Part shown: positions 1 through 64,000 of the stretch, piece after piece
Layout: each line of letters starts with the position of its first letter
Position numbering within the stretch: position 1 is the stretch's first letter
NCBI GenBank assembly: GCA_037445635.1
Contig: JBBIKC010000001.1
Coordinates: forward strand, 211,595 to 275,594
Direction of reading: 5' to 3'
Source of the DNA: Chloroflexota bacterium
GTDB taxonomy: Bacteria; Chloroflexota; Anaerolineae; Anaerolineales; Villigracilaceae
DNA length: 64,000 bases
Translations under genes and position numbers: made by a program
Notes under the pieces: generated by a model
Told to the model about the DNA's origin: nothing
What the model saw: only the letters and a program-made list of their open reading frames with translations
Database searches by the model: none

Positions 1-722
1 GTGTTTTCAACGATGGCGCTTACAGAGCCCTTTGTCAGGTCAAATCCAACAGTATAAACTCCTTGGTTGCTTTTATAGATAGGAGTAAGATCCACCTGCT
101 CTTGCTCTGGCATGGCTCTAACAGCAAATGCGTGCTCATTCAATACAGGCCCCGGCGGAACAACAATTAACAGCCCATCAGAAACAACGTCGCGTTCAGA
201 GAAAATGCCAACCCAGACCTCGCCATTATCTATCTCATCTAAATCCATCTCTAATTGCACAACCGCACTCTGAGGCAACTGAACGAACAAACCGTATTCC
301 TCTGCAGAAATCAAATCTTTGTGCCTGGCAAGAATGTATAGTCCGCCATTTTTTGTAGAAATGAAGTCCCAGATGGGTTGCTGATAACAGCCGTATTCAT
401 CTATTGAAGTTTCGCGAAATGGGTAAACCGACCATTGCTGGCTTATGCAACCATGTACCCAATCCTCGCCAGGGAGCCATTCCACAATCTCGGTAGGAGT
501 TTCGGTGACAGGCATTGTCTCTGTCGCAATTTCTGCAACGGTTGAAGTAATCATAATGGTTGGTGTACTTGTGGATGTAAAAAATTCCAACCACCACTCT
601 GCGACTGGGTCCGCGGCTATGATCATTCCAATACAACCAATCAGTGCGGCAACAATAGTTAGCGGAATCCTCAATCGTAATTTTGGCTTGTTCGCGTTTG
701 CGGGTGTGCTGCTGGCAGTCAT
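1..722 (-). CDS. hypothetical membrane-anchored protein; 3' end runs off the window and it is absent from the supplied ORF track
   Basis: My own minus-strand translation from ATG at 722 (GGAGG about 9 nt upstream) reads MTASSTPANANKPKLRLRIPLTIVAALIGCIGMIIA... It stays open for 240 codons down to position 1. One N-terminal TM helix. Visibly AT-richer than neighbours. No family recognised. Confidence 0.5.
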   Translation of the reverse strand, partial: MTASSTPANANKPKLRLRIPLTIVAALIGCIGMIIAADPVAEWWLEFFTSTSTPTIMITSTVAEIATETMPVTETPTEIVEWLPGEDWVHGCISQQWSVYPFRETSIDEYGCYQQPIWDFISTKNGGLYILARHKDLISAEEYGLFVQLPQSAVVQLEMDLDEIDNGEVWVGIFSERDVVSDGLLIVVPPGPVLNEHAFAVRAMPEQEQVDLTPIYKSNQGVYTVGFDLTKGSVSAIVEN

Positions 723-813
723 CTAAGGATACCTCCCATATATGGTTAGGACTTAAGTACCAGTATATCCGACTTCATGTTTTTTGCAAGGGAGTTTCGT
801 TCTCGATTTCAAA

Positions 814-1458
814 TCACTTCTTCCAGCCATGCTTCCCGCGCAGAGGCACGAACGCCACAGGCGTCACCTCGCGGCAATCGGAATGGGCGCCGTGCTTCGT
901 CCAAACCTGCATCATCTGATATCCCGAACCGCCGACGGGTATGACCAGGCGGGCGTTTTCTTTCAACTGATCCAGCAAAGGCTGGGGGACGTCCGGCGCG
1001 GCGGCCGCGACCAGAATCCCGTCATACGGCGCGGCTTCGGGCCAGCCCAGCGAGCCGTCACCAATGTGGCAGCGCACGTTGTCCAAGCCTAAATCCTTCA
1101 ACAATTTTTCAGCGCCCTCACCAAGTTCGGGCACCCACTCCACCGTGTGCACTTCGGCCGCGAGTTGACTCAGAATGGCGGCCTGATACCCGGACCCCGT
1201 CCCCACTTCCAGCACGCGCTCCCCGCCGCGCAGTTCGAGCAGGCTGGTCATCAGCGCGACGATGTAAGGCTGGGAAATCGTCTGTCCCCAGCCGATCGGG
1301 AGCGGCCCATCTGCATAGGCCAGATGGCGATACTCGTCGGGCACAAACAAATGGCGCGGCACCGATTCGAAGGCCGCCAGCAGGCGCGCCTCCCGCAGGC
1401 CGCGGCGGGCGATCTGGTCGCGCACCATATCCCTGCGTTCAGCCGCGTAATCGTTCAT
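814..1458 (-). CDS. pcm: protein-L-isoaspartate O-methyltransferase
   Basis: 214 aa with hallmark motifs QTISQPYIVALM, VLEVGTGSGYQAA and DGILVAAAAPDVP. ATGA overlap with the upstream mutY stop. Confidence 0.9.
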   Translation of the reverse strand: MNDYAAERRDMVRDQIARRGLREARLLAAFESVPRHLFVPDEYRHLAYADGPLPIGWGQTISQPYIVALMTSLLELRGGERVLEVGTGSGYQAAILSQLAAEVHTVEWVPELGEGAEKLLKDLGLDNVRCHIGDGSLGWPEAAPYDGILVAAAAPDVPQPLLDQLKENARLVIPVGGSGYQMMQVWTKHGAHSDCREVTPVAFVPLRGKHGWKK

Positions 1459-2504
1459 CGCCCTAATTTTCGCGCAATTTGCCTGTCAATTCTACCCATC
1501 GGATAATTTTCTAATTCGTCCACACTCACCCACTTCAAGTTTTTCTCTTTGGACATTGAAACTAGTTCGGCCTGAAAGACATGCACCGTGACTCGAAAAT
1601 GGGTGTAGGCATGTCGAATGACGCCCAGCGCCTCCCCCGCGCGGACCCCCAGCCCGTAGCCCGTTTTCAGGGCCTTGGCCAGCCCCTTGCGCGGATCGCC
1701 GTCCACGCGGCCGTTGGGGAATTCCCACATCCCGCCGAGCAGTCCCTTCGAGGGGCGCTTTGCCAGCAGAACACGCTTGCCTTTCATTATCACCACCGCG
1801 GCATGGACAACTCGCGGCACTTCCGCCTTGGGCTTCATCACAGGCCGCCCTTCCTGCACACCCAGCGCCCGCGCCCGACAGAACTCGCGCACAGGACAAA
1901 GCAGGCAACGCGGATTCTTCGGCAGGCAGACCGTCGCGCCCAAATCCATCAGCGCCTGGTTGTAATCGCCGGCCTGTCCCCTCGGCAGATGCGCCGCGGC
2001 CAGCGACCAGAGCCATTGCCCGCCCTCGCGCGAATCGGCAGGGACTTCCACGTTGAACAATCGTGAAAACACGCGGCGCAGGTTGCCGTCGAGCGTTGGT
2101 TCATCGAGGCCGAAGGCGATGGACGCAATCGCGCCCGCGGTGTAACGGCCAATGCCCGGCAGTGTTCGCAATTCATTCACGGAGCGCGGCAACTCGCCGC
2201 CGAATTCGTCTACTATTTTCTGCGCGGCTTTGTGCAAATTGCGGGCGCGGCTGTAATAGCCGAGTCCCTCCCATGCATTCAGCACATCCTGCTCGGAGGC
2301 CACGGCCAGCACGCGGACCGTCGGAAAGCGCACCATCCATTTTTCGAAATAGGGAATGACCGCCTCGACGCGCGTCTGCTGGAGCATGATCTCGGAGACC
2401 CACACCGCGTACGGATCGGCCGAGCCGCGCCAGGGGAGAGTCCGCGCGTGGAGGCGGTACCAGGCCAATAGTCGAGAAGCGAGGCGGGGTTCGTGGTCGG
2501 GCAT
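1455..2504 (-). CDS. mutY: A/G-specific adenine DNA glycosylase
   Basis: Contains WVSEIMLQQTRV, GLGYYSRARNL, the LPGIGRYTAGAI HhH motif, a 4Fe-4S Cys cluster (CLPKNPRCLLCPVREFC) and a NUDIX-like C-terminus. Start set at the internal Met (MPDHEP); the 36 upstream codons of the ORF look non-native. Confidence 0.88.
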   Translation of the reverse strand: MPDHEPRLASRLLAWYRLHARTLPWRGSADPYAVWVSEIMLQQTRVEAVIPYFEKWMVRFPTVRVLAVASEQDVLNAWEGLGYYSRARNLHKAAQKIVDEFGGELPRSVNELRTLPGIGRYTAGAIASIAFGLDEPTLDGNLRRVFSRLFNVEVPADSREGGQWLWSLAAAHLPRGQAGDYNQALMDLGATVCLPKNPRCLLCPVREFCRARALGVQEGRPVMKPKAEVPRVVHAAVVIMKGKRVLLAKRPSKGLLGGMWEFPNGRVDGDPRKGLAKALKTGYGLGVRAGEALGVIRHAYTHFRVTVHVFQAELVSMSKEKNLKWVSVDELENYPMGRIDRQIARKLGR

Positions 2505-2630
2505 GAGGAGTTGCTGTTGAAATCCAACAACACATTCGCGTCTCGCCTGCGCTACGCTCCGCTCGACGCGAAACAAACGACGGCTATTTGCACAGCCGTC
2601 GAGTCGGGTCAAGTCAAAAGTGGATGACGG

Positions 2631-2933
2631 TCAAAACTGAAATCCGCTGCGGGCAGGGACGATCTTGCACGAATAGTTGCGGACAAACGTAAAGAGTTGC
2701 TCGGAGAGGCGGCCCCACTCCTCGGAGTTGAGCGCCTTGCGCGCGCCGCCGGCGTTATCGGCCAGCAGGCCCACCTGAATCTGCGGATAATCGCCGTACA
2801 CCGTAGCCCAGGCTTCGATGGGCTGGAGACCCATGCGCTGGACACCCGGCACGAACTCGCCGATGACGAATTCGAAATACTCCTGTTCGCGGTCGGGGGC
2901 AATATCCCAGGTCATCACGACTTTAACGGGCAT
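2631..2933 (-). CDS. small conserved-looking hypothetical protein
   Basis: ORF 2631..2972 trimmed to MPVKVVMTWDI..., 8 nt after the stop of the upstream gene. Composition looks coding. No family recognised. Confidence 0.45.
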   Translation of the reverse strand: MPVKVVMTWDIAPDREQEYFEFVIGEFVPGVQRMGLQPIEAWATVYGDYPQIQVGLLADNAGGARKALNSEEWGRLSEQLFTFVRNYSCKIVPARSGFQF

Positions 2934-2940
2934 CGGTTTC

Positions 2941-3591
2941 CTATTCCCGTTGATAATCCAGCACGACGACATGGGTCTCGTCGGGCAGGCCGGAGCGCGT
3001 GACCTTGAGCGAGGGCTGGGGAGCGATCTTGCCGAGACCCATCTCTTTGAGGAACTTGTTGAGCGAATCGAGGCTCACTTTGACGTCGGGCGTGGCGTAG
3101 TGCATCGGGACGACGATGTTCGGCTCGAGCAGGCTGATGACCTCGGCTGCCTTGGCCGCGTTGAGTCCGCCCCCGCCTCCCACCGGGACGAGCGCCACGT
3201 TGACCGTTCCCAGGGCCTCCACCTCCGCCTGCGAGGGGACCTGTTTCAAGTCGCCGAGGTGCGCGACCGTGATGCCATCGTAATCGAATACGTACAGGGT
3301 GTTGCGCGTGGGTTCGGCGGACTTCTTCTTGGCCGCGCCGTCGGTCTGCACGCCAGTGATAAAAACGCCGCCAATTTCGAACTCGCCCGGGCCGTCAATC
3401 ACATGCGACGTGCCCTTGACCGCGTCCGTGTTGTTATGTCCCGCCGCGTCGTGACTGACGGTGACGATGTCCGCTTTGAGTTTCAAGGGTTCGTAGCCAA
3501 TCGTCTTACTGTCGAATGGATCGGTTACCACCGTGGCGAAGTTGCGCTCGGTGAGCCGAAAGCAGGAATGTCCATACCAGGTAATTTCCAT
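2941..3591 (-). CDS. metallo-beta-lactamase-fold hydrolase (UPF0173-like)
   Basis: 216 aa. The N-terminus MEITWYGHSCFRLTE...VVTDPF and later HDAAGHNN / VPMHY motifs are typical of UPF0173 metal-dependent hydrolases. Confidence 0.82.
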   Translation of the reverse strand: MEITWYGHSCFRLTERNFATVVTDPFDSKTIGYEPLKLKADIVTVSHDAAGHNNTDAVKGTSHVIDGPGEFEIGGVFITGVQTDGAAKKKSAEPTRNTLYVFDYDGITVAHLGDLKQVPSQAEVEALGTVNVALVPVGGGGGLNAAKAAEVISLLEPNIVVPMHYATPDVKVSLDSLNKFLKEMGLGKIAPQPSLKVTRSGLPDETHVVVLDYQRE

Positions 3592-3684
3592 GAAAGAGCC
3601 TCCGAGTCAATTATACTCGGTGTTGCCCGAGACGCCACACCCGCAAGTCTATGGATGATGGCAAGTATAACCCCATCAATAAAT

Positions 3685-3710
3685 GAGATACCCCGCACTG
3701 GGGGTATCTC
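3685..3710 (-). terminator. hairpin downstream of tRNA-Gln
   Basis: Perfect 10-bp stem GAGATACCCC/GGGGTATCTC with a 6-nt loop. On the minus strand it is followed by ATTTATTG. Confidence 0.55.
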
Positions 3711-3715
3711 GCAGG

Positions 3716-3786
3716 CTGGGGGCAAAGGATTCGAACCTCTACTAACTGATCCAGAGTCAGTCGTCCTGCCATTAGACGAGCCCCCA
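3716..3786 (-). tRNA. tRNA-Gln (anticodon CUG)
   Basis: Hand-folded 71-nt cloverleaf. Acceptor TGGGGGC/GCCCCCA (U1-A72, as in bacterial tRNA-Gln). D stem GTCT/GGAC. Anticodon stem ACTGA/TCAGT with loop CTCTGGA. T arm AGAGG-TTCGAAT-CCTTT. Discriminator G. CCA is not encoded. Confidence 0.9.
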
Positions 3787-3803
3787 CTGTTCCAGCGGGC
3801 AGT

Positions 3804-3832
3804 ATTTTAGCACAGCGCAACTATTCGGACAA
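3804..3832 (-). promoter_or_regulatory. candidate sigma70-type promoter for tRNA-Gln
   Basis: Minus strand reads TTGTCC, a 17-nt spacer, then TAAAAT, ending about 17 nt upstream of the tRNA 5' end. Confidence 0.4.
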
Positions 3833-3862
3833 GGCCGTATGGGACAGATCGGCAATCCCGCC

Positions 3863-4192
3863 CTATCTGCGCGCCGCGCGGCGCGTGTTATCCTCCATGT
3901 CCATCAATATCAACAGAGCCTTGCCGATGGCTTGCAGGGCAATGAAATAGACTATCCCGCGGAAGGGGCGCTCGACGATATAGAGCACATTCATAAATAG
4001 ATCCGAAAAACCCATACCCGCCCAGAAGCCGCGCAGATACTGCAAAGCGAAGACCCCCAGCGCCGCGATCAAGTCAACGGCATAGACGACTACCACCACC
4101 CACGCAAGAATATCCGCCCAGCGCGAGAGGGTCATCACCGCATCGCGGTTGAAATACGTGCCCATGAATTTTTCATCTTTGGCTTCGCTCAT
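3863..4192 (-). CDS. small integral membrane protein, hypothetical
   Basis: 109 aa with two or three hydrophobic helices ([23 protein letters not shown]; [17 protein letters not shown]). No family recognised. Confidence 0.5.
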
Positions 4193-4213
4193 ATGTGCCT
4201 CCAGTGCAAATTA

Positions 4214-4242
4214 TAAAACAATCCGCCGCGCTTTGTTATAAT
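4214..4242 (+). promoter_or_regulatory. candidate extended -10 promoter for glnS
   Basis: TGTTATAAT (TGnTATAAT) at 4234-4242, 28 nt upstream of the glnS ATG. The -35 region is weak. Confidence 0.45.
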
Positions 4243-4269
4243 CAGGCATATCCACTCCAAGGAACCAGA

Positions 4270-5973
4270 ATGACCGAAGAAATCACCAGCCGAATTCCCG
4301 CATTTATCCGCGAAGCCGTGGCCGAAGATCTGCGCACGGGCCGCTTCAACTACGTCCGCACGCGCCTGCCGCCCGAACCGAACGGCTATCTCCACATCGG
4401 GCATGTCAAGGCATTTTTGATTGACTACTTTACCGCGCAGGAATTCGGCGGCGAGTTGTATCTGCGCTTCGACGACACCAACCCCTCCAAAGAGGAGACC
4501 GAGTTCGTGGACGCCATCAAAGAGGACGCGGCCTGGCTCGGAATCAAATGGGTCAAGGAGACTTACGCCTCCGACTACTTCGATCTGCTCTACGAGTGGG
4601 CGGTGAAACTCGTCAAAATGGGCCTGGCCTATGTGGACGACCAGACTCAGGAAGAGATGAGCGCGTCGAGGGGCACCCTCCCCAAAGGTACGAAATGGAG
4701 CGAAACCGAAGTGGCGCTCAAGCCCGGCGTGGAGTCCCCATATCGCAACCGCTCTGTGGAGGAGAATCTCGATTTGCTGGAGCGGATGAAGAACGGTGAG
4801 TTCCCGGAAGGGAGCCGCGTCCTGCGCGCCAAAATTGACATGGCGCATCCCAACATCCTTTTGCGCGATCCCGTCATGTACCGCATCATGAACGTGCCGC
4901 ATCATCGTACCGGTACGAAGTGGCACATCTACCCGATGTACGACTGGTCGCACGGACAGAACGACTCGATGGAAGGCATCACGCATTCGTTGTGTTCCAA
5001 CGAGTACATCATCCATCGTCCGCTATACGAGTGGTTCCTGCAAAAACTGGAAGCCTTCCCCTCGCGCCAGATCGAATTCTCGCGCCTCAACCTGACTTAC
5101 GCGATGATGTCCAAGCGCAAGATGCGGAAACTCGTCGAAGAGGGAATCGTGCGCGGCTGGGACGACCCGCGCCTCACCACACTGCGCGGACTGCGCCGGC
5201 GCGGGGTCACGCCCGAGGCGATCATCAACTTCGTCACCAGCACGGGCGAGACGAAAAACGACAGTTACGTGGAGATGGCGCAATTCGAGGCTGTAATCCG
5301 CGACGACCTGAACAAGCGCGCCCTGCGCCGCATGGCCGTCCTGCATCCGCTCAAACTGGTGATTGACAATTATCCCGAAGGCCAGACCGAGGAGATGGAA
5401 GCAGTCAACAACCCCGAAGACCCGTCGGCGGGGACGCGCAAGATCCCGTTCTCGAAGACGCTCTACATCGAACAGGACGATTTCCGCGAGACGCCTCCGC
5501 CCAAATATTTCCGCCTCTTCCCCGGCAACGAGGTGCGCTTGCGCTACGCCTATCTGGTCAAGTGCACGCACGTCGTCAAGAACGACGCGGGCGAGGTGAC
5601 CGAAGTTCACTGCACGTACGATCCCGCCACGCGCGGCGGCGACGCACCCGACGGGAGAAAGGTCAAGGGTACGATTCACTGGGTCTCTACGGCACATGCT
5701 GTGAAAGCCGAGGCGAGACTCTACGAGCAGTTGTTCACCGTCGAGCGCCCGGACGAAGGCTACCTGGAAAACATCGTCAACCCCCATTCGCTGGAAGTGC
5801 TGGAATGTTTCGTGGAACCCGCGCTGGGCAAAGTCGAATCGGGCGAGAAGTTCCAGTTCGAACGCACGGGTTACTTCTGCGCCGACCCAGACACACGCCC
5901 CGGCAAGCCGGTCTTCAATCGAACAGTAACGCTGAAAGATAGTTGGGCGAAGATCGAAAAGAAACCAGGTTAA
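4270..5973 (+). CDS. glnS: glutaminyl-tRNA synthetase
   Basis: Class I HIGH motif ([11 protein letters not shown]) and MSKR (KMSKS-type) motif. Full-length GlnRS-like N- and C-terminal beta-barrel regions. Start moved to ATG 4270 ([15 protein letters not shown]). Confidence 0.93.
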
Positions 5974-5977
5974 GGAG

Positions 5978-6008
5978 AGCGGCGGCCATGAGGCCGCCGC
6001 TTCTTTTA
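5978..6008. terminator. bidirectional intrinsic terminator between convergent glnS and gltX
   Basis: Stem AGCGGCGGCC/GGCCGCCGCT with loop ATGA, followed by TCTTTTA. Confidence 0.7.
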
Positions 6009-7487
6009 CATCTTCTCCAAAATCTCGATGGCGCGCTTCAGCCGCTCCAGTGCTTTCTCTTTCCCGATGATCTCCATGCTCTCGAACAGCGGCGGGCTGA
6101 CCTTTTGCCCGGTCACCGCGACGCGCAGAATGCCGAATACCTGATTGGCCGTCAGGCCCGACTCCTCGACGTAGGCGCGCATCGGCGGTTCCGCTCGCGC
6201 GTGACCCAGGTCTGGCTGCGCGGAAAGAATTTGATACGCCCTTCGAGCGACCTCGGCGGATTGTCTTGCGTCCAGTCCTTTCGCGATCAAGTCTTCTGGA
6301 TTCGGCGAAACTGTCTCGCGGAAGAAGAAGCCCGCGAAGGGAAGGCAATCGTCCAGCGTGACGAGTCGCTCGCGGATCAGCGGCACGATTTTCAGGAGCA
6401 TTTCGTCGTTGACGGCGAATCCCTCACGCGTGAAATACGGTTTGAGACGCGCCGCCAGGTCCTCGGTCTGCAAGAGGCGGATGTGCGTCCCGTTGAAATG
6501 ATCCAGTTTTTGGAAATTGATGGCCGCGGGCGAGGGGGTCAGGCGGTCGACACTGAAGCGTTTAATCATTTGTTCGAGGGTCATTACATCGTCTTCGGGG
6601 ACGCCCCAGCCCATCAACGCGGCCCAGTTCAGAACGCCTTCGGGAATGAAACCGAGGTCGTGCATGTCCTTGACGAAAATGGAGTAGCCGTCCTTCAACG
6701 CCTCGGCGGCTGCGCGCTTGGACATCTTGCCCTTGCCGCTCGGCTTGAGGAACAGCGAGAAATGCACCCAGACCGGTTCGTCCCACCCGAAGGCGCGGAG
6801 GATGTTGACGTGCAGCGGAAAAGTGGACAACCACTCCGCGCCGCGCAGGACATGGGTGATCTTCATCTCGTAATCGTCCACCATCGCGCCGAAGTGATAG
6901 GTGGGCAGGCCGTCCGATTTGAGGAGAATGGCGTCGTCGAAATTCTTGTTTTCCACCACAATATCGCCGCGCAGAAGATCGTGCGCCACTGTCGTGCCGT
7001 CCTGAGGCATCTTCAAGCGGATGACGTGTTTCTCGCCCGCGGCGACGCGGCGCGCGGCCTCGCCGGGATCGAGGTTGCGGCACGCGCCATCATAACGCGG
7101 CGTCTCTTTGCGCGCGCGTTGTTCCTGCCGAATTTGCTCCAAGCGTTCCGCCGAACAAAAACAGGGATAGGCCGCGCCCTTTTCAATGAGAGTCTTCGCG
7201 TGATGTTGATATATCTCGCGGCGCTCGGTCTGGCGGTACGGGCCGTACGGGCCGCCTATGTCGGGGCCTTCGTCGTAATCGAGGCCGAGCCAGCGCAAAC
7301 CGTCCATGATCTCCTGCTCGGCGCCGGGGAGGGTGCGTTTGATGTCCGTATCCTCGAGACGCAGGATGAACTGTCCGCCGGTTTGGCGGGCGAGTAAAAA
7401 GTTGTAGAGGGCGTTGCGCGCCGTCGCCAGGTGCATGTGACCCGTCGGAGAGGGCGCCAGGCGCACGCGCGCGGGAGTGATTGTCAA
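6006..7487 (-). CDS. gltX: glutamyl-tRNA synthetase
   Basis: Contains RVRLAPSPTGHMHLATARNALYN (HIGH-type) and KMSKR. Start reassigned to TTG at 7487, preceded by GGAGG. The longer ORF would overlap the rodA 3' end. Confidence 0.9.
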   Translation of the reverse strand: MTITPARVRLAPSPTGHMHLATARNALYNFLLARQTGGQFILRLEDTDIKRTLPGAEQEIMDGLRWLGLDYDEGPDIGGPYGPYRQTERREIYQHHAKTLIEKGAAYPCFCSAERLEQIRQEQRARKETPRYDGACRNLDPGEAARRVAAGEKHVIRLKMPQDGTTVAHDLLRGDIVVENKNFDDAILLKSDGLPTYHFGAMVDDYEMKITHVLRGAEWLSTFPLHVNILRAFGWDEPVWVHFSLFLKPSGKGKMSKRAAAEALKDGYSIFVKDMHDLGFIPEGVLNWAALMGWGVPEDDVMTLEQMIKRFSVDRLTPSPAAINFQKLDHFNGTHIRLLQTEDLAARLKPYFTREGFAVNDEMLLKIVPLIRERLVTLDDCLPFAGFFFRETVSPNPEDLIAKGLDARQSAEVARRAYQILSAQPDLGHARAEPPMRAYVEESGLTANQVFGILRVAVTGQKVSPPLFESMEIIGKEKALERLKRAIEILEKM

Positions 7488-7503
7488 GGAAGCCTCCGGA
7501 GAA

Positions 7504-8604
7504 TTAAAAGTCCAGCTGCCGATGCCGCAGGATGACGCTTTCCACCAGCCCGATTCCCAGCATAAGCGAGACAAGGCCGCTTCCGCCATAACTGATGAAC
7601 GGCAGGGGCAGCCCCGACACGGGAATGATATTCAAGTTCACGCCAATGTTGACTATGCCCTGAAAGAAAATGAGCACGGCTACACCATAAGAGATCATCG
7701 CGCCGGTGACATCCTTGGCGAGCCTGGCGGCGCGCAGACAGCGCCAAATAATAAAGACCAGAATGGCGATGACCAGCAGCCCGCCAATGAGGCCAAATTC
7801 CTCGGAAATCGCCGAGAAAATAAAGTCTGTGTGGCGGACTTTCAGGAAGCGCAGCTGGGTCTGCGTGCCGTGACCGTAGCCTTTGCCCAGCAGTCCGCCC
7901 GAGCCGATGGCGATCAGTGCCTGCTGGACGTTATAGGTCGCACCGTAACTGGCGTTCGGATCGGGAAACAGGAAGGTGATGACGCGCGCCTGCTGGTAGG
8001 GCTCAAGGAATGGAAATCCGATGATGACAATCGCGATCCCTGCCAGACTAAGCCAGAGCAGGTATTTCAAAGGAAGGCCGTTGATCCAGACCATGGCGGC
8101 CCACAAGACCATCATCACAATCACATTGCTCAGGTTCGGCTGGAGAAAAATCCAGATCGCCAGCCCCCACACCCATGCCAGACTTCCCGCTACCCAGCGG
8201 AAGTTACGCGGGTCGTTCTGGGTCTTTTCGAAGTAACGCGCCAGGATCAGGATGAGGACGACCTTTGCCAGTTCGGTCGGCTGGATGAAGAGGCCCGCCA
8301 CCTGGAACCAGCGCGCCGCGCCGAACTGCGGCTGTGCGCTCAGGAACAGGAAGAACAGCAACACCATCATGACCGCGTACATCGGGCGATAGAGCGCCGT
8401 CCAATAGCGATAATCAATTCCTGCGGCCAGGATAATCACAGCCAGGCCGATCCCCGCAAACGTGATCTGGCGGCTGACCGAAGCGGCGATTTCCTCGTTT
8501 CCCGCGATCGCCGAGCGAATCATGGCAACGCCGAAGGCAATCGCCAGAAGGATCACGCCCAACAGCAGAAAATCGAAATGTCTCCAGGAAAGACCGCGAA
8601 ACAT
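7504..8604 (-). CDS. rodA: rod-shape-determining SEDS protein RodA (FtsW/RodA/SpoVE family)
   Basis: 366 aa and about 9-10 TM helices. C-terminal GVNLNIIPVSGLPLPFISYGGSGL motif. Lies in the mre/min operon. Confidence 0.88.
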   Translation of the reverse strand: MFRGLSWRHFDFLLLGVILLAIAFGVAMIRSAIAGNEEIAASVSRQITFAGIGLAVIILAAGIDYRYWTALYRPMYAVMMVLLFFLFLSAQPQFGAARWFQVAGLFIQPTELAKVVLILILARYFEKTQNDPRNFRWVAGSLAWVWGLAIWIFLQPNLSNVIVMMVLWAAMVWINGLPLKYLLWLSLAGIAIVIIGFPFLEPYQQARVITFLFPDPNASYGATYNVQQALIAIGSGGLLGKGYGHGTQTQLRFLKVRHTDFIFSAISEEFGLIGGLLVIAILVFIIWRCLRAARLAKDVTGAMISYGVAVLIFFQGIVNIGVNLNIIPVSGLPLPFISYGGSGLVSLMLGIGLVESVILRHRQLDF

Positions 8605-8615
8605 TCTTTCTCGAA

Positions 8616-8867
8616 CTAACCGGCGCGGCGGCGGGCAACACTCCGCAATGGAATATCGGCTACCAGTCTCTGCTCGCGGCCGTCGCGGGCAATGTCAATG
8701 CTGACGGCTTTCGGGTCAATGTCCACATGCCGTGAGATGGTGGAGATCAGATCGTCTTTCAAAGACTCCAACTCCGCCGGAGTCAGGTCGGTGCGATCGT
8801 GGATGAGCACCAGTTGGAGACGTTCCTTGGCGCTCTGGGCGCTGGACTTTCGGCCAAACCAGTTCAT
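8616..8867 (-). CDS. minE: cell division topological specificity factor MinE
   Basis: 83 aa. The AKERLQLVLIHDR and DDLISTISRHVDID segments are typical of MinE. Sits directly after minD. Confidence 0.9.
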   Translation of the reverse strand: MNWFGRKSSAQSAKERLQLVLIHDRTDLTPAELESLKDDLISTISRHVDIDPKAVSIDIARDGREQRLVADIPLRSVARRRAG

Positions 8868-8871
8868 CGTC

Positions 8872-9666
8872 TTATTTCCTCCCCAGGCGTGAAATGCGGT
8901 CCCAGAGACTGCCCTGACCGCCCAGGTCCATGAAAGGAACGTCCTCTCCCTTCAAACGACGGGCAATGTTACGGAACGCCTGTCCCGCGCGGCTCTTCGA
9001 GTCCATGGCGACGGGATTGCCGCGGTTGGTGCCGATGATGACGTTCTCGTCCTCGGGCACGATGCCGATCAGTTTGATCGCCAGCAGATCGAGCACGTCT
9101 TCGGCCGACAACATGTCGTGATGTTTGACGAGGGATGGGTTCAAGCGATTGATGATGAGCGTGGGCGTGCCCTTTTCCTCGGCTTCGAGGATGCCCACCA
9201 CGCGGTCGGCGTCGCGCACGGCCGAGACTTCCGGGTTGGTGACCACGACCACTTTATCCGCGGAGGCAATGGCGTTGCGAAAGCCGCGCTCGATGCCCGC
9301 AGGCGAATCGATGATGACCCAGTCCACTTCGGGGCGCAACTCGTCGCACAGGCGCACCATATCGGACGGCGACACGGCCGATTTGTCCCGCGTTTGAGCC
9401 GCAGGGATGAGATGCAGTTCAGGCAGGCGCTTGTCGCGGATCATGGCCTGCCGCAAACGGCAGCGTCCTTCGATCACATCTACGAGATCGTAAACGATTC
9501 GATTCTCGAGCCCCATCACCACATCCAGGTTCCGCAGACCGATATCGCCGTCAATACAAACCACCTTCTGCCCGTCGGCGGCCAGCGCCACGGCAATGTT
9601 GGCAACGGCGGTGGTCTTGCCGACGCCGCCTTTCCCGGAAGTTACAGTTAGCACTTGTGCTGTCAT
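8872..9666 (-). CDS. minD: septum site-determining ATPase MinD
   Basis: Deviant Walker A TSGKGGVGKTT. 264 aa. C-terminal amphipathic tail. ATGA overlap with minC. Confidence 0.95.
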   Translation of the reverse strand: MTAQVLTVTSGKGGVGKTTAVANIAVALAADGQKVVCIDGDIGLRNLDVVMGLENRIVYDLVDVIEGRCRLRQAMIRDKRLPELHLIPAAQTRDKSAVSPSDMVRLCDELRPEVDWVIIDSPAGIERGFRNAIASADKVVVVTNPEVSAVRDADRVVGILEAEEKGTPTLIINRLNPSLVKHHDMLSAEDVLDLLAIKLIGIVPEDENVIIGTNRGNPVAMDSKSRAGQAFRNIARRLKGEDVPFMDLGGQGSLWDRISRLGRK

Positions 9667-10352
9667 GCAATCACCTTGTCGCCGGACTGCCAGCGTTCGG
9701 CTTGCAGCCTGCCATCCTTTAAAGATACGATCTCGGCCCCAGGCTTTTCCTTTCGCCGGCCGGGCGCGGCGATCTCGTTACAGATCCGCAACTGGGTCGG
9801 CGAAAGATCGAGGGCGCAGACGACCGCCGACTCGTCGCCTTTCGCCCCGGCGTGGATCACGCCTCGCGCGCGACCCCAGACGATCACACTGCCGTCGGCC
9901 ACGATCTCGGCCCCGGGATTCACATCGCCCAACACGACGACGTTGCCCGGATATTCGATGCGCGTCCCGGACCGAAGCGTGCGGTCCAGCCAGAGCGCGG
10001 AGGCGGGCGCGGGTTCACGGGGGAGCGCGGATTCCTGCGGACGCGGCTTGGCAATGCGCGTGGCCAGCCCGAGCAGCTGCGAGGTCTTCTCTGTGCGCGG
10101 CGACTGGCTGATCACAGCCCAGAGGAGCACGCCGCGCTCTGAAAGCGCGTCGCGCAGGTCGGATAACTGATTGACGTCGAAAATGTGGTTGCCGACATCC
10201 AGGGCGACGCGCGCGCCCTGAAAAAACGACTGCTGTGATTCGATCTGCTCCATGAGGGCGGGACGCAGCTCATCCCATGGCGCATCGGCAAGCGAAACAA
10301 GCAGGCCGTCGCGCAATCCTTTGATTTGAATGAGGGGATTGGAATCGCTCAT
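9663..10352 (-). CDS. minC: septum site-determining protein MinC
   Basis: 229 aa. C-terminal beta-helix repeat region (GNVVVLGDVNPGAEIVADGSVIVWGRARG). Operon position upstream of minD. Confidence 0.85.
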   Translation of the reverse strand: MSDSNPLIQIKGLRDGLLVSLADAPWDELRPALMEQIESQQSFFQGARVALDVGNHIFDVNQLSDLRDALSERGVLLWAVISQSPRTEKTSQLLGLATRIAKPRPQESALPREPAPASALWLDRTLRSGTRIEYPGNVVVLGDVNPGAEIVADGSVIVWGRARGVIHAGAKGDESAVVCALDLSPTQLRICNEIAAPGRRKEKPGAEIVSLKDGRLQAERWQSGDKVIA

Positions 10353-10406
10353 AGCCCGGCCGCAGAGACGGTTGCCGAATTATAGCATGAACTCCGCGGG
10401 GGTTTC

Positions 10407-12587
10407 TCAGGGAACAACCCCGCCGCTCGATTGAGCCAGGTCAATGGATTTGATCTCGAAGTAGGCCTGCATCAGGCGGCCGACCACCGGGCCGGCCACG
10501 CTGGCGCCCTCGCCGCCGTTGTACATGAATGCAATGATAACGACTTCGGGATCGTCGTAAGGCGCGTAGGCCACGGTCCACGAGTGGGTCGGCCAGAGGC
10601 CGAAGGCACAGCGATTGTCCTTCAACGCAACGTCGTCGCAATACTCGGCCGTCCCCGTTTTGCCCGCCACTGCAATCGGGAAATCGCCGAACACCTTGTT
10701 CAGGGTGCCGCGCGAGTCGGTCACCGCCAGGCGCATACCCTCCTGTATCTTCTGAACGACGACCGGGTCAACGACCTTTTTCTGGCCGGTATCGTTGCAA
10801 TAACCGGCTTCGCAATCGAAAACGGTGATCATCGGTGTAGCGGTTATGTCCCATTTCAGGTTTGCCGTGAAAGGCGAGATCTGGTAACTGGCGGGGCCGG
10901 CCGGGACATCGGTCACGGTTCCCTCGTCCGGGTTGTACCATTTTTCGACGACGTTCCCATCGCTGTCCTGGATTTCGCGTACGACTGTAGGCTGCATTAA
11001 TGCCCCGTCGTTTGCAATCGTCGCGCCGGACATCAAGACCTGGAGAGGCGTGGCAAGCACGTAACCCTGACCGACGCTGGCAATGTACGTGTCGCCGGTG
11101 GACCAGTTCTCGCCCTTGTTGATACGCTTCCACTGCGGCGAGGGGATCAGACCGCCGGCCTCGCCGGGCAGTTCGATGCCGGAAGGCTGGTCGTAACCCA
11201 GAGCGCGGGCATATTCGCGCAGGCGCTCGATGCCCAGTCCCTCCACGATTTCGTCCCGGTAGCCGCCGCCCAGTTTATAAAAACAGACATTGCTCGAATA
11301 GGCGATGCAATGCAGAAAATCCAACCGTCCGAAGCCTTCCTCGTTGATCACGCCGTTGAGGTTGTAGATCCAGTCCACGAACGGACGCTCACGCCCGGGG
11401 TCGTTTGGAGAAAATTTCTCGGTCAGAACCAATTGGCCGGGGGTTTCGATGATCTGGCTGAGCGATACCACGCCTTCGTTCAAGGCGCCGGTTGCCGTGG
11501 ATAGTTTAAATGCAGAGCCCGGCGGATACTCGCTGGAAATGGCATTGTTCAACAGAGGTCGGCGGGGATCCTCGCTGAGCTGTTCGTAGTAGTAAGCCGG
11601 AATGATACGCGCAAAGCGGTTATTCTCGTAAGTGGGATACGTGACCATTGCCAGGATTTCGCCCGTTTTCGGGTTCATGGCGATGACTACGCCGCTCGAA
11701 ATGCGGATGCGTCCAAAGTATGCATTCCAGGACCTGATTTCGTCCAGCAGAATGGCCTCAGCGGCGGCCTGCAGGCGGGTGTCAATTGTCAGGGTCACGT
11801 TATGACCCGGCACCGGATCAATGGGAGGCTCGAGATTGCGAAGTTCCTTGCCCGCGACATCCACCTGAACGACGCGCGTCCCGTTCGTTCCCGAGAGCAC
11901 ATCATCCAACGAAAGTTCGACGCCCGCATAACCAACTTTGTCTCTTCCCGCAACGTAGCCGCGCGCCGCATAGTCCTCCGCAAGGTTGGCGGGGATTGGC
12001 CCGAGAAAGCCGATCAGGTTGGCGGTCAGCGCGCCGGTCGGATAGTCGCGTGTAGGCTCGACCTCGACGGTCACGCCGGGCCAGTCCACGGCGCGTTCGC
12101 GCACGATGCGGGCCGTCACTTCGTCCACATTGCACTTAACCTTGACCGGGCTGTAAGGCGCAAGCGAATCGCCCAACTCCACCAACTGGGCAATGCCCGG
12201 ACCCTCCACGCAGGCAGCAAACAGCTTGGCCTCCTCCACGGTGCCGGAATTTACCGGCACGCCGACCAGTTTCGACAGTTCGCGATAAATGTTCTGGATA
12301 TCGGCCTCGTCGTCCGGCAGGTCCGCAGGCGTGATCACCACGTTATACGAGGCGATATTGCGCGCCAGGATATACCCGTTGCGATCGTAGATGATGCCGC
12401 GCGGCGCGGGGTCGCTCACGTTGCGGGTGTAATTTTCCACGGCCTGCTCGTCCCAAGTCTGTCCTCCGAAGACCTGCAACGAGATCAACCGGTACAGAAC
12501 CACTAGGATAACCGCGGAGACGGCAAGATACACTGCGGTCATACGCCAGGACTCGAATTTTACGTGCGGCGCAGAAGTGGAGCTCAT
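10407..12587 (-). CDS. mrdA: penicillin-binding protein 2 (elongasome transpeptidase)
   Basis: N-terminal TM, PBP dimerisation domain, and transpeptidase motifs SAFK, SSN and KTGTA. Start set to ATG 12587, which overlaps the mreD stop (ATGA). The 116 upstream codons of the ORF overlap mreD and are rejected. Confidence 0.9.
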   Translation of the reverse strand: MSSTSAPHVKFESWRMTAVYLAVSAVILVVLYRLISLQVFGGQTWDEQAVENYTRNVSDPAPRGIIYDRNGYILARNIASYNVVITPADLPDDEADIQNIYRELSKLVGVPVNSGTVEEAKLFAACVEGPGIAQLVELGDSLAPYSPVKVKCNVDEVTARIVRERAVDWPGVTVEVEPTRDYPTGALTANLIGFLGPIPANLAEDYAARGYVAGRDKVGYAGVELSLDDVLSGTNGTRVVQVDVAGKELRNLEPPIDPVPGHNVTLTIDTRLQAAAEAILLDEIRSWNAYFGRIRISSGVVIAMNPKTGEILAMVTYPTYENNRFARIIPAYYYEQLSEDPRRPLLNNAISSEYPPGSAFKLSTATGALNEGVVSLSQIIETPGQLVLTEKFSPNDPGRERPFVDWIYNLNGVINEEGFGRLDFLHCIAYSSNVCFYKLGGGYRDEIVEGLGIERLREYARALGYDQPSGIELPGEAGGLIPSPQWKRINKGENWSTGDTYIASVGQGYVLATPLQVLMSGATIANDGALMQPTVVREIQDSDGNVVEKWYNPDEGTVTDVPAGPASYQISPFTANLKWDITATPMITVFDCEAGYCNDTGQKKVVDPVVVQKIQEGMRLAVTDSRGTLNKVFGDFPIAVAGKTGTAEYCDDVALKDNRCAFGLWPTHSWTVAYAPYDDPEVVIIAFMYNGGEGASVAGPVVGRLMQAYFEIKSIDLAQSSGGVVP

Positions 12588-13084
12588 TCGACAGCCTCGA
12601 CCGGATAGACCCAGCGCGCCAGGTCGCGCATCATCCAGTAAAGCGGGAGCGCAAGCAGCAAATTCAACAGCAGGCTGGGAAGCGTGACCGCGCCCATCGC
12701 TTCTCCAAACGGGAGGGGCAGGCCGGAGATTCGCAACACGGCAAACGATAACAGATGATAGAACAATGTCCCCAGAAAAGTGACCAGGAACATCGCCAGC
12801 ATCGGCGCCTGCCAGATTCTCCTCTGAAGCAACTGGGCCATGAACACCGATGTAAAATAACTGATGAGCGTTACGAACCACGGCAGACCGGAGGCGAACG
12901 CCATCAACAGTGCGGCCAGCCCGGCCCAGTGCCATCCCGTGACAACGCCTTCCTGCAATGCCCAGGCGATCAACATCACGAGCACCAAATCGCCGAAGCC
13001 AGCCAGCAACGAAATACGGCTGACGACAGCCGACTGCAGGACGACAGTCAGAATCAGGATGGGAAAAGCGACCAGGTTACGCAT
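12584..13084 (-). CDS. mreD: rod shape-determining protein MreD
   Basis: 166-aa polytopic membrane protein lying between mreC and mrdA. Confidence 0.78.
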   Translation of the reverse strand: MRNLVAFPILILTVVLQSAVVSRISLLAGFGDLVLVMLIAWALQEGVVTGWHWAGLAALLMAFASGLPWFVTLISYFTSVFMAQLLQRRIWQAPMLAMFLVTFLGTLFYHLLSFAVLRISGLPLPFGEAMGAVTLPSLLLNLLLALPLYWMMRDLARWVYPVEAVE

Positions 13085-13085
13085 T

Positions 13086-13931
13086 TCAGGGAGCAGGCGT
13101 GGGGATGAGAGGCTCGATCTCGACCGGGCGGAAGTTGGTAATGATCAACACAATCTCCAGCCGCGTGAAATCCACGACCGGCTGGACGGACGCCTGTTGG
13201 AACAGGTCTGCTTCCCGCTTTTGGATGTTGACCACCTGTCCAATGATCAGGTCCGCCGGGTAGCCGCCGCCCAGCCCGGAGGTGAGGACGATATCCGCCT
13301 CCTCGACGGCGACATCCTGCGGGATCAGGTCGAGCGACAGGTCGCCCGTCACCGAACCGCTGAGCACGGCCTCCGTCTCCGAGCTTTGGAGGCGGACATT
13401 GATTGCGGAGCCGGGATCGGTGATCAACTGAACGCGCGCCGCATCCGCGATGACCGCGTCCACGCGGCCGACCAGCCCTTGACTGGTAACCACAGGCATC
13501 CCGCGGCGCACACCGTCATCCGAGCCGCGGTCAATGATCACGTAATGCAGGAACGGACTAGGATCCCGCCCGATGACCGAGGCGGCCATGTAACTGCTCT
13601 CGGGGTTGGCGCGCGAAAAATCTACGAGCGCGGCGAGGATCTCCACATCCGTCACCTTTTGCTGTAATTCAATCACCTGTGCCTGCAAGCGCGCCACCTC
13701 CGCCTCGAGTTCCGCATTGCGTTGACGCAAGGTGGCGATATCGCGCGGCGCGTTCAGGAAATCCTGGATGGCGAGATACCGCGTCGAAAACCAGGATTGA
13801 ATCGAAATCAACCAATCGGAGGCTGTACTAAAGTATCCGCCGAGTGCAAGCGCCAGGATGCCCCCCACCACCAGAAAAACGATGGTCGTTTGCAGCAGGC
13901 GGGACAACGAATCTTTCATTTCAGGGTACAA
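13086..13931 (-). CDS. mreC: rod shape-determining protein MreC
   Basis: N-terminal TM, a coiled coil (NAELEAEVARLQAQVIELQQK), and the beta-rich MreC core with GMPVVTSQGLVGRV. Confidence 0.9.
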   Translation of the reverse strand: MYPEMKDSLSRLLQTTIVFLVVGGILALALGGYFSTASDWLISIQSWFSTRYLAIQDFLNAPRDIATLRQRNAELEAEVARLQAQVIELQQKVTDVEILAALVDFSRANPESSYMAASVIGRDPSPFLHYVIIDRGSDDGVRRGMPVVTSQGLVGRVDAVIADAARVQLITDPGSAINVRLQSSETEAVLSGSVTGDLSLDLIPQDVAVEEADIVLTSGLGGGYPADLIIGQVVNIQKREADLFQQASVQPVVDFTRLEIVLIITNFRPVEIEPLIPTPAP

Positions 13932-13955
13932 CCAGCAGGGGCGCGGCGGAACGCG

Positions 13956-15026
13956 CTACGCAGTGTGGCGCGTACTGCCGCGTTCCAATCCAACCAGATA
14001 ACGGCTCAAATTATCGAAGTCTTCGAAGATCAGTCCGGCCCCGCGCGCCACACAAGTCAGCGGATCCTCCGCCACCCACACGCGCAGACGCAGGTCGTCG
14101 GAGAGGCGCTCGGCCAGGCCCTGTAGCAGCGCGCCGCCGCCCGCCAGGCAGATGCCGATGTCCATCAGGTCTGAGACGATCTCCGGCGGGATTTCGTCCA
14201 GCGCATCACGGACAGTATCCACGATCACCTGCACCGATCCGGACAGCGCCTCGCGGATCTCCACCGACGAAACCTGGATCGTCTCCGGCAGGCCGGTGAC
14301 CAGGTTGCGGCCGCGCACATCCACCGTCTTTTCGGTCGGGAGCGAATAAGCCGAGCCGATGTTCCATTTGACCTGTTCGGCGACGCCCTCGCCAATCAAC
14401 AGGTTGTACTTGTTGCGTAAATACTGGACGATGTCCTGATCCATCTCGTCCCCCGCCACCCTCAGGGACCTCGAGGCAACCACGCCTCCGATGGACATGA
14501 CCGCCACCTCGGTCGTCCCGCCGCCGATGTCCACCACCATGCTGCCGCGCACCTCTCCAATGGGAAGTCCCGCGCCGAGCGCCGCGGCAATCGGCTCTTC
14601 GATCATAAAGGCCTGACGCGCACCCGCGGCCATGACCGCATCGTACACGGCGCGCTTCTCGACCTCCGTCACGCCGGTGGGAATCCCAACCACCACGCGC
14701 GGACGCGGCAAAGGCACCACGCTCTGCTCATGCACCTTGCCGATGAAATACTCCAGCATGATCTGGGTGATATCGAACTCCGAAATCACGCCATCGCGCA
14801 GAGGACGGACCACCATCACATTCCCCGGCGTGCGTCCAACCATCTCCTTGGCTTCCAGGCCGATAGCCAGCGGCTGGCGCAGTTTCTTGTCTATGGTGAC
14901 CCATGACGGCTCATTAATGACGATGCCCTTCCCGCGCACATTCACCAGCGTGTTGGCGGTCCCCAGGTCGATCGCAATATCCAATGAAAACAGGCCTAAC
15001 AGCCAGTTCAAGGGGTTGAAGGCCAA
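13956..15026 (-). CDS. mreB: actin-like rod shape-determining protein MreB
   Basis: Contains DLGTANTLV, VVDIGGGTTEVAV and LAGGGALL motifs. 356 aa. Confidence 0.95.
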   Translation of the reverse strand: MAFNPLNWLLGLFSLDIAIDLGTANTLVNVRGKGIVINEPSWVTIDKKLRQPLAIGLEAKEMVGRTPGNVMVVRPLRDGVISEFDITQIMLEYFIGKVHEQSVVPLPRPRVVVGIPTGVTEVEKRAVYDAVMAAGARQAFMIEEPIAAALGAGLPIGEVRGSMVVDIGGGTTEVAVMSIGGVVASRSLRVAGDEMDQDIVQYLRNKYNLLIGEGVAEQVKWNIGSAYSLPTEKTVDVRGRNLVTGLPETIQVSSVEIREALSGSVQVIVDTVRDALDEIPPEIVSDLMDIGICLAGGGALLQGLAERLSDDLRLRVWVAEDPLTCVARGAGLIFEDFDNLSRYLVGLERGSTRHTA

Positions 15027-15161
15027 GTTGGGCTCCTCGATGCAAGTCTACACGCAAATTTCGTTACGATTATACCATGAGGCTTTTGTGCGGGTTTACG
15101 CAACCTGTCCACCCACAAGGGGGTTTATATAATGCGATTCCATTTTTCAACCGGAGGAATT

Positions 15162-16016
15162 ATGTCGAAAATTGCCATTGTCACAGACAGCACTTCTTAC
15201 ATACCCAAAGACCTGACGGAGAAATACAACATCACCGTTGCGCCGCAGGTGCTCATCTGGGGCGAGCAGACTTTTCAGGACGGGGTGGACATCCAGCCGG
15301 ACGAATTCTACAGCCGCCTGAAAACCGCCAAGGTCATGCCGACCACCTCGCAGGTGTCGGTGGTCACCATGCAGAAAATCTTTGCAGACTTGCTGGAGAA
15401 AGACCTCGAAATTGTAGGTATCTTTATCTCCGCCAAGTTATCGGGCACAATGCAATCCGCCTTCCAGGGGCGCGACGCTCTCGAAAGAGGCCGGGACAAG
15501 GTGCACCTCGTGGACAGCAACTCCACAGCCATGGCAATGGGATTCATCGCCCTGGCCGCCGCCCGCGCCGCGGCCGAGGGCGCCAAACCGGACGAGGTCG
15601 TCGCCCTGGCCGAAAAGGCGCGCGATCACACCGGCGTTTTCTTCGCGGTGGATACGCTCGAATTCCTGCACCGCGGCGGACGCATCGGCGGCGCACAACG
15701 CTTCATCGGGACAGCCCTCAACATGAAGCCGGTGCTTGCCCTCAGGGATGGCCGCGTGGAAGCCGTGGAGCGCATCCGCACAAAGAGCAAAGCCCTCGAC
15801 CGCGTCCTGGAATTGGTCATCGAGCAAGTCAAAGGCAAAGCAAACATTCGTCTGGCCACACTGCATGCCAACGCCGAACAGGATGCCCGCCAGCTCCTGG
15901 AACGCGCCAACCGCGAACTCGAGGCAGTCGAAAGTATTCTCACCTCGGTCAGCCCGGTGGTGGGCACACACGCCGGGCCGGGCACGGTCGGTCTGGCATA
16001 TATGGCCGGGATGTAA
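15162..16016 (+). CDS. DegV family fatty-acid-binding protein
   Basis: MSKIAIVTDSTSYIP..., with GGAGG upstream of ATG 15162. Typical DegV length and a GPG near the C-terminus. Confidence 0.88.
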   Translation: MSKIAIVTDSTSYIPKDLTEKYNITVAPQVLIWGEQTFQDGVDIQPDEFYSRLKTAKVMPTTSQVSVVTMQKIFADLLEKDLEIVGIFISAKLSGTMQSAFQGRDALERGRDKVHLVDSNSTAMAMGFIALAAARAAAEGAKPDEVVALAEKARDHTGVFFAVDTLEFLHRGGRIGGAQRFIGTALNMKPVLALRDGRVEAVERIRTKSKALDRVLELVIEQVKGKANIRLATLHANAEQDARQLLERANRELEAVESILTSVSPVVGTHAGPGTVGLAYMAGM

Positions 16017-16086
16017 ATGCCGCATTACAGAAATCGGGTTTCTGCGGGAAACCCGATTTCTATTTTTCGGCGAGTATAATCGAGGC

Positions 16087-16704
16087 ATGACCTCGCCCCT
16101 CGTCATTGGAATTGCCGGCGGATCGGGCTCCGGCAAGACCACCGTCGCGCAGGAGATCCTGCAACGGGTCGGCCCGGATCGTATCGCCTTTCTGCAACAC
16201 GACGCGTATTACAAAGACCTGAGCGGCCTGCCCCCCATCCAGCGCGCCGAGGTCAACTTCGACCATCCCAACTCGCTCGAAACCGAACTCCTCATCCAGC
16301 ACATCGAACAACTGAAGAGAGGCCGGCCGGTAGAAGTGCCAATCTACGACTTCGCCACTCACAGCCGCACCGCGCAGACCTTTACAGTCCAGCCGCGCGG
16401 CGTGATTCTCGTTGAGGGGATATTGATCTTTGCTGAGGCCTCATTGCGCAGTTTGTTCGATGTGAAGCTCTTCGTGGACACCGACTCGGATATCCGCTTC
16501 ATCCGCCGCCTGCAACGCGACCTGAGCGAGCGCGGCCGCACCACCGAATCCGTCGTCAGGCAATACATGGCCACTGTCCGACCGATGCACCTGGAATTCG
16601 TCGAGCCGTCCAAACGCTACGCCGACGTCATCATCCCCGAAGGCGGATTTAACACCGCCGCGCTGGATATGGTGGTTGCACGCATCGAGTCCCTTTTGCA
16701 TTAA
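16087..16704 (+). CDS. udk: uridine kinase
   Basis: VIGIAGGSGSGKTT P-loop, then DHPNSLE, ILVEGI and DTDSDIRFIRRLQRD. Confidence 0.92.
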   Translation: MTSPLVIGIAGGSGSGKTTVAQEILQRVGPDRIAFLQHDAYYKDLSGLPPIQRAEVNFDHPNSLETELLIQHIEQLKRGRPVEVPIYDFATHSRTAQTFTVQPRGVILVEGILIFAEASLRSLFDVKLFVDTDSDIRFIRRLQRDLSERGRTTESVVRQYMATVRPMHLEFVEPSKRYADVIIPEGGFNTAALDMVVARIESLLH

Positions 16705-16738
16705 TCCCTCAAATCCATTTTTTTAGAAGGAGAGACAA

Positions 16739-17251
16739 ATGACCCTCAGGCAATGGAACAAACCACCCGAAATGGAAATTGACCCAAAGAAGAAATACAC
16801 CGCCACGATCAAGACCGACAACGGCGACATCGTCATCGCCCTGCACGCCGACAAAGCCCCAAAGACGGTCAACAACTTCGTCTTCCTTGCCCGCCAGGGA
16901 TTCTACGAAGGCGTGATCTTCCACCGCGTCATCGCCGACTTCATGGCGCAGGGCGGCGACCCGACCGGCAGCGGCAGCGGCGGCCCGGGTTACAAATTCG
17001 CCGATGAATTTCATCCTGCGCTCAGGCACGATAAGCCCGGCGTGCTCTCGATGGCGAATGCCGGGCCGAACACCAACGGCTCGCAGTTCTTCATCACACA
17101 TGTCCCTACGCCGCATTTGGACAATAAACATAGCGTCTTTGGCCAGGTGACCGGCGGCATGGACGTACTCATGTCCATCAAGCCGCGCAACCCGATGAAT
17201 CCGGAATATCCCGGCGTGAAGATTCACAGCATCGTGATCGAAGAGGTCTGA
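16739..17251 (+). CDS. ppiB: cyclophilin-type peptidyl-prolyl cis-trans isomerase
   Basis: Contains [32 protein letters not shown] and HSVFG motifs. Confidence 0.92.
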
Positions 17252-17261
17252 AAGCGCAACT

Positions 17262-17813
17262 GTGCAGGCTGTGAAAAAGGGCAACACCCGCACCAATCTA
17301 CTGCGCCTGCTGGCGCTGCTGGCCGTCATTGGTATCAGCGTGCTTGTGTTCAGCATCCGCGAGCGGGCGCAGGAATTTGCCGCGTATGGCTACCCCGGCA
17401 TTTTCCTGATCGCCCTGCTGGCAAACGCCACAGTCCTGTTGCCCGCGCCGGGGCTGGCCGTGGTCGCCGCGATGGGCGGTGTGTTCCATCCGCTGGGAGT
17501 CGGCCTGGCTGCAGGCACCGGCGGCGCGCTGGGCGAATTGAGCGGTTACCTGGCAGGCTTTAGCGGACAGGGCGCGGTGGAACGAGTCGACATGTATAAC
17601 CGCATCCAGCCCTGGGTCCAGAAATGGGGCGGCTGGGCCGTCCTGGTTCTGGCTTCCATCCCCAATCCGGTCTTCGATCTGGCCGGGGTTGCGGCGGGGG
17701 CGTTGAAAATTCCGCCCTGGAAATTCCTCATCTTCTGCTGGATCGGACAACTCATCAAGATGACCCTCTTCGCCTACGCCGGATCCGCAACCATCAACTG
17801 GCTACTTGGATAG
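17262..17813 (+). CDS. YqaA/DedA-related (VTT domain) membrane protein
   Basis: 183 aa with 4-5 TM helices. LPAPGLAVVAAMGG...GELSGYLAG pattern. GTG start as given in the track. Confidence 0.6.
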   Translation: MQAVKKGNTRTNLLRLLALLAVIGISVLVFSIRERAQEFAAYGYPGIFLIALLANATVLLPAPGLAVVAAMGGVFHPLGVGLAAGTGGALGELSGYLAGFSGQGAVERVDMYNRIQPWVQKWGGWAVLVLASIPNPVFDLAGVAAGALKIPPWKFLIFCWIGQLIKMTLFAYAGSATINWLLG

Positions 17814-17821
17814 AGGACAAC

Positions 17822-19180
17822 ATGACGGACTACAAGAAAATCGACGCGTATCTCGAATCGAACCTGGACCGAAGCCTGGACGAACTCAAGAGGCTGGTCG
17901 CCCAGCCGAGCATTTCCGCCCAAAACCTCGGGCTGACGGAATGCGCCGCGCTGGTGGCGGACATGCTTCGTGCGCGCGGTTTTACCGCGCAGATTCACGC
18001 GACCGAAGGCTCACCGGTCGTCACGGCAGAACGCAAGGGCAAGAGCAACAAGACTTTGCTCTTCTACAATCACTACGATGTGCAGCCTCCCGAGCCGCTC
18101 GAACTGTGGGAAACGCCGCCCTTCGAGCCGACCCTGCGCGGTGGAAAACTCTACGGGCGCGGCGTGAGCGACGACAAGAGTCACATCACCGCCCGCCTGT
18201 TCGCACTGGATGCTTTGCTGGCCGAATACGGCGAACTTCCATGCAATGTCAAATTCATCATCGAGGGCGAAGAGGAAACCGCAAGTGTCCATCTCAAACA
18301 ATTCATTCTCGAGCACAAGGACATGCTCAAGGCGGACGCGTGTGTGTGGGAATTCGGCGGAGTAGATCATCGCGATATTCCAATTCAATATCTCGGTCTG
18401 CGCGGTATCTGTTATGTGGAACTTTCCGTGGATTTACTCGGCACCGATGTCCACTCAGGGCTGGGCGGGAGCATCTTCCCCAACGCGGCCTGGCGATTGG
18501 TCTGGGCGCTCAACACGCTCAAAGGCCCGGACGAGCGCATCCGCATTCCCGGCTTCTATGACGGAGTCAGGCCTCCGTCCGCGCGTGACCGCGAACTGAT
18601 GGCCGCGTTGCCCGATGTGACCGAGGAATACAAGTCGCGTTACGGCGTTCCGTATTTCATCAAAGGATTGACCGGCGGCGTGGACCTCAAAGTCGAGGAA
18701 GTCTTCTCACCCACATGCACCATCTGCGGTTTGACGGCTGGCTATCAAGGACCCGGCCCCAAGACCGTCCTGCCGGCCCGCGCTTCGGCCAAAGTGGACT
18801 TTCGCCTCATCCCCGACCAGGATCCAAAAGACATCCTGAAGAAACTGCGCGCTCATCTGGACGCGGAAGGCTTTAGCGATGTACAAATCACCGACCTCGG
18901 CGGCGACGCGCCCGCGCGCACCGATCCCGACGATCCATTCATTCAAATGGTTGTCGAGGCGGCGCGCGAAGTGTATGGCGTGCCTCAACAGATCGTACCG
19001 CTTAGCGGTGGATCGGGACCCAGCCACCCGTTCGTGCATGACCTTGGCCTGCCGGTGGCGACCGCCGGCCTGGGCTACCCTGACAACCGCATCCACGCGC
19101 CGAATGAAAATATCCGCGTAGACCTGTATCTCAAACACGCGCGTCATATGGCGAGAGTGATAAGGGAGTTCGGAAAGTAA
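17822..19180 (+). CDS. M20 family metallopeptidase (dipeptidase/deacylase-like)
   Basis: Contains LLFYNHYDVQPP, GRGVSDDKSH, IIEGEEE and a C-terminal HAPNENI. Start at ATG 17822. Confidence 0.85.
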   Translation: MTDYKKIDAYLESNLDRSLDELKRLVAQPSISAQNLGLTECAALVADMLRARGFTAQIHATEGSPVVTAERKGKSNKTLLFYNHYDVQPPEPLELWETPPFEPTLRGGKLYGRGVSDDKSHITARLFALDALLAEYGELPCNVKFIIEGEEETASVHLKQFILEHKDMLKADACVWEFGGVDHRDIPIQYLGLRGICYVELSVDLLGTDVHSGLGGSIFPNAAWRLVWALNTLKGPDERIRIPGFYDGVRPPSARDRELMAALPDVTEEYKSRYGVPYFIKGLTGGVDLKVEEVFSPTCTICGLTAGYQGPGPKTVLPARASAKVDFRLIPDQDPKDILKKLRAHLDAEGFSDVQITDLGGDAPARTDPDDPFIQMVVEAAREVYGVPQQIVPLSGGSGPSHPFVHDLGLPVATAGLGYPDNRIHAPNENIRVDLYLKHARHMARVIREFGK

Positions 19181-19184
19181 GTCA

Positions 19185-21872
19185 ATGCGCCGCTGGTTCC
19201 GCTTCCGCCGCGACCTCGGCCTGCAGTTGCTGGCCCTCTATCTCCTGCTGATCATCCCGTTCCTGCTGACCCTTTGGATCTTCGACGGGCTGGTGGGGCA
19301 GCGCATCCGCGCGGACGTGCAAACCAGCGACCTGGCACTGGCACAGGCCATCGCGCAGGAAACCGACCTCTCGATCGGCAACGCCCTCGATGTGGTGGCG
19401 GGGCTGGCGCGCTATCCGGGCGTGATCGAATCCGATGAACAGGAAATGGCGGAACTATTCGACGCCATCCTGGCCACGCACCCCAACGTCAACCTGGTCT
19501 ATCGCCTCGGCGCGGACGGGATTATGCTGTATCACTATCCCGAGGGTCCCACTTCTACGGTGGGCACCGACTTTTCCTTCCGCGATTATTTCCAGCGCGC
19601 GCTGGTAACCCGCGCGCCTCTCGTCTCACAGGGACGCATCTCGCCCACAACGAATCAGGCGGTCGCGACCGCCGTCCAGCCGCTCTGGTCGCCTGCGGGA
19701 GAATTCCTCGGCCTGGTCGGCGCCAATATCAAGCTGGAAAGCCTGAGCGAAACGCTTTCGACCATCGTCTCCGAGCACCGCTCGGAAGCGGGATTCCAGG
19801 TGGTCATCCTCGACTCTGCGGGAAAGATCATCGCTTTCCCCAATTCCGCGCTGTTGCTCCACCCCGCCGAAGACCTGCTCCCAAAAGATTACCTTTCCGG
19901 CTTCACCGGGGAGGTCCATTCGCAAGTCCTTCACTCGCCAAGCGGCGAAGAAAGACTCTACACGCACACCCACATCGAGAGCATCAATTGGGAAGTGATC
20001 GTCAGCCGCCCGACGGCGCAGGCTTTCTCCACGCAGATCATCCTCCAGCGGATCGTGCTGGTGGCCGCGGCGACGTTTCTCCTGATCGGTCTGTTCTTCT
20101 GGGCGGCGCTCACCAACCGCGTCATCCGGCCCATCGAAAACCTCGCGCCCATCAGCGAGGCGATCGGGCTGAATCAGCCCATTCATGCAAAAGAACGCCA
20201 GCGGTTGTTGAAGTTGTCCGCGCGCAGCGACCAGATCGGCCACTTGATTCGGAGCATCATGAAGATGGAGGATTCGATTGCGGAGCGTATGCGTGAACAG
20301 GCTACGCTTCTCGAGACCAGTGCGGCCGTCGTCTCCACGCTCGACGTCGAGACAGTGCTCGACAGCATCCTCGAGCAAATGGGGCGCCTGCTGGCAATCC
20401 AAATGTACGCCATCATCCAGCTGGACGAAAAGGAAGGTTCATTCCGCATCCGCGCCAGCCGCGGGCTTTCGCGGCAATTCACCGAACAACTGGCGATCCA
20501 GCCCACCGAGCCGGATTCGGTCACCATGCGCGCCCTGCACAGCGGCGAACCCGTGCAGGTGAGCGATACAGAGACCGATCCATCCTATGTCATTCGCAGG
20601 GCACGCGCCCGCGCCGAGGGTTACCGCGCCCTCCTGGCCGTGCCGCTCAAGACCCAGCATGCGCCTCCCACCGCCCTGCTTGTCTTCCATCCTACGCCGC
20701 ACGTTTTTACGCAGAACGAAATCCAGTTGCTGGCAAACTTCGCCAACCATGCCGCCATGGCCATCGAGAACGCCATCCTGTTCGAGCGCAGCGATATGCA
20801 ATTGCAGGAACAAACCCGCCGCCTGGAGTCTCTCATCCAGTCACTGCACGACGGCTTGATTCTCAGCAATCTTGCGGGAAAGGCCGTCTATGCCAACCGC
20901 CGCGTGGGCGCGATGGCCAACCTTCAGGCGCATGAACTCGCGGGAATGGAGGTCGGTCAAATTCTGGCGCGTATCCTGTCGCGCTCCAATGCAAGCGAGA
21001 AGGCGCGCAAAGCGGCCCAAAGAATTTATCAAGGCGGCGGAGAGCAGACGGCGGAGATATCGATTGTGGAAAGCGGTAAAACGATCTACCTGCGTCTCGA
21101 AGCATTCGACGTATCCGACTCGCGCGGCGACCTGATCGGGCGCGGCCTGTTCCTGCACGATATTACCGCCGACAAAGAACTCGACCGCATGCGCGCCAGC
21201 CTGGTCTCCACGGTTTCGCATGAATTGCGGACACCGCTGGCTTCGATCAAAGGCTATGCCACCACCCTGCTTGCAGACGATGTGCAATGGGATCGCGAAT
21301 CGCAGAATGAGTTCCTGAAGGTCATCTCGGACGAATCGGACCGCCTGAGCGAACTGGTCAACAACATCCTGGACCTTTCGCGGCTCGACGCGGGCGCGCT
21401 CCAACTGGAACGCGTGGAATGCGACATCGCAGAGACGATCCAAAAAGCGGCGAAACGAGTCCGTTTGAACGGGAGCCGCTTCGAGGTCCGCGTGGAGATG
21501 AACCTGCCCGCGTTATACGCCGATCCGCTTCGGCTGGAGACTATCCTGCGGAACCTGTTCGAGAACGCAGTCAAGTATGGAGGCGAGAATGTGGCGATTC
21601 GCGTCGAGGTCGGGATGCGGGACGGAAATGTTTTGTTCCGCGTCGCCGACGATGGGCCGGGCATCCCGCCCGAAGAGAGCGCCCGCATTTTCGAAATGTT
21701 CTACCGCGCCGGCGACAGGCTGTCGCCGGCGGCCGGCGGCGCCGGCCTGGGACTGGCAATTTGCCAGGGTTTGGTCCACGCGCACGGCGGCAGGATCTGG
21801 GTGGAACCACAGGAAAAAGGCGCGTGCATTGCGTTTTCCCTTCCGTTGAAGATCGAGAAGGAAAGTTCGTGA
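19185..21872 (+). CDS. multidomain sensor histidine kinase (periplasmic Cache-like, HAMP, GAF, PAS, HisKA, HATPase_c)
   Basis: Two TM helices flank a region of about 250 aa. H-box SHELRTPLASIKGY. N box ILRNLFENAVKY. G boxes DDGPGI and GGAGLGLAIC. Confidence 0.9.
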   Translation: MRRWFRFRRDLGLQLLALYLLLIIPFLLTLWIFDGLVGQRIRADVQTSDLALAQAIAQETDLSIGNALDVVAGLARYPGVIESDEQEMAELFDAILATHPNVNLVYRLGADGIMLYHYPEGPTSTVGTDFSFRDYFQRALVTRAPLVSQGRISPTTNQAVATAVQPLWSPAGEFLGLVGANIKLESLSETLSTIVSEHRSEAGFQVVILDSAGKIIAFPNSALLLHPAEDLLPKDYLSGFTGEVHSQVLHSPSGEERLYTHTHIESINWEVIVSRPTAQAFSTQIILQRIVLVAAATFLLIGLFFWAALTNRVIRPIENLAPISEAIGLNQPIHAKERQRLLKLSARSDQIGHLIRSIMKMEDSIAERMREQATLLETSAAVVSTLDVETVLDSILEQMGRLLAIQMYAIIQLDEKEGSFRIRASRGLSRQFTEQLAIQPTEPDSVTMRALHSGEPVQVSDTETDPSYVIRRARARAEGYRALLAVPLKTQHAPPTALLVFHPTPHVFTQNEIQLLANFANHAAMAIENAILFERSDMQLQEQTRRLESLIQSLHDGLILSNLAGKAVYANRRVGAMANLQAHELAGMEVGQILARILSRSNASEKARKAAQRIYQGGGEQTAEISIVESGKTIYLRLEAFDVSDSRGDLIGRGLFLHDITADKELDRMRASLVSTVSHELRTPLASIKGYATTLLADDVQWDRESQNEFLKVISDESDRLSELVNNILDLSRLDAGALQLERVECDIAETIQKAAKRVRLNGSRFEVRVEMNLPALYADPLRLETILRNLFENAVKYGGENVAIRVEVGMRDGNVLFRVADDGPGIPPEESARIFEMFYRAGDRLSPAAGGAGLGLAICQGLVHAHGGRIWVEPQEKGACIAFSLPLKIEKESS

Positions 21873-22558
21873 ACAACACAATGGTCCTGGTGGTTGACGA
21901 CGAAAAGCCGCTGCGCGACTTCGTGCGGCGGAACCTCGAAGCGCGCGGATACAAAGTGGTATGTGCCGCGAACGGGTTGGAAGCGCTGGCGATTTTCGAG
22001 AATGAGCAGGTGGACCTGGTGATTCTCGACATCATGATGCCGCACATGGATGGCCTCGAGGCGACGCGGCGCATTCGGCGGAGTTCCACCGTGCCGATCG
22101 TCATCCTGACGGCAATGGGCGAAGAAGCCGACAAGGTGCGCGCCTTCGACCTCGGCGCGGACGATTACCTGACCAAGCCGTTCGGCGTGGGCGAACTCAT
22201 GGGGCGGATCAAAGCGGTCATGCGGCGCGCCCAGTGGTCGGAGCCGGCGACCAGCGAGGAACGCCTGGCGCGCGGGGGGATCGCCGTAGACCTGTCTCGC
22301 CACGAAGTATCCGTGCGCGGCAAGTCGGTTAACCTGACGCCCATCGAATTCAATCTGCTCGTCTATCTGATGCGGCACGCGGGCAAGGTATTGTCGCATC
22401 ACGACATTCTCAAGAATGTCTGGGGGCCCGAATACGGCAACGAAGTTGAATATCTGCGCGTCTACATGGGGCATCTGCGGCAAAAAATAGAGGCCGATCC
22501 GCTCAAACCAAAATATATTTTGACCGAACGCGGAATCGGATATCGGTTCGGAGAGTAG
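21869..22558 (+). CDS. OmpR/PhoB-family response regulator
   Basis: Receiver domain VLVVDDE...DLVILDIMMP...KPF plus a winged-helix C-terminus ending GIGYRF. GTG 21869 overlaps the kinase stop (GTGA). ATG 21881 is the alternative start. Confidence 0.9.
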   Translation: MNNTMVLVVDDEKPLRDFVRRNLEARGYKVVCAANGLEALAIFENEQVDLVILDIMMPHMDGLEATRRIRRSSTVPIVILTAMGEEADKVRAFDLGADDYLTKPFGVGELMGRIKAVMRRAQWSEPATSEERLARGGIAVDLSRHEVSVRGKSVNLTPIEFNLLVYLMRHAGKVLSHHDILKNVWGPEYGNEVEYLRVYMGHLRQKIEADPLKPKYILTERGIGYRFGE

Positions 22559-22576
22559 GCGAAATTCAGCAACTCG

Positions 22577-22725
22577 CCTTACGCAGAATGTCCCGAAGGT
22601 TCCCTCGAAAATAAGCCTCTCTGCAGGCTAAACCTTCGGGACGTAGCGTAACATCAGTCAGTAAATTACAGTTTCACTTTGAGTCGGACGGCTTGCCGTC
22701 AGGATACCAGGAGCAGACTCCTGCA
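22577..22725 (+). repeat. dispersed structured repeat, copy 1 (with an inverted 5' half-copy)
   Basis: Positions 22631-22725 align along their full length, with only a few substitutions and short indels, with 56094-56192. Contains hairpins GACGGCTTGCCGTC and CAGGAGCAGACTCCTG. 22577-22601 is the reverse complement of the 5' motif AACCTTCGGGAC..GCGTAAGG. Confidence 0.7.
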
Positions 22726-22868
22726 AAGGCGGGGGGGATTTTACGGATTCTTTATTTAGCGAGCGCCTCTTTTTAGTCGTTTTTTGCATTCGCCTTGTAA
22801 AATGGAATTGATGCAGTGTCTCGCGAACTGCCCTATCGATCCCATTCCTTTCCAAGGAGGAGCAAGTC

Positions 22869-24197
22869 ATGAAACGCAAACTGTTCGTTCTCTTGTCTAT
22901 GTTGGCGCTTGCCAGCCTGTTACTGGCGGCCTGCGGACCTACGCCCACTCCGCAGCCGGTCCAGACGGAGGCGCCGCAGGCGACCGAACCGCCCGCCGCG
23001 ACCGAGCCGCCAATGGTGGAAAAAACGGTGGTGATCGGCTTTACGTCATCTTTGACAGGCGCGCAGGAAGTCTCGTCCAAACGGCAGGTGGCGGGTCTCA
23101 ATCTGTGGATGCAACAGGTGAACGACGCCGGCGGCATCCAACTGAGCGACGGCACCGTCGTTAAATTCACCGCAGTGACCTATGATGATGAATCCAACAA
23201 GGAGCGCGTGCAGGAACTGTACACCCGCCTCGTTACCGAAGATAACGCCGATTTCCTGATCAGTCCCTACTCGTCCGGCCTGGCCGCGGCCGCGTCCATC
23301 ATCGCCGAACAGAACGGCAAGATCATGATCACCGTTGGCGCCGCCGAGGATGACGCCTACAAGACCGGCAACACCAGTCTGTTCCAGCTCTACACACCCG
23401 GCAGCCAGTACCTGCTCAGCACCGTGGACATGCTCAAGACCCTCGACCCGGAGGCCAAGGTAGCCATTGTCCACGAGAACGACAAGTTCTCGACCGCGGT
23501 GGTGGATGGACTCAAACCGTATCTCGAATCCCAGGGTTTCGAGATCGTTCTGGAGGAAGGCTACGCCTCCGAAACGACCGACTTCGGTCCCGTCATCAAC
23601 AAGATTGTCGAGTCCGGAGCCACCGTTCTGCTCGGCGGCGGGCACTATCCCGACGGCAGTACCTTTGCCCGCCAGCTTTACGAGCGCAAAGTAGGGCTGA
23701 AATTCATCTCCCTGCTGGTCGCGCCCGCCGATTCTAAATTCCCCGAACTGGGCGACGCCGCGCTGGGCGTGGCTACCTCCAGCCAGTGGGAACTCAGCGC
23801 CACGCATACGCCCGAAGAGGCCGCGGCGCTCGGCAAGGAATTTTACGGCCCGACCGGCGAGGAGTTTGCCGCCGCCTACAATGCCGCGACCGGCGAAAAA
23901 CCCACCTACCATGTCGCGGGCGGATATGCGGCCGGGCTCATCCTGCAGAAAGCCATCGAAGATGCCGACTCGATTGACCCGGAGAAGGTGAGAGCGGCCC
24001 TGGAAGCCATGGACATCTTCACCTTCTGGGGCGGCGTCAAGTTCGACACCTCTGCCGAAGCGCACGGATTACAGATCGGCCACACGATGGTCGTGGCCCA
24101 ATGGCAGAGAAACGATGCAGGCGAACTGGTCCGCCAGGTGATCTGGCCCGCCGATGTGGCGGTCGCCGATCCGCTCTACCCCATTCCAGCGCCTTAA
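22869..24197 (+). CDS. ABC transporter substrate-binding lipoprotein (LivJ/branched-chain amino acid family)
   Basis: Lipobox LLLAACG. Type I periplasmic binding fold length (442 aa). Followed by livHMGF-type genes. Confidence 0.85.
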   Translation: MKRKLFVLLSMLALASLLLAACGPTPTPQPVQTEAPQATEPPAATEPPMVEKTVVIGFTSSLTGAQEVSSKRQVAGLNLWMQQVNDAGGIQLSDGTVVKFTAVTYDDESNKERVQELYTRLVTEDNADFLISPYSSGLAAAASIIAEQNGKIMITVGAAEDDAYKTGNTSLFQLYTPGSQYLLSTVDMLKTLDPEAKVAIVHENDKFSTAVVDGLKPYLESQGFEIVLEEGYASETTDFGPVINKIVESGATVLLGGGHYPDGSTFARQLYERKVGLKFISLLVAPADSKFPELGDAALGVATSSQWELSATHTPEEAAALGKEFYGPTGEEFAAAYNAATGEKPTYHVAGGYAAGLILQKAIEDADSIDPEKVRAALEAMDIFTFWGGVKFDTSAEAHGLQIGHTMVVAQWQRNDAGELVRQVIWPADVAVADPLYPIPAP

Positions 24198-24281
24198 GCC
24201 AGTCCGTCCGTTGCAGGGGCAGGATCGTCCGGAGCGAAGCCGAAGGAGCCTGCCCCTGTTTTGCACATATCGGGAGCAAGC

Positions 24282-25148
24282 ATGGAACAACTCAATTTGT
24301 TACTGTCATCCCTGCCAGACGGAATTTTGCTGGGCTTCGTCTATGGACTGGCGGCGATGGGATTGACGTTGATCTGGGGCGTGATGAACGTGATCAACCT
24401 GGCCCATGGGCCGATCATCGCGCTGGGCATGTTCAGCACCTTCTTCGTTTACACCCGGCTGGGATTGAATCCCTACGCGGGCGTGATCCCGATTGCAATT
24501 TTGGGATTGCTGGTCGGCATCCTGATCTACGCGGTGGCGGTCCATCGTGTGATCAACGCTCCGCATCTTTCCTCGCTCCTGGCCACCTTCTCGGTAAACA
24601 TGATCATCATCGGCCTGGGCACCGCCGCGCTGACCACCTCCCCTTACAACGTGGATTTCTCGGCAGGCAGCATCAAACTGGGCTCGACCACATTGCTGGG
24701 CACGCGCCTGATCGCGGCGCTGGTCACGATGCTGTTCACGGGAGGCCTGTACCTGTTCCTGTACAGGACCTCGCCGGGGAAATTCATCCGCGCGGTGGCC
24801 AACAACCGCGCCGCGGCGGAACTGATGGGCATCCCGTCCACGCGCATCCTGGCCCTCAGTTTCGGTCTGGGGACGATGCTGGCGGCCGTCTCCGGCGCAC
24901 TGATCGCGACCTTCTTCCCATTTAGCATCCTGGCCGGGAGCGGATACGAACTGAAGAGTTTCGTCATCGGCGTGCTGGGCGGCCTCGGCAATCCCATCGG
25001 CGCCCTGTTCGGCGGCTTAATTCTGGGAATCCTGGAAGGCATCGTCCCCGCCTTTATGGAAACCTCCTGGGTGCCGGTGATCGAGTTCAGCCTGTTCGTC
25101 CTGATTCTTTTGGTGCGCCCAAGCGGCCTGTTTGGAGCGAAAAAATGA
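24282..25148 (+). CDS. livH: branched-chain amino acid ABC permease LivH-type
   Basis: About 288-aa polytopic protein. GLTLIWGVMNVINLAHG motif. Confidence 0.88.
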   Translation: MEQLNLLLSSLPDGILLGFVYGLAAMGLTLIWGVMNVINLAHGPIIALGMFSTFFVYTRLGLNPYAGVIPIAILGLLVGILIYAVAVHRVINAPHLSSLLATFSVNMIIIGLGTAALTTSPYNVDFSAGSIKLGSTTLLGTRLIAALVTMLFTGGLYLFLYRTSPGKFIRAVANNRAAAELMGIPSTRILALSFGLGTMLAAVSGALIATFFPFSILAGSGYELKSFVIGVLGGLGNPIGALFGGLILGILEGIVPAFMETSWVPVIEFSLFVLILLVRPSGLFGAKK

Positions 25149-26257
25149 AACTATGGCATAGATACAACGGCGTGATCATCCCGGTGCTGGCCGTTCTTTT
25201 GCTGGCCGTCTGGCCTGCCATAACAGGCAAACCCGCCAACCGCGAGAGCGCGTTCACCATCCTGAAGGCCGTCGCTCTCGCCTCCAGCCTGAATATCCTG
25301 CTCGGATATACCGGTTACGTCAGCTTCGGGCACATCGTTTTTTATGGATTTGGCGGCTACATAGGCATCTATTTCCTGACCGAACACGGCTGGTCCTTGT
25401 GGGGCTCGCTGCTCGCAGGCGGAATCGCCTCCGGCCTGCTGGCGTTTCTGCTCGGTTCGGCCATCCTGCGATTGCGCGGCGCGTATTTTGCGCTGGCGAC
25501 CATCGGGATCAACGAGGCCATGAAGGCATTCGTCAACAATTTCGACACGCTGGCGGAAGGCATCAGCAAGGCGCTGACGAATCTGATGGAGGGCATCAGC
25601 CGCATCCTAACAGACATTGGGGCCGGTGAGGCCGCAGTCGCTGCCTTCCGCGAGGTCTCCGTCAAAATCATTGACGTCATCATTCCGCGGTTTGGCGGGC
25701 CGACCGGAATCACATTGAATTTCAGCGCATATAAAGCCTATGGCGGCGCGGCGGAGGCGCTGCAAATGTCCTTTTACATCGGGGCAGGACTCGCCCTGCT
25801 GGCCGTCATCATGAGTTATTTCGTACGCAGTTCCAAGTTCGGCCTCAGCCTGCTCGCCATCCGCGAGAACGAGGACGCCGCGGAGGTGATGGGCATCGTC
25901 GCACCGCGGGCCAAGACCTGGGCCTATGTGCTTTCCGCCATCATCCCCGGTATGATCGGGGTGTTGTTCTTCTTCAAGAACGGAAACGTCGAGCCGCACG
26001 ACGCCTTTCCGCTGCACGCCTCCATCGAACTGCTGGTAATGGTCATGCTCGGCGGACAGGGCACGGTGCTCGGCCCGATACTGGGCGCGTTTGCCTATCA
26101 GGGCATGCGCGGCTACCTGGTGACCAGTCCCATATTCAAAGATATCCAACTCTCCGTATCCGGCGCGCTGCTGCTGATGATCGTGCTCTTCATTCCTGCG
26201 GGCGCGGTCGGCTGGCTCCGCCACCGCATCCCGTCGCTGAGGAGGGTACTCGCATGA
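25145..26257 (+). CDS. livM: branched-chain amino acid ABC permease LivM-type
   Basis: Contains GYTGYVSFGHIVFYGFGGY. ATGA overlaps on both sides. Confidence 0.88.
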   Translation: MKLWHRYNGVIIPVLAVLLLAVWPAITGKPANRESAFTILKAVALASSLNILLGYTGYVSFGHIVFYGFGGYIGIYFLTEHGWSLWGSLLAGGIASGLLAFLLGSAILRLRGAYFALATIGINEAMKAFVNNFDTLAEGISKALTNLMEGISRILTDIGAGEAAVAAFREVSVKIIDVIIPRFGGPTGITLNFSAYKAYGGAAEALQMSFYIGAGLALLAVIMSYFVRSSKFGLSLLAIRENEDAAEVMGIVAPRAKTWAYVLSAIIPGMIGVLFFFKNGNVEPHDAFPLHASIELLVMVMLGGQGTVLGPILGAFAYQGMRGYLVTSPIFKDIQLSVSGALLLMIVLFIPAGAVGWLRHRIPSLRRVLA

Positions 26258-27006
26258 CCATCCTGCTTTCTCTGCAAGGCGTATCGAAACGGTTTGGCGG
26301 ACTGCAAGCCCTCACGCGGGTCACCTTCGACCTGCCGGAGGGTCAAATTCTCGGGCTGATCGGCCCCAACGGCGCGGGGAAAACGACCCTCTTCAATGCG
26401 ATCAACGGCGTCTATCCGCCGGAGGAGGGGCGCGTCATTTTCCGCGACAAGGACGTGACGCACGCCAGGCCCTACGACCATGCCCGCATGGGAATGGCGC
26501 GCACACATCAGATCGTCCAGCCCTTGAACGAACTCACGGTTCGCGAGAACGTTATGGCTGGCGCGTGCTTCGGACACGAGAATCACACCCTCGGCCGCGC
26601 CTCGGAGATCGCCGCGGAGGTGCTGGAATTCGTCGGGTTGGCGCCGCGCGCCGATCAATTGGCGGGCAGTCTCAACGTCGCGCAGAAGAAGCGCCTGGAA
26701 ATGGCGCGGGCGCTGGCGGCGCGTCCGTACCTGCTCCTGCTGGACGAGGTCCTGGCCGGTCTCAATCCCGCCGAAATTGACGGCATGGTGCAGACCGTGT
26801 TGAAGATTCGCGAACAGGGCGTAACCATCCTGATGATCGAACATGTGATGAAGGCGGTGATGAACGTCTCTGACCGAATCATCGTGCTCGATTACGGCGA
26901 GCAGATCGCGGAGGGGACTCCGCAGGAGGTGGTTAACGACCCGCGCGTGATCGAAGCCTATCTGGGCGACCCGAGACTCGCCGAAAGTCTGATGGAGGAG
27001 GCGTAA
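26254..27006 (+). CDS. livG: ABC ATP-binding protein LivG-type
   Basis: Walker A GPNGAGKTT, signature-like LNVAQKKRLEMARAL, Walker B LLLLDE. Confidence 0.92.
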   Translation: MTILLSLQGVSKRFGGLQALTRVTFDLPEGQILGLIGPNGAGKTTLFNAINGVYPPEEGRVIFRDKDVTHARPYDHARMGMARTHQIVQPLNELTVRENVMAGACFGHENHTLGRASEIAAEVLEFVGLAPRADQLAGSLNVAQKKRLEMARALAARPYLLLLDEVLAGLNPAEIDGMVQTVLKIREQGVTILMIEHVMKAVMNVSDRIIVLDYGEQIAEGTPQEVVNDPRVIEAYLGDPRLAESLMEEA

Positions 27007-27007
27007 C

Positions 27008-27718
27008 ATGGCCGTGCTTGAAATCCGCGATCTCGCTTCAGGTTATGGCGAAGTCCAGATTCTGTGGGGCGCCACGCTCTCGCTCGAGGAAAAGAAACTA
27101 ACCTGCCTCGTCGGCGGCAACGGCGTGGGCAAAACAAGTATGCTGCGGACCGTGATGGGACTCCTCCGCCCGTGGAGCGGATCGGTCTGGTTCGAGGGCA
27201 AAGACGTCAGCCGCCTGCCCGCTTACACTAAAGCCGAGATGGGACTTACGCTCGTCCCCGAAGGCAGGCAATTATTCACGGATATGACAGTGGAAGAGAA
27301 TCTCGAGATGGGCGCCACCAATCGCCGCGCCCGCCCGAAGATGAAACAGAACCTCGAGAAGGTCTACGGCATGTTCCCGCGGCTGAAGGAACGCCGCACC
27401 CAGAAGGCCGGCACATTGAGCGGCGGCGAACAGCAAATGCTGGCGGTGGGACGCGGCATCATGTCTGACCCGGTCGTATTGATGGTGGACGAGCTTTCTC
27501 TCGGCCTCGCCCCGGTGCTGACGCTGTCCCTGTTTCAAAGCATGCGGCAGTTGCGCGATGCAGGCATCACCGTCCTGCTGGTCGAACAGAATGTGCAAAT
27601 GGCACTGGCCATCAGCGATTACGGCTACGTGCTTGCGGAAGGCAAAGTGGAAATGGAAGGCCCAGCCAGGCAATTGAGCAAGAACGAGCACATCCGCGCC
27701 GCGTATCTGGGATTGTAA
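27008..27718 (+). CDS. livF: ABC ATP-binding protein LivF-type
   Basis: Walker A GGNGVGKTS, signature LSGGEQQML, Walker B LMVDE. Confidence 0.92.
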   Translation: MAVLEIRDLASGYGEVQILWGATLSLEEKKLTCLVGGNGVGKTSMLRTVMGLLRPWSGSVWFEGKDVSRLPAYTKAEMGLTLVPEGRQLFTDMTVEENLEMGATNRRARPKMKQNLEKVYGMFPRLKERRTQKAGTLSGGEQQMLAVGRGIMSDPVVLMVDELSLGLAPVLTLSLFQSMRQLRDAGITVLLVEQNVQMALAISDYGYVLAEGKVEMEGPARQLSKNEHIRAAYLGL

Positions 27719-27842
27719 AGAGTGGAGAGTGACAAATGCCATGTGCACGATTGTGGAATGGTGACATAATACCTCTGGAATGAACCTCTCCACTGGCATA
27801 TAATCCAGTCAGAAACCCGTCACTTTATACAAGGAGGCACCC

Positions 27843-28481
27843 ATGTTAGTCGGTGAACGAATGTCGCACCCGCCCATCACCATCCCGCCCGAAATGAGCA
27901 TCCACGATGCGCTGGCCCTGTTCAAAAAGGAACGCATCCGCCGCGCCCCGGTCATCAAAGGCGGGAAACTGGTCGGGATCGTTTCTGAAAAAGATCTGCT
28001 GAATGCTTCGCCCTCTCCCGCCACCACCCTGAGCGTGTGGGAGATGAACTACCTGCTCAGCAAACTGACTGTCGCCGAAGTGATGACGAAAGAAGTCATC
28101 ACAGTGACCGAGGATACGCCCATCGAGGAAGCCGCGCGCGTCATGGCCGACAGCAAGATCGGCGGCCTGCCGGTTATGAAAGGAGCGCGCGTCGTCGGCA
28201 TCATTACCGAGACCAACCTGTTCAAGATGTTCCTCGAGTTGATGGGCGCCCGCGAACGAGGCGTGCGCGTCACCGCGCTGATCGAAGACAAGCCCGGTAC
28301 GCTGGCGAAAATCACCAAAGCCGTTGCGGACGCAGGCGGCGACTTCATCGCCTTCGGCCAGTTTACCGGCAATGTCGCCGGCACGAAACTGCTGACTTTC
28401 AAAGTGGCTGGTCTGAAGAAGGACGCGGTCAAGAAAGCCATCTGGGATATCGTCAAGGAAGTCTGGGATATCCGCGAGTAG
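27843..28481 (+). CDS. CBS-pair plus ACT domain protein (AcuB-like)
   Basis: Two CBS repeats (..VIKGGKLVGIVSEKDL.. and ..VMKGARVVGIITETNL..) followed by an ACT-like C-terminus. Confidence 0.78.
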   Translation: MLVGERMSHPPITIPPEMSIHDALALFKKERIRRAPVIKGGKLVGIVSEKDLLNASPSPATTLSVWEMNYLLSKLTVAEVMTKEVITVTEDTPIEEAARVMADSKIGGLPVMKGARVVGIITETNLFKMFLELMGARERGVRVTALIEDKPGTLAKITKAVADAGGDFIAFGQFTGNVAGTKLLTFKVAGLKKDAVKKAIWDIVKEVWDIRE

Positions 28482-28496
28482 AAAAACAATGCACAG

Positions 28497-28532
28497 ACAA
28501 AACCGACCCTCAACGGGTCGGTTTTGTTTTTA
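28497..28532. terminator. bidirectional terminator between convergent genes
   Basis: Stem AACCGACCC/GGGTCGGTT, flanked by an A-run upstream and TTTTGTTTTT downstream. Confidence 0.7.
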
Positions 28533-29283
28533 ATTTGGGAGAAAGACGCCGCGAGGCCGGCGGCGGCGATTGTCCGCCCAGAGAGGCAACCTCCTGCGGC
28601 GTGAGATGACGCCACGCGCGCGGTTTGAGATTCCCCAGCCGCAATGTCCCGATGCGGACGCGCAGGATGCGCACGACGGGCAATCCGAGCTTGGCGCAAA
28701 TCTCGCGGATCTGGCGCTTGCGCCCCTCGCCCATGACCACCCGCAGCCACGCGCCTTTTCCGAAGGTTTCGTCCAGGCGCACGTCGGCGGGCGCGGTGCG
28801 ATAACCGTCGTCCAGTACGACGCCGCGCCGCCAGGCTCCCAGTTGTTCATTGTCGGGACGGCGGGCAACGAGGACGCGATATTCTTTCTGATGCCCGTAA
28901 CGCGGATGCGTGAGTCGATTCGCCAGTTCGCCGTCGTTGGTCAATAAGACGAGACCTTCGCTCTCAAAATCGAGGCGCCCGACCGGATAGAGATGACCGG
29001 GCAGGTCCACCAGGTCGCGCACGGTTTCACGCTCGTCGCCCGCTTCGCGCTCCACCGTGGACAACACAAAGCGCGGCTTGTGAAGGGCGATATACACCAG
29101 CGGTTCGGGGGCAAGGAGGGGCTTGCCGTCCAATGTGATCTTGTCCACGGACGGGTCGGCTTTCTGGCCAAGGATCGCCAGCTGCCCGTTGACGCGCACC
29201 CGCCCCGCAATGATGAATTCCTCACAGGCGCGGCGCGAGCCGTAGCCCGCGTGAGAAAGGATTTTTTGGAGACGTTCCTGCAT
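28510..29283 (-). CDS. RsuA/RluB-family 16S/23S rRNA pseudouridine synthase
   Basis: S4 domain (ERLQKILSHAGYGSRRACEEFI), catalytic GRLDFESEGL and KEYRV. Start set at MQERLQK (29283). Confidence 0.87.
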   Translation of the reverse strand: MQERLQKILSHAGYGSRRACEEFIIAGRVRVNGQLAILGQKADPSVDKITLDGKPLLAPEPLVYIALHKPRFVLSTVEREAGDERETVRDLVDLPGHLYPVGRLDFESEGLVLLTNDGELANRLTHPRYGHQKEYRVLVARRPDNEQLGAWRRGVVLDDGYRTAPADVRLDETFGKGAWLRVVMGEGRKRQIREICAKLGLPVVRILRVRIGTLRLGNLKPRAWRHLTPQEVASLGGQSPPPASRRLSPKLKTKPTR

Positions 29284-29423
29284 GGCAGGGATTATAACCA
29301 ACAAAGGCGGCAAGACGCGGACGCAGACAATGTTCCAAACCCTCACCACGCTGGGATTGCTATTTTCCCTCAAGAGTAATAGGATTAGGCAACCCGTCGT
29401 TCGTTTAGAAGTGATGAAGAGAG

Positions 29424-30794
29424 GTGCATCCCATGGACATCAAACGCCTGATCCTTGTCGGCCTGGTCGCGTTATCGTTAGCCTGCAATGCGCTTTCGCG
29501 GCGCGCCGAGACTCCGGCCACGCCGACCGCGCCCCCTACTCCTGTCCTGCTTGAACCTGCATACATTCCTCCGCAATGCGCGAACGCGCCGCTGGCGACC
29601 GTCCCGGCCGCAACCGCGCTTGCGGAGCCAACGCCCGTCCTGCAGGCCAACCCAACCATCGCGGCCGATCTTCAACTGCGTGTCTTCGAGCAGGTAACAG
29701 GCATCGTCGAGGACTCATATGTCGATCCCAACTTCAACGGCGTGGATTGGCCCGCCCTCGTAACCGAATATCGCGGAAAGATCGAAGCCGGTCTCGACAC
29801 CGAGGCCTTTTACACAGAAATGCAGGCGCTGATCACGGCACTGGGAGACGATCACTCCCATCTCGAATCGCCCGTCGAGGCGGCGCTCTCGGAAGCGGAA
29901 CTCAGCGGCGCAACGGACTTCGTCGGTATCGGCGTACTCGCACTGCCACTCACTGACAAGGGATATGTCACCGTCCTGTCCGTGTTTCCCGATTCCCCGG
30001 CCGAGCACAGCGGACTCAAACCGCACGACAGCATCCTGAGCGTGGACGGCCTGCCGCTGGTGGAGGGCGAGGAAACATTTATGCAAAGGGTGCGCGGACC
30101 GGAGTGTTCGGCGGCGGTGATCGAAGTGCAATCGCCCGGCCAAGCGCCGCGCGAGATCATGGTTGTGCGTGAGCAGATCACCAGCCCGTTGAGCGTGGAC
30201 CCGCAACTCATCCCCACTTCGGACGGCGCGCGCATCGGCTACATCTTCCTGCCCACATTCTTCGACCGGACAATCCCCGATTCGGTTGCGTCCGCGTTGA
30301 CGGATTTCGGTCCCCTCGACGGCCTCATCCTGGACAACCGCATGAACGGCGGAGGTTCCAGTGCGGTGGTTGTGCCCATCCTGTCCTTCTTCACCAGCGG
30401 GACGCTCGGCCATTACGTCAGCCGCGAGGGCTCGCGCCCGCTGACTGTCGAATCAACGCCGATTCACAATTCAGATACGGTGCCGCTGGTGATTCTGGTC
30501 GGCGAGGACACCGTGAGTTATGGCGAGATCTTCTCCGGCGCGCTCCAGGACTCCGGGCGGGCGATGATCGTCGGGCAGACAACCTTGGGGAACGTGGAAA
30601 CCCTGCACGGCTACGACCTCGAGGACGGCTCGCGGCTGTGGCTCGCGAAGGAGACCTTCATTCCCGCCGCGTCGCAGACCGGCTGGGAGGAAACGGGCAT
30701 TATCCCGGATGTGGCCGCCTACGCGGACTGGGACACGTTCACGTTCGAGAACGATCCATCCATTGCCGCGGCGCTGGCATTGCTGGGGCATTAA
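29424..30794 (+). CDS. S41 family C-terminal processing peptidase with PDZ domain (lipoprotein)
   Basis: Signal peptide and lipobox (LSLACN). PDZ-like GYVTVLSVFPDSPAEHSGLKPHDSILSVDG. S41 core DNRMNGGGS...VSYGEIFSGAL. Confidence 0.83.
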   Translation: MHPMDIKRLILVGLVALSLACNALSRRAETPATPTAPPTPVLLEPAYIPPQCANAPLATVPAATALAEPTPVLQANPTIAADLQLRVFEQVTGIVEDSYVDPNFNGVDWPALVTEYRGKIEAGLDTEAFYTEMQALITALGDDHSHLESPVEAALSEAELSGATDFVGIGVLALPLTDKGYVTVLSVFPDSPAEHSGLKPHDSILSVDGLPLVEGEETFMQRVRGPECSAAVIEVQSPGQAPREIMVVREQITSPLSVDPQLIPTSDGARIGYIFLPTFFDRTIPDSVASALTDFGPLDGLILDNRMNGGGSSAVVVPILSFFTSGTLGHYVSREGSRPLTVESTPIHNSDTVPLVILVGEDTVSYGEIFSGALQDSGRAMIVGQTTLGNVETLHGYDLEDGSRLWLAKETFIPAASQTGWEETGIIPDVAAYADWDTFTFENDPSIAAALALLGH

Positions 30795-30821
30795 TGGGGT
30801 AGGCCGAGATAATCTCGCGAC

Positions 30822-32900
30822 CTACAGCACGCGTTCGCGAAGGAACGGCGTTTCATCGGGATTGACGATCTCGTCGAACTCGCGCGCTGCGAGATGACCC
30901 GCGTACACAGCCTGCGCGATGATGTTGGGCGCGTCGGCATCGCCGATGACGCGTAACGATCCCAGCCTGCCGTCATTCAACGCGGGGAGCAGTTCGCGGT
31001 ACAGGCTGTCATTCGGGACGCGGTCAGTCACGAGCACGACCGCGTCGGCGGGGAGAGTCGATTCAGTTGAGGTTAGCGCGTGGGTAACGGTGACAGCTTC
31101 GGTTGAGAACGAAGCGATGAGATGATGCGGGAGGAGAGTCACGCCGAGGCGGAGCAGACGCGCGTAGATGCGTTCCTGCTCGAGGGTGAATTGAGTCCAA
31201 TAAGAGACCGTCGGCGCGGGCGTGACCAGAGTCACCGCGCAGCCGTTTTCGGCCAGCAGTTCGGCCAGCACGCCGCCCATGTAGTAGTGATCGTCGTCGT
31301 AGATGACAACTTCTTGGAGTCCGACGGCTTGCCGTTGGAGATTCAGCGGCGAGCCGCCTGACTCCATAATATCATCGGGCGTGAGAATGGATGGATGCTC
31401 ACCGGGAATGGGGTTGGCGCGGGCGCGCCCAATTCCATCGCGGCGATAGGTCGCGCCCGTCGCGATGATCACATTCCGAATCCCAGAGTCGAGCACGTCT
31501 TGCGCAGTCATCGGACTGGAAGGAAAGACCGCAACATTTTTCAATTTGCGAATCTGCGTCAAACGCCAGTCCATCACGCGGCGCCACTCGCCCAGTCCGG
31601 GCAGTTGCGATTCGAGATGGACGCGCCCGCCGAGTTCGCGGCGCGCTTCGGTGAGCGTGACGCGGTAGCCGCGCTGGCCGAGGGCGCGGGCGGCCTCCAG
31701 TCCCGCGGGTCCGCCGCCGACCACCAAAATCTCTTTCTCACTTTTCCTCGGCGCGATGATCTCGGGATGCCAGCCGCGCCGCCACTCCTCGCCCATGGTC
31801 GGGTTTTGCGTGCAGCGCAGCGGCGCGAAGCGCGTGTCGCCCGTGACGCAGATGTTACAGCCGATGCATTCGCGGATGTCCTCGATGCGGCCCTCTTTAA
31901 TCTTGTTCGGCAGGAAGGGATCGGCAATCGAGGGGCGCGCCGCGCCGATCAAATCCATCACGCCGCGTTGGACCGCCGAGAGCATGGCGTCGGGCGAGGT
32001 GTATCGCCCCACGCCCACGACGGGTTTGGTGGTGAGCCGCTTGACGAACGAAACGTACTTTTCCTGAAAGCCTTCTTTTTCAAAACGGGACGTGGCCGAA
32101 TCGTTGCTCCAGTCGCTGACGTTGACGTCCCACAGGTCGGGCAGTTCGGCCAGCATCGAGACGATGTCCTGCGCTTCCCCACTTGACTCGAGGCCCGCGT
32201 CGCCGATTAACTCGTCCACCGCCAATCTGACAACGACCGCGCACGTATCGCCGACCGCGTCTTTCGTGTCCTCGATCAACTCGCGCAAAAATCGGACGCG
32301 GTTCCCCAAAGTCCCGCCGTATTCGTCGGCGCGGTCGTTGTGCTTCGAGAGTAGATGCATGGCCAGCGACATGCCATGCGCGGCGTAGACGTAGATGAGG
32401 TCGAAGCCCGCGCGTTGGGCGCGTAGTGCCGCGGCGCGATGCCACTGGCGCACCTGCCGCAGGTCGTCTTTCGAGGCAGCGCGCGTCTGGCCGGGCTCGT
32501 AACCGCTTCCGCCGGTGATGCCCATCGAGCGCGGACCGAACGCGGCGGCGCGCGAGTACAGGTTAGAGGCATCGTGACTGCTATAGGTCAATTCGATGCC
32601 CGCCAGCGACCCGTGCGCGTGGACCGCGTCCGCGAGCAGGGCCAGCGCGGGGAGGTCGTCGTCGCTCCACAGGCGGCCTTCGATGTAAGGCGTGAGGTCG
32701 GTGGTGTGGTGAATGTCCACTTCCTCGGTGCACACCACGCCCCATCCGCCCTCGGCCTTGACGCCGCGCATGGCCGCGTGCGAGCGCGGCATCCGCCAGC
32801 CGAAGCCGTTGCAATGCGGCACCTGATAGAAGCGGTTCGGCGCAGTCACGGGTCCGATTTGGATGGGTTGGAAGAGGAGGGAGAAGGGGTTTGAGTTCAT
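30822..32900 (-). CDS. two-domain flavoprotein oxidoreductase (OYE-like FMN domain, 4Fe-4S motif, FAD/NAD(P) domain; 2,4-dienoyl-CoA reductase / trimethylamine dehydrogenase family)
   Basis: 692 aa. N-terminal APNRFYQVPH, a CIGCNICV cluster motif, and GGGPAGLEAA Rossmann motifs. Confidence 0.82.
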   Translation of the reverse strand: MNSNPFSLLFQPIQIGPVTAPNRFYQVPHCNGFGWRMPRSHAAMRGVKAEGGWGVVCTEEVDIHHTTDLTPYIEGRLWSDDDLPALALLADAVHAHGSLAGIELTYSSHDASNLYSRAAAFGPRSMGITGGSGYEPGQTRAASKDDLRQVRQWHRAAALRAQRAGFDLIYVYAAHGMSLAMHLLSKHNDRADEYGGTLGNRVRFLRELIEDTKDAVGDTCAVVVRLAVDELIGDAGLESSGEAQDIVSMLAELPDLWDVNVSDWSNDSATSRFEKEGFQEKYVSFVKRLTTKPVVGVGRYTSPDAMLSAVQRGVMDLIGAARPSIADPFLPNKIKEGRIEDIRECIGCNICVTGDTRFAPLRCTQNPTMGEEWRRGWHPEIIAPRKSEKEILVVGGGPAGLEAARALGQRGYRVTLTEARRELGGRVHLESQLPGLGEWRRVMDWRLTQIRKLKNVAVFPSSPMTAQDVLDSGIRNVIIATGATYRRDGIGRARANPIPGEHPSILTPDDIMESGGSPLNLQRQAVGLQEVVIYDDDHYYMGGVLAELLAENGCAVTLVTPAPTVSYWTQFTLEQERIYARLLRLGVTLLPHHLIASFSTEAVTVTHALTSTESTLPADAVVLVTDRVPNDSLYRELLPALNDGRLGSLRVIGDADAPNIIAQAVYAGHLAAREFDEIVNPDETPFLRERVL

Positions 32901-33071
32901 GTTGTTGCCTCGTAGGGAGCAGAAGCGTATAATCTCACACAGGGAGTTGTGTGGCCAGTGGTTGTATAATATCCCAAAATGGGCGCTTAGAAAGCCAATG
33001 GCTGTATAAGACCTAATTGGGCTTCCTCTTTCCAGGCAAAAACGAAATCAGGAAACAAGGGAAAAGAACAA

Positions 33072-33587
33072 ATGGATAATCAGCCTAAAAAACAAACCAG
33101 TAAACCAAAATCATCTCTTTGGAAAAGAATAGTCATTAGTGGATGCAGTGTAATTGCTATGTGCTTATTGTGCGGCTTTGGTATCTTTGCATTTACATTG
33201 TGGGGCGGCGGTGGAGAACCAGCAACACTTGCCGTTGCCGAAAGAGTAGACCAAGAATTCCTCCAAGCCATTCACGATGGACAGATTGCCAAAGCACATT
33301 CAATGCTTTCTGAGAAATTTGTTCCTCAAATATCTGAAGAGCAATTTGCCGAATTAATTCAGAAAGATGAGAAGATCTTCTCAACATACAAAGGTTTTAA
33401 TGTCTGTGATTGGGGATTCTTTATCAGTGATGGACGCGTGATAACGTCAAGCGGGTTACTCTATTACGAAGGCGGAGTAATTGTCGTTGAAATATCCTTA
33501 CACAAGGATTCTGATTCGGTTTGGCGAATTCAAGGTCTTAGGTTTAGGTCTGATGTTGACCCAAAACCATTTGGCATGTGTAAATGA
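33072..33587 (+). CDS. hypothetical membrane-anchored protein in an AT-rich segment
   Basis: 171 aa. Lys-rich N-terminus then one TM (ISGCSVIAMCLLCGFGIFAFTLW). Markedly AT-richer than the flanks. No family recognised. Confidence 0.5.
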   Translation: MDNQPKKQTSKPKSSLWKRIVISGCSVIAMCLLCGFGIFAFTLWGGGGEPATLAVAERVDQEFLQAIHDGQIAKAHSMLSEKFVPQISEEQFAELIQKDEKIFSTYKGFNVCDWGFFISDGRVITSSGLLYYEGGVIVVEISLHKDSDSVWRIQGLRFRSDVDPKPFGMCK

Positions 33588-33645
33588 GAATGACAACCCA
33601 ACACAGCACGCTAGCACGAACTATTAGCTACAAAGGAGTCTCTTA

Positions 33646-34269
33646 ATGGCTGAAAACGTCCTTGCAAAGTTATTCGAGCACAACAACCGGGCGAACCACC
33701 AGATCATCCAAGCTTGCTCCACGCTGAGCGATGAGCAACTGGATGCCGAACCCCAGTCCGTCACAAAAGGGAGCATTCGCGCTACCTTGACTCATCTGGT
33801 AAGTTCGCAACACAATTACCTGTCACTGCTGACCCTGCCCGTTGAGGCACGAGTCCGCGTCACGCCCACGGCCGCCGAATGGGAGGGGTCCGCGAGGGCC
33901 AGCGGCGAAGGGTTGCTGTCCCTGGCGAGAGGCGAGAAACCACTGGATACTCGGCTCCAAACCACGGACGGATTCCATGTCGAGCCGTGGGTGGTCATGG
34001 TGCAGGCGATCAATCACGCCACTGAGCACCGCGAGCAGATCAAGAGCATGCTCACGTCACTGGGCGTCACGCCTCCAGATATCGACGGTTGGGATTTTGG
34101 AGACGCGACCAAAGCACTCGTGCCGATGCCAGTTACGAAAACACCTGGGAGGCGTTATTCACGATGTGCGATCTCTTCCGAAGAGTGGCACTTTCCGTTG
34201 CGGAGCATTTTAGCTTTGACTATCCTCACGGCGACGACCAGAGGGTCAGCGCGCATCTCGAACACGTGA
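33646..34269 (+). CDS. DinB-family protein with an apparently non-native extended C-terminus
   Basis: FEHNNRANHQII...TLTHLVSSQHNY...INHATEHREQI is the DinB His-triad pattern. After about residue 150 the sequence loses family character and overlaps an out-of-frame ANT(6)-like remnant. Confidence 0.68.
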   Translation: MAENVLAKLFEHNNRANHQIIQACSTLSDEQLDAEPQSVTKGSIRATLTHLVSSQHNYLSLLTLPVEARVRVTPTAAEWEGSARASGEGLLSLARGEKPLDTRLQTTDGFHVEPWVVMVQAINHATEHREQIKSMLTSLGVTPPDIDGWDFGDATKALVPMPVTKTPGRRYSRCAISSEEWHFPLRSILALTILTATTRGSARISNT

Positions 34270-34304
34270 GGTCCTTGCCCAAAGACGCCAGGGAGATGTA
34301 CTAG
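34128..34304 (+). pseudogene. 3' remnant of an aminoglycoside 6-nucleotidyltransferase (ANT(6)/AadK-like) gene
   Basis: YENTWEALFTMCDLFRRVALSVAEHFSFDYPHGDDQRVSAHLEHVRSLPKDAREMY resembles, from memory, only the extreme C-terminus of ANT(6) enzymes. No N-terminal nucleotidyltransferase part is present upstream. Confidence 0.55.
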
Positions 34305-34319
34305 AAGTAGCGTTATCTC

Positions 34320-34354
34320 AGGGGTTTTATATAGAACATATTTTCTGGTATAAT
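34320..34354 (+). promoter_or_regulatory. candidate extended -10 promoter for the DUF1761 gene
   Basis: TGGTATAAT at 34346-34354, 49 nt upstream of ATG 34403. The upstream tract is AT-rich. Confidence 0.45.
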
Positions 34355-34402
34355 GCCCCACAGATTGGCGCGTGCCAATCCACATCGCCAAAGGAGGCTC
34401 GA

Positions 34403-34828
34403 ATGGACTTTAGCAGTATCAATTGGTTGGCCGTTATCGCTTGCGTCATCGTCAGCATGATCAGCGGCTCGCTCTGGTACAACCCGAAGACGTTCTTCCC
34501 CGCCTGGTGGAAGGGCATCGGCAAGGGAGAGAACGAACAGCCCGGCACGAGCAACATGGGCATGACCTGGGCGCTTACCGTGCTCTCCTCATTCGTTCAG
34601 GCAGTAGCCATGTCCCTGATGGTCACCGCCATGGGGAGTCTGTCCGGCGGCGCGACGCTCGCCTCCGGCGCGCTGGCCGGCTTCATGCTCTGGCTCGGCT
34701 TCGTCGCACCTACAAACCTGGTCAACAAACTGTTCGCGGGGCATGGATTGAAAGTCTGGGCCATCGAAGCGGGCAATCACCTCGTCAACTTCGTGCTCTT
34801 CGGCGCCATTCTGGGCGCGTGGCGTTAA
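34403..34828 (+). CDS. DUF1761-like membrane protein
   Basis: 141 aa with 4 TM helices. N-terminal INWLAVIACVIVSMISGSLWYNPKTFFPAWW is typical of DUF1761. Confidence 0.7.
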   Translation: MDFSSINWLAVIACVIVSMISGSLWYNPKTFFPAWWKGIGKGENEQPGTSNMGMTWALTVLSSFVQAVAMSLMVTAMGSLSGGATLASGALAGFMLWLGFVAPTNLVNKLFAGHGLKVWAIEAGNHLVNFVLFGAILGAWR

Positions 34829-34846
34829 GCGCAAACGCACTCTAAA

Positions 34847-34878
34847 AACAAGCGGACGGCAGATGCCGTCCGCTTGTT
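34847..34878 (+). terminator. strong hairpin after the DUF1761 gene
   Basis: Perfect 14-bp stem AACAAGCGGACGGC/GCCGTCCGCTTGTT with loop AGAT. The T-tract is weak. Confidence 0.6.
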
Positions 34879-35040
34879 GTATCACCGCGACTGATTCGGC
34901 ACAGGATCGGGTAATATGATGAATATCACTTGAATCCACAGGTTCCGTGTTGTATAGTGAATACGATAACATGATTGAGGGGCAAGCCCGATGCAAGGCT
35001 TGCCTCCTGCGTTCTCTGCAAACAGCGAAAGGAGAAAGGC

Positions 35041-35292
35041 ATGGGATTCCTGAAGAAACTGTTCGGGGGCGGCAATGGCGTCAAGTTCGTGCGTCGTTAT
35101 ACGCAGACCAAAAGTACACCCTACGGAATGGCAACCTTCAAGTATGAGATCTACCGCGCCGGGACTGCACAGGAGGCGCGTGAATTCCTTGAGGGCAAGG
35201 CGGTCACCGAGAGGTTGTCCTACATCGTCGTCGAGACGCCGGAGGGCAACTGGGGCAAGGACATCGAGGGGATGTACAAGGAGAAGGGATAA
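35041..35292 (+). CDS. small hypothetical protein
   Basis: 83 aa starting at ATG 35041, preceded by AAAGGAGAAAGG. No family recognised. Confidence 0.45.
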   Translation: MGFLKKLFGGGNGVKFVRRYTQTKSTPYGMATFKYEIYRAGTAQEAREFLEGKAVTERLSYIVVETPEGNWGKDIEGMYKEKG

Positions 35293-35296
35293 GATC

Positions 35297-35578
35297 ATGC
35301 CGCCCTTTTCCCTCTTCGGGCGCCGAAAAAAGCCTGCGAAAGTGAACGCGGGCAAGACCTTCGATGCGGCAGGCATCATTGGCATCCCACCGGCCTTCGA
35401 CCTGAAGAACATTGCCATGGGCCAGCAGGAGACCGTGGTCATGCCCATCGAATGCGGCGGATGTGGCAAACAATGGAAGGACGCGCTGGTCCCCAACAAG
35501 GAAAACCTGGTGACCTGTCCCTTCTGCGGAGGGATCAACAGGACCACGCTCAACGCACAGGTGTTTTTTGTAAAGTAG
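35297..35578 (+). CDS. small zinc-ribbon-like hypothetical protein
   Basis: 93 aa. Paired CxxC motifs (CGGCGKQW ... CPFCGG). Starts 5 nt after the preceding stop. Confidence 0.45.
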   Translation: MPPFSLFGRRKKPAKVNAGKTFDAAGIIGIPPAFDLKNIAMGQQETVVMPIECGGCGKQWKDALVPNKENLVTCPFCGGINRTTLNAQVFFVK

Positions 35579-35690
35579 CCAGCGCTCAACCCGAAAAGGC
35601 TTCAGGTGGTCACAATAAATCGGCACATCAAAGGGGAAATGACGTGTTAACGACCAGTTGCAATACTTACGTTTTCCAAAAGGAGAAAGT

Positions 35691-36326
35691 ATGAAAAAGA
35701 CTCTTTGCCTACTTACGGCGCTTGTGCTCGCGGCCTGCGCACAGACGACGCCAACCGCGTTGCCCTCAGAAGCGCCCATTCCCGCCGCAGACACCGCCGC
35801 GCCCGCCCAGCCCCACATCGGCGATCCGCTCCCGGCGGGAGATGGCCTCACTGTCACTGCCATTGAGTATGAGACCGCGGCAGAGATCATGTACCTGACC
35901 CAGTCAGGAGGCGCGGCAACCCAGCCCTCGGCGGGAAAGAAGTTTCACCTTGTCGCCGTCGAATTGGAGCTTGCCAGCGGTTCCCGCACGATGACGTTGA
36001 GCCTGGACGACATCGTTCTCATCACTGAAAGCGGCGAAGAAACGACCGCGTCCACCCTCACGCTCGGCCCGGACCCAGGCACTGCTCCCTCCGACCTGGC
36101 TTTTTTCAAAGGTGTCGGCGAAGACGGCAGGAACCTCGACTTCGGGCTTGGCTTCACCGGCATGGACATGACGGCAACGTACTCATATGGCCCAGAGGGA
36201 GTTAGCCTGGGCAAATATCACGGCGACAATCCCGTCAGGCTGACATTTCTGTTCGAGGTGACTGCGTCCGCTTCCGTGAAGGCGTTCAGATTTGGCGATC
36301 TGCCTGAGGTCTTATTGGCACAGTAA
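35691..36326 (+). CDS. lipoprotein, possibly DUF4352-like
   Basis: MKKTLCLLTALVLAACAQ lipobox, with AAGGAGAAAG upstream. Beta-rich body (KKFHLVAVELELASGS). Confidence 0.6.
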   Translation: MKKTLCLLTALVLAACAQTTPTALPSEAPIPAADTAAPAQPHIGDPLPAGDGLTVTAIEYETAAEIMYLTQSGGAATQPSAGKKFHLVAVELELASGSRTMTLSLDDIVLITESGEETTASTLTLGPDPGTAPSDLAFFKGVGEDGRNLDFGLGFTGMDMTATYSYGPEGVSLGKYHGDNPVRLTFLFEVTASASVKAFRFGDLPEVLLAQ

Positions 36327-36337
36327 GGAACGCCGGG

Positions 36338-36598
36338 ATGGACAACAAAAGAAAATTGCCGTCTAAAACAACGGGATATGTCCTGTTGGGAGCAGGCCTC
36401 CTGTTGCTCTTGACTTTCTGCTGTGATATGACAACCGCCTTTTCCAGCGGCGTCGAAGGGACGATTATCGGGTCAATCGTCAAGAGCATCTGGGGCGAAA
36501 ACATTATGGCCTATCGGATTGCGACAACCGTTGTGGTCTTCATTTCCATACCGATTACCATCATCGGGGCCGGCATCGCGTTCAGGAAGCAAAAGTAG
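36338..36598 (+). CDS. small two-TM membrane protein, hypothetical
   Basis: 86 aa with two hydrophobic helices. No family recognised. Confidence 0.4.
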   Translation: MDNKRKLPSKTTGYVLLGAGLLLLLTFCCDMTTAFSSGVEGTIIGSIVKSIWGENIMAYRIATTVVVFISIPITIIGAGIAFRKQK

Positions 36599-36620
36599 GC
36601 GGGGAAAAGAACGGAGAGAT

Positions 36621-36899
36621 TCAATAGAAAACAAGAACGCGGCCTGGCTCGGCCGCGTTCTTAAACATCCCTTCAACAAGGAAACGTCTTTTTTCCCCTT
36701 CTGCTGGCAATACCAACGGAGGCAATTCCGTCAACGAATCGATGCCGAAATGCTGCAGGGATTCGGGCGTGGTGCTGTATAGAATTGGCCGTCCGAGACC
36801 CTCGGCGCGGCCCGCATCCTGAATGAGTCCCTTGCTCAACAGCGACTTCAGCACTCCATCCGAGTTGACGCCGCGCACGGCGGCATGCGAGCGCGGCAT
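36621..36899 (-). pseudogene. scpB: truncated scpB (C-terminal winged-helix part only)
   Basis: RGVNSDGVLKSLLSKGLIQDAGRAEGLGRPILYSTTPESLQHFGIDSLTELP matches the second wHTH of ScpB. The N-terminal half is missing. The first 8 codons (MPRSHAAV) copy the oxidoreductase gene; RGV is shared with ScpB. The last codons are encoded by a terminator-like hairpin. Confidence 0.6.
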
Positions 36900-36904
36900 G
36901 TGCC

Positions 36905-36939
36905 AAAAGAGGCGCTGTCCGTTGGATGCGCCTCTTTTT
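36905..36939. terminator. bidirectional intrinsic terminator downstream of fbaB
   Basis: Stem AAAAGAGGCGC/GCGCCTCTTTT with a 13-nt loop, and A/T runs on both sides. Confidence 0.7.
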
Positions 36940-36949
36940 CATCGTCAAT

Positions 36950-38014
<1,065 letters not shown>

Positions 38015-38206
38015 CGTACGTCTCCTTGCCCGCCGTGATCCGCCGGGCGTCTTGAAATTTTTGCTCCCTGAACGGGAGTTTTTTACCTGATATGCCTGTG
38101 CGTCGGGCAGGAACTTTTGTTTCTTGATTATAACCAGAAACTACGACTATAATGGGGATATGCGACTCAAGTGAACAGGCTTCGTATATCGTCGCAGGAG
38201 GCACCC

Positions 38207-38728
38207 ATGAGCGATTTCTTCGAGAAAGTCACCAGCGACCAGGATCCCTTCAAAAAACTGGTCAGCAACATTCCCGGCTTCGGCGGCTACGTGGAACGCC
38301 AGAACCGCCGCGCCGCGGACAAACTGCTGCGTGAGACCGTCGCCCGCCGCTTCGAGGAGCACGTCAAGCGCGCCTCGAACCTGCAGGCCGACATGGTCAG
38401 CGCGGGCACGATCGGGCTGGTGGACGATATGGAAAAAGCCGCCCGCCAGTTACAAACCTTTGTGGACAAAATCAGCACAGCCTCGTACGGCGCGAGCGGC
38501 CTGTTCGACGCAATCAAAATCAACGAAGAGGAACTGGCGCAGTTATACCAATTCGACGCGGCCTTCTTCGATCTGGGCGACCAGATTGGCCGCGGCCTGG
38601 ACACGGTCGAAGCCTCGCTTCAGGACGAGACAGCCCTGCCCGCCGCCATCCGCAACGTGATCACACTGGCGCGCCAGGCCGTGGACACCTTCGACCGCCG
38701 CCGTGAAGTCGTCACCGGCAGCAAGTAA
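38207..38728 (+). CDS. conserved-looking hypothetical protein (helical)
   Basis: 173 aa from ATG 38207, with AGGAGG upstream. No family recognised. Confidence 0.5.
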   Translation: MSDFFEKVTSDQDPFKKLVSNIPGFGGYVERQNRRAADKLLRETVARRFEEHVKRASNLQADMVSAGTIGLVDDMEKAARQLQTFVDKISTASYGASGLFDAIKINEEELAQLYQFDAAFFDLGDQIGRGLDTVEASLQDETALPAAIRNVITLARQAVDTFDRRREVVTGSK

Positions 38729-38736
38729 GTCACCAT

Positions 38737-38769
38737 AAACCCTAAAGGTCTTCGAGACCTTTAGGGTTT
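38737..38769 (+). terminator. palindromic repeat acting as a probable terminator (family AAACCCTAAAGGTCT..AGACCTTTAGGGTTT)
   Basis: 15-bp arms with a 3-nt loop, followed by ATTTAAC. A near-identical copy lies inside hsdR at 50626-50660. Confidence 0.6.
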
Positions 38770-38786
38770 ATTTAACAGGAACCCGC

Positions 38787-40193
<1,407 letters not shown>

Positions 40194-40201
40194 GGTGATG
40201 C

Positions 40202-40621
40202 ATGGGAAAATATTCGTCCTACGAACGCAAAATGCCGCCGCCTGTCCGCGAACCGCATCCCATCTGGCGCGGCTTCGGCTGCCTGATGTTCCTGATCGTG
40301 CCGGCCTTCTCGTTCGCGGTCTCGGTGATGATTGTGCGAATTGGCCGGGAGAACGATTGGCCCCTTCCGGTTGAATTGCTGGGCAGGCCGCAGGTGCCGG
40401 ATATCTTGTTCCGCATCCCGGGCCTGGTGCCGCTCTGGCAATTCATCGAAAACCAGAGAGATCTGTACGCCCACCTGGCGCTGACACTGGTCATCAGCCT
40501 CGTGTTGATGGGCATCCTGTCGGTGGTGTACGCGTTCGTGTACCGCTATGTCGGTCCGCCGCGGTACGGACCGCTGGACGCGCCGCCGACCGGCGTCAGA
40601 GCAAAGCGCTACAAAAGATAG
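40202..40621 (+). CDS. two-TM membrane protein encoded between the XDH subunit genes
   Basis: 139 aa with two clear TM helices. 8 nt after the previous stop and 7 nt before the next start. No family recognised. Confidence 0.5.
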   Translation: MGKYSSYERKMPPPVREPHPIWRGFGCLMFLIVPAFSFAVSVMIVRIGRENDWPLPVELLGRPQVPDILFRIPGLVPLWQFIENQRDLYAHLALTLVISLVLMGILSVVYAFVYRYVGPPRYGPLDAPPTGVRAKRYKR

Positions 40622-40628
40622 AACAAAG

Positions 40629-42830
40629 ATGACAACCAGGATCGTTGGAAAACCCCTCCCAAGGACGGACGCCCGCGAAAAAGTGACCGGGCAGGCCGAA
40701 TATCCCGGCGACCTTTCGATGAAGGGTCTCCTGCACATGAAGATGCTCTTCGCCGGGCGGCCGCACGCGCGCATCAAGCGCATCAAGACCGGTGCGGCGG
40801 AGGCCGCGCCGCGCGTGGCAGCCGTGTACACCTCGAAGGACGTGCCGGTCAACGAATATGGCTTGCAGAAACCCGACCAGCCCGTTCTGTGCGGACCCAC
40901 CCCCCCGTCGCGCGAGGGCGGCGTGGACCCGGCCATCGTCCGTTTCGAGGGCGATCAGGTGGCGGTCGTCGTCGCCGAGACCGAGGCGGCCGCGGCCGCG
41001 GCGGTCAAACTGATCGAGGTCGAATACGAGGACCTGCCCGCACTGACCGACCCGCGCAGAGGTATGGAAGCGGACGCGCCCATCGTGCATCCCGAACTGG
41101 GCAGCTCGAACGTGTGCGTTCATTACAAGATCCGCAAAGGGGATGTGGAGTCTGGATTCGCGAAAGCAGATGTCATTGTCGAATCCGAATATCAAACTCC
41201 ATACCAGGAACATGCCTTCCTCCAGCCGGAAGCCGGGCTGGCGTATATAGATGAGAACGGCCTGATCACCGTGGCCTCCGCCGGCCAATGGACTCACGCC
41301 GACCGCGCTTCGATTGCGCACGCGCTCGGTCTGCCGGACGAGATGGTGCGGATCGTGTACCCGGCCATCGGCGGCGCGTTCGGCGGCCGCGAGGATCTGT
41401 CGGTGCAGATCGTGCTGGCGCTGGCGGCGTGGAAACTGCAGCGCCCGGTGCGCATCATCTGGTCGCGGCACGAATCGATCATCGGCCACGGCAAACGGCA
41501 CCCGGTCTACATCAAGTCGAAATGGGGCGCCAGTAAAGACGGCAAGCTGGTCGCGGCCGAGAACACCCTCATCGGCGACGCCGGCGCGTACATGTATACA
41601 TCCAACAAGGTGCTCGGCAACTCGACGATTACCTCGAGCGGGCCGTATTTCATCCCCAATATCAAGACCGATGTGTACGGCGTGTACACCAACAATGTCC
41701 CGGCCGCGGCCTTCCGCGGCTTCGGCGCGCCGCAGGCCCTGTTCATGGCCGAATCGCAGATGAACAAACTGGCTGACAAACTCGGCATGGACCCGGTCGA
41801 ATTTCGGTTGAAGAATGCGCTCAAACAGGGCGACACGATGGCGGTGGGCACGCCCGCGCCCAACCCGGTCAGCATCACGGATGTGATTGAGGCGGCGCGG
41901 GATAAATCGGGCTGGACGAAGACGAAAAAGCAGAAGCCCGACAAGAAGAATCCGCATCTGGCGCGCGGACGCGGCTTTGCCGCGGGATTCAAGAATGTGG
42001 GATTCTCCTTCGGCTACGCCGAGAACTGCTGGGCGAAAGTGGAACTGCATGGAAACGGCCAGATCGAAAAGGCCATTGTCCATCACGCCGGCGCGGAGGT
42101 GGGACAGGGCACACACCAGGCCATGATGCAAATGGCGGCCGAGGCGATTGGCATTCCCATCGAAAAGGTGCAGCTGCTCACATCCGATTCGGCCACGATG
42201 GGCAACCCCGGCTCGGCCTCCGCCTCGCGCCTGACCTTCATGGCGGGCAACGCCATCCAGGGCGCGGCGGAGGCGGCGCTGGAAAAATGGAAGGCCGAGG
42301 AACGACCTGCGATTGCCGAATTCAAGTACCTGGCGCCCAGGACCACGCCGATGGACAAAGAGACCGGCGCATCCATGCCCAACTTCGCCTACGCCTACGC
42401 CGCCCAGGCCGTGGACGTGGAGGTGGATACCGAGACCGGACACGTGCGTCTGCTCCGCGTCGTCTCGGCGGACGATGTGGGCAAGGCCGTCAACCCCGCG
42501 CTGGTGGAGGGACAGATCGAGGGCGCGGTGGTGCAGGCGCAGGGATATGCCCTGCTCGAGGATTTGCAGGTCAGGGACGGTTTCATCCAGGCCAACGAGT
42601 TGAGCACGTATCTGATTCCCACCATCTGGGACATTCCCGAAAAAGTCGAATCGGTGATTCTCGAAGTGCCCGATCCGAACGGACCCTGGGGCGCGCGCGG
42701 CGTGGGCGAACTGCCTTTCCTGCCGCTGGCCCCGGCCATCGCGGCCGCCATCCACGACGCGACCGGCGTGTGGATCAACGAATTCCCGTTCACGCCGGAG
42801 CGTGTGCTTCGCACCATGGGCAAGATTTAA
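40629..42830 (+). CDS. molybdopterin-binding large subunit of a xanthine dehydrogenase/aldehyde oxidase-family hydroxylase
   Basis: MTTRIVGKPLPRTDAREKVTGQAEY start. Also GGAFGGRED, AFRGFGAPQ and GVGELP motifs. Confidence 0.9.
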   Translation: MTTRIVGKPLPRTDAREKVTGQAEYPGDLSMKGLLHMKMLFAGRPHARIKRIKTGAAEAAPRVAAVYTSKDVPVNEYGLQKPDQPVLCGPTPPSREGGVDPAIVRFEGDQVAVVVAETEAAAAAAVKLIEVEYEDLPALTDPRRGMEADAPIVHPELGSSNVCVHYKIRKGDVESGFAKADVIVESEYQTPYQEHAFLQPEAGLAYIDENGLITVASAGQWTHADRASIAHALGLPDEMVRIVYPAIGGAFGGREDLSVQIVLALAAWKLQRPVRIIWSRHESIIGHGKRHPVYIKSKWGASKDGKLVAAENTLIGDAGAYMYTSNKVLGNSTITSSGPYFIPNIKTDVYGVYTNNVPAAAFRGFGAPQALFMAESQMNKLADKLGMDPVEFRLKNALKQGDTMAVGTPAPNPVSITDVIEAARDKSGWTKTKKQKPDKKNPHLARGRGFAAGFKNVGFSFGYAENCWAKVELHGNGQIEKAIVHHAGAEVGQGTHQAMMQMAAEAIGIPIEKVQLLTSDSATMGNPGSASASRLTFMAGNAIQGAAEAALEKWKAEERPAIAEFKYLAPRTTPMDKETGASMPNFAYAYAAQAVDVEVDTETGHVRLLRVVSADDVGKAVNPALVEGQIEGAVVQAQGYALLEDLQVRDGFIQANELSTYLIPTIWDIPEKVESVILEVPDPNGPWGARGVGELPFLPLAPAIAAAIHDATGVWINEFPFTPERVLRTMGKI

Positions 42831-42896
42831 CCACAAAGCCCGCAGAGAACACAGAGAAAGACTCGGCGATCTTTGTGTTCTCTGCGGTAATTCTCT

Positions 42897-43778
42897 ATGT
42901 CTTTCCCCTATCTCGGTGAAACCAAAGAACTGAATGAGGTCACCCGCAAGGAGGCGGGGGCGGGAAATTTTGCGTCCCTGCCCGACGGCATGACACATTA
43001 TGAGCTGGGCGGTCCTTTCACAGCGGCGAGGTCTGTTGTGCTCGTGCACGGATTCTCAGTCCCATATTTCATCTGGGACCCCACCTTCGACTTCCTGTTA
43101 AAATCAGGCTTCCGCGTCCTGCGCTACGACCTGTTCGGGCGCGGCTTTTCGGACCGGCCGCGCGCCCGCTACAATCTTGACCTGTTTTGCAAGCAACTGA
43201 TAGACCTGCTGGATACACTTGGCCTCACACGACCCGTTACGTTGTTCGGCCTCTCGATGGGCGGCCCCATCGCCGCCGCATTCACAGAGCGGCATCCCGA
43301 ACGCGTGGAGCGCCTCGTCCTGATAGACCCCGCAGGCGTGCATCCCATCGGGCTCTCGCCCCTCCTGAAACTGGCGCTGGTGCCCGGGCTGGGCGAACTG
43401 GCCCTCGGTCTGTTCGGCGGCGGGAGCATGGTCAAAGGCATTGCGTCCGATTTTTTTGGTCCCGATCTCGTGGCGCAGTTCCAGGCAAAATACAGGATGC
43501 AGATGCAATATAACGGGTTCATACGGGCCATCCTTTCCACCATGCGGAACGGGATGCTCGGCTCGTTCCTCGACGTGTACCGGCGTCTCGGCAAACTGGG
43601 CAAGCCGACCCTGCTCCTGTGGGGCCGCGAAGACAAGACTGTTCCCTTCGCGCACAGCGCCGACCTGCTGTCCGCCATTCCGCACGCGCGGCTGCACGTC
43701 TTCGAGAACTGCGGCCACATCCCGCATTACGAGAAGCCCGAGGAAGTGAACCCGATTCTGTTGAAATTTCTAGCCTGA
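42897..43778 (+). CDS. alpha/beta-fold hydrolase
   Basis: Contains VLVHGF, nucleophile elbow GLSMGG and a C-terminal GHIPHYE. Confidence 0.83.
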   Translation: MSFPYLGETKELNEVTRKEAGAGNFASLPDGMTHYELGGPFTAARSVVLVHGFSVPYFIWDPTFDFLLKSGFRVLRYDLFGRGFSDRPRARYNLDLFCKQLIDLLDTLGLTRPVTLFGLSMGGPIAAAFTERHPERVERLVLIDPAGVHPIGLSPLLKLALVPGLGELALGLFGGGSMVKGIASDFFGPDLVAQFQAKYRMQMQYNGFIRAILSTMRNGMLGSFLDVYRRLGKLGKPTLLLWGREDKTVPFAHSADLLSAIPHARLHVFENCGHIPHYEKPEEVNPILLKFLA

Positions 43779-43959
43779 GTAGAACGATCCTGCAACCTCA
43801 TTGCTCAGGCCGCCGGGGACGGCGCTGGAAGCAGGCGGCCGAATGGGTCGGCCAGATCCACGCAAATTCCAACGCGATAGCGCAGAGTTGCAAACGAAAA
43901 ACATAGATCTAGCGTCTTGGCGACTTTGCGTTAGAAGATCCAGTGTGCACAGATTACAC

Positions 43960-44688
43960 ATGTCAAACCTTAACCAATTTATGATTCAATCCAAACTCAC
44001 CTTCTTCACACGCAACCGTTACAAGATCGCCATATTCGCCCTGATGGCCGCGGCCTCCGCGGTCTGCGTACTCCTCGTCGTGGCGCGGCGGGAATACAGC
44101 AACACGGGACGATACACATCGCTCGTGTGGAATCTTTTCCTCGCATGGATTCCCTTCCTGCTGGCCTATTTTGCCTACGCGCTCTCGTGGCGGAAACTAC
44201 TGTTGTATCTCGTCCTGCCGGTCACGGCCTTCCTGTGGCTGATCTTCTTTCCCAACGCGCCGTACATCCTCACCGATTTGCAGCACCTGGCGCGCGAAGA
44301 GACCGCTGCGCCGCTGTGGTACGACGTGATCCTCATGGTTTGGTTCGCGTGGACAGGCCTGCTGCTCGGACTGGTCTCGCTGTATTTAATGCACGAGATC
44401 GTCCAGCGAAATTTCGGACGCGTGATCGGCTGGGGCTTCGTCTTCCTCGTCTCGGGACTGAGCAGTTTCGGGGTCTATCTGGGGCGCTTCGTCCGCCTCA
44501 ACTCATGGGACATCCTGCAGGACCCGGGCGAGATCGCCATCAGCATCCTCGGCCTGGTCATTGACCCGTCCCTGCGGCTGGTGGCGTTCACGTCGCTGTT
44601 CACGGTCTTTTATCTGTTTGTTTACCTCACCTTGTATTCCTTCGCACATATGCTACAGGAGCAGAAGGAGACGCAAAGTGTACAGTAG
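43960..44688 (+). CDS. DUF1361-like integral membrane protein (paralog 1)
   Basis: Contains WNLFLAWIPFLLAY, FFPNAPYILTDLQHL and RFVRLNSWDIL. Start at ATG 43960. Confidence 0.68.
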   Translation: MSNLNQFMIQSKLTFFTRNRYKIAIFALMAAASAVCVLLVVARREYSNTGRYTSLVWNLFLAWIPFLLAYFAYALSWRKLLLYLVLPVTAFLWLIFFPNAPYILTDLQHLAREETAAPLWYDVILMVWFAWTGLLLGLVSLYLMHEIVQRNFGRVIGWGFVFLVSGLSSFGVYLGRFVRLNSWDILQDPGEIAISILGLVIDPSLRLVAFTSLFTVFYLFVYLTLYSFAHMLQEQKETQSVQ

Positions 44689-45391
44689 GCTGCTGGCGCG
44701 TTTTGCGCACAACAAGTACCGCCTGACCATCTTCGGCCTGCTGGCGGGCGCATCGGTTTTATCGGTCGCGATTTTGCGCGTGCGCTTCGCGTTCGCGGGT
44801 ACGATCTCCTACGCCTTTCTGATCTGGAACCTGTTCCTCGCATGGATTCCATTTCTCATCGCCTACTTCACCTACACACTGACGATCAAACGCCCGTGGC
44901 TGTACGTCGTGATTCCAACAGCGGCCTTCCTCTGGCTCATCTTCTTTCCCAACACGCTCTACATCCTGACCGACTTCCAGCATCTCAACTCCATGCCCAA
45001 CGATGTGCCCGTGTGGTACGACGTACTTCTGCTCATCTGGTTCGCGTGGACGGGATTGCTGCTGGGCGTCGTCTCGCTGTTCCTCATGCAGGAGATCGTG
45101 CGCCGCGAGTTTGGGCGCTGGTTCGGCTGGGGCTTCGTGACGCTGGTGGCCGCGTTGACGAGCGCGGGCATCTACATGGGACGCTTCCTGCGCTGGAACT
45201 CGTGGGACATCCTCCAGCGCCCCGCGGACATCGCCCTCTTCACGTGGAGGCGCGTCCAGGATCCCAGCACAACCTCGATTGCCTTCATCAGCCTGTTCAC
45301 GCTGTTCTTTCTTTTTCTCTATATCACCTTGTACGCCTTCGCGCACTTATTGCTGGAGCGCGGGGCGAATCAGAAGCCAGAGGGGTCGTGA
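44678..45391 (+). CDS. DUF1361-like integral membrane protein (paralog 2)
   Basis: Carries the same motifs (WNLFLAWIPFLIAY, FFPNTLYILTDFQHL, RFLRWNSWDIL). GTG 44678 follows AAGGAG and overlaps the end of paralog 1. Confidence 0.68.
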   Translation: MYSRLLARFAHNKYRLTIFGLLAGASVLSVAILRVRFAFAGTISYAFLIWNLFLAWIPFLIAYFTYTLTIKRPWLYVVIPTAAFLWLIFFPNTLYILTDFQHLNSMPNDVPVWYDVLLLIWFAWTGLLLGVVSLFLMQEIVRREFGRWFGWGFVTLVAALTSAGIYMGRFLRWNSWDILQRPADIALFTWRRVQDPSTTSIAFISLFTLFFLFLYITLYAFAHLLLERGANQKPEGS

Positions 45392-46206
45392 ACGAAGAGC
45401 GCGACTTCAACATGATCCTCCTGCGCGGCGGCGGCGACCTGGCCTCCGGTGTGGCCCTGCGCCTGCACCGCGTCGGGCTGCCGGTGGTCATCATCGAATT
45501 GCCCCAGCCGCTGGCGGTGCGCCGCACGGTGTCGTTCGCGGAGGCGGTCTACGCGGGCGCGTGCACGGTGGAGGGCGTGACCGCCCGCCTCGTTTCACCG
45601 GACCAGTTACAGGTCGCGCTCGAAGCGGGGAACATCCCCGTCCTCGTTGACCCGTCCGCGAGTGTGCTCGCCAACGCGTTCGTCACCAGTCCGCGCAAAA
45701 CGGTCGTGGTGGACGCGCGCCTGACGAAACAGCCGCCCGAGCCATTGCCCGTCCGTCCGCTTCTGCACATCGGACTTGGACCTGGGTTCGCGGCGGGGGA
45801 GAATTGCGACGCCGTGATTGAGACGCGCCGCAGCCACACGCTTGGACGCGTCTTCTGGAGCGGCGCGCCCCAGTCCGACAGCGGACAGCCCGAAGGCGAC
45901 CCGCGCCGAGTCCTGCGCGCGCCGGAGGAGGGAATCGTGACCGGCAGGGCGCAGATTGGGGATGTGGTGGAGGAGGGTGAGACAGTGGCAGTGATCAGTG
46001 ATCAGTATTCGGTAATCAGTCCGTTCCGCGGCGTCGTGCGCGGATTGATCCACGACGGCCTGCATGTGCCGAAGGGAATGAAGATCGGCGACGTGGATCC
46101 GCGCGGCGACCCGAGCGCGTGTTATCTCGTGTCCGATAAGGCGCTGGCGGTGGGAGGCGGCGTGCTGGAAGCGATTTTGAGTTTTGGAACTATGGTTAAT
46201 GGATGA
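45388..46206 (+). CDS. YqeB-family molybdenum hydroxylase accessory protein (the family linked to selenium-dependent Mo hydroxylases)
   Basis: ILLRGGGDLASGVALRLHRVGLPVVIIELPQPLAVRRTVSFAEAVYAG matches my memory of the short YqeB/EF2563-type family. GTG 45388 overlaps the upstream stop (GTGA). ATG 45412 is the alternative start. Confidence 0.7.
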   Translation: MNEERDFNMILLRGGGDLASGVALRLHRVGLPVVIIELPQPLAVRRTVSFAEAVYAGACTVEGVTARLVSPDQLQVALEAGNIPVLVDPSASVLANAFVTSPRKTVVVDARLTKQPPEPLPVRPLLHIGLGPGFAAGENCDAVIETRRSHTLGRVFWSGAPQSDSGQPEGDPRRVLRAPEEGIVTGRAQIGDVVEEGETVAVISDQYSVISPFRGVVRGLIHDGLHVPKGMKIGDVDPRGDPSACYLVSDKALAVGGGVLEAILSFGTMVNG

Positions 46207-46230
46207 TGGTTAATGGATGATGGTTAATGG
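46192..46230. repeat. 14-bp tandem repeat (ATGGTTAATGGATG x2.8) spanning the yqeB-like stop codon
   Basis: Read directly: units at 46192-46205 and 46206-46219, plus a partial unit at 46220-46230. Confidence 0.9.
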
Positions 46231-46237
46231 CGGGTCG

Positions 46238-46585
46238 TCAGGGTTGTTTTCGCCCCAGCCAGGCCGCGACCAACAGGATGCAACCTGAAAAGAAGAGCGG
46301 AGCGACGAAGAGCAGATAGGGTGCTTCCCAGGTATCAGGCCGCCGCAATGTGGGCGAGAAGATCAGCGCCGCGAGCAATGACCCTGTCAGCAAGATCAGC
46401 CCGCCCCACAGCGGACGCTTCCAGCCCAGCCAGGTGAGCAGGCCGATGAGCGCCACCGGGATGAGGTGGCCGAAGCCGCTCCAGTCGCCGGCCGAGGCCT
46501 CGCCCGCCGCAAAGACCAGCAGGATCGCCGCCGCCAGTCCCAGCGGGATGAGCGCGGCGATTTTCAGTCCCTTGATGAGGTTCAT
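46238..46585 (-). CDS. small polytopic membrane protein, hypothetical
   Basis: About 115 aa from MNLIKGLKIAALIPLGL, with 4 hydrophobic helices. The longer ORF start would run into a palindromic repeat. Confidence 0.42.
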   Translation of the reverse strand: MNLIKGLKIAALIPLGLAAAILLVFAAGEASAGDWSGFGHLIPVALIGLLTWLGWKRPLWGGLILLTGSLLAALIFSPTLRRPDTWEAPYLLFVAPLFFSGCILLVAAWLGRKQP

Positions 46586-46602
46586 GGTAGGGCTATTATA
46601 GC

Positions 46603-46695
46603 CCCTCCCCAAATACGACAGGCAAGTTTAGGCGCCAATCAAAATGTAAATGTCGTATTTGGGGAGGGTGTCCGAAGGACGGGTGGGGCGGGGTC
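46603..46695. repeat. long inverted repeat plus G-rich tail at the left edge of the R-M block
   Basis: 18-bp perfect arms CCCTCCCCAAATACGACA / TGTCGTATTTGGGGAGGG separated by 30 nt. The tail GGGTGTCCGAAGGACGGGTGGGGCGGGGT closely matches 54612-54640. Confidence 0.8.
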
Positions 46696-46796
46696 TGCAA
46701 CGAAAAGGTATTGCACGGAGAGGGGGTTTTCGGGTATGCTTGGAAAATCAGTTGGAAGGTTGAAGGTTCAAGGTTGGAAAGTTGGGAACAAGGAAC

Positions 46797-48410
46797 ATGC
46801 CTCCAAAGAAAACGGCAAAAGCCAAAACAAAGAACGGAAACAACGGCGCGGCGCTTGGCATCGAAGCGGAGTTGTGGCAGGCGGCGGATAAACTGCGCGG
46901 GCATCTCGACGCGGCGGATTACAAGTCCGTGGTGTTGGGGTTGATTTTCCTGAAGTATGTCTCCGATATGTTCGAGCAGGTGCGGGCGCGGGTGGAGGCG
47001 GAAGGGCTGGACGATCCGGAGGATAGAGATGTCTATTTGGCGGAACGCGTCTTCTGGGTCCCGAAAGAGGCGAGATGGAAAATCCTGCAGGATAACGCCA
47101 AGCAGGAGTCCATCGGCAATTTGATTGACCAGGCGATGGAAGCCATCGAGCGGGATAATCCCTCGCTGCGGGGGATGCTGCCGAATAATTACGGGCGCGC
47201 CGCGCTGGATAAGCGTCGGCTCGGGGATTTGGTGGACCTCGTCAGCAACAAGATCAACTTCGCAGACGAGGAGAGCCGCAAGCAGGATACGCTCGGACGG
47301 GTGTACGAATATTTCCTGTCGCAGTTTGCCAGCCAGGAGGGACGCAAGGGCGGGGAGTTCTATACGCCGCGCTCGGTCGTGCGCGTGCTGGTGGAGATGC
47401 TCGCGCCGTATAAGGGACGCGTCTTCGATCCGTGCTGTGGAAGCGGCGGGATGTTCGTGCAGAGCGAGAAGTTCGTGGAGGCGCACGGCGGGAAGATCGG
47501 CGATATTTCGATTTACGGACAGGAATCCAATCCCAACACGTTCAAACTGGCGAAGATGAATCTTGCCATCCGCGGCATCGAAGGGGACCTGGGCAAACAG
47601 CCCGCGGACTCGTTCCACAACGACCAGCATCCCGACCTGAAGGCGGATTACATCCTTGCCAACCCGCCGTTCAACATGAGCGATTGGGGCGGCGAGAGTT
47701 TGCGCGAGGACAAACGCTGGAAATACGGCGTTCCGCCTGTGAGCAACGCCAACTTTGCGTGGGTGCAGCATTTCATCCATCATCTTTCGCCGAACGGCAC
47801 GGCGGGATTCGTGCTGGCGAACGGGAGCATGTCGAGCAATACGTCGGGCGAGGGCGAGATTCGCAAAGCCATCATCGAAGACGATTTGGTGGATTGCATG
47901 GTCGCCCTGCCGGGGCAGTTGTTTTACAGCACGCAGATTCCGGTGTGTTTGTGGTTCCTTTCGCGGAAGAAAACCCTCACCCCTAACCCCTCTCCCACAG
48001 GGAGAGGGGGACGTGACCGACGCGGGCAGACGTTGTTCATTGACGCGCGCAAATTGGGAACGTTGACCGACCGCGTCCATCGGGATTTGACGGATGAAGA
48101 CATCGCCAAGATCGCGGGGACGTATCATGCGTGGAAAGGCGACCTCACCCCCAACCCCTCTCCTAAAAGGAGAGGGGAGTACGCAGACATTCCTGGCTTT
48201 TGCAAATCCGTCACCATCGAGGAAATCCGCGCGCAGGGATATGTGCTGACCCCAGGACGCTACGTGGGCGCGGCGGAAGTGGAAGAGGACGACGAGCCTT
48301 TCGCCGAAAAGATGGCGCGCCTGACGAAGGAGTTGGAAGCGCAGTTTGAAGAGAGTAAAAAGCTTGAAAATCTCATCAGGAAAAATCTTGGTCGGATTGA
48401 AACAAAATGA
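46797..48410 (+). CDS. hsdM: Type I restriction-modification system methyltransferase subunit
   Basis: HsdM N-terminal domain ([32 protein letters not shown]). AdoMet motif [12 protein letters not shown]. Catalytic NPPFN. Confidence 0.93.
47975..48016 (+). repeat. nested palindromic element, in-frame in hsdM (copy M1)
   Basis: CTCACCCCTAA-CCCCTCTCCC-ACA-GGGAGAGGGG-GACGTGAC, translated as [15 protein letters not shown]. Confidence 0.85.
48141..48180 (+). repeat. nested palindromic element, in-frame in hsdM (copy M2)
   Basis: GACCTCACCCCCAA-CCCCTCTCC-TAAAA-GGAGAGGGG, translated as [13 protein letters not shown]. Confidence 0.85.
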
Positions 48411-49618
48411 AAGATTCAGTTTATGGGTTAGTGAATGACAATTTAGACGTTGATACTCTGGAAAACCTTTGTGTTCCTGGAGGAATTCAAACGGGTCCTT
48501 TTGGAAGCCAATTACACCAAAAGGATTATTTACCTGTGGGTACACCCATAATCACGGTCGAGCATCTTGGTGAAAATCGTATCTTGCACCAAGATTTACC
48601 ACGTGTTTCAAACACAGACAAAGAAAGACTCTCACGATATATAATGCAAAAAGGGGATATTATTTTCAGCCGTGTAGGTTCTGTTGATCGGCGGGCTTTG
48701 GTTCGACATGAAGAAGATGGATGGCTATTCTCTGGTCGTTGTCTAAGAGTGAGACCCGACCAAACAAAAATAGATTCTGATTACTTATCTTGGTTTTTTG
48801 GGCTTGAAATATTCAGGGATTACATTCGTCGTATTGCAGTCGGTGCGACAATGCCATCTCTCAATACAGAATTACTGAGCAATGTGCCTGTGTTTTTTCC
48901 GCCCCTCCCCGAACAACGCGCCATTGCAGGGATACTCGGCGCGCTGGACGACAAGATCGAACTCAACCGCCGCATGAACCGCACGCTCGAGTCCATGGCG
49001 CGGGCGGTGTTTCGTCAGTGGTTTGTGGAGAATGAGGAGGTTGGGGAGTGGGAGGTTGGTAAATTGGGAGATGTTGCAGAAAACATGAGGCGAAGCGCTA
49101 ATGCGGATGAAATTGAACCCGAAACACATTACATCGGTTTGGAACACATGCCACGCGGAAGTATTGCGCTTTCTGAATGGGGAAATGCGAGTGAATTGGC
49201 AAGTAATAAATTCATTTTCAAAGAGGGCGAATTTCTCTTTGGAAAGTTGAGACCTTACTTTCACAAAGTCGGGATTGCACCAGTTGATGGCGTGTGTTCA
49301 ACTGACATTTTGGTGATTGTGCCAAAGAAGCCAGAATGGTATGGCTATGTTCTTGGTCACATTTCAAGTGTGGAATTAATCAACTATACCAATGCCGCTT
49401 CTACTGGAACGAAAATGCCAAGAACGAACTGGTCAGATATTGCAAATTATGATGTGGCAATTCCACCTGTGGAGAAGGCTAAAGATTACAACGAGATATT
49501 TCTACCAATGGCACAACTTATTCGAGCAAACATTCTAGAATCGCACACGCTGGCGAGTCTGCGGGATAGTCTGCTGCCGAAGTTGATGCGCGGCGAGGTG
49601 AGGGTGAATGGGTTGTAG
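48407..49618 (+). CDS. hsdS: Type I R-M specificity subunit
   Basis: Two AT-richer target-recognition domains are separated by the conserved [29 protein letters not shown] region, with a C-terminal [20 protein letters not shown] overlap with hsdM. Ends in three consecutive TAG codons. Confidence 0.9.
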
Positions 49619-49620
49619 TA

Positions 49621-49667
49621 GTAGGGACACGACAGTGTCGTGTCCCTACGCAATGTCGTGCCCCTAC
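49621..49667 (+). repeat. REP-like hairpin plus half-site immediately upstream of the RAYT gene
   Basis: Perfect 13-bp stem GTAGGGACACGAC-AGT-GTCGTGTCCCTAC (49621-49649), then half-site GTCGTGCCCCTAC (49655-49667). Confidence 0.85.
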
Positions 49668-49693
49668 GCGCCGTGCACACACCCAAACGAGGA

Positions 49694-50227
49694 ATGATGA
49701 AATTCGACCCGCAAAAACACCACCGCCGTTCCATCCGATTGAAGGGATACGATTACACCCAGGCAGGCGCGTATTTCATCACGATTGTCACCTATCAACG
49801 TGAGCCCCTGTTTGGTGAAATCGTGAACGGCGGGATGCAATTATCACCGATGGGTCAGATCGCCGAGGAACATTGGCGCGCCATACCCGAACATTTCCCA
49901 AATGTGGAATTGGGCGCGTATGTGGTCATGCCGAATCATGTGCATGGGATAATCATAATCAATGATGGTAGGGGCACGATATATCGTGCCCCTACGGAAC
50001 AATTTCAAAAACCTGTAACAGGGTCAATACCAACCATCATTCGCACGTACAAGGCATCCGTCACCCGCCGCATCCAAAAAGAATTGAACGAAACCGCCGT
50101 CTGGCAGCGCAACTATTACGAACACATCATCCGTAACGACGAAGAACACAACCGCATCCATTTGTACATCGAATCAAACATTGACAATTGGGTCAACGAC
50201 GAAGAAAATCCTGTAAGTGTGAAATGA
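49694..50227 (+). CDS. HUH/Y1 transposase-like protein (IS200-like, REP-associated tyrosine transposase type)
   Basis: Contains [12 protein letters not shown], the HUH motif in [12 protein letters not shown] and the catalytic Tyr context [11 protein letters not shown]. About 177 aa. Start at ATG 49694 after GAGGA. Its stop overlaps the hsdR ATG. Confidence 0.82.
49968..49995. repeat. REP-like perfect palindrome inside the RAYT coding sequence
   Basis: GTAGGGGCACGATATATCGTGCCCCTAC (28 bp, fully self-complementary), translated in-frame as [10 protein letters not shown]. Confidence 0.9.
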
Positions 50228-53200
50228 TAAAATTCACCGAATCCACCATCGAGCAAGCCGCCATAAACTGGCTCAAAGAACTGGGCTACGACTACGCCTT
50301 CGGTCCTGAGATCGCGTTCGATGGTGAACGCCCCGAACGCGCAGATTATCAGGAACCGCTCCTGCCTGGTCGTCTGCGGGACGCGCTCACACGCCTCAAC
50401 CCCGACCTTCCTCCTACCGCGCGCGAAGAAGCCTTTCGCCAACTGACGCGTCTCGGCAAGCCCTCGCTCTTGCTCAACAACCACGCCTTTCATCATCTGC
50501 TGGTCAACGGTATTGAAGTGGAATATAAGAAGGACGGACGCATGGTCAGCGGGCGGGCGGTTGTGGTGGATTTCGATAACCCCGATAACAACGACTGGCT
50601 GGTCGTCAATCAATATACTGTCACTGAAACCCTAAAGGTCTCCGAGACCTTTAGGGTTTCCAACAGGCGCCCCGACGTGGTGGTCTTCCTCAACGGTCTG
50701 CCGCTGGCGGTCATCGAACTCAAGAACGCCGCCGATGAAAAAGCGACCATCTGGTCGGCGTTCAATCAACTGCAAACCTACAAGCGCGACATCCCCGCCC
50801 TGTTCCACTACAACGAACTGCTCATTATCTCCGACGGCGTGAACGCCCGCATCGGCTCGCTCACCGCCAGCAAGGAATGGTTCCTGCCGTGGAAGACGAT
50901 TGAAGGCGAGACTCAAGCCCCCGCGTCGCTGAGTCAACTCGAAGTCCTGCTGCGAGGCGTGTTCGAGAAACGCCGCTTCCTCGACCTCATCCGCTACTTC
51001 ATCGTCTTCGAGCAGGAACGCGGCGCGCCCACCGTCAAAAAAATTGCGGGCTATCACCAATTCCACGCGGTCAATTACGCGGTGGCTGAAACCATCCGTG
51101 CATCGCATGTAGGACAAATTTCCAATTTGTCCATTGCCGAACTCAAAGGCGTGTACCGCGCCCAACCCATGAAAGGCGGCGAAACGGGCGACCGCCGCAT
51201 CGGCGTGATATGGCACACGCAGGGTTCGGGCAAAAGCCTGACGATGGCGTTTTATGCGGGGCGGCTGGTCCTTCATCCCGCCATGCAAAACCCCACCATC
51301 ATCGTCATCACCGACCGCAACGACCTCGACGACCAACTCTTCGGCACGTTCTCGCGCTGTTCCGAAATCCTGCGTCAAACGCCCGAACAGGCGACGAGCC
51401 GCGAAGACCTGCGGGAAAAACTTAAGGGGCGCATCGCGGGCGGCGTGTTCTTTACCACCATTCAAAAATTCCTTCCCCCCTCTCCCTTTGGGAGAGGGGC
51501 TGAGGGTGAGGGTCTCCCCTCTCCTTCCAGGAGAGGGGATGGAGGTGAGGTCCTCTCCGATCGCCACAACATCATCGTCATTGCGGATGAAGCGCACCGC
51601 AGTCAATACGACTTCATAGACGGCTACGCCCGAGCCATGCGCGATGCCCTTCCCAACGCCTCTTTCATCGGGTTTACTGGCACGCCCATCGAACAGGCGG
51701 ACGCCAACACCCGAGCCGTGTTCGGCGATTACATCAGCGTCTATGACATTCAGCAGGCGGTCGAAGACGGCGCGACGGTCAAAATCTATTACGAAGGTCG
51801 GCTCGCCAAACTGGAACTGGACGAAAAAGAGAAGCCGAAGATTGATCCTGAATTCGACGAGGTCACCGAAGGCGAAGAACTCGAAAAGAAGGAAAAACTC
51901 AAGAGCAAGTGGGCGGCGCTCGAAGCCGTGGTGGGGACCGAAAAGCGCGTGGGCTTGATTGCCAAAGACATCGTTGAGCATTTCGAGAAGCGCCTCGAAG
52001 CCCTGGACGGCAAGGCGATGGTCGTGTGCATGTCCCGCCGCATCTGCGTTGACCTATACAACGCCATCGTCAAACTCCGTCCCGATTGGCATTCAGAGGA
52101 TGACAAGCAGGGTGTCATCAAAATCGTGATGACGGGCAGCGCCTCTGACCCAACAGACTGGCAGGGACACATCCGCACCAAGAAAGCCCGTGAGGATTTA
52201 GCCCTGCGATTCAAAGACCCCGCTGACCCGTTCAAGATCGTCATCGTCCGCGACATGTGGCTGACGGGGTTCGATGTCCCGCCGCTGCACACCATGTACA
52301 TTGACAAGCCCATGCAGGGACACGGTCTCATGCAGGCGATTGCAAGAGTCAATCGGGTGTACCCCAACAAAGAGGGCGGTTTGATTGTGGACTATCTGGG
52401 TCTCGCGTATCACTTGCAGAAAGCCCTTGCGACCTACACCGAAGCGGGGCATCCCGCCGAAATCCCCGACCAGGAGCAGGCGGTTAATGAGTTGCTCAAA
52501 CGTTATGAGATTTGCAAAGGCTTATTACACGGTTTCGACTGGTCGAAATATTTCACAGGGACAGCGCAGGAAAGACTCAACGCGATTCCGCAGGCGATGG
52601 AACACATCCTCCAATTGCCAGACGGCAGAAAACGCTTTCTGGACGCCGTCCGCAGCATGTCGCTTGCCTTTGCGCTGGCGGTCCCTGATGAACGCGCCAT
52701 CGCCATCCGCGACGACGTGGGATTCTTTCAGGCAGTGCGCGCCGCTTTCATCAAGCATACGGTGGAGGGCGGAAAATCGGAAGAGGATTACGAACAGGCG
52801 ATTCGGCAAATCCTATCTCGTGCGGTCTCAGCAGGAGATCAAGTCATTGATATATTCGCCGCCGCGGGCTTGAAGAAACCCGAAATCTCCATTCTTTCGG
52901 ATGAATTTCTGACGGAGATGCGCGGGATGCCGCAAAAGAACCTTGCGATAGAACTGCTCCGCAAACTGCTCAACGACGAACTCAAATCGCGGATGAAGAA
53001 GAATGTGGTGCAGTCGCGCTCCTTCACCGAAATGCTCGAACGCACCATCCGCGCCTACCAAAACCGCACGCTTGAATCGGCGGAAGTCATTGCCGAACTC
53101 ATCAAACTCGCCGAAGAAATGCGAGAGGCACAGAAGCGCGGCGAAAAACTCAACCTGACGGAAGATGAGATTGCCTTCTACGACGCGCTCGAAGTCAACG

Positions 53201-53439
53201 ACAGCGCGGTGAAGGTATTGGGCGATGACACGCTCAAAGCCATCGCCCGCGAACTCGTGGAAACCGTTCGCAACAACGTTACGATTGACTGGACAGTACG
53301 CACATCTGTCCGCGCAAACTTGCGGCGCATGGTCAAGCGCATCCTGCGCAGGCATGGCTATCCGCCCGATAAACAGGAGAAAGCCACTCAAACTGTGCTG
53401 GAGCAGGCTGAGGTCATTGCGCGGGATTGGGCGGGATGA
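50224..53439 (+). CDS. hsdR: Type I R-M restriction/helicase subunit
   Basis: N-terminus [22 protein letters not shown]. Nuclease motif RRPD...VIELK. Helicase motifs [12 protein letters not shown] ([10 protein letters not shown]), GFTGTP and QAIARVNR. 1071 aa. Confidence 0.93.
50626..50660. repeat. palindromic element in-frame in the hsdR nuclease domain
   Basis: GAAACCCTAAAGGTCT-CCG-AGACCTTTAGGGTTTC, translated as [12 protein letters not shown] immediately before RRPD. Near-identical to the terminator-like copy at 38737-38769. Confidence 0.88.
51470..51552 (+). repeat. two tandem nested palindromic elements in-frame in hsdR
   Basis: CCCCTCTCCC-TTT-GGGAGAGGGG, then CTGAGGGTGAGGGT, then CCCCTCTCC-TTCCA-GGAGAGGGG, then ATGGAGGTGAGGTC. 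Translated as [26 protein letters not shown], between TTIQKF and the DEAH box. Confidence 0.88.
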
Positions 53440-53444
53440 TTTTC

Positions 53445-53470
53445 AAGAGACAGCCTCGCGGCTGTCTCTT
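53445..53470 (+). terminator. hairpin after hsdR
   Basis: 11-bp stem AAGAGACAGCC/GGCTGTCTCTT with loop TCGC. The T-tract is weak. Confidence 0.5.
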
Positions 53471-53488
53471 GTCTTATAATGTCTCGCA

Positions 53489-54958
53489 ATGAACCTCGCC
53501 CGCGCGCTACGCGTCCTTCCCCAATTGCTCCCTTCGCGTACTTCGCCCCTTCGCGGTGAAGCAATCGCCCTCGTCGGCGCGGGCGGCAAGACCACTGCCC
53601 TCTTCCAACTCGCATGGCAATTCCAATCGCAAATCGAAAATCATCAATCGTCAATCGTTACCACCACCACCCACCTCGGCGCATGGCAGGTTGCACAGGC
53701 CGACCATCACCTCATCGTCACCGAAGACACTCCCCTGCCCGAACTCGACACACTTGAAGGCGTTATCCTCGTCACGGGCGCATTGGACGGCGACCGCTTC
53801 CCCTCCCCGCCGCGCCAGACCCTCGACCATCTGCGTGACCACTGCGCGGCGCGCGGCCTGTCCCTGCTCATCGAAGCCGACGGCGCGCGCGGACGTCCCC
53901 TCAAAGCGCCCGCCGCGCACGAGCCTGCCATCCCAGATTTTGTGGATACGGTCATCGTGGTCGCTGGCTTGAGTGGACTGGGAAAACCGCTGACCGACGA
54001 CTTCGTCCATCGCCCGCATCGCTTCTCGACCTTGAGCGGGCTGCCGCTTAACCAGCCGGTCACACCCGAGGCATTGACCCGCGTCCTGACTCACCCCGAT
54101 GGCGGACTCAAAAACATCCCGCCCGGCGCGCGCCGCGTGACCCTGCTCAACCAGGCCGACACACCCGAATTACAATCCATCGGCGGCAGGATGGCGAAGT
54201 CCCTGCTAAATGAATTCGATTCTGTCATTGTCTGCGCCCTTCAACCCTTCGACACAGCTCAGGGCAAGCCTTCCAACTTTCAAACTTTCGAACTGACAGC
54301 AGGCATCATCCTCGCCGCGGGCGCGTCCGAACGTTTTGGCCAGCCCAAGCAACTGCTCGACTGGCGCGGCCAGCCCTTCGTACGCGCTGTTGCACAGACT
54401 GCGCTGAACGCGGGACTCTCGCCCGTGATCGTCGTCACCGGCGCGTATGCAGACCAGGTCGAGGCCGCGCTCCGCGATCTGCCCGTGACCATCGTCCGCA
54501 ACGAGGGCTGGCAGGAAGGCCAGGCCTCTTCGATCCGCGCGGGGATAAGATCCCTCACCCTGCCCCTCCCCGTCCCTCCCATCCCCTCTCCCAGTGGGAG
54601 AGGGGATGGGAGGGTGCCCGAAGGGCGGGTGGGGAGGGGTGAGGTCGGTTCCGCCCTCTTCCTCCTCGCCGACCAGCCGCACATCCCCGTCAATGTGATT
54701 CAAGCGCTGACGGCACATCACAGCCGCGAGTTGTATCCCATCCTCGCGCCGCTGGTGATGATGGAACAGCGCGCCAACCCCGTGCTCTTCGACCGAGTCA
54801 CATTCCCCGATCTGCTCGCGCTGAGAGGCGATGTCGGCGGCCGCGCCCTCTTCTCGAAATATCCCGTCGAATACCTGCCCTGGCACGATGATCGTCTCCT
54901 GCTCGACGTGGACAAACCCGAAGATTATCAACGGCTGGTGGAAGATGAGACACTCTAA
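53489..54958 (+). CDS. YqeC-like P-loop accessory protein fused to a MocA-like molybdenum cofactor cytidylyltransferase domain
   Basis: N-terminal AIALVGAGGKTTALFQLA...SSIVTTTTHLG (YqeC family pattern). C-terminal half AGIILAAGASERFGQPKQLL...VIVVTG...LLADQP (MobA/MocA NTP-transferase). Confidence 0.78.
   Translation: MNLARALRVLPQLLPSRTSPLRGEAIALVGAGGKTTALFQLAWQFQSQIENHQSSIVTTTTHLGAWQVAQADHHLIVTEDTPLPELDTLEGVILVTGALDGDRFPSPPRQTLDHLRDHCAARGLSLLIEADGARGRPLKAPAAHEPAIPDFVDTVIVVAGLSGLGKPLTDDFVHRPHRFSTLSGLPLNQPVTPEALTRVLTHPDGGLKNIPPGARRVTLLNQADTPELQSIGGRMAKSLLNEFDSVIVCALQPFDTAQGKPSNFQTFELTAGIILAAGASERFGQPKQLLDWRGQPFVRAVAQTALNAGLSPVIVVTGAYADQVEAALRDLPVTIVRNEGWQEGQASSIRAGIRSLTLPLPVPPIPSPSGRGDGRVPEGRVGRGEVGSALFLLADQPHIPVNVIQALTAHHSRELYPILAPLVMMEQRANPVLFDRVTFPDLLALRGDVGGRALFSKYPVEYLPWHDDRLLLDVDKPEDYQRLVEDETL
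54551..54646 (+). repeat. long nested palindromic element in-frame in the MocA domain
   Basis: CCTCACCC..CCCTCCCAT-CCCCTCTCCC-AGT-GGGAGAGGGG-ATGGGAGGG..GGGGTGAGGTC, translated as LTLPLPVPPIPSPSGRGDGRVPEGRVGRGEV. Confidence 0.88.
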
Positions 54959-55105
54959 CCTCGCGCCGAGCACGGAGGGTCAAGTAGGCGGTGTGGCCTT
55001 GATACACAAAGAACGCTACTCGACCATCACCGCCGTATCAAGACCCGTAGATGAAGCGCGATAACAAGAATTCCGTTTGAGTCCTTCGTGGCTAATAGAG
55101 ACTCC

Positions 55106-55732
55106 ATGATTACCGCCGTCGTACTCGCCGCAGGCGAATCCAAACGCATGGGTCAGCCCAAGATGCTCCTGCCCTGGGGCGGAAGCACCGTGCTTGGTCA
55201 CGTCCTCACGGTGCTTCAAGCCGCCGAAGTGGACGACATCCTGGTCGTCACCGGCGGCGCGCGGGAGCAGGTGGAGGCCGTCGCCCGCGAACACAACGCG
55301 CGGACCGTCTTCAATGCAGATTACGCGCGGGGCGAGATGCTATCTTCCATTCAAATGGGTCTTCGCCTACTAATATCTCCCCTCTCCCCTTCAGGGAGAG
55401 GGGTCGGGGGTGAGGGTCAGGGTGAGGTCGACGCGGCCCTCCTCGTCCTCGGCGACCAGCCCCAGGTCCAGGAAGGAAGCGTGCGCGCTGTCCTCGCTGC
55501 GTATCGCAGGAGTCAATCCAATCTCATCGTCCCATCCTACCAAATGCGGCGCGGACATCCATGGCTGGCAGCGCGCCCGTTGTGGGATGAAATCCTGCAA
55601 ATGCAATTCCCTCAGACGCCGCGCGATTTTTTGAACAGGCACGCGGCCGAGATCGAATATGTCAACCTGGATACATCTACCATCCTCGCCGACCTCGACA
55701 CTCCCGAAGACTACTTGAAATCGCGGCTATAG
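55106..55732 (+). CDS. MocA-like molybdenum cofactor cytidylyltransferase (second copy)
   Basis: Contains ITAVVLAAGESKRMGQPKMLLPW, ILVVTGG and LVLGDQP. Start at ATG 55106. Confidence 0.8.
   Translation: MITAVVLAAGESKRMGQPKMLLPWGGSTVLGHVLTVLQAAEVDDILVVTGGAREQVEAVAREHNARTVFNADYARGEMLSSIQMGLRLLISPLSPSGRGVGGEGQGEVDAALLVLGDQPQVQEGSVRAVLAAYRRSQSNLIVPSYQMRRGHPWLAARPLWDEILQMQFPQTPRDFLNRHAAEIEYVNLDTSTILADLDTPEDYLKSRL
55377..55429 (+). repeat. nested palindromic element in-frame in the second MocA gene
   Basis: CCCCTCTCCC-CTTCA-GGGAGAGGGG-TCGGGGGTGAGGGTCAGGGTGAGGTC, translated as SPLSPSGRGVGGEGQGEV. It sits at the position homologous to the insert in the upstream MocA domain. Confidence 0.88.
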
Positions 55733-55770
55733 CGTGCTATTGTAGAATTGAGCCGTGAAAGGAGCCCGCC

Positions 55771-56061
55771 ATGTCGGACTGGGAACAGATTGCCGAGTAC
55801 ATCCACAACGCCATGCAGGCCGTGGAGCAGACGCACGAGGCGGGGCGTGAACTGCGGGAAAAGCCGAACCACACGAACTTCGATGCGTTTCGGACGCGGA
55901 TGGACGAACTGCACCAGCGGCTGACCACGCTGAAGGCCATGCTCGAACACGAGAACGTCGTCTTCCTCGACGAATTGGCCGACGCGTTGAGCAAAGCCTT
56001 CGGCGGCAAGCCCGCCGAATACCATCACATCGAACAATACGGCGAAAAGATCGAGCCGTGA
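55771..56061 (+). CDS. small helical hypothetical protein
   Basis: 96 aa, with GAAAGGAG upstream. No family recognised. Confidence 0.45.
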   Translation: MSDWEQIAEYIHNAMQAVEQTHEAGRELREKPNHTNFDAFRTRMDELHQRLTTLKAMLEHENVVFLDELADALSKAFGGKPAEYHHIEQYGEKIEP

Positions 56062-56093
56062 GGCAACCCGCCGCACTCCGATGATTTACAAAA

Positions 56094-56192
56094 GCCTTCG
56101 GGACGTTCTGGGTAACATCAGTCGGTAAATCACAGGTTTCGCTTTGGAGTCGGACGGCTTGCCGTCCAAAATTGCAGGAGCAAACTCCTGCA
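56094..56192 (+). repeat. dispersed structured repeat, copy 2
   Basis: GCCTTCGGGACGTTCTGGGTAACATCAGTCGGTAAATCACAGGTTTCGCTTTGGAGTCGGACGGCTTGCCGTCCAAAATTGCAGGAGCAAACTCCTGCA aligns with 22632-22725. Confidence 0.75.
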
Positions 56193-56340
56193 TTCCAAAA
56201 TCGTCATTTGACGAAGTTGGAAAATTTCAACAGCCGCCGGGCAAAGCCGGGAGGCTTCGCGCTCTGCATCTATTCTTGCGGGGATTTATGATAGACTCTG
56301 TCCAATCCTTCGGGAGGATTCTTGCGGGCAGGAGTCATTC

Positions 56341-57264
56341 GTGAAATATCTGATCATCGTCAACCCCATTTCGGGACGCGGTTACGCGGGGAAATCCATT
56401 CCGCTGATCGAGGACCTGATGCGCCGCCACAACCTGGACTTCGACCTGGTTCAGACCGAACGGCCGTGGCACGCGGCTGACATTGCCGAGCGCGCTGTGC
56501 GGGACGGCTACGCGGTCATCGTCACCGCCAGCGGAGATGGCACCGCCAACGAGGCCCTGAACGGGATTATGCGCGCAAAGAACGCGGGACACTATGACAC
56601 GGCCATGTCCATCCTGCCCGTCGGCACGGGCAACGACATGGCCTATGGCATGGGTCTGCGCGGCGGCCTCGAAGAGACTGTGCAGGCATTGGCAAAAAAT
56701 CATCGTAAGCGGATTGACATCGGCCTGGTCAAGGGCGGCGATTATCCCGAAGGCCGTTACTTCGCCAACGGCATCGGCATCGGGTTCGATGCGATGGTCG
56801 GGTTCGAGGCCATCAAAGTCCGCTGGACGCGCGGACTGCCGGCTTATCTCATCGGCGTCATCCGCACGGTGTTCTGGTATTTCAAAGCGCCGACGGTCGA
56901 GATGAAATTCAACGGCAAGACCATCGTCCAGCCGTCGCTGATGATTTCCGTGATGAACGGTCAGCGCATGGGCGGCGGGTTTTACATGGCTCCGGACGGC
57001 GACCCGGGCGACGGTCGCTTCGACTTGTGCATTGCCTCCGAGGCCAGCCGATTGCGCATCTTCGGGCTTATCCCTTACTTCCTGAAAGGCACCCAGCATA
57101 CTCAGCCCGAAGTGACGACGGGACAGACCGACGCGATCCGCATCAAGGCCGTCAAGGGCAGCCTGCCTGCGCACGCGGACGGTGAAATGCTCTGCGTGGA
57201 AGGACAGGAATTGCACGTAGAGTTGATTCCCTCCGCGCTGGAGTTCGTGACCATGGAGCAGTAG
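56341..57264 (+). CDS. diacylglycerol kinase-family lipid kinase (YegS/BmrU type)
   Basis: Contains IIVNPISGRG, ASGDGTANEALNG, LPVGTGNDMA and a C-terminal ADGE. GTG start. Confidence 0.86.
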   Translation: MKYLIIVNPISGRGYAGKSIPLIEDLMRRHNLDFDLVQTERPWHAADIAERAVRDGYAVIVTASGDGTANEALNGIMRAKNAGHYDTAMSILPVGTGNDMAYGMGLRGGLEETVQALAKNHRKRIDIGLVKGGDYPEGRYFANGIGIGFDAMVGFEAIKVRWTRGLPAYLIGVIRTVFWYFKAPTVEMKFNGKTIVQPSLMISVMNGQRMGGGFYMAPDGDPGDGRFDLCIASEASRLRIFGLIPYFLKGTQHTQPEVTTGQTDAIRIKAVKGSLPAHADGEMLCVEGQELHVELIPSALEFVTMEQ

Positions 57265-57301
57265 CGCGGGACAGCCGCTCCGCTCTACGCTCCCAGACCA
57301 T

Positions 57302-58054
57302 ATGAGTTTACTGCACTGGTTCGTCTACATCGTCATTAAGATCGGCCTGTCCATTCTCTGCCGCGTGGACGCGCTGGGGCTGGACAGAGTTCCCGCGCGC
57401 GGGCCGTTGATCGTCATCTCGAATCACACAGGGCAATTGGAAGTACCGCTGCTGTTCGCCTGGCTTCAGCCGCGTCCGCTTACAGGCTGGGCCAAGATCG
57501 AGACCTGGGACAACGCGTTCCTGCGCTGGCTGTTCGACCTGTGGAGCGTGATCCCCGTCCGCCGCGGCGAAGCGGATACGACCGCCCTGCGCGCCGCGCT
57601 GGAAAAGCTGGAGCAGGGATACATCTTTGGCGTCGCGCCCGAAGGCACGCGCAACAAGACGGGCATTCTCCGCCGCGCACACCCGGGCGCGGTCATGCTG
57701 GCCCTGCGGAGCGGCGCGCCCATCCTGCCCGTCGCGCACTGGGGCGGCGAGCATTTCGGCGCCAACCTGAGGCGCCTGCGCCGCACCGACTTCCACATCC
57801 GCGTGGGCAGGCAGTTTACGATCTCCACGAACGGGGAACGAATTACGCGCGAGGCACGTCAACAGATCGTGGACGAGATGATGTATCAACTAGCCGCGCT
57901 GCTGCCCGAACAGTATCGCGGCGCGTACAGCGACGCATCGAAGGTCACGACACAATTCCTGAAATTCAGCGTTCCTGTCATTGCGAGCGAAGCGAAGCAA
58001 TCTCCTCGCGGTGGCATCCCGCAAAAAGGAGAGGATCATGAATCCCCCCAATGA
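57302..58054 (+). CDS. plsC: 1-acyl-sn-glycerol-3-phosphate acyltransferase-family protein
   Basis: ISNHTGQLEVP (HX4D/E-like block), VAPEGTRN and GAPILPVA. The last ~25 codons are encoded by a repeat element and are probably not native. Confidence 0.8.
   Translation: MSLLHWFVYIVIKIGLSILCRVDALGLDRVPARGPLIVISNHTGQLEVPLLFAWLQPRPLTGWAKIETWDNAFLRWLFDLWSVIPVRRGEADTTALRAALEKLEQGYIFGVAPEGTRNKTGILRRAHPGAVMLALRSGAPILPVAHWGGEHFGANLRRLRRTDFHIRVGRQFTISTNGERITREARQQIVDEMMYQLAALLPEQYRGAYSDASKVTTQFLKFSVPVIASEAKQSPRGGIPQKGEDHESPQ
57977..58010 (+). repeat. half-copy of the GTCATTGCGAGCGAAGCGAAGCAATCTCC repeat family
   Basis: Read directly. It matches the left arm of the full element at 58929-59004 and forms the PlsC ORF tail (VIASEAKQSP). 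Confidence 0.85.
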
Positions 58055-58406
58055 TACCTATCATAAACTCGACCGCGCCGCGCTCTGGCTCCTGGTCGGA
58101 GAATTCAGCGGCGTGGCGCTCTTGTTAACCTTGATGCTGTTGATGATCATCGGCAATCTCATTTCGCCCTACGGGTTCGATTTCGGGTACAGAACAGGAG
58201 AGGCGATTGCCCTGCTCATCGCGTTTTCTTATGGGCTGGCATATCTCGCCAACCTGATCATTGGTGTCATCGGCGCAGTGCTCTACGTGCGCGAGAACCG
58301 CGAAGGCTACCCCGGCACGGGTCATTTGGTGAACTGGATTCTGGCGGCCACCACACTTTGGGTCGCCCTGTTCCTGCTTGCCATCTTCACGGCCAATGGG
58401 TTTTAA
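58038..58406 (+). CDS. small polytopic membrane protein, hypothetical
   Basis: 122 aa from ATG 58038 after AAAGGAGAGG. Three hydrophobic helices. Confidence 0.5.
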   Translation: MNPPNDTYHKLDRAALWLLVGEFSGVALLLTLMLLMIIGNLISPYGFDFGYRTGEAIALLIAFSYGLAYLANLIIGVIGAVLYVRENREGYPGTGHLVNWILAATTLWVALFLLAIFTANGF

Positions 58407-58424
58407 CGGAACGCAACGCCTCGC

Positions 58425-58856
58425 CTACTCGAACTTGTAATAGTACGCGTTCGTCTCCCGCCGCTTGAAGCCCATCTTATGATACAGCTTATTAGCCGCT
58501 TCGCGCCTCGGATTGGAGGTCAGCGAGACTCCCGCCGCGCCTCGTTGACGCGCGGCCTCCAGCGCGGCGCGCACCAGCGCTTCACCGATTCCCCGTCCGC
58601 GCGCCGACTCGTCCACGATCACGTCTTCGATGATGGCGCGGACCCCCGTGGGCACACGGTACACGGTCACAGCCGCCGCGCCGAGGATAGATCCGCCGTC
58701 CGCGCGGGCGACCACCAGCATCGTCGCCTCTGATTTAACGAGGGCAGACAAATCATCCCGCGAGGGAGGCGGGTTGTTGTTCGTCAACTGGGGAACGAGG
58801 CGCTGGAAGGCTTCGAACAGATCTTCCGTAAATTCATTTACCCTGTCAATGCGCAT
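58425..58856 (-). CDS. GNAT-family N-acetyltransferase
   Basis: The acetyl-CoA motif RGRGIGEALVRAALEAARQRGA plus NPRREAANKLYHKMGF. Confidence 0.85.
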   Translation of the reverse strand: MRIDRVNEFTEDLFEAFQRLVPQLTNNNPPPSRDDLSALVKSEATMLVVARADGGSILGAAAVTVYRVPTGVRAIIEDVIVDESARGRGIGEALVRAALEAARQRGAAGVSLTSNPRREAANKLYHKMGFKRRETNAYYYKFE

Positions 58857-58892
58857 TGGCGGTCAGGCTCCTCGAGATATTTTCCGTAAGGT

Positions 58893-59040
58893 ATTTTAAT
58901 TGCTCTGTTGCAAACACCTTCAGAGGCCGTCACTGCGAGCGAAGCGAAGCAGTCTCCCCGCCTGCGAGGAGATTGCTTCGATGCCTTCGGCATCTCGCAA
59001 TGACGGGAAAAACGAATGATTGCAACAGAGCATATTTTAA
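58893..59040. repeat. about 150-bp nested palindromic (MITE/REP-like) element
   Basis: Outer 13-bp inverted repeat TGCTCTGTTGCAA / TTGCAACAGAGCA. Inner long hairpin GTCACTGCGAGCGAAGCGAAGCAGTCTCC ... GGAGATTGCTTCG ... CTCGCAATGAC (58929-59004). Confidence 0.82.
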
Positions 59041-59145
59041 TCCCAAACCTGTCCGAATGCCGTCGAGCGGCGGGCGCACGGTTACAGCCGCTCCCGCAAA
59101 GGTATAATAGGCACGCCACAGGAATCCCCTCCCACAGGAGTCAAA

Positions 59146-60450
59146 GTGAAATTTCGGAAAATCTGCGTCCTCGGCCTGGGATACATCGGCCTGCCCACCG
59201 CCAGCACCTTCGCCGCGAACGGCCTGCAAGTCCTCGGCGTGGATGTCAATCATCGCATCCTCGAAACCCTGCGCAACGGCGGACTGCACATCCACGAGCC
59301 GGGCCTGCGCGAGGTGGTGGACACGGCGCTTCAATCGGGACGATTGACCGTTTCCGCCCAGCCCGCTGAGGCCGACGCCTTTTTGATCGCCGTCCCCACG
59401 CCTTTCCATGAAGGCGAGACCGGCGAATACGACGGGATCGCCTACAAAAAAGCCGACATGCGCGCGGTCGTTTCGGCCACCGAGGCGATCCTCCCATTTT
59501 TGCGAAAAGGCAACCTGGTGGTGCTCGAATCCACCTCGCCGCCGCGCACCACGGTTGACCTGGTCAGGCCGATCCTCGAAAGGTCCGGCCTGAAAGCCGG
59601 CGCGGATTTCCACCTCGCGTATTCGCCCGAACGCGTCCTGCCCGGGCAGATCATGAAGGAACTGATCGAGAACGACCGCGTCATCGGGGGCGTCACGTCC
59701 GAGTCCGCCCGCGCCGGGCGCGACCTGTACGCGCTCTTCGTCAAAGGCGACATCATCGAAACCGACGCGACCACCGCAGAGATGGTCAAATTGATGGAGA
59801 ATACTTATCGCGACATCAACATTGCCATCGCCAACGAATTTTCGCGCCTCGCCGAACGCTTCGGCGTGGACGTGTGGGAGGCCATCCGCCTCGCCAACCG
59901 CCACCCGCGCGTGAAGATTCTCTCGCCGGGCACGGGCGTCGGCGGGCACTGTATCAGTGTGGATCCGTGGTTCTTCGTCGAAAGCGCGCCCGACCTGAGC
60001 AGCCTCATCTACGCCGCGCGCCGCCTCAACGACGACCAGCCGCGCTACGCGCTGGAACTCGTCCGAAAAACACTCGGCTCTTTGAAAGGCAAAAGGATCG
60101 CCGCGCTCGGCCTAGCCTTCAAGCCCGACGTGGACGACCTGCGCGAGAGTCCCGCCGCGGAAGTGGCCCGCCTGCTTCAGGAAGAAGGCGCGGCCGTCGC
60201 CTGCTACGAGCCATTCAAGCCCGACGCCGACATGCCCGGCCTCACCCTGGCTCCCAGCCTCGAAGCCGCGCTGGAGGCGGCGGACGCCGTCGTGCTGTTG
60301 GTCGGCCATTCGCAATTCCGCCAGTTGAAACCTGCCCAAGTCGCAGGACTCACGCCCGCGCGCCTCGTCGTAGACATGGTCAACGGCTGGGACGCATCGG
60401 CCTGGCAAAATGCGGGCTTCCGCGTGGCGCGGCTTGGCGCTGGAAAATGA
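59146..60450 (+). CDS. wecC: UDP-N-acetyl-D-mannosamine (UDP-sugar) dehydrogenase
   Basis: N-terminal ICVLGLGYIGLP Rossmann motif, catalytic GVGGHCISVDP, and adjacency to wecB. GTG start. Confidence 0.87.
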   Translation: MKFRKICVLGLGYIGLPTASTFAANGLQVLGVDVNHRILETLRNGGLHIHEPGLREVVDTALQSGRLTVSAQPAEADAFLIAVPTPFHEGETGEYDGIAYKKADMRAVVSATEAILPFLRKGNLVVLESTSPPRTTVDLVRPILERSGLKAGADFHLAYSPERVLPGQIMKELIENDRVIGGVTSESARAGRDLYALFVKGDIIETDATTAEMVKLMENTYRDINIAIANEFSRLAERFGVDVWEAIRLANRHPRVKILSPGTGVGGHCISVDPWFFVESAPDLSSLIYAARRLNDDQPRYALELVRKTLGSLKGKRIAALGLAFKPDVDDLRESPAAEVARLLQEEGAAVACYEPFKPDADMPGLTLAPSLEAALEAADAVVLLVGHSQFRQLKPAQVAGLTPARLVVDMVNGWDASAWQNAGFRVARLGAGK

Positions 60451-60457
60451 CCGTACC

Positions 60458-61570
60458 ATGAAAGTCCTTTCCGTATTTGGAACCCGGCCGGAGGCCGTCA
60501 AAATGGCTCCGGTGGTGCAGGCGCTCCGCCTCGCGCCCGGCGTGGAATCGCGCGTATGCGTCACCGCCCAGCACCGTCAGATGCTTGACCAGGTGCTCGA
60601 CCTGTTCCAGATCAAGCCCGATTACGACCTCGACCTGATGCGCGAGGACCAGTCGCTGGCCGAGTTGAGCGCAGCCATCTTCACCGGCCTCGATCCGGTG
60701 CTTGCCGATTTCCAGCCCGACTGGGTGCTGGTGCAGGGTGATACGACCACCGTCGCCATCACCGCCCTGCTGGCCTACTACCGCCGCGTCCGCGTCGGGC
60801 ATGTGGAGGCGGGACTGCGCACACACGACAAGTGGCAGCCCTTTCCCGAGGAGATCAACCGCCGCGTGGCCGGCGTCGCTGCAGACCTGCATTTTGCGCC
60901 CACCGAATGGGCGCGGCAAAACCTGCTCCGCGAGGGCGTGGACGACAAGTCCATCGCGGTGACCGGCAACCCGGTCATTGACGCCCTGCGCGTGGTGGCC
61001 GCGCAGCCCAAGCCGCGGGAAGTCGGCCAGCTGCTCGAAAAGACGGCGGGGAAACGGCTCGTACTCGTCACCGCGCATCGCCGCGAAAATTTCGGGCGCC
61101 CCCTCGAAGACGTCTGCGCCGCTCTCCTGACCCTGGCCGGCCGCGGCGACGTGGAAATCGTCTACCCCGTACATCTCAACCCGAACGTGCAGGAACCTGT
61201 CTATCGGCTTCTGGGCAACATTCCCAACATCACCCTGCTCCCTCCGCTGGACTATCTGCCCCTCGTCCACCTGATGAAACACTCCGCGCTGATCCTGACC
61301 GATTCGGGCGGAATCCAGGAGGAGGCGCCCGCCTTTGGCGTGCCGGTGCTCGTCCTGCGCGAGGTGACCGAGCGCCCGGAGGGCGTCAACGCGGGGGTGC
61401 TCAAACTGGTCGGAACCGCGACCGGGCGCATCGTCCGCGAAGCGAACCGCCTGCTGGACGACCCATCCGCCCACGCGGCCATGGCCAAAGCCGTCAATCC
61501 CTACGGCGACGGGCAGGCGGCCGACCGAATCGTCCAAGCGCTGTTGTCTCATACCGTTAGCGCTTTGTAA
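60458..61570 (+). CDS. wecB: UDP-N-acetylglucosamine 2-epimerase (non-hydrolysing)
   Basis: Contains MKVLSVFGTRPEAVKMAPV, VQGDTTT, HVEAGLRT, TDSGGIQEEAP and NPYGDGQAA. Confidence 0.93.
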   Translation: MKVLSVFGTRPEAVKMAPVVQALRLAPGVESRVCVTAQHRQMLDQVLDLFQIKPDYDLDLMREDQSLAELSAAIFTGLDPVLADFQPDWVLVQGDTTTVAITALLAYYRRVRVGHVEAGLRTHDKWQPFPEEINRRVAGVAADLHFAPTEWARQNLLREGVDDKSIAVTGNPVIDALRVVAAQPKPREVGQLLEKTAGKRLVLVTAHRRENFGRPLEDVCAALLTLAGRGDVEIVYPVHLNPNVQEPVYRLLGNIPNITLLPPLDYLPLVHLMKHSALILTDSGGIQEEAPAFGVPVLVLREVTERPEGVNAGVLKLVGTATGRIVREANRLLDDPSAHAAMAKAVNPYGDGQAADRIVQALLSHTVSAL

Positions 61571-61605
61571 TGTCGTAGGGTCAAATTTATGAGTATAATG
61601 AGAGC

Positions 61606-62553
61606 ATGAATTCGTGTCGGTTTTTGGGGTTATTTCTGTCGCTGTTACTTCTGCTGGGCAGCTGGACACCTGCAGATGCACAGTCCGCGGACACTCAGTT
61701 CTTCGCCGAGACCGGCCACAACGTCAAAGGGGATTTTCTCCAGTTCTACCGAAGCGTTTCGGATCCCACCCTGTTATTCGGCTACCCTATCACAGAACAG
61801 TATGTGAACAAGGACGGCCTCACGGTCCAATACTTCCAGCGGGCGCGCTTCGAACTAAACCCCGCCCTGCCAGCCGGTCAGCGCGTGATTCTTTCAAACG
61901 TCGGCAAGGAAACCTACGTCCCGGCCGGGCAATTGAATATCAACGACCCCCTGGCCTGCGACCTGTACACACAAACAGGATTCGCGGTCTGTTATGCTTT
62001 TCGAGATTTCTACAATAAATACGGCGGGGCGGCCCAGTTCGGTTACCCGATCTCGCCGTTCGAATTCCACGATGGGCTGATCGTGCAATACTTCGAGAAG
62101 GCGCGTTTCGAATGGCAGCCCTGGCAGGCCGAGGGCCAGCGCGTCGGCTTGACCGATTTGGGGCGGCTGTATTTCGACAGTCTCGGGGAAAACCCGGACC
62201 TGCTCAAACCCGTTCCGCCCGGCGGCGACGTGGTTGGCCCGACCGTCATTTCGCTCCAGGCGCGCGCGTTCGTGTGGAAGGCCGTAACGTTGGCGAACGG
62301 CCAGCAGTTGATCTTTGTGGTCGTACAGGATCAGACCCTTCAGCCTGTCTCCGGCGCGCAGGGAAACGCGCGCGTGAAATGGCCCTCCGGACAAGTCAGC
62401 GACATCCCCTTCACCACCAACAGCAACGGCGTCGGCATCGTCCCGCTTTCGTTCACAGACCAGCCCTACGGCGTGCTGGTTACCATTGAGGTCAATGTGG
62501 CGAAAGACGGCCTGAACGGGAAAACGACGACCTCGTTCCGAATCTGGTATTAA
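61606..62553 (+). CDS. secreted protein with two LGFP-like repeats
   Basis: Signal peptide (LLLLGSWTPADA). Repeated FGYPITEQYVNKDGLTVQYFQRARFE and FGYPISPFEFHDGLIVQYFEKARFE. Beta-rich C-terminal domain. Confidence 0.55.
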   Translation: MNSCRFLGLFLSLLLLLGSWTPADAQSADTQFFAETGHNVKGDFLQFYRSVSDPTLLFGYPITEQYVNKDGLTVQYFQRARFELNPALPAGQRVILSNVGKETYVPAGQLNINDPLACDLYTQTGFAVCYAFRDFYNKYGGAAQFGYPISPFEFHDGLIVQYFEKARFEWQPWQAEGQRVGLTDLGRLYFDSLGENPDLLKPVPPGGDVVGPTVISLQARAFVWKAVTLANGQQLIFVVVQDQTLQPVSGAQGNARVKWPSGQVSDIPFTTNSNGVGIVPLSFTDQPYGVLVTIEVNVAKDGLNGKTTTSFRIWY

Positions 62554-62570
62554 CCTGCACCCGACGTGCG

Positions 62571-62603
62571 TCCCTTCCAGCCGCTGGAAGGGATTTTTTT
62601 TAT
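62571..62603 (+). terminator. intrinsic terminator
   Basis: Stem CCCTTCCAG/CTGGAAGGG with loop CCG, followed by ATTTTTTTTA. Confidence 0.8.
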
Positions 62604-62642
62604 TTCGCAGGTTTGGCCTGCAGAGGGGCTTGTTTTCAAGGG

Positions 62643-62667
62643 AACCTTCGGGACGCTCTGCGTAAGG
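62643..62667 (+). repeat. partial copy of the dispersed-repeat 5' motif
   Basis: AACCTTCGGGACGCTCTGCGTAAGG. Compare the reverse complement of 22577-22601 (AACCTTCGGGACATTCTGCGTAAGG). Confidence 0.7.
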
Positions 62668-62671
62668 TGAG

Positions 62672-63340
62672 TTATTTCAATTCATCGAGATCGAACACGG
62701 GACCATCCCGGCAAGCCATTTTCCAGCCGCGTGACAAGTGGACCGCGCAGACCCCGCATTCGGCGATCCCGCCGCACGGCATCGGCGCGTGGACGAGGAC
62801 TTGGGCCGCGCCTGGACGCGTTGAATTCCGCCTAAGCGGTTCCAGCCAACTCCCCAGCGACTCGCGCGCGGCGTCTGCGGCGAGATAATCGGCCCAGGCA
62901 AGGATTTCGGCGAAAGCCTTCCGCGGCTGGACTTCAACAGACAACGGCAGACTTTCGGGCGGGGAATCGCTGACGAGTACGATCGCCGCATCCTGTGCCA
63001 ATGCAAGGGGAATCAATCCGAGCAGGCGCGAGGGAGTGGCATCCAGCGCGGTGAGGGCCACGCGGCGGGCGGAGATGGGCAGGCTGAAGCCGCGTCCGAG
63101 AGGGCCGTGCAGGAGCAGGGATCCGCCCGGGGTCCACGCGGCGGGCAGGGGCGGCGCGGCGAGGAATCCGTCGGCGGTGATGCCGGCGGAGAAAACGGGG
63201 ACAGGCAAGGGCGAGTCCGAATCGAGGGCATGGGCGAGGAGATATTGCCCGGGCGCGGGGATGAGGCGTGGGCCGCAGGCGATCCGCCCGGCGGCGCGAG
63301 AATCGTTCAAATATCGTTCTACCAAACGACCCATATCCAT
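62672..63340 (-). CDS. PyrK-like electron-transfer protein with a C-terminal 2Fe-2S motif
   Basis: The C-terminus MPCGGIAECGVCAV...ACRDGPVF is the DHOD-B electron-transfer-subunit cluster motif. Start set at MDMGRL (63340). The upstream 130 ORF codons are antisense to the next gene. Confidence 0.6.
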   Translation of the reverse strand: MDMGRLVERYLNDSRAAGRIACGPRLIPAPGQYLLAHALDSDSPLPVPVFSAGITADGFLAAPPLPAAWTPGGSLLLHGPLGRGFSLPISARRVALTALDATPSRLLGLIPLALAQDAAIVLVSDSPPESLPLSVEVQPRKAFAEILAWADYLAADAARESLGSWLEPLRRNSTRPGAAQVLVHAPMPCGGIAECGVCAVHLSRGWKMACRDGPVFDLDELK

Positions 63341-63412
63341 TGCCCCAAGTGTAGCCCAAGTGGAGCCGCTGCGCCACTCGGTTATAATTACCCGCAACTC
63401 AAGGAGGCAGAC

Positions 63413-64000
63413 ATGAATATCGCGAGTGTGATTCAGGTATTTTCGACGTTTGGCTGGCTGGTGTTCGGCGGCGTGTTGATTGCAATCATTATGCGTTCCA
63501 GCCGCCGCCAACCGGTGGGCGGGCTGACCAGCGCGTTGATCGTCACGCTGGTCGTTGCAATCGTGCTCACGGCGGTGGGTGCGGGGTTGGTCTTCATCCA
63601 GCCGGAGGAGCGCGGCGTGGTGTTCTCGGCATTCGCCGAGGGCGGCGTGCGCAAGGAGGCGCTCGGACCTGGTCTGCATTGGATCATCCCGTTTGCCGAG
63701 CAGGTGCGCCGATATCCCATTTCGCGGCAAACTTATACGATGTCAAATGCGGCAACGGAGGGAAACATAGCCGGTGACGACTCCATCCGCGCGCGGACGA
63801 AGGACGGTCAGGAGGTGTTCATCGACGCCTCGGTCATCTATTCCATTGACCCGACCAAGATCATCGAACTGCACATCCGCTGGCAGGACCGCTACACGGA
63901 CCTGTTGGTGCGGCCAGTCTCGCGCGGCATCGTACGCGACGTGGCATCGCAATACGGTGTGGAGGAGATCGTCTCGAGCAAGCGCGCCGAACTGGAAGAA
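63413..64000 (+). CDS. SPFH/Band 7 (prohibitin/HflC-like) membrane protein, 3' partial
   Basis: My own translation from ATG 63413 (AAGGAGG upstream) reads MNIASVIQVFSTFGWLVFGGVLIAII...VFIQPEERGVVFS...GPGLHWIIPFAEQVRRYPISRQTY...TKDGQEVFIDASVIY. It is open to the window end and not in the ORF track. Confidence 0.82.
   Translation, partial: MNIASVIQVFSTFGWLVFGGVLIAIIMRSSRRQPVGGLTSALIVTLVVAIVLTAVGAGLVFIQPEERGVVFSAFAEGGVRKEALGPGLHWIIPFAEQVRRYPISRQTYTMSNAATEGNIAGDDSIRARTKDGQEVFIDASVIYSIDPTKIIELHIRWQDRYTDLLVRPVSRGIVRDVASQYGVEEIVSSKRAELEE

Follow-up and report, generated by a model that had tools for sequence, protein, structure and literature searches.

In-frame BoxC/PIT/TM repeat units in protein loops and their probable kinship with a DUF559 endonuclease cassette

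Introduction

The repeat known as BoxC, PIT or the “intrastrand triplex motif” (TM) has been reported from over 260 genomes (Holder et al. 2015, NAR 43:10126, PMC4666352); the earlier literature cited there includes Bachellier and co-workers, in the 1990s, and Hoyne/Maher 2000. A single-strand triplex of TM_ECO was observed by CD and NMR, and no stable triplex was found in double-stranded DNA or in vivo (Holder et al. 2015, PMC4666352). The E. coli copies are described as “always located intergenically”, with no mobile-element link and no common neighbour gene; their loci are hypervariable among strains, for which slippage or repair was proposed as the cause, and according to earlier work cited in the same paper the E. 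coli motifs have neither promoter nor terminator activity (PMC4666352). While the repeat is known, its role and spread have been a question since the 1990s, leaving it for some 30 years an orphan family.

Further systems bear comparison. Rickettsia palindromic elements (RPE) and intragenic REPs (Ogata et al. 2000, cited in Di Nocera et al. 2013, PMC3733652) lie in frame in functional genes, and I-Bth0305I is a homing enzyme of Vsr fold that was grouped with Vsr and DUF559 (PMC3424549).

Here we describe TM copies in a 64-kb window of a Chloroflexota (Anaerolineae-like) genome, “window” being used for the whole stretch of DNA analysed. The identity of these copies with TM, their in-frame insertion into protein loops and their kinship with a DUF559 cassette, taken together, are held with a probability of roughly two in three.

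The repeat units and their host genes

Six perfect CCCCTCTCC-type hairpins lie in frame in window genes for restriction-modification and the molybdenum cofactor: two in hsdM, a tandem pair in hsdR, one in a YqeC-MocA fusion gene and one in a second MocA gene (Table 1). The original prediction had placed all six inside open reading frames without breaking any; Pfam and NCBIfam identify the hosts as HsdM, HsdR, YqeC+MocA-like and MocA-like proteins, and 0/6 units interrupt the host frame. Five hairpins are exact matches to CCCCTCTCC-N3-6-GGAGAGGGG (starts 47987, 48155, 51477, 51516 and 54583), the sixth, in the second MocA gene, having a loop of 7 nt; from dinucleotide shuffles 0 such hairpins are expected.

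Table 1. Coordinates of the repeat units, their parts and their host genes in the window
Feature	Position	Strand	Details
Related intergenic element	46603..46695	+	18-bp-arm hairpin 46603-46668, base CCCTCCCC/GGGGAGGG
Intergenic element, mini-hairpin linker GTCCGAAGGAC	46670-46680	+	
Intergenic element, tail GGGTGGGGCGGGGT	46681-46694	+	
Isolated GGAGAGGGG half-site, 5' of hsdM	46717..46725	+	possibly a remnant
hsdM, host gene	46797..48410	+	Pfam and NCBIfam
TM unit 1, hsdM (loop site M1)	47974..48009	-	hairpin 47987-48009, linker 47984-47986
TM unit 1, mirror tail (reverse complement) CCCTCACCCC	47974-47983	-	orthologues with empty site
TM unit 2, hsdM (loop site M2)	48141..48177	-	hairpin 48155-48177, tail (reverse complement) 48143-48152
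hsdR, host gene	50224..53439	+	Pfam and NCBIfam
TM unit 3, hsdR (site 3), first of tandem pair	51475..51512	+	hairpin 51477-51499
TM unit 3, linker CTG, then tail AGGGTGAGGG	51503-51512 (tail)	+	
TM unit 4, hsdR, second of tandem pair	51515..51552	+	hairpin 51515-51539
TM unit 4, degenerate tail AGGTGAGGTC	51543-51552	+	
YqeC + MocA-like nucleotidyltransferase fusion, host gene	53489..54958	+	Pfam and NCBIfam
Compound TM, YqeC-MocA fusion	54551..54646	+	19-bp hairpin 54574-54614
Compound TM, extra left outer arm	54553-54570	+	
Compound TM, mini-hairpin linker GCCCGAAGGGC	54616-54626	+	
Compound TM, mirror tail (18 nt)	54627-54644	+	
MocA-like nucleotidyltransferase, host gene	55106..55732	+	Pfam and NCBIfam, AlphaFold model
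TM unit, second MocA gene	55376..55429	+	hairpin 55379-55403
Second-MocA TM, tail GGGGGTGAGGG	55406-55416	+	second tail copy 55420-55429

Judged by their sequence, all six hairpins belong to the BoxC/PIT/TM repeat, which is pan-bacterial. In the TM unit a loop of 3–7 nt joins a C-rich arm to a G-rich arm, and a linker of about 3 nt leads on to a G/A/T tail mirroring the G-rich arm. All six window hairpins have the C-rich/G-rich stem (CCCTCTCC...GGAGAGGG type), and the window units can be aligned, base by base, with three E. coli TM_ECO sequences (Table 1 of PMC4666352). A third segment, mirroring the purine arm and so suited to G*GC, A*AT or T*AT triads with the stem, is present in four units as the tail GGGGTGAGG(G) behind a 2–3-nt linker, the exceptions being the second hsdR unit, where it is degenerate, and the 54.6-kb copy, where 18 nt follow a mini-hairpin linker. 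Family-wide, stem G corresponds to tail G at 965/984 positions and stem A to tail A in 199 cases, to T in 164 and to another base in 11; the linker has a modal length of 3 nt, and in variants with other stems stem and tail covary (permutation p = 0.0005). The hairpin plus tail, some 35 nt, is near-identical across many phyla, and TM units are present on more than 120 IMG/VR viral contigs. By analogy with TM_ECO, TM single-stranded DNA may fold into a purine-motif triplex. Membership in this published family had been overlooked in the original prediction.

The units had also been thought to share one orientation, which proved wrong. The core palindrome is symmetric and orientation is set by the one-sided G-rich tail (linker plus GGGGTGAGG), by which the hsdM units need reverse-complementing to align with those of hsdR and MocA and with E. 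coli TM. A nested stem of the outer arms GACCTCACCC...GGGTGAGGTC, as formerly drawn, fails to form in 5/6 units, which have one arm only, and this arm mirrors the 3' stem arm rather than pairing with it; arms on both sides occur in the 54.6-kb compound copy only. As DNA this copy has a folding energy of -44 kcal/mol (z -7.9) in ViennaRNA, which models hairpins only. A short-read assembly is broken within its loop. The intergenic element is indeed a relative, having the segment GGGTGyCCGAAGGrCGGGTGGGG in common with the 54.6-kb copy.

In the hsdM frame units 1 and 2 encode 11 and 12 residues, respectively; unit 4 lies about 10 codons 5' of the DEAH box of hsdR, and the second-MocA unit translates as SPLSPSGRGVGGEGQGEV. 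The inserts are read as Pro/Ser/Gly/Arg/Glu-rich linkers in HsdM, HsdR and the two MocA-type domains.

Other features were overlooked at first reading: two further in-frame palindromes in hsdR (50626-50660 and 51109-51132), belonging to other families, and a RAYT-like transposase ORF (49694-50227) between hsdS and hsdR in the same operon, which scores 64.9 bits against NCBIfam REP_Tyr_transpos (cut-off 80). With such an ORF in a palindrome-crowded region the units might be REP elements moved by this Y1 transposase, but we consider that very improbable. The palindromes which flank the RAYT-like gene and lie within it (49621-49649, 49968-49995) are GTAG-tagged and of a different family, the flanks of the six TM units carry no consistent GTAG or CGTC tag, and tblastn found a RAYT-like gene in 0/118 TM-selected loci. 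Membership in the REP/RAYT system was rejected on the lack of a consistent end tag and the absence of TM on either side of the RAYT gene.

Insertion into protein loops

Among about 120 orthologues each of HsdR, HsdM and MocA, empty short loops are found at exactly these positions. Orthologues without the segments are 56–88% identical (73–88% in the HsdR set), others hold unrelated palindrome-encoded peptides of several families in the same loops, and together they form a continuum of occupied and empty loops. The residues flanking the inserts show no conservation, and in a codon-level DNA alignment the loop sequence is replaced. These comparisons of HsdR, HsdM and MocA proteins uphold the claim that the segments are insertions relative to orthologues; the finding that was to count against it, orthologues keeping the peptide without DNA palindromy, was looked for among them and did not appear. 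In both MocA domains the insert occupies the homologous loop, just before the LGDQP/LADQP motif, as had been noticed. The structural mapping that had been suggested places it, in an AlphaFold model of MocA, in a low-confidence loop between helix 77-90 and strand 110-114, the sole other segment below 50 pLDDT being the C-terminal tail (residues 192-208).

In HsdM, HsdR and two MocA-type domains, short variable loops at the protein surface have received the units as insertions or been replaced by them. Since orthologues lack the segments or have other palindromic repeats there, the alignments point to insertion or replacement that has happened recently and repeatedly in permissive loops. The units were also compared with a MITE, which has terminal inverted repeats plus a target-site duplication. 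Neither such a duplication nor a clean empty-filled junction was definable in the protein loops or in an E. coli intergenic spacer, every filled-versus-empty comparison in both being a replaced variable segment; as only segment replacement was seen, transposition-like insertion is not demonstrated.

Natural TM units measure 32–37 nt and are not multiples of three; five of the six frames are open in 71% of them, and one frame always carries the TGA of the tail. Unit length and open-frame counts make selection on length and phase, one of the two explanations first offered, the best account of in-frame keeping. Copies would survive only where the position is tolerated, the net length is a multiple of three and the frame is open, and hence the perfect in-frame record.

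The other explanation, removal after transcription or translation in the manner of an intron or intein so that the mature proteins lack the inserts, draws on their in-frame placement in conserved enzymes and on nothing else, and we regard it as scarcely credible. The excess over the modal loop is about 4–18 residues, far under intein size, there are no Cys/Ser...His-Asn splice junctions, the flanking residues are unconserved, and no intron or other Rfam family is matched at threshold. Intein or intron membership was likewise rejected, splicing blocks being absent and the Rfam matches being sub-threshold, generic hairpin look-alikes.

The inserts could instead be kept as useful, either as mRNA structures or Shine-Dalgarno-like pauses tuning translation or decay, or as hypervariable surface loops by which restriction enzymes evade phage anti-restriction proteins. 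In favour of this, highly stable RNA hairpins are predicted, at -21.7 kcal/mol in a single unit and -82 kcal/mol in the compound copy, GGAGG/GGTGA-like strings occur in the G-rich strand, and restriction-modification proteins are strongly over-represented among the hosts. Against such usefulness, which we judge improbable, many close orthologues have nothing in these loops and others have unrelated sequences there, MocA, aminoacyl-tRNA synthetases, MetH and chorismate synthase are also struck, units are found in both orientations, and the work cited in PMC4666352 reports the E. coli motifs as inactive as promoter or terminator.

Association with DUF559

No protein family other than DUF559, a Vsr-like PD-(D/E)XK endonuclease family, recurs at up to 2 kb from the hairpins (118 loci, many phyla). 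In loci selected by the hairpin, all genomic (7/7) and viral (2/2) DUF559 occurrences adjoin units; eight of these nine lie between two units, and the ninth (L003) is flanked by one exact and one degenerate unit. A reciprocal sample of 80 metagenomic loci was picked by DUF559 similarity alone, and in 39/80 a hairpin lies within 130 nt of the DUF559 gene, on both sides in 25/80. Hairpin density is 3.29 per kb near DUF559 versus 0.10 per kb elsewhere, an approximately 32-fold enrichment (p = 2e-50). About half of the DUF559 loci are without the exact stem, many having variant stems. The arrangement of the flanking units varies (tails inside, tails outside or direct), inverted pairs predominating 16 to 6. 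The same variant stem stands on both sides of DUF559 in 39/51 cassettes, and 10 of these 39 same-stem pairs have reverse-complementary loops, far above chance. Seven cassettes compared for DUF559 all keep the D/E/D residues that are putatively catalytic.

The unit-DUF559-unit cassette is often in frame within host proteins, among them HsdM, aminoacyl-tRNA synthetases and MetH. Complete cassettes occupy HsdM site M1 in four loci (L126, L163, L186, L202) and site M2 in one (L135), and a cassette at HsdR site 3 (L153) is shifted by one base, in that contig, against the frame in which hsdR is read upstream; the window units thus share unit type and host-protein sites with complete cassettes elsewhere. 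In E. coli the stop codon of ycjD, a DUF559 gene, lies within a degenerate unit that is followed by TM_ECO #9. No DUF559 gene is present in the window, so that its copies are gene-less units and not cassettes, and the 120 nearest orthologues of each host protein yielded none either.

Most probably the window units are relatives of the DUF559 cassette that lack its gene (“solo”, nonautonomous), and DUF559 acting in trans is a candidate for the nuclease that would make the break or nick leading to copying. The role of DUF559 as the mobilising enzyme is our inference; in the alternative direction, DUF559 genes could lodge at such repeats rather than move them. The fuller proposal is tentative, at somewhat under even odds: BoxC/TM would be the cis-acting ends or targets of a selfish Vsr-like DUF559 cassette which, together with its gene-less derivatives, colonises proteins in frame, the hairpins providing linkers that can be translated; its preferred hosts would be restriction-modification enzymes and aminoacyl-tRNA synthetases, and the window would show the gene-less form at three hot spots.

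A dedicated enzyme might also be dispensed with, structure-prone units spreading and turning over by replication slippage, template switching and homologous (allelic) exchange of variable spacers and loops while DUF559 merely tends to land beside them or uses them as expression signals. This is rather unlikely in our estimate, if less so than the other rivals. It fits the resemblance of all filled-versus-empty comparisons to segment replacement rather than clean insertion, the hypervariable E. coli loci for which slippage or repair was proposed (Holder et al., PMC4666352), and the several unrelated palindrome families in the same loops. It does not readily accommodate near-identity over some 35 nt across phyla, which is difficult to explain unless a discrete unit spread horizontally, nor the matching variant stems, their reverse-complementary loops and the enrichment beside DUF559.

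Comparison with known systems

The TM repeat family itself, equal to BoxC and PIT, has been published before (Holder et al. 2015), whereas its dense in-frame occupation of protein loops and its strong two-way association with DUF559 look new. If these hold, high-density repeats in proteins would give hypervariable loops in restriction enzymes, methyltransferases and cofactor enzymes, and such intraprotein repeats would break short-read assemblies and inflate the “hypothetical” low-complexity peptides of annotations. DUF559 would be a candidate partner enzyme directly testable in E. coli K-12. A nuclease domain inserting in frame into essential genes, LeuRS, IleRS, MetRS and MetH among them, without intein or intron would be an unusual form of selfish-DNA persistence and a source of new domain architectures.

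Like E. coli BoxC/PIT/TM, the window units comprise a CCCTCTCC(C)-loop-GGGAGAGGG hairpin followed by YYR-GGGGTGAGGG, are multi-copy and dispersed, and reproduce in the present analysis the stem-arm/tail mirror (triplex) relation of TM_ECO. Unlike the E. coli copies, all six complete units lie inside ORFs, intergenic location being a description of the E. coli copies and no structural criterion, and unlike the published account the repeat has here a recurrent neighbour gene and occurs on viral contigs.

With RPE and intragenic REPs the units share short palindromic repeats in frame in genes that stay functional, tolerated peptides, frequent hits in DNA-metabolism genes and occurrence as dimers or clusters. 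They differ in an unrelated sequence, the absence of a GTAG or CGTC tag and the mirror-repeat tail; the TM unit is shorter than RPE-1, and its distribution is pan-bacterial where that of RPE is lineage-specific. The REP-RAYT “REPtrons” similarly have a small nuclease gene between inverted hairpin copies along with many gene-less copies, at about one gene to many repeats (in E. coli K-12 one DUF559 gene, ycjD, and 23 TM copies), but theirs is an HUH/Y1 transposase and the candidate here a Vsr-like PD-(D/E)XK endonuclease. As with homing endonuclease genes, a selfish nuclease gene resides within conserved hosts at the same sites across lineages, and I-Bth0305I (PMC3424549) is a precedent for a Vsr-like fold in a homing enzyme; unlike them, the DUF559 cassette has no intron or intein around it and is read straight through in the host protein, the hairpin units forming the linkers.

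Hairpin units of the window

A pattern search for CCCCTCTCC-N3-6-GGAGAGGGG revealed five occurrences in the window, and dinucleotide-preserving shuffles of the same DNA gave none; a sixth copy has a loop of 7 nt. The sequence GGAGAGGGG alone is present 13 times against 0.6 expected. As had been predicted, all six units lie within open reading frames, which are long, on the plus strand and unbroken by the inserts (Table). An intergenic relative of the 54.6-kb copy was also correctly predicted, the two having in common a mini-hairpin, GYCCGAAGGRC, and a G-rich tail. This mini-hairpin stands where stem and mirror tail are normally joined by a 3-nt linker, both in the window and in two DNA loci from elsewhere (L079, L139), and from its sequence looks like a small module nested within the element.

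Features of the window discussed in the text, ordered by position; RAYT-like and GTAG-type features are taken up below
Feature	Position (nt)	Strand	Location and basis
Sister copy of GAAACCCTAAAGGTCTC/GAGACCTTTAGGGTTTC palindrome	38735–38771		intergenic
Relative of the 54.6-kb copy	46603–46695		intergenic
Mini-hairpin, first copy	46670–46680		in the intergenic relative
HsdM	46797–48410	+	Pfam, NCBIfam
Hairpin units	47987, 48155		in hsdM
GTAG palindrome GTAGGGACACGACAGTGTCGTGTCCCTAC	49621–49649		precedes RAYT-like ORF
RAYT-like Y1 transposase ORF	49694–50227		between hsdS and hsdR; HVH and Y motifs
Second GTAG palindrome	49968–49995		in frame within RAYT-like ORF (10 residues)
HsdR	50224–53439	+	Pfam, NCBIfam
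Second palindrome family, GAAACCCTAAAGGTCTC/GAGACCTTTAGGGTTTC	50626–50660		in frame in hsdR; 17-bp perfect arms
Third hsdR palindrome GTAGGACAAATTTCCAATTTGTCC	51109–51132		in frame; read as VGQISNLS
Hairpin units	51477, 51516		in hsdR
YqeC + MocA-like fusion	53489–54958	+	Pfam, NCBIfam
Hairpin unit	54583		in the fusion gene
3-nt loop	54593–54595		centre of the 54.6-kb palindrome
Mini-hairpin, second copy	54616–54626		in the 54.6-kb copy
Second MocA-like nucleotidyltransferase	55106–55732	+	Pfam, NCBIfam
Sixth hairpin unit	55379–55403		in the second MocA gene

When folded computationally as single-stranded DNA the units form the expected hairpins, the 54.6-kb copy giving a 96-nt compound structure (-44 kcal/mol, z = -7.9). 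The RNA hairpins are very stable, a single unit folding at -21.7 kcal/mol and the compound copy at -82 kcal/mol. The outer arms described in the original prediction form a nested stem in this compound copy, but not in the remaining units. The core palindrome is perfect and hence reads P-S-P-x-G-R-G from both strands. The unit itself is asymmetric, with a 2–3-nt linker and GGGGTGAGG(G/T) on one side only. This tail is on the right in the units of hsdR and the second MocA gene, and on the left, as its reverse complement CCTCACCCC, in those of hsdM, which must be reverse-complemented before they align with the others. The units therefore stand in both orientations relative to transcription, and not in one as had been supposed.

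Identity and distribution of the element

The window units belong to the TM family, an already known element also named TM_ECO, BoxC and the PIT element of Hoyne/Maher, for which the mirror/triplex rule has been published (Holder et al. 2015; PMC4666352). The tail mirrors the 3' arm, and the linker is most often 3 nt long. A stem G is opposite a tail G in 965 of 984 positions, and a stem A is opposite A in 199, T in 164 and another base in 11. The rule holds in 45% of purine-rich arm/flank combinations vs 8.8% with the flank shuffled, and tail variants track stem variants (GGGAGAAGGG with GGGGATGAGGG, GGGGGAAGG with GGATGGGGG; permutation p = 0.0005). At the level of sequence this pattern reads as the signature of a purine-motif intrastrand triplex. 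Two other interpretations of the tail, as the decayed half of a nested palindrome and as a G-quadruplex signal, were dropped, since the A-to-T correspondences in A/T-containing stems fit the mirror/triplex rule.

A scan of one genome per species found the hairpin in at least 120 stretches. The matches listed include Planctomycetota, Bacteroidota, Cyanobacteria, Chloroflexota, Acidobacteriota, Myxococcota, Alpha-, Beta- and Gammaproteobacteria, and others. Among them about 105 of 145 copies have the tail, which was outside the search pattern, on exactly one side. Tandem arrays were seen in a Bacteroidales MAG (L009, 60–237, 78-bp period) and, as runs of about 42 nt within an open frame, in an Anaerolineales MAG (L081, 444–802).

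Insertion into variable protein loops

For HsdR, MocA and HsdM, 120 orthologues each were taken from the matches listed, mostly Chloroflexota/Anaerolineales MAGs with 73–88%, 56–80% and about 79–89% identity, respectively, to the window proteins. In these alignments the window segments coincide with short variable loops that are empty in most listed orthologues (Table). Some orthologues carry at the same loops GTAG-type REP peptides (VGAIHESPL..., VGAGLRPAPT...), a palindrome-encoded family of 11 residues, the palindrome-encoded DPKGLKRPLGS family, or TM units translated in other frames (24 residues in one case).

Loop sites and their occupancy (longer loop, at least 5 residues above modal length; 120–121 aligned sequences per site, from the listed orthologues); M1 and M2 are the two HsdM sites, and HsdR site 3 holds the tandem pair of units
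Site	Empty orthologue	Window	Longer loops	TM-like
HsdR site 3	TIQKFM-PTAESGGP-LSDRHN	26 residues	33	17
HsdM M1	WFLSRNK-KNRNGKTLFIDAR	TM unit	54	10
HsdM M2	YHAWKDG-KKYEDVAGFCKS	TM unit	51	7
MocA loop	GLRSLK-AEAEAALICLGDQP	TM unit	60	11

Orthologues that keep the encoded peptide without the DNA palindrome, which would have spoken against insertion, were not seen. The segments are insertions relative to orthologues, as proposed, but not clean ones. When the DNA of hsdR was aligned by codon with that of the nearest relative and of an orthologue whose site is empty (81% nt identity), the loop proved to be replaced at each site, so that no target duplication could be read. An AlphaFold model of the second MocA protein (mean pLDDT 82, most of the fold above 80) places the insert, residues 91–108, between helix 77–90 and strand 110–114. 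Its pLDDT falls below 50 at residues 97–104, the sole other such segment being the C-terminal tail (192–208), in agreement with the expected surface-loop position. The alignments show that the units inserted in, or replaced, permissive loops and that the same loops were hit recurrently. Dense in-frame occupation of protein loops by TM units has no precedent in the accessible literature.

The MocA and HsdR proteins of the window are identical to those in GCA_034434055.1; the nearest homologues from a named source are in Anaerolineales/Chloroflexota MAGs. That short-read assembly is broken close to the 3-nt loop in the middle of the 54.6-kb palindrome: window position 54600 is the end of contig DAOTZX010000022.1 and 54594 the start of DAOTZX010000013.1, each no more than a few bases from the loop. 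TM repeats fragment assemblies, and the YqeC–MocA gene is split there into two partial calls.

Retention of the reading frame

Among 490 distinct natural hairpin-plus-tail units, five of the six frames are stop-free in 71%, and all six in none, since one frame of the tail contains TGA. Unit lengths are 32–37 nt, with multiples of three not favoured. From these statistics a random insertion leaves the frame unharmed with roughly a one-in-four chance. The all-in-frame record within intact genes would be the expected remainder after purifying selection, which fits the proposed selection on insert length and phase. The other proposal, that inserts are removed from RNA or protein, found no support: the loops in the window are only about 4–18 residues longer than the modal one, the inserts have no intein junctions, and Rfam (e-value mode, 46–56.5 kb) gave no match near threshold, only generic microRNA-like hairpins and Whalefall-1 at 17 bits. 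Nothing points to such removal.

Association with DUF559 endonucleases

Clustering of every ORF up to 2 kb from a hairpin in the cross-phylum loci gave one recurrent neighbour family among the listed loci, which Pfam assigns to DUF559 (PF04480), a Vsr-like PD-(D/E)XK endonuclease. All seven genomic and both viral DUF559 matches in the hairpin-selected loci adjoin units. Eight of the genes lie between two units, and the remaining one (L003) is flanked on its two sides by one exact and one degenerate unit. Of at least 120 TM-bearing IMG/VR contigs, 2 carry a unit-flanked DUF559 gene.

Reciprocally, 80 metagenomic loci were picked by DUF559 protein similarity only, with a 4-sequence alignment as query. 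The hairpin lies within 130 nt of the gene in 39 and on both sides in 25; in 57 loci a perfect hairpin of some kind, at least 7 bp long, lies downstream of the gene, and in 50 one lies upstream. Within 150 nt of the DUF559 domain there are 3.29 hairpins per kb, against 0.10 in the rest of these loci (binomial p = 2e-50). Loci without the exact stem often have a variant stem, identical on both sides of the gene. The stem family is common to both sides in 39 of 51 two-sided cassettes (DUF559 gene plus flanking units), and in 10 of these 39 the otherwise variable loops are reverse-complementary across the gene. Flanking pairs are inverted in 16 cases vs 6 not, with tails inward or outward, and the putative catalytic Asp/Glu/Asp is invariant in all seven cassettes compared. 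The ycjD gene (DUF559) of E. coli K-12 has its stop codon within a degenerate unit, after which come a second, partial copy of the gene's 3' end and then TM_ECO #9. TM is thus statistically and positionally associated with DUF559. A literature search found no paper tying BoxC/TM to DUF559 or ycjD, and by the accessible literature the connection is new.

Cassettes also lie within host proteins: in 21 of the 80 loci the open frame runs on through 90 or more codons to each side of DUF559. By Pfam the hosts are restriction-modification proteins (HsdM (5), EcoEI-type HsdR, HsdS, N6/N4 methyltransferase, MmeI-like enzyme, Type ISP enzyme, DUF1156), aminoacyl-tRNA synthetases (LeuRS (several), IleRS, MetRS) and metabolic enzymes (MetH (2), chorismate synthase, DegT aminotransferase, GATase). 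Alignment with the window HsdM places four cassettes at M1 (L126, L163, L186, L202) and one at M2 (L135), the positions of the window's own hsdM units. A further cassette (L153) directly follows TTIQKF, that is, HsdR site 3, its frame being shifted by one base in that contig from that of the hsdR sequence upstream. Complete in-frame cassettes from several phyla (L010, L021, L160, L162, L166, L134, L146, L141, L183) are found in MetRS, LeuRS, IleRS, MetH, chorismate synthase and DegT aminotransferase with no surrounding intein or intron. Another nuclease domain also occurs in this restriction enzyme family: an HsdR orthologue of 1157 aa (P0080) carries a 94-residue GIY-YIG domain (PF01541) in frame in its C-terminal part, at about residue 769 in window-protein numbering.

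Other palindromes and a RAYT-like gene

Against NCBIfam REP_Tyr_transpos the RAYT-like ORF scores 64.9 bits, short of the cut-off of 80. An orthologue locus (L123) has its C-terminus, at 89% identity, likewise upstream of hsdR, which marks the gene as a stable resident of the operon. It was rejected as the TM partner after tblastn of its product against the listed TM loci showed no association. The GAAACCCTAAAGGTCTC/GAGACCTTTAGGGTTTC family occurs at HsdR sites 1 and 3 and HsdM M1 and M2 in various orthologues. The loop of the third hsdR palindrome holds other GTAG-type REPs (VGAEHRSA, VGAGLRPAPT) or nothing in orthologues. No literature on REP elements in Anaerolineae was found, and searches with the repeat's DNA string and encoded peptides gave nothing relevant beyond eukaryotic noise.

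Spread of the units

The window units are probably gene-less relatives of the DUF559 cassette. No DUF559 gene was found in the 64-kb window, nor DUF559 motifs in the 360 fetched orthologues (the listed HsdR, HsdM and MocA matches). Acting like a homing enzyme or a RAYT, DUF559 would supply the nick or break from which copying starts, and the form recognised might be the triplex or hairpin of a single strand. A Caulobacter DUF559 protein is reported to damage DNA in vivo (PMC12907096), and the homing endonuclease I-Bth0305I belongs to the Vsr/DUF559 clade (PMC3424549). The chief alternative is that slippage and allelic exchange spread the units, with no dedicated enzyme. Every filled-vs-empty comparison made revealed a replaced segment, including that of the tauD–hemB spacer in closely related E. 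coli genomes, where junctions were sought; no clean insertion was visible among its alleles, whole segments being swapped. Each strain has one of three alleles (L206–L208): a segment of ~105 nt that holds TM_ECO #5, this segment extended by an insertion of 51 nt, or a segment of 39 nt unrelated to it, which has a REP-like hairpin. The loop hot spots may reflect targeting or only tolerance.

Comparison with published TM elements

Holder et al. (PMC4666352) reported 23 TM copies in E. coli K-12 and the motif in >260 genomes, with TM_ECO 'always located intergenically', flanking genes of no common function and loci hypervariable between strains. The triplex formed in vitro on a single strand, but not in duplex DNA nor by in vivo footprinting. 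DUF559, endonucleases and in-frame copies are not mentioned in that report. The full hairpin-plus-tail unit is present on at least 120 IMG/VR viral or proviral contigs (L209–L328). TM had not been linked to transposons, phages or plasmids in the E. coli-based account (PMC4666352), whereas these contigs carry TM units.

What the first reader, a model, noticed from the sequence alone, without database searches (positions are those of the whole stretch)
46797..53439. HUH/Y1 (RAYT-type) transposase gene hard-wired into a Type I R-M operon between hsdS and hsdR
hsdM, hsdS and hsdR are co-directional and tightly packed. hsdM and hsdS overlap by ATGA at 48407-48410.

Between hsdS and hsdR lies a roughly 177-aa IS200-like Y1 protein. 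It has an HUH motif in MPNHVHGII and a Tyr in RNYYEHIIR. Its TGA overlaps the hsdR ATG (ATGA at 50224-50227). So hsdR has no intergenic space of its own and must be expressed through the transposase gene.

A perfect 13-bp GC-rich REP hairpin sits in the 75-nt gap after hsdS. It could attenuate or stabilise the transcript and uncouple methylase/specificity expression from nuclease expression.

RAYTs are normally solitary, REP-flanked genes. I do not know of them being described as operon members of restriction systems. It could be any of three things:
- a fixed passenger;
- a regulator of R versus M/S stoichiometry;
- an ssDNA-processing accessory of the defence system.
Basis: partly seen in the sequence, partly recalled or inferred. 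Interest (0 to 1): 0.8.

Follow-up and report, generated by a model that had tools for sequence, protein, structure and literature searches.

The report
RAYT transposase gene inside restriction operon
A domesticated-transposase-type gene (a RAYT) sits just upstream of the nuclease gene of a type I restriction-modification operon, its stop codon overlapping that gene's start; the same arrangement recurs in many bacteria, but it looks like cargo in a known insertion hot spot rather than a new defence component.

Summary
hsdM, hsdS, a 176/177-aa Y1/HUH gene and hsdR form one co-directional unit. There are ATGA overlaps at 48407 and 50224 and a perfect 13-bp hairpin in the 75-nt gap after hsdS.

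The gene is an intact RAYT (TnpA_REP) of subclass 2.4 / Group 4. By alignment to E. coli TnpA_REP, the catalytic Tyr is Y158 (LYIESN), not the RNYYEH tyrosine.

The synteny recurs:
- 10-11 of the 80 RAYT loci returned from species-representative genomes lie in type I R-M operons.
- 14 of 68 distinct relatives of this HsdR have a RAYT directly upstream.
- 16 of 26 RAYT-hsdR junctions have the same 4-bp overlap.

The R-M-linked RAYTs are polyphyletic and under purifying selection (dN/dS 0.11-0.18). However, the closest HsdR alleles lack RAYT and carry other cargo or nothing in the same slot. Most family members sit in housekeeping operons.

Best reading: a selfish or domesticated passenger in the permissive hsdS-hsdR cassette slot, with a likely damping effect on HsdR synthesis. 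No paper in the searched library links RAYTs to type I R-M.

The parts
46797..48410 (+). hsdM, the type I methyltransferase. It carries two in-frame copies of an unrelated palindromic element at 47975-48009 and 48143-48177.
   Evidence: Pfam N6_Mtase 4.5e-110 and HsdM_N; PADLOC MTase_I 751 bits. Repeats.
48407..49618 (+). hsdS, the specificity subunit. Its start overlaps the hsdM stop (ATGA). Its TAG stop lies 2 nt before the REP hairpin. It has the lowest G+C of the operon (about 45%).
   Evidence: Pfam Methylase_S with two stretches; sequence; composition. Only 33% identical to HsdS of L003, whereas HsdM is 87% and HsdR 81% identical.
49621..49649 (.). 'Double-foot' REP hairpin GTAGGGACACGAC-AGT-GTCGTGTCCCTAC, upstream of the RAYT gene.
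   Evidence: DNA fold z = -5.3. Within the 131-nt stretch 49590-49720 folded as RNA (-50.1 kcal/mol overall, z = -2.7), this hairpin forms the core stem. The same foot and architecture recur in relatives.
49655..49667 (.). Extra 3' half-arm of a REP (GTCGTGCCCCTAC). It is identical to the 3' arm of the L003 REP. Reiterated 3' arms of this kind are seen in many relatives.
49694..50227 (+). RAYT / TnpA_REP gene, subclass 2.4-like, 177 aa. Public gene calls start at 49697, giving 176 aa. HUH codons (His-Val-His) at 49937-49945. Predicted catalytic Tyr158 at 50165-50167.
   Evidence: Pfam Y1_Tnp above cut-off. The only PDB sequence relative is 4ER8, TnpA_REP. AF2 model pLDDT 75.9; the Foldseek top 30 are all Y1 transposases, and 4ER8 has the highest TM-score normalised to the query, 0.54. 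dN/dS 0.11-0.18.
49968..49995 (.). Second REP hairpin, GTAGGGGCACGA-TATA-TCGTGCCCCTAC, inside the RAYT ORF between the HUH and Tyr motifs. It encodes [10 protein letters not shown], which falls in a low-confidence surface loop.
   Evidence: DNA fold z = -7.1. The loop, residues 94-107, has pLDDT below 50. 68 of 95 relatives have a perfect palindrome with stems of at least 9 bp at this position, with 37 distinct inner stems. This is a published trait of subclass 2.4 (PMC6006769).
50181..50209 (+). Promoter-like match TTGACA-17-GAAAAT inside the RAYT 3' end, ending 15 nt before the hsdR ATG. Untested.
   Evidence: 10 of 12 matches; 6 sites found in the region against 3.6 expected. The hexamers coincide with conserved codons (IDN, EN).
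50224..53439 (+). hsdR, the type I restriction endonuclease/translocase. Its ATG overlaps the RAYT TGA. It carries in-frame palindromic inserts at 50626-50660 and 51474-51551.
   Evidence: Pfam HSDR_N, SWI2_SNF2, T1R_D3-like, T1RH-like_C; PADLOC REase_I 1123 bits. Inserts.
53448..53467 (+). Hairpin AGACAGCC-TCGC-GGCTGTCT 9 nt after the hsdR stop. It is the likely end of the transcription unit; the tail is only partly T-rich.
   Evidence: Read directly from the sequence. The terminator scan did not call it.

Best explanation
The ORF is an intact, selectively maintained RAYT (REP-associated tyrosine transposase, TnpA_REP) of subclass 2.4 / Group 4. One copy of its 'double-foot' REP palindrome lies just upstream and another lies in frame inside its own gene.

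It occupies the hsdS-to-hsdR slot of a horizontally acquired type I R-M operon. In this HsdR family that slot is a cassette-exchange hot spot. Relatives carry there nothing, or GmrSD, PD-(D/E)XK, AAA ATPases, KAP NTPase, DUF3800, DUF6398, a 23S-IVP-like protein or a family of unknown function, or a RAYT. Cassettes are often bracketed by a leftover stub of the hsdR 5' end.

RAYT is the commonest cargo for this HsdR family, and type I R-M is the commonest single address among the RAYT loci sampled here. Yet the R-M system does not need the RAYT, and most relatives of the RAYT live in housekeeping operons.

The most likely reading is a selfish or domesticated passenger. It is tolerated and carried along for two reasons. 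A polar insertion just upstream of hsdR is the one position in the operon that cannot cause lethal under-methylation. R-M cassettes are also frequently transferred.

Consequence for the operon (inferred, not shown): hsdR is transcribed through two GC-rich 12-13-bp hairpins or from within the RAYT ORF. It is translated by termination-reinitiation at ATGA, so HsdR output is tied to, and probably damped by, RAYT translation.

Shown: identity and fold, recurrence of the synteny, polyphyly, purifying selection, absence from close alleles, cargo diversity, stubs.

Inferred: co-transcription, translational coupling, the dosage effect, and the reason for the enrichment.
For: Identity of the gene:
-.
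- Subclass traits match PMC6006769: NHVH, WQ, Y---N, a REP inside the gene, and double-foot REPs.

Recurrence of the synteny:
- L003/L004 (RAYT 76%, HsdR 81% identical) have the same four-gene order and the same ATGA overlap.
- P0002, P0003 and P0032 (72-84% identical) show the same arrangement.
- 10-11 of 80 species-representative RAYT loci lie in type I R-M operons whose HsdR is only 26-63% identical to this one.
- About 16-17 of 79 HsdR relatives (14 of 68 after removing near-duplicates) have a RAYT directly upstream.
- 16 of 26 junctions have the exact 4-bp overlap.

Selection and age:
- RAYT dN/dS is 0.11-0.18, against 0.107 for HsdR.
- RAYT dS is 0.95, against 1.06 for HsdR.

Dispensable cargo in a hot spot:
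- The window's sister HsdR allele L086 (85% identical) has GmrSD, a stub and the unknown 'C1' protein instead of a RAYT.
- L133, L142, L157 and L159 have hsdS-hsdR gaps of only 25-38 nt.
- The hsdS-to-hsdR interval ranges from 25 nt (no cargo) to 4.8 kb.
- hsdR 5' stubs flank non-RAYT cargo as well as RAYT cargo.
- The literature calls hsdS-hsdR a recombination hot spot and reports frequent embedding in type I R-M (PMC12255303; bioRxiv 10.1101/2024.01.29.577857).

Function not specific to R-M:
- About 69 of the 80 relatives sit in varied, mostly co-directional housekeeping contexts, often with 4-bp overlaps.
- A second conserved address is proC-RAYT-ABC-F.

Foreign origin of the cassette: the R-M G+C is 45-58% against 60-65% in the flanks.
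Against: - The mutual enrichment is far stronger than a neutral passenger model predicts. My own rough estimate is that a random gene should neighbour a type I R-M gene in well under 1% of cases; the observed figure is about 13%.
- The association arose in at least nine RAYT lineages and with HsdR as divergent as 26-31% identical to this one.
- When other cargo is present, RAYT is almost always the last gene before hsdR (10 of 11 loci). A random stacking model does not predict this.
- Within clade I the pairing has persisted over dS of about 1.
- None of the expression claims was tested. A promoter-like site inside the RAYT 3' end could uncouple hsdR transcription from upstream hairpins.
- The sample of 80 RAYT loci consisted of the best matches to an R-M-linked query, so the 13% figure may be inflated.
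Confidence: 0.6

Rival explanations
1. Co-opted dosage regulator. The REP-RAYT unit is selected because it sets HsdR below or later than HsdM/S. The REP 3 nt after the hsdS stop and the intragenic REP attenuate read-through, and ATGA coupling limits HsdR translation. This would ease establishment of the R-M cassette in new hosts and limit self-restriction.
For: - RAYT sits immediately upstream of hsdR rather than upstream of hsdM or hsdS. This holds in HsdR ranging from 26% to 85% identity to this one; 18 of 26 junctions overlap.
- The pairing is long-lived under purifying selection.
- Stable hairpins.
- REPs are known to act as attenuators, mRNA stabilisers and translation modulators. This rests on my own knowledge and on the reference lists seen.
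Against: - HsdR alleles 82-85% identical (e.g. L086, L088, L089) function without it, judged by intact operons, and more distant relatives (L133, L142, L157, L159) have hsdS abutting hsdR.
- An attenuator needs only the hairpin, not a 177-aa ORF with conserved catalytic residues.
- The same RAYT family is embedded in the same way in unrelated operons.
- L074 has a RAYT upstream of hsdM, and in L019 it lies between hsdM and hsdS.
Confidence: 0.18
2. Active targeting. Subclass-2.4 RAYTs, or their REP-bounded units, insert preferentially at the conserved 5' end of hsdR. They may themselves drive cassette exchange there, arriving with a replacement hsdR start.
For: - In L091, L103, L108, L111, L123/124/134, L136 and L137, a stub of the hsdR 5' end (35-103 nt) is followed directly by the REP, then RAYT, then ATGA and a full hsdR.
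- Differences between stub and live copy are mostly synonymous. In L137, 13 of 17 differences are at third codon positions and none at second; 10 codons differ synonymously and 4 non-synonymously. The two copies therefore diverged as coding alleles.
- The L137 stub is 89-92% identical to the RAYT-less alleles L147 and L140, whereas the live copy is 81% identical.
- Several RAYT lineages occupy the same site.
- REP-like hairpins are about four-fold denser inside hsdR genes next to a RAYT: 5 per 32 kb against 6 per 149 kb.
Against: - Stubs are just as common beside non-RAYT cargo, so the mechanism is not RAYT-specific. Examples are L115, L149, L113, L092, L140, L107, L146, L096, L131, L086, L088, L126 and L144.
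- Some stubs are fused to hsdS 3' fragments. That points to recombination between conserved operon ends.
- No common nucleotide motif is evident at the stub/REP joints.
- The window itself, L003 and L114 have no stub.
- About 87% of the 80 sampled RAYT loci are not at hsdR.
Confidence: 0.12
3. Defence accessory. The HUH nuclease acts on phage or plasmid ssDNA, or on R-M reaction intermediates, as a functional fourth subunit or partner system.
For: - 'Guilt by embedding': genes between hsdS and hsdR are often defence genes.
- The catalytic residues are intact and conserved.
Against: - No PADLOC family matches.
- Most homologues sit in housekeeping operons.
- The cognate REP lies in and next to the gene, as in classical REP-processing RAYTs.
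- Presence is patchy among close HsdR alleles.
Confidence: 0.05
4. Chance neighbour: a one-off insertion of no wider significance.
For: The window holds a single RAYT copy and no dispersed copies of its REP.
Against: The synteny recurs in dozens of independent contigs, several phyla, and HsdR down to 26-31% identity to this one.
Confidence: 0.03

Closest known systems
TnpA_REP / RAYT subclass 2.4 of Quentin et al. 2018 (PMC6006769), which equals RAYT Group 4 of Bertels et al. 2017 (PMC5581495)
   Same: - NH[IFV]H HUH motif, WQ motif and a Y---N(P) tyrosine motif.
- About 180-195 aa, with no C-terminal extension.
- A variable insert between strand beta3 and helix alphaC.
- 'Double-foot' REPs (GT[AG]G ... 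C[TC]AC).
[quoted passage not shown]
- Low copy number; rare on plasmids (3 of 72,556 records).
- Found in Chloroflexi, Cyanobacteria, Chlorobi, Bacteroidetes and scattered phyla.
   Different: - Those papers do not report any link to restriction-modification genes; the word 'restriction' is absent from the main text of PMC6006769.
- In the window protein the Pro of Y---NP is Ile (YIESNI), as in its closest R-M-linked relatives.
E. coli TnpA_REP (YafM, PDB 4ER8) and its REPtron
   Same: - Y1/HUH fold.
- HUH plus a single catalytic Tyr on the C-terminal helix.
- A GTAG tetranucleotide at the REP foot.
- It is the only PDB sequence relative and the Foldseek hit with the highest TM-score normalised to the query (PMC3479197).
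   Different: - The E. coli REPs are imperfect, bulged hairpins with a single-stranded 5' GTAG. Here the palindromes are perfect and GTAG pairs with CTAC.
- The E. coli gene is flanked by BIMEs, has no REP inside it, and is not in an R-M operon.
- Sequence identity is about 20%.
Genes embedded between hsdS and hsdR of type I R-M systems (DarTG2 in EPEC, PrrC, and 'guilt by embedding' candidates)
   Same: - The same slot, the same co-directional embedding, and the same idea of a recombination hot spot (PMC12255303; bioRxiv 10.1101/2024.01.29.577857).
- Relatives of this operon carry typical defence-type cargo there: GmrSD, AAA_15/21, KAP NTPase, PDDEXK_3.
   Different: - The embedded gene here is a RAYT, not a recognised defence gene. 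The bioRxiv study (10.1101/2024.01.29.577857) counts transposases, integrases and phage proteins as a separate 'mobility-associated protein' class, so a RAYT would probably fall there.
- The hsdR 5' stubs that bracket cassettes are not described in the passages I read.
IS200/IS605 insertion sequences (TnpA of IS608, ISDra2)
   Same: The same fold and chemistry; recognition of DNA hairpins; ssDNA substrates.
   Different: - No tnpB.
- No pair of distinct subterminal hairpins defining element ends.
- No identical extra copies in the window.
- The gene is under long-term purifying selection at a conserved address.
- Rare on plasmids.
TnpA_REP association with prochlorosin genes in marine picocyanobacteria (bioRxiv 10.1101/2020.03.09.984088)
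   Same: A precedent for a RAYT that repeatedly co-localises with one particular gene family, with a proposed role in recombination or diversification.
   Different: - The partner gene family is different.
- The authors later stated they found no strong evidence for or against causality.
- No translational coupling is described.

Membership tests
RAYT / TnpA_REP (Y1 HUH, class 2) | HUH motif (His-hydrophobic-His) on a beta strand | tested here: met
   H82-V-H84 (PNHVHGII). Both His are invariant in 20 homologues and align to H59-M-H61 of 4ER8.
RAYT / TnpA_REP (Y1 HUH, class 2) | Single catalytic Tyr in a Y---NP motif on the C-terminal helix | tested here: met
   Y158-I-E-S-N162 aligns to Y115...N119 of 4ER8. 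Y158 and N162 are invariant. The Pro is Ile in the window protein and Pro in most relatives.
RAYT / TnpA_REP (Y1 HUH, class 2) | Y1-transposase fold | tested here: met
   AF2 model pLDDT 75.9, pTM 0.75. All Foldseek hits with E <= 0.001 (30 chains) are IS200/IS608/ISDra2 TnpA-type Y1 transposases or 4ER8.
RAYT / TnpA_REP (Y1 HUH, class 2) | Curated HMM thresholds | tested here: inconclusive
   Pfam Y1_Tnp 26.2 bits, above the cut-off of 23, but only the C-terminal half aligns. NCBIfam REP_Tyr_transpos 64.9 bits, below the cut-off of 80. PMC6006769 notes that PF01797 aligns only partly to class 2.
RAYT / TnpA_REP (Y1 HUH, class 2) | Gene flanked by REPs carrying a GT[AG]G foot | tested here: inconclusive
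   One full REP plus a half-arm lie upstream, and one REP lies inside the gene. None lies downstream, because hsdR starts there. Relatives commonly have upstream and downstream REPs identical to the internal one.
RAYT / TnpA_REP (Y1 HUH, class 2) | A dispersed genomic population of the cognate REP | not testable with these tools
   Only 64 kb of the source MAG (GCA_034434055.1) is available, and no copy lies outside the RAYT locus. In relatives, REP-like hairpins occur about once per 23 kb of flank, and some are identical to the internal one.
TnpA_REP subclass 2.4 / RAYT Group 4 | REP inserted in frame within the gene between HuH and Y; variable beta3-alphaC insert | tested here: met
   REP at 49968-49995. 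68 of 95 relatives have a perfect palindrome at this position. The loop has low pLDDT. Definition from PMC6006769.
TnpA_REP subclass 2.4 / RAYT Group 4 | 'Double-foot' REP (5' GT[AG]G and 3' C[TC]AC) | tested here: met
   Both window hairpins have the form GTAGGG...CCCTAC. The foot is conserved in 45 of 48 relatives whose perfect stem reaches the foot.
TnpA_REP subclass 2.4 / RAYT Group 4 | Assignment with the authors' own subclass profiles or sequence sets | not tested
The assignment rests on motifs, length, REP type and taxonomic range.
IS200/IS605 insertion sequence | Several near-identical copies, distinct left and right subterminal hairpins, often tnpB, frequent on plasmids | tested here: not met
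   A single copy in the window; no tnpB nearby; homologues on only 3 of 72,556 plasmid records; conserved address with dS of about 1.
Type I restriction-modification system | HsdM (N6_Mtase + HsdM_N), HsdS (two target-recognition domains) and HsdR (HSDR_N nuclease + SF2 motor + C-terminal domain) in one locus | tested here: met
Known anti-phage accessory or defence protein | Match to a PADLOC-DB family | tested here: not met
   No PADLOC family matches the RAYT at E <= 0.01.

The most novel reading that the evidence does not exclude
Subclass-2.4 RAYTs and type I hsdR genes form a specific, repeatedly re-established partnership. Under this reading the REP-RAYT unit lands at, or is selected at, the conserved 5' end of hsdR and couples its own translation to HsdR. 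It either tunes nuclease dosage or takes part in an integron-like cassette-exchange process. In that process the conserved hsdS 3' and hsdR 5' ends act as attachment or homology sites, leaving hsdR 5' stubs as scars.
Probability: 0.25. Interest if true: 0.75.

Novelty: new variant of a known kind. Interest (0 to 1): 0.55.

Why it matters
RAYTs are the textbook 'domesticated transposases' whose benefit to the cell is still unknown. Type I R-M operons are known to collect embedded genes, but transposase-like genes are probably set aside as mobility proteins rather than examined as candidates.

A RAYT immediately upstream of hsdR, often sharing 4 bp with its start, recurs across several phyla, and at least nine RAYT lineages lie in or next to type I R-M operons. 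This gives a concrete and testable genomic partner for one RAYT subclass.

The survey also shows that the hsdS-hsdR slot behaves like a cassette site. Cargo there is bracketed by hsdR 5' stubs. This bears on how defence islands are assembled and exchanged.

If the RAYT merely hitch-hikes, it is still a clear example of a selfish gene exploiting the one polarity-tolerant position in an addiction-like operon.

Tried and rejected
1. Exact look-up of the 177-aa product found nothing. Public gene calls start at the second ATG; P0001, 176 aa, located the source contig.

2. I first took the internal REP to be a new family-wide feature. The literature shows it is already described for subclass 2.4, so it is not claimed as new.

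3. I first read the hsdR 5' stubs as evidence that the RAYT brings its own hsdR start, i.e. as RAYT-specific homing. A scan of all HsdR loci then showed equally good stubs next to non-RAYT cargo. The stubs are therefore a property of the slot, not of the RAYT.

4. Tests of whether only the first codons or the whole live hsdR is foreign were inconclusive. In L123 the reference is 81% identical to the stub, 77% to the live copy and 86% to the next 240 nt. In L137 the figures are 89-92%, 81% and 78-82%.

5. A single 'R-M clade' of RAYTs is rejected. The NJ trees show R-M-linked members scattered, with two larger clades. In the HsdR tree, RAYT-positive and RAYT-negative loci are interspersed. These trees are NJ trees on short alignments and have weak resolution.

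6. Rfam found no known RNA family. The only hit was a spurious miRNA match at E = 0.7.

7. The hairpin after hsdS is not an intrinsic terminator: it has no T-run and the scan did not call it.

8. Literature searches for RAYT, IS200 or REP together with type I R-M returned nothing relevant.

9. A plasmid search gave only three distant hits.

Full report
**1. What is there**

The ORF map and domain scans confirm four co-directional genes:
- hsdM, 46797-48410;
- hsdS, 48407-49618;
- a Y1/HUH ORF, 49694 (or 49697)-50227;
- hsdR, 50224-53439.

The hsdM/hsdS and Y1/hsdR junctions are both ATGA overlaps. The 75-nt gap after hsdS holds a perfect 13-bp hairpin, GTAGGGACACGAC-AGT-GTCGTGTCCCTAC, at 49621-49649, followed by an orphan 3' arm at 49655-49667. 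A hairpin 9 nt after the hsdR stop (53448-53467) probably closes the unit.

The operon has 45-58% G+C against 60-65% in the flanks. It interrupts a xanthine-dehydrogenase / molybdenum-cofactor neighbourhood, so it is a horizontally acquired cassette. The source is contig DAOTZX010000022.1 of MAG GCA_034434055.1.

**2. What the small gene is**

- Pfam Y1_Tnp passes its cut-off (26.2 against 23 bits). NCBIfam REP_Tyr_transpos scores 64.9, below its cut-off of 80. PADLOC has no match.
- A profile of 20 homologues finds only E. coli TnpA_REP (4ER8) among all PDB sequences. It aligns at the HUH strand and at the helix that carries the catalytic Tyr.
- An AlphaFold model (pLDDT 75.9) matches only Y1 transposases at E <= 0.001 in Foldseek. 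4ER8 has the highest TM-score normalised to the query, 0.54.
- By that alignment the nucleophile is Y158 (HLYIESN), equivalent to Y115 of TnpA_REP, and N162 is equivalent to N119 (PMC3479197).

It encodes [10 protein letters not shown], in a loop with pLDDT below 50 between the HUH strand and the next helix.

Across 95 relatives, 68 have a perfect palindrome with stems of at least 9 bp at this position. The GTAG-GGG foot is conserved, there are 37 different inner stems, and all four Watson-Crick pair types occur at the variable positions. The internal palindrome usually matches the hairpins that flank the same gene.

This is exactly the published signature of TnpA_REP subclass 2.4, which equals RAYT Group 4: 'double-foot' REPs, and REPs inserted in frame within tnpA_REP between HuH and Y (PMC6006769; PMC5581495). 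The gene is therefore a member of a known RAYT subclass, and the internal REP is a known trait.

**3. Does the synteny recur?**

Yes, strongly.

Close RAYT relatives:
- P0006 (76% identical; L003/L004) lies in hsdM-hsdS-RAYT-hsdR with the same 4-bp overlap, in different genomic surroundings. HsdM is 87% and HsdR 81% identical, but HsdS only 33%.
- P0002, P0003 and P0032 (72-84% identical) show the same arrangement.
- P0017 and P0020 occupy a second conserved address, proC-RAYT-ABC-F.

Species-representative genomes: among the 80 best RAYT loci (40-60% identity; Chloroflexota, Nitrospirota, Nitrosomonas, Desulfobacterota and others), 10-11 lie in type I R-M operons, always co-directional. The HsdR proteins there are only 26-63% identical to the window's.

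HsdR relatives from metagenomes: among 79 relatives (56-85% identical), 16-17 have a RAYT. After removing near-duplicates the count is 14 of 68. In all but one the RAYT is the last gene before hsdR, even when 1-2.5 kb of other cargo separates it from hsdS.

Junctions: of 26 RAYT-hsdR junctions, 16 are the exact ATGA/GTGA overlap and 18 overlap. This includes L077, whose HsdR is only 30% identical.

Phylogeny: in NJ trees the R-M-linked RAYTs fall into two larger clades plus several singletons, giving at least nine lineages.

Selection: RAYT is under purifying selection (dN/dS 0.11-0.18, against 0.107 for HsdR and 0.129 for HsdM). Its synonymous divergence between the window and L003 (0.95) matches that of hsdR (1.06). 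It is therefore not a recent insertion.

**4. Why I do not read it as a component of the restriction system**

- The window's sister HsdR allele, L086 (85% identical), shares even an in-frame palindromic insert in HsdR. Yet it has no RAYT and carries a GmrSD-type gene plus an unknown 224-aa protein instead. L088 and L089 (82-83% identical) also lack it. L133, L142, L157 and L159 have hsdS abutting hsdR.
- The slot holds typical defence-island cargo in relatives: GmrSD_N, PDDEXK_3, AAA_15/21, KAP NTPase, DUF3800, DUF6398, DUF1828/1829 and a 23S_rRNA_IVP-like protein. Published work calls hsdS-hsdR a recombination hot spot and reports frequent embedding in type I R-M; one study counts transposases among 'mobility-associated proteins'.
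- About 69 of the 80 RAYT relatives sit among unrelated housekeeping genes, mostly co-directional and often with the same 4-bp overlaps. Examples are metH, DUF711, dinB and proC.
- Non-RAYT cargo that precedes hsdR also abuts or overlaps its start. The 'hard-wiring' is therefore a habit both of this RAYT subclass and of this operon family. It is not evidence of a dedicated partnership.

**5. The cassette slot**

In many RAYT-bearing loci the DNA just upstream of the REP is a diverged copy of the hsdR 5' end, 35-103 nt long (L091, L103, L108, L111, L123/124/134, L136, L137). In L137, 13 of the 17 differences between stub and live copy are at third codon positions and none at second. The stub is also closer to RAYT-less alleles than the live copy is: 89-92% (L147, L140) against 81%. 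The two copies are therefore different hsdR alleles joined by recombination.

The same stubs occur next to non-RAYT cargo in at least a dozen loci. Their breakpoints cluster near hsdR nt ~48 and ~100-105. In L115, L113 and L107 the stub is fused to a fragment of the conserved hsdS 3' end.

The stubs are therefore scars of a general cassette-exchange process bounded by the conserved hsdS 3' and hsdR 5' ends. They are not a RAYT-specific homing mark. The window, L003 and L114 have no stub; in L003 the hsdS TAG stop lies within the GTAG foot of the REP.

**6. Most likely mechanism**

The RAYT is a selfish or domesticated passenger in a permissive, frequently exchanged slot.

Position (inference): a polar insertion just before hsdR can only lower nuclease output, which is harmless. 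The same insertion before hsdM or hsdS would risk under-methylation.

Spread (inference): mobile R-M cassettes carry it between genomes.

Effect on the operon (inference):
- hsdR has no intergenic space.
- hsdR must be transcribed through the REPs at 49621-49649 and 49968-49995 (DNA-fold z -5.3 and -7.1; in the RNA fold of 49590-49720 the upstream hairpin forms the core stem), or else from the untested promoter-like site at 50181-50209.
- hsdR is probably translated by reinitiation at ATGA.
- HsdR is therefore likely kept lower or later than HsdM/S.

There is weak evidence that the RAYT acts locally. REP-type hairpins are about four-fold denser inside hsdR genes that follow a RAYT (5 per 32 kb against 6 per 149 kb), and their stems match that RAYT's REP type.

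**7. What remains unexplained**

The mutual enrichment is much stronger than a neutral model predicts: about 13% of the sampled RAYT loci lie in type I R-M operons, and about 21% of this HsdR family carries a RAYT. It has arisen repeatedly, and the RAYT is nearly always the gene adjacent to hsdR. I therefore keep appreciable probability on a dosage-tuning role (0.18) and on active targeting or cassette mobilisation by the RAYT (0.12).

One caveat: the 80 RAYT loci were the best matches to an R-M-linked query, so an unbiased census is needed.

**8. Novelty**

Known: the RAYT subclass, its intragenic REP, in-frame REPs in other genes, REP feet that supply TAG stop codons (PMC3733652), and embedding of cargo in type I R-M operons.

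New, as far as the searchable literature shows: the recurrent adjacency of a RAYT to hsdR, often sharing 4 bp with its start. I did not find the stub-bracketed cassette architecture of the slot described in the passages I read.

Verdict: a new variant of a known kind.

Noticed in passing
window 47975-48009, 48143-48177 (hsdM); 51474-51551 (hsdR, two tandem copies); 54583-54605; 55379-55403: A second, unrelated palindromic element is inserted in frame in hsdM, hsdR and two downstream genes. Its form is CCCCTCTCC-N4-7-GGAGAGGGG, often followed by CTGAGGGTGAGGG, and it encodes peptides such as PSPxGRGxGGEV. All six copies in the 64-kb window lie within 7.5 kb around the R-M operon. L003 and L114 instead have a GTAGGGGC-type REP (VGASHDSPL) at the same hsdR position.
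   Followed up: partly
window 50626-50660 (inside hsdR): A perfect 17-bp palindrome, GAAACCCTAAAGGTCTC / GAGACCTTTAGGGTTTC, encodes [13 protein letters not shown] in a hypervariable HsdR loop (about residues 135-148). In relatives the same loop hosts REP-type inserts. The same palindrome type marks the border between the hsdR 5' stub and the cargo in L086, L088, L122, L126 and L140; in L086, L088, L122 and L126 that cargo was identified as the unknown 'C1' gene.
   Followed up: partly
L086:4189-4863, L088:2236-2895, L095:4143-4835, L110:4120-4848, L117:4245-4940, L126:4280-4954 and others: An uncharacterised protein family of 207-242 aa ('C1') with no Pfam match. In 11 loci it is always the last gene before hsdR. 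After RAYT it is the second commonest cargo in this slot.
   Followed up: partly
L115:407-504, L149:3009-3103, L113:2753-2854, L092:25-124, L107:432-520, L146:411-516, L140:201-263 and others: Direct repeats of the hsdR 5' end (stubs of 40-105 nt) lie upstream of non-RAYT cargo. Breakpoints cluster near hsdR nt ~48 and ~100-105. In L115, L113 and L107 the stub is fused to an hsdS 3'-end fragment. This suggests a general cassette-exchange mechanism that uses the conserved operon ends.
   Followed up: partly
L005, L168, L169 (Anaerolineales): A second conserved address for close RAYT relatives (71-74% identical). The gene lies between proC (pyrroline-5-carboxylate reductase, with an ATGA overlap) and an ABC-F ATPase gene.
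   Followed up: partly
L003:11405 and 11783; L091:3092 and 3947; L103:4595; L102:1075; L064:5096 and 5336; L090:5875 and 6256: GTAGGGGC-type REP hairpins lie inside hsdR coding sequences downstream of RAYT genes. In L064, L090, L091, L102 and L103 their stems are of the same type as the neighbouring RAYT's REP. They are about four-fold denser than in hsdR genes without an adjacent RAYT.
   Followed up: partly
window 46192-46233 and 46603-46668: Two features lie upstream of hsdM. One is three tandem copies of a 14-nt unit, ATGGTTAATGGATG. The other is an 18-bp perfect inverted repeat (CCCTCCCCAAATACGACA ... TGTCGTATTTGGGGAGGG, arms 30 nt apart), next to a promoter-like site at 46572-46599.
   Followed up: no
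L166:614-3757: In the locus of the closest metagenomic RAYT relative (P0002, 84% identical), hsdR is called as two ORFs (614-1924 and 1955-3757). It may be interrupted or frameshifted.
   Followed up: no
window 43801-45391: Two tandem paralogous DUF1361 membrane-protein genes lie upstream of the R-M cassette. This looks ordinary.
   Followed up: no

Follow-up and report, generated by a model that had tools for sequence, protein, structure and literature searches.

[quoted passage not shown] We assign this reading a probability of about 75%. According to the published descriptions available, a hairpin inside its own gene is a hallmark of this RAYT subfamily; the locus is a further example, and its hairpins are thus ordinary.

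Table 1. The R-M operon of the window, with its RAYT gene and palindromes.
Feature	Coordinates	Strand	Details
hsdM, type I methylase subunit	46782-48410	+	Pfam N6_Mtase 368 bits, HsdM_N 95 bits
Two in-frame 23-nt palindromes in hsdM, unrelated family	47987-48009, 48155-48177		
hsdS, specificity subunit	48407-49618	+	Pfam Methylase_S, two stretches
Triple TAG: hsdS stop and two more in-frame stops	49616-49624	+	threefold GTA/TAG repeat of REP foot
Upstream double-foot REP GTAGGGACACGACA-G-TGTCGTGTCCCTAC	49621-49649	.	14-nt arms, 1-nt centre, 100% complementary
Extra 3' arm copy GTCGTGCCCCTAC	49655-49667	.	5 nt (GCAAT) after upstream hairpin
RAYT / TnpA_REP subclass 2.4 gene (assignment by features), 176 aa	49697-50227	+	Pfam, NCBIfam, 4ER8 profile match, AF2/Foldseek
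In-frame perfect palindrome GTAGGGGCACGATATATCGTGCCCCTAC, double-foot REP, 28 nt	49968-49995	.	encodes residues 92-101 of RAYT
hsdR, restriction/motor subunit	50224-53439	+	Pfam HSDR_N, SWI2_SNF2, T1RH-like_C
In-frame 35-nt palindrome in hsdR, second family, GAAACCCTAAAGGTCTC-C-GAGACCTTTAGGGTTTC	50626-50660	.	
Two in-frame palindromes in hsdR, third family, CCCCTCTCC-N4/5-GGAGAGGGG	51477-51538 (51477-51499, 51516-51538)	.	

By homology, translation of the RAYT gene starts at ATG 49697 (MKFDP...), and the upstream GTG that opens the longest ORF is the wrong start; another ATG is present at 49694. The RAYT stop and the hsdR start overlap as ATGA (50224-50227); RAYT is presumably cotranscribed with the hsd operon and hsdR is presumably coupled to it translationally, expression being what we infer. 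No defence-system model of PADLOC matched the 176-aa protein. At the other end, hsdS closes with TAG at 49616-49618, followed by TAG at 49619-49621 and at 49622-49624, and its stop is contained in a (GTA)3 run into the REP foot; the initial annotation had described this triple-TAG end as abutting a hairpin, and the coordinates confirm it. That hairpin had been given a 13-bp stem and an AGT loop; the object is the same, with arms measured at 14 nt and a single G as the centre. The half-site placed 5 nt beyond it is likewise present, 18 nt start-to-start from the first 3' arm, and in the minimum-free-energy structure the left arm and this extra 3' arm form an alternative, longer hairpin.

The 28-bp perfect palindrome reported in the RAYT frame was also recovered, eight residues after H82-V-H84, and it is of the same family as the upstream hairpin, the RAYT thus carrying its own hairpin type in frame, as had been claimed. 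The assignment of both to the REP class agrees with their 5' GTAG foot and with the best fold match of the RAYT, the REP-bound E. coli TnpA_REP (4ER8). Folded as single-stranded DNA, the hairpins of the locus have energies between -15 and -16.5 kcal/mol, and their z-scores lie between -5 and -7 (-5 for the upstream one). The window contains the 12-mer GTAGGGRCACGA five times, where 0.34 occurrences would be expected, and none of 100 shuffles reached five; the hairpins are therefore not due to chance. A REP directly 5' of RAYT is also found in relatives and in the paralogue, a doubled foot (GTAGTAGGGGC...GCCCCTACTAC) likewise stands 5' of the RAYT of locus L047, and 3' arms are repeated in tandem, at periods of 11-23 nt, at other RAYT loci as well as within the RAYT of genome G001. 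Flanking and in-ORF REPs are identical inside one locus and different from locus to locus. No GTAGGG-type half-site was found in the window beyond 49995; for the GTAG family the annotation was correct that no REP lies downstream, but hsdR itself has three palindromes in frame, which belong to two other families. The second-family palindrome has 13 genomic copies, and its codon position is occupied by a GTAG-type REP in the hsdR of genomes G001 and G012; the third family has its densest cluster of the genome in the 10 kb around this operon. At many homologous RAYT loci a REP copy is present 3' of the gene as well.

Judged by comparison of homologous sequences, the in-gene palindrome is conserved as DNA and not as a peptide. 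It is read as xGT AGG GGC ... GCC CCT ACx, which yields a decapeptide. A double-foot hairpin is present in the same loop at 48 of 75 homologous loci, and a second, class-wide sample gave 44 of 80; a hairpin in its own gene is no peculiarity of this locus and is published as a trait of subclass 2.4. Its position varies from 3 to 28 residues past the HUH block, and its left foot is read in phase 0 in 23 cases, in phase 1 in 25 and in the stop-creating phase in none. One and the same 28-mer can be read in either of two frames, depending on the homologue, as a decapeptide of the window's type or as VGARYIVPL. The window's own 28-mer is identical at 28 of 28 positions in the RAYTs of loci L001, L002, L018 and L048, with 45-64% identity over the rest of the ORF. 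Among 18 distinct 28-mers, all cells are paired (a percentage inflated by tallying only hairpins with a perfect stem of 10 bp or more; the frame and conservation results are unaffected), compensatory changes occur in 9 of 14 pairs, and G-U pairs take up 2 of 252 cells; their near-absence argues for pairing at the DNA rather than the RNA level. Most of the in-gene hairpins (41/48) have zero or one unpaired central base, a full central symmetry that goes beyond what a hairpin needs and leaves room for another mechanism of generation or recognition.

That the decapeptide (residues 92-101) is itself a conserved functional peptide, with the palindrome as a by-product of its codons, is almost certainly wrong, even if many of the nearest homologues share the decapeptide: the two-frame result refutes it, with the window's 28-mer in a different frame in L048 and another 28-mer behaving likewise at five loci. 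Furthermore, other homologues have unrelated peptides, encoded without exception by different perfect palindromes, and the segment has a disordered prediction and is absent in some homologues. The ancestral, palindrome-free conserved peptide that the initial annotation had weighed against its own proposal thus gives way to a palindromic constraint on the DNA, seen in the two-frame reading and the covariation.

The RAYT protein scored 26.2 bits with Pfam Y1_Tnp (cutoff 23) and 64.9 bits (E = 7e-18) with the NCBIfam equivalog model NF047646 (REP_Tyr_transpos); since the latter score is below the cutoff of 80, the protein is related to, and not an equivalog of, the proteins behind that model. It has a profile match to 4ER8 and approximately 21% identity to E. 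coli TnpA_REP, and 4ER8 was also the top Foldseek match of its AF2 model (pLDDT 79.6). The HUH motif is N81-H82-V83-H84 (codons of H82-V-H84 at 49937-49945), with H82 and H84 invariant in the homologue alignment; the WQ motif, W137-Q138, is invariant too and lines up with the region around W94-Q95 in 4ER8. The codon of the catalytic Tyr158 is at 50165-50167. An alignment of 121 homologues has a hypervariable block between the HUH strand and the next helix. In the model, a strand (82-89) and a helix (112-131) enclose a disordered stretch at 93-104 (pLDDT < 50), the sole internal stretch of low confidence, and it is here that the REP peptide lies; some homologues lack the loop insert and have short loops. 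Of the three readings offered by the initial annotation, the insertion-tolerant loop is the best supported by this low confidence and by the absence of the insert in some homologues; self-targeting and autoregulation may still play a part.

TnpA_REP subclass 2.4 (Quentin, Siguier, Chandler & Fichant 2018, BMC Genomics 19:475, PMC6006769) is the same as RAYT group 4 (Bertels, Gallie & Rainey 2017, PMC5581495). As described in the available text of the former, its members have the HuH motif NH[IFV]H, a WQ motif, the Y motif YIxNNP (class 2 signature Y...NP) and, from beta-3 (HuH) to alpha-C, an insert variable in both length and sequence; their REPs are 'double-foot', with 5' GT[AG]G and 3' C[TC]AC, and a REP lies in frame between HuH and Y. 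The available text of both papers also describes the associated repeats as low in copy number and the distribution as patchy across several phyla. The window shares with the subclass, so described, NHVH, WQ, the variable loop, the adjoining double-foot REP and the in-frame REP, and differs in its Y motif, Y158-I-E-S-N162-I, in which Y, I and N are kept and P is replaced (the paralogue at C20 has YIMSNP). By its motifs, loop insertion and double-foot REPs, and independently of the authors' clustering and HMMs, the RAYT fits subclass 2.4 (RAYT group 4). The available text of neither paper reports a two-frame reading or a covariation count. R-M operons are unmentioned in the available text of Quentin et al. 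and in that of Bertels et al., where the sole occurrence of 'restriction' is a title in the reference list; a full-text literature search for RAYT or TnpA_REP together with type I R-M returned nothing relevant.

Among known systems, the E. coli TnpA_REP and its REPtron (4ER8; Messing et al. 2012, PMC3479197; Corneloup et al. 2021, PMC8266576) are the best structural match, and resemble the window in the GTAG-footed hairpin substrate, the single-copy domesticated gene and the co-evolution of enzyme and REP. The E. coli REPs are imperfect, bulged and extragenic, occur in hundreds of copies and lie on both sides of the gene, whereas the palindromes of the window are perfect and very few, with a foot at either end, and one of them is within the gene. 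The annotation had denied that the locus is a canonical REPtron, rightly so: cognate REPs on both sides and a high-copy family characterise the latter, and the window has neither a cognate REP 3' of RAYT nor genome-wide amplification. REPs of the GTAG/CGTC type have been found in frame within coding genes, often those of DNA metabolism, with orthologues reusing the same site (Di Nocera, De Gregorio & Rocco 2013, PMC3733652); these are REPs in host genes, and a REP within RAYT as a family trait is not described in the available text of that study. Picocyanobacterial TnpA_REP genes stand repeatedly beside prochlorosin (lanthipeptide) genes, and a causal role has been proposed (Laurenceau et al., bioRxiv 10.1101/2020.03.09.984088); recurrent co-localisation with one fast-diversifying gene class is common to both cases, but there the partner is a lanthipeptide precursor and not type I R-M, with no operon-internal slot and no start/stop overlap.

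In the class-wide sample, type I R-M genes were found beside 18 of 80 RAYTs, co-oriented every time and often with the RAYT exactly between hsdS and hsdR, a slot that holds a RAYT in another genus too. In the relatives G001 and G012 the RAYT fills this same slot, from an hsdS stop in the REP foot (the TAG of the REP's own GTAG) to an ATGA overlap with hsdR, and belongs to another sub-lineage than that of the window; the window's hsdR is 82-85% identical to those of G001, G011 and G012. Between G001 and G012 the RAYT has a dN/dS of 0.08 at a dS of about 1.1, and its dN of 0.091 equals that of hsdR. Compared with these two, the window's RAYT is a mosaic with a divergent tract from about 49791 to 50085. 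The in-gene REP was considered as a breakpoint of this recombination, an idea left unsupported by its position in the middle of the tract and not at its edge. A single origin of the R-M-linked RAYTs was rejected as well, the 12 linked rows needing 11 changes on the RAYT tree, no fewer than with shuffled labels. The shared slot and the dN/dS of the RAYT indicate that the module is probably a long-term resident of the type I R-M operon. That subclass-2.4 RAYT/REP modules are selected working parts of such operons, and not passengers, is a tentative and rather doubtful suggestion. On this view they would occupy a fixed hsdS-hsdR slot, be coupled translationally to hsdR, be kept by purifying selection of hsdR strength and be exchangeable between sub-lineages in the slot. 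Possible roles would be the setting of the methylase:restriction expression ratio by the hairpins, the promotion of exchange of the hsdS-RAYT segment, or the seeding of palindromes into hsd genes.

The 3.36-Mb draft assembly was scanned for GTAGGG[AG]CACGA, with up to two mismatches allowed, and for every GTAGGG...CCCTAC hairpin. The exact palindrome motif is confined to this locus, from which it follows that there is no amplified REP family, and a REP family proliferating genome-wide was ruled out; the broader scan gave six GTAGGG...CCCTAC double-foot hairpins, and the strict pattern GTAGGGGC...GCCCCTAC has one copy in this genome and 0-14 across 15 genomes. The annotation had named uniqueness to the locus as evidence against its proposal; within the genome the palindrome is literally unique, but four other genomes carry the identical 28-mer in their RAYT genes, and two of these have it elsewhere too. 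The only other RAYT of the genome is the C20 paralogue, 54% identical and of the same layout. It is very improbable that the hairpins mark the termini of an active element of the IS200/IS605 type and the gene an autonomous transposase newly arrived in the operon, as the Y1_Tnp fold, the HUH and Tyr motifs and a hairpin just 5' of the gene might suggest. Elements of that type have subterminal LE and RE hairpins, near-identical copies and a Y...Q motif, and the window has none of the three: no hairpin of the family is present 3' of the gene, the two genomic copies have diverged, and the Y motif is of class 2 (Y...N); neither is there a tnpB. The slot shared with another genus and the dN/dS of 0.08 at a dS of about 1.1 argue in the same direction, and an IS200-like mobile element was rejected for want of a right end and of identical copies and for the conservation of the slot across genera.

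The preferred reading, a subclass 2.4 RAYT with its own REPs, would work as follows. From its class, the RAYT would be a single-strand-DNA HUH/Y1 nuclease-ligase; its putative cognate REP copies are the full hairpin after hsdS, the duplicated 3' arm and the full hairpin within the gene. By analogy with enzymes of E. coli, Stenotrophomonas maltophilia and Marinomonas that have been assayed in vitro, it would bind the hairpin into which the single strand folds, recognise its GTAG foot, and cut and religate the DNA next to this foot. REP copies may be seeded, refreshed or expanded mainly beside and within their own gene, which would result in a low-copy local set instead of a genome-wide family, and the in-gene copy is putatively created or maintained by the RAYT itself. 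This copy occupies the variable loop that joins the HUH strand to helix alpha-C, where predicted disorder would let any palindrome-encoded peptide be tolerated; the sole forbidden frame would be that which reads the foot's TAG as a stop, and the element would be kept as a perfect Watson-Crick palindrome matching the REPs that flank the same gene.

Sequence alone fits both a tolerated insertion and a selected cis-element. Differential expression within operons is a classical REP role, and the in-gene and upstream hairpins may accordingly be read as a selected cis-regulatory element, in single-stranded DNA or mRNA and possibly bound by RAYT, that throttles RAYT and, via the ATGA, also hsdR relative to hsdM and hsdS. 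We consider this unlikely, although the hairpin is present in most homologues and conserved far above the surrounding codons, and stands between methylase and restriction genes in the same slot of three genomes, although the RNA fold of 49600-49720 is stable (z-score -3.7), and although RAYTs of the subclass turn up time and again within hsd operons, in every case in the orientation of the hsd genes. Against it, approximately 30-45% of homologues have an intact ORF and no clear in-gene hairpin, the position in the loop shifts, the scarcity of G-U pairs points to DNA-level pairing, no T-run follows the intergenic hairpin, and the sequencing runs containing the locus are DNA metagenomes only, with no RNA runs among them.

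For the family, the locus sharpens the case that the in-gene REP is conserved as DNA, with two reading frames, covarying stems and full 28-nt identity in ORFs that are otherwise approximately 55% identical. The less expected result is the frequency of RAYTs in restriction operons, about a fifth in one bacterial class, with the linked RAYTs of the pair G001 and G012 evolving as fast as hsdR and under purifying selection. A defined partner in the R-M operon would offer a concrete setting in which a function of group-4 RAYTs could be sought, through restriction efficiency, the balance of M:R expression and the exchange of hsdS.

The RAYT gene (TnpA_REP) between hsdS and hsdR is accompanied by REP hairpins on its upstream side and within its own reading frame (see table). 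The initial annotation had described an hsdS gene ending in three consecutive TAG triplets that run into a perfect hairpin, a half-site 5 nt further on, and a perfect 28-bp palindrome coding a few residues after the HUH motif of RAYT; all three features were borne out. The 28-mer supplies the codons for a decapeptide, 8 residues past H82-V-H84. The window contains the 12-mer GTAGGGRCACGA five times where 0.34 copies are expected, and none of 100 shuffles reached this count. The hairpins of the locus, folded as single-stranded DNA, gave z-scores of -5 to -7. The half-site is the one-unit case of a 3'-arm tandem repeat with an 18-nt period, and the three TAGs represent a minor expansion of the REP foot, a doubled foot being present in the homologous locus L047.

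Features of the RAYT-containing type I restriction-modification (R-M) operon, its surroundings and related loci (window coordinates unless a contig is named)
Feature	Position	Remarks
Inverted repeat	46603-46668	CCCTCCCCAAATACGACA ... TGTCGTATTTGGGGAGGG; perfect, 18 nt, 30 nt apart, ~115 nt upstream of hsdM start
hsdM	46782-48410	type I R-M operon
hsdS	48407-49618	4-nt overlap with hsdM; end reads ...GGG TTG TAG TAG TAG
Upstream hairpin	49621-49649	GTAGGGACACGACA-G-TGTCGTGTCCCTAC; 14-nt arms, 100% complementary; begins at last G of first TAG
Repeated 3' arm (half-site)	49655-49667	GTCGTGCCCCTAC; 5 bases past upstream hairpin
RAYT ORF	49697 or 49694 (ATG) to 50227	176/177 aa
In-gene palindrome	49968-49995	GTAGGGGCACGATATATCGTGCCCCTAC; perfect, 28 nt, in frame in RAYT
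hsdR	50224-53439	ATG overlaps TGA stop of RAYT (ATGA)
Second palindrome family	38734-38770	intergenic
	50626-50660	hsdR
Third palindrome family	47987-48009, 48155-48177	hsdM
	51477-51499, 51516-51538	hsdR
	54583-54605, 55379-55403	downstream genes
Paralogous RAYT	C20:36161-36823	outside the window
Orphan hairpin	C31:41120-41179

RAYT exceeded the Pfam Y1_Tnp cutoff (26.2 bits; cutoff 23) and scored 64.9 bits with the NCBIfam model 'REP-associated tyrosine transposase', under the model cutoff of 80. Among solved structures, E. coli TnpA_REP (4ER8) was the sole match to a profile of 18 homologues; it was also the best Foldseek match to the AlphaFold2 model of RAYT (mean pLDDT 79.6), followed by the IS608 and ISDra2 transposases. 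RAYT has the motifs NHVH, W137-Q138 and Y158-I-x-x-N, all of them conserved. The TnpA_Y1 family has been divided into subclasses, of which 2.4 corresponds to Bertels' RAYT group 4 (Quentin, Siguier, Chandler and Fichant 2018, PMC6006769); the features listed there for this subclass are the motifs NH[IFV]H (HuH), WQ and YIxNNP, 'double foot' REPs (5' GT[AG]G and 3' C[TC]AC) and, as 'a remarkable and unique feature', REPs within the tnpA_REP gene itself. Apart from the proline in the Y motif, the window RAYT shows all of these listed features, and the core of the finding, a RAYT with its own REP, is therefore another example of a published peculiarity.

RAYT belongs to a very large family (at least 8000 matches), and in the best 120 of these matches the segment past the HUH block was highly variable in length, with some tandem expansions. 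Motifs could be placed in the DNA of 75 of 80 homologous loci from many phyla; 48 of the 75 carry a double-foot hairpin in the post-HUH loop (33 of 28 nt, 8 of 29 nt), and six have short loops and no hairpin. The left foot lies in phase 0 (V-G-A...) in 23 hairpins and in phase 1 (x-R-G...) in the remaining 25; none of the 48 uses the phase that reads TAG as a stop. Identical 28-mers are translated in different frames in different genomes: that of the window is 28/28 identical in the homologous loci L001, L002, L018 and L048, where the remaining ORF has 45-64% nucleotide identity, and encodes the same decapeptide in the first three and, in the other frame, a different peptide in L048. Among 18 distinct 28-mers all cells were standard pairs, with G-U in just two; since these 28-mers were chosen for perfect stems, part of the pairing percentage follows from the choice, which does not affect the frame and conservation results. 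Both-sided changes were found in 9 of the 14 stem pairs, amounting to 57 cells, compared with 15.6 in shuffles and no more than 8 with the partner slid. In the structural model the REP-encoded residues coincide with the only internal low-confidence stretch (93-104, pLDDT below 50), a predicted disordered loop between strand 82-89 and helix 112-131. Taken together, these observations show that the conserved entity is the DNA palindrome, not the peptide, within a tolerant loop. The interpretation in the initial annotation is thus supported in part, best for the tolerant loop. A regulatory role, in which the hairpins would attenuate RAYT and, via coupling, hsdR relative to hsdMS, is unlikely. A requirement at the RNA level is opposed both by the near absence of G-U pairs and by the existence of intact homologues without the insert.

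Another 28-mer, GTAGGGGCACGGCATGCCGTGCCCCTAC, is identical in the RAYT genes of six loci (L006, L013, L016, L017, L047 and L050), whose hosts are Dehalococcoidia, a Deltaproteobacteria-labelled genome, Anaerolineales, Chlorobiaceae and Syntrophaceae. The sharing suggests either that RAYT/REP pairs have spread horizontally or that very few stems are allowed.

The 3.36-Mb assembly (71 contigs, the window being C1:211595-275594) contains the exact motif at this locus alone. Its GTAGGG...CCCTAC hairpins with a stem of 9 bp or more number six: two at the window locus, two at a paralogous RAYT on contig C20, one orphan on C31 and a short one on C8. By these counts, the genome has no amplified REP family. 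The C20 paralogue, 54% identical to the window RAYT, repeats the layout of the window, with a 62-nt double-foot hairpin ~47 nt upstream of the gene and a second one of 61 nt, in the same frame, within the corresponding loop, which is 11 residues longer; the C31 orphan resembles its upstream hairpin. Across 15 homologue-carrying genomes, the strict pattern GTAGGGGC-N10-14-GCCCCTAC had 0-14 copies versus 0-1 for the reversed control, in agreement with the low 16-mer counts given for group 4 by Bertels et al. (PMC5581495).

REPs form concerted local sets: within a locus, the REP inside RAYT is usually identical in sequence to those flanking the gene at 17-200 nt upstream and/or 0-80 nt downstream, and the central 12-13 nt vary from locus to locus. 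Tandem arrays of the 3' arm alone have periods of 11, 18 and 23 nt outside genes and of 15, 18 or 21 nt, all multiples of three, within them. Such arrays, of up to 5 units, were seen in the gene at L082 (genome G001, same genus), in the flanks of L003, L012 and L056, and in two further homologues (P0031, P0098); they look like products of slippage or of recurrent cutting and rejoining at the CTAC foot.

By analogy with the E. coli, S. maltophilia and Marinomonas enzymes, as described by Corneloup et al. 2021 (PMC8266576), and with 4ER8, the RAYT protein would bind the folded single-stranded hairpin, read its GTAG foot, and cut and rejoin beside it. If the enzyme prefers the DNA nearest its own gene, REP copies would be seeded and refreshed around and within RAYT, and those surviving within it would be only in-frame copies in the tolerant loop.

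The slot of RAYT in the operon is shared with G001 and with G012 (same family, another genus), whose hsdR genes are 82-85% identical to that of the window. In both, RAYT occupies exactly the same hsdS-hsdR position, its stop overlaps the hsdR ATG, and hsdS ends ...GGG TTG TAG, the TAG belonging to the GTAG foot of the REP. Their RAYTs are only 57% identical to that of the window, belong to another major clade of the RAYT tree and have a different REP type (GTAGGGGC[GA]GGTCTC...). Nucleotide identity of the window to these two genomes is 82-87% at the 3' end of hsdS and 80-82% over the first 94 nt of RAYT, 57-61% over 49791-49966 and 40% in the 90 nt after the REP, and again 77-80% over the last 142 nt of RAYT and 79-84% at the 5' end of hsdR. 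Of all loci, none matches the 3' end of the window RAYT better than G001 and G012, which equal any at its 5' end and are among the worst in its middle. RAYT is therefore mosaic, with a centre (HUH strands, REP and alpha-C) derived from a different sub-lineage. The divergent tract has the REP in its interior and not at a border. In the comparison of G001 with G012, RAYT has a dN/dS of 0.08 and a dN (0.091) equal to that of hsdR, and between the window and G001 dN is 0.325 for RAYT versus 0.090 for hsdR. The operon slot is thus conserved under purifying selection, and RAYT is kept by selection as a stable member of the operon that has been swapped at least once.

Two other palindrome families occur in and near the operon. 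The second, A[AG]ACCCTAAAGGTCT-N3-AGACCTTTAGGGT[CT]T, occurs 13 times genome-wide; its hsdR copy is in frame, at the codon position of a GTAG-type REP (GTAGGGGCAATTCATGAAT[CT]GCCCCTAC) in hsdR of G001 and G012, and the related genome G011 has the second-family peptide at that same position. Palindromes of different kinds have landed repeatedly in this loop of the N-terminal region of HsdR. The third family, CCCCTCTCCC-N3-GGGAGAGGGG with a one-sided GGGGTGAGGG tail, is more abundant (44 strict, 83 relaxed copies) and often in frame in genes, with peptides such as SPSGRGDG...; its six copies in 10 kb around the operon, against about 0.25 expected, are the genome's densest cluster.

Of the 80 loci ranked by similarity, 12 carry hsdM, hsdS or hsdR within 4 kb of RAYT, and in four an hsdR (50-63% identical) lies downstream, within 80 nt in three and at about 260 nt in L065. 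These linked RAYTs are scattered on the RAYT tree (11 changes for 12 rows), so that the link reflects repeated capture, swapping or loss and not a single clade. To avoid query bias, 301 genomes of the same class were searched; the RAYT family was present in 136, and 80 genes from 57 genomes were sampled with 5 kb on either side, the sole criterion being at least 5 kb of contig to the left. Type I genes were found within 5 kb of 18 of the 80 RAYTs, 15 of the 18 with either hsdR or two or more different hsd genes; every one of the 46 matching segments was on the same strand as RAYT, and the usual order was hsdM-hsdS-RAYT-hsdR. As the two type I loci of this genome with 5-kb margins make up about 1% of it, the enrichment is roughly twentyfold, with this one genome as baseline. 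Our literature search found no published link of RAYT/TnpA_REP with type I R-M. The prochlorosin association, in which TnpA_REP is likewise tied to a specific gene class, is the nearest precedent; its authors later withdrew the causal claim (bioRxiv 10.1101/2020.03.09.984088). The R-M operon habitat of RAYT is the part of the finding worth following up.
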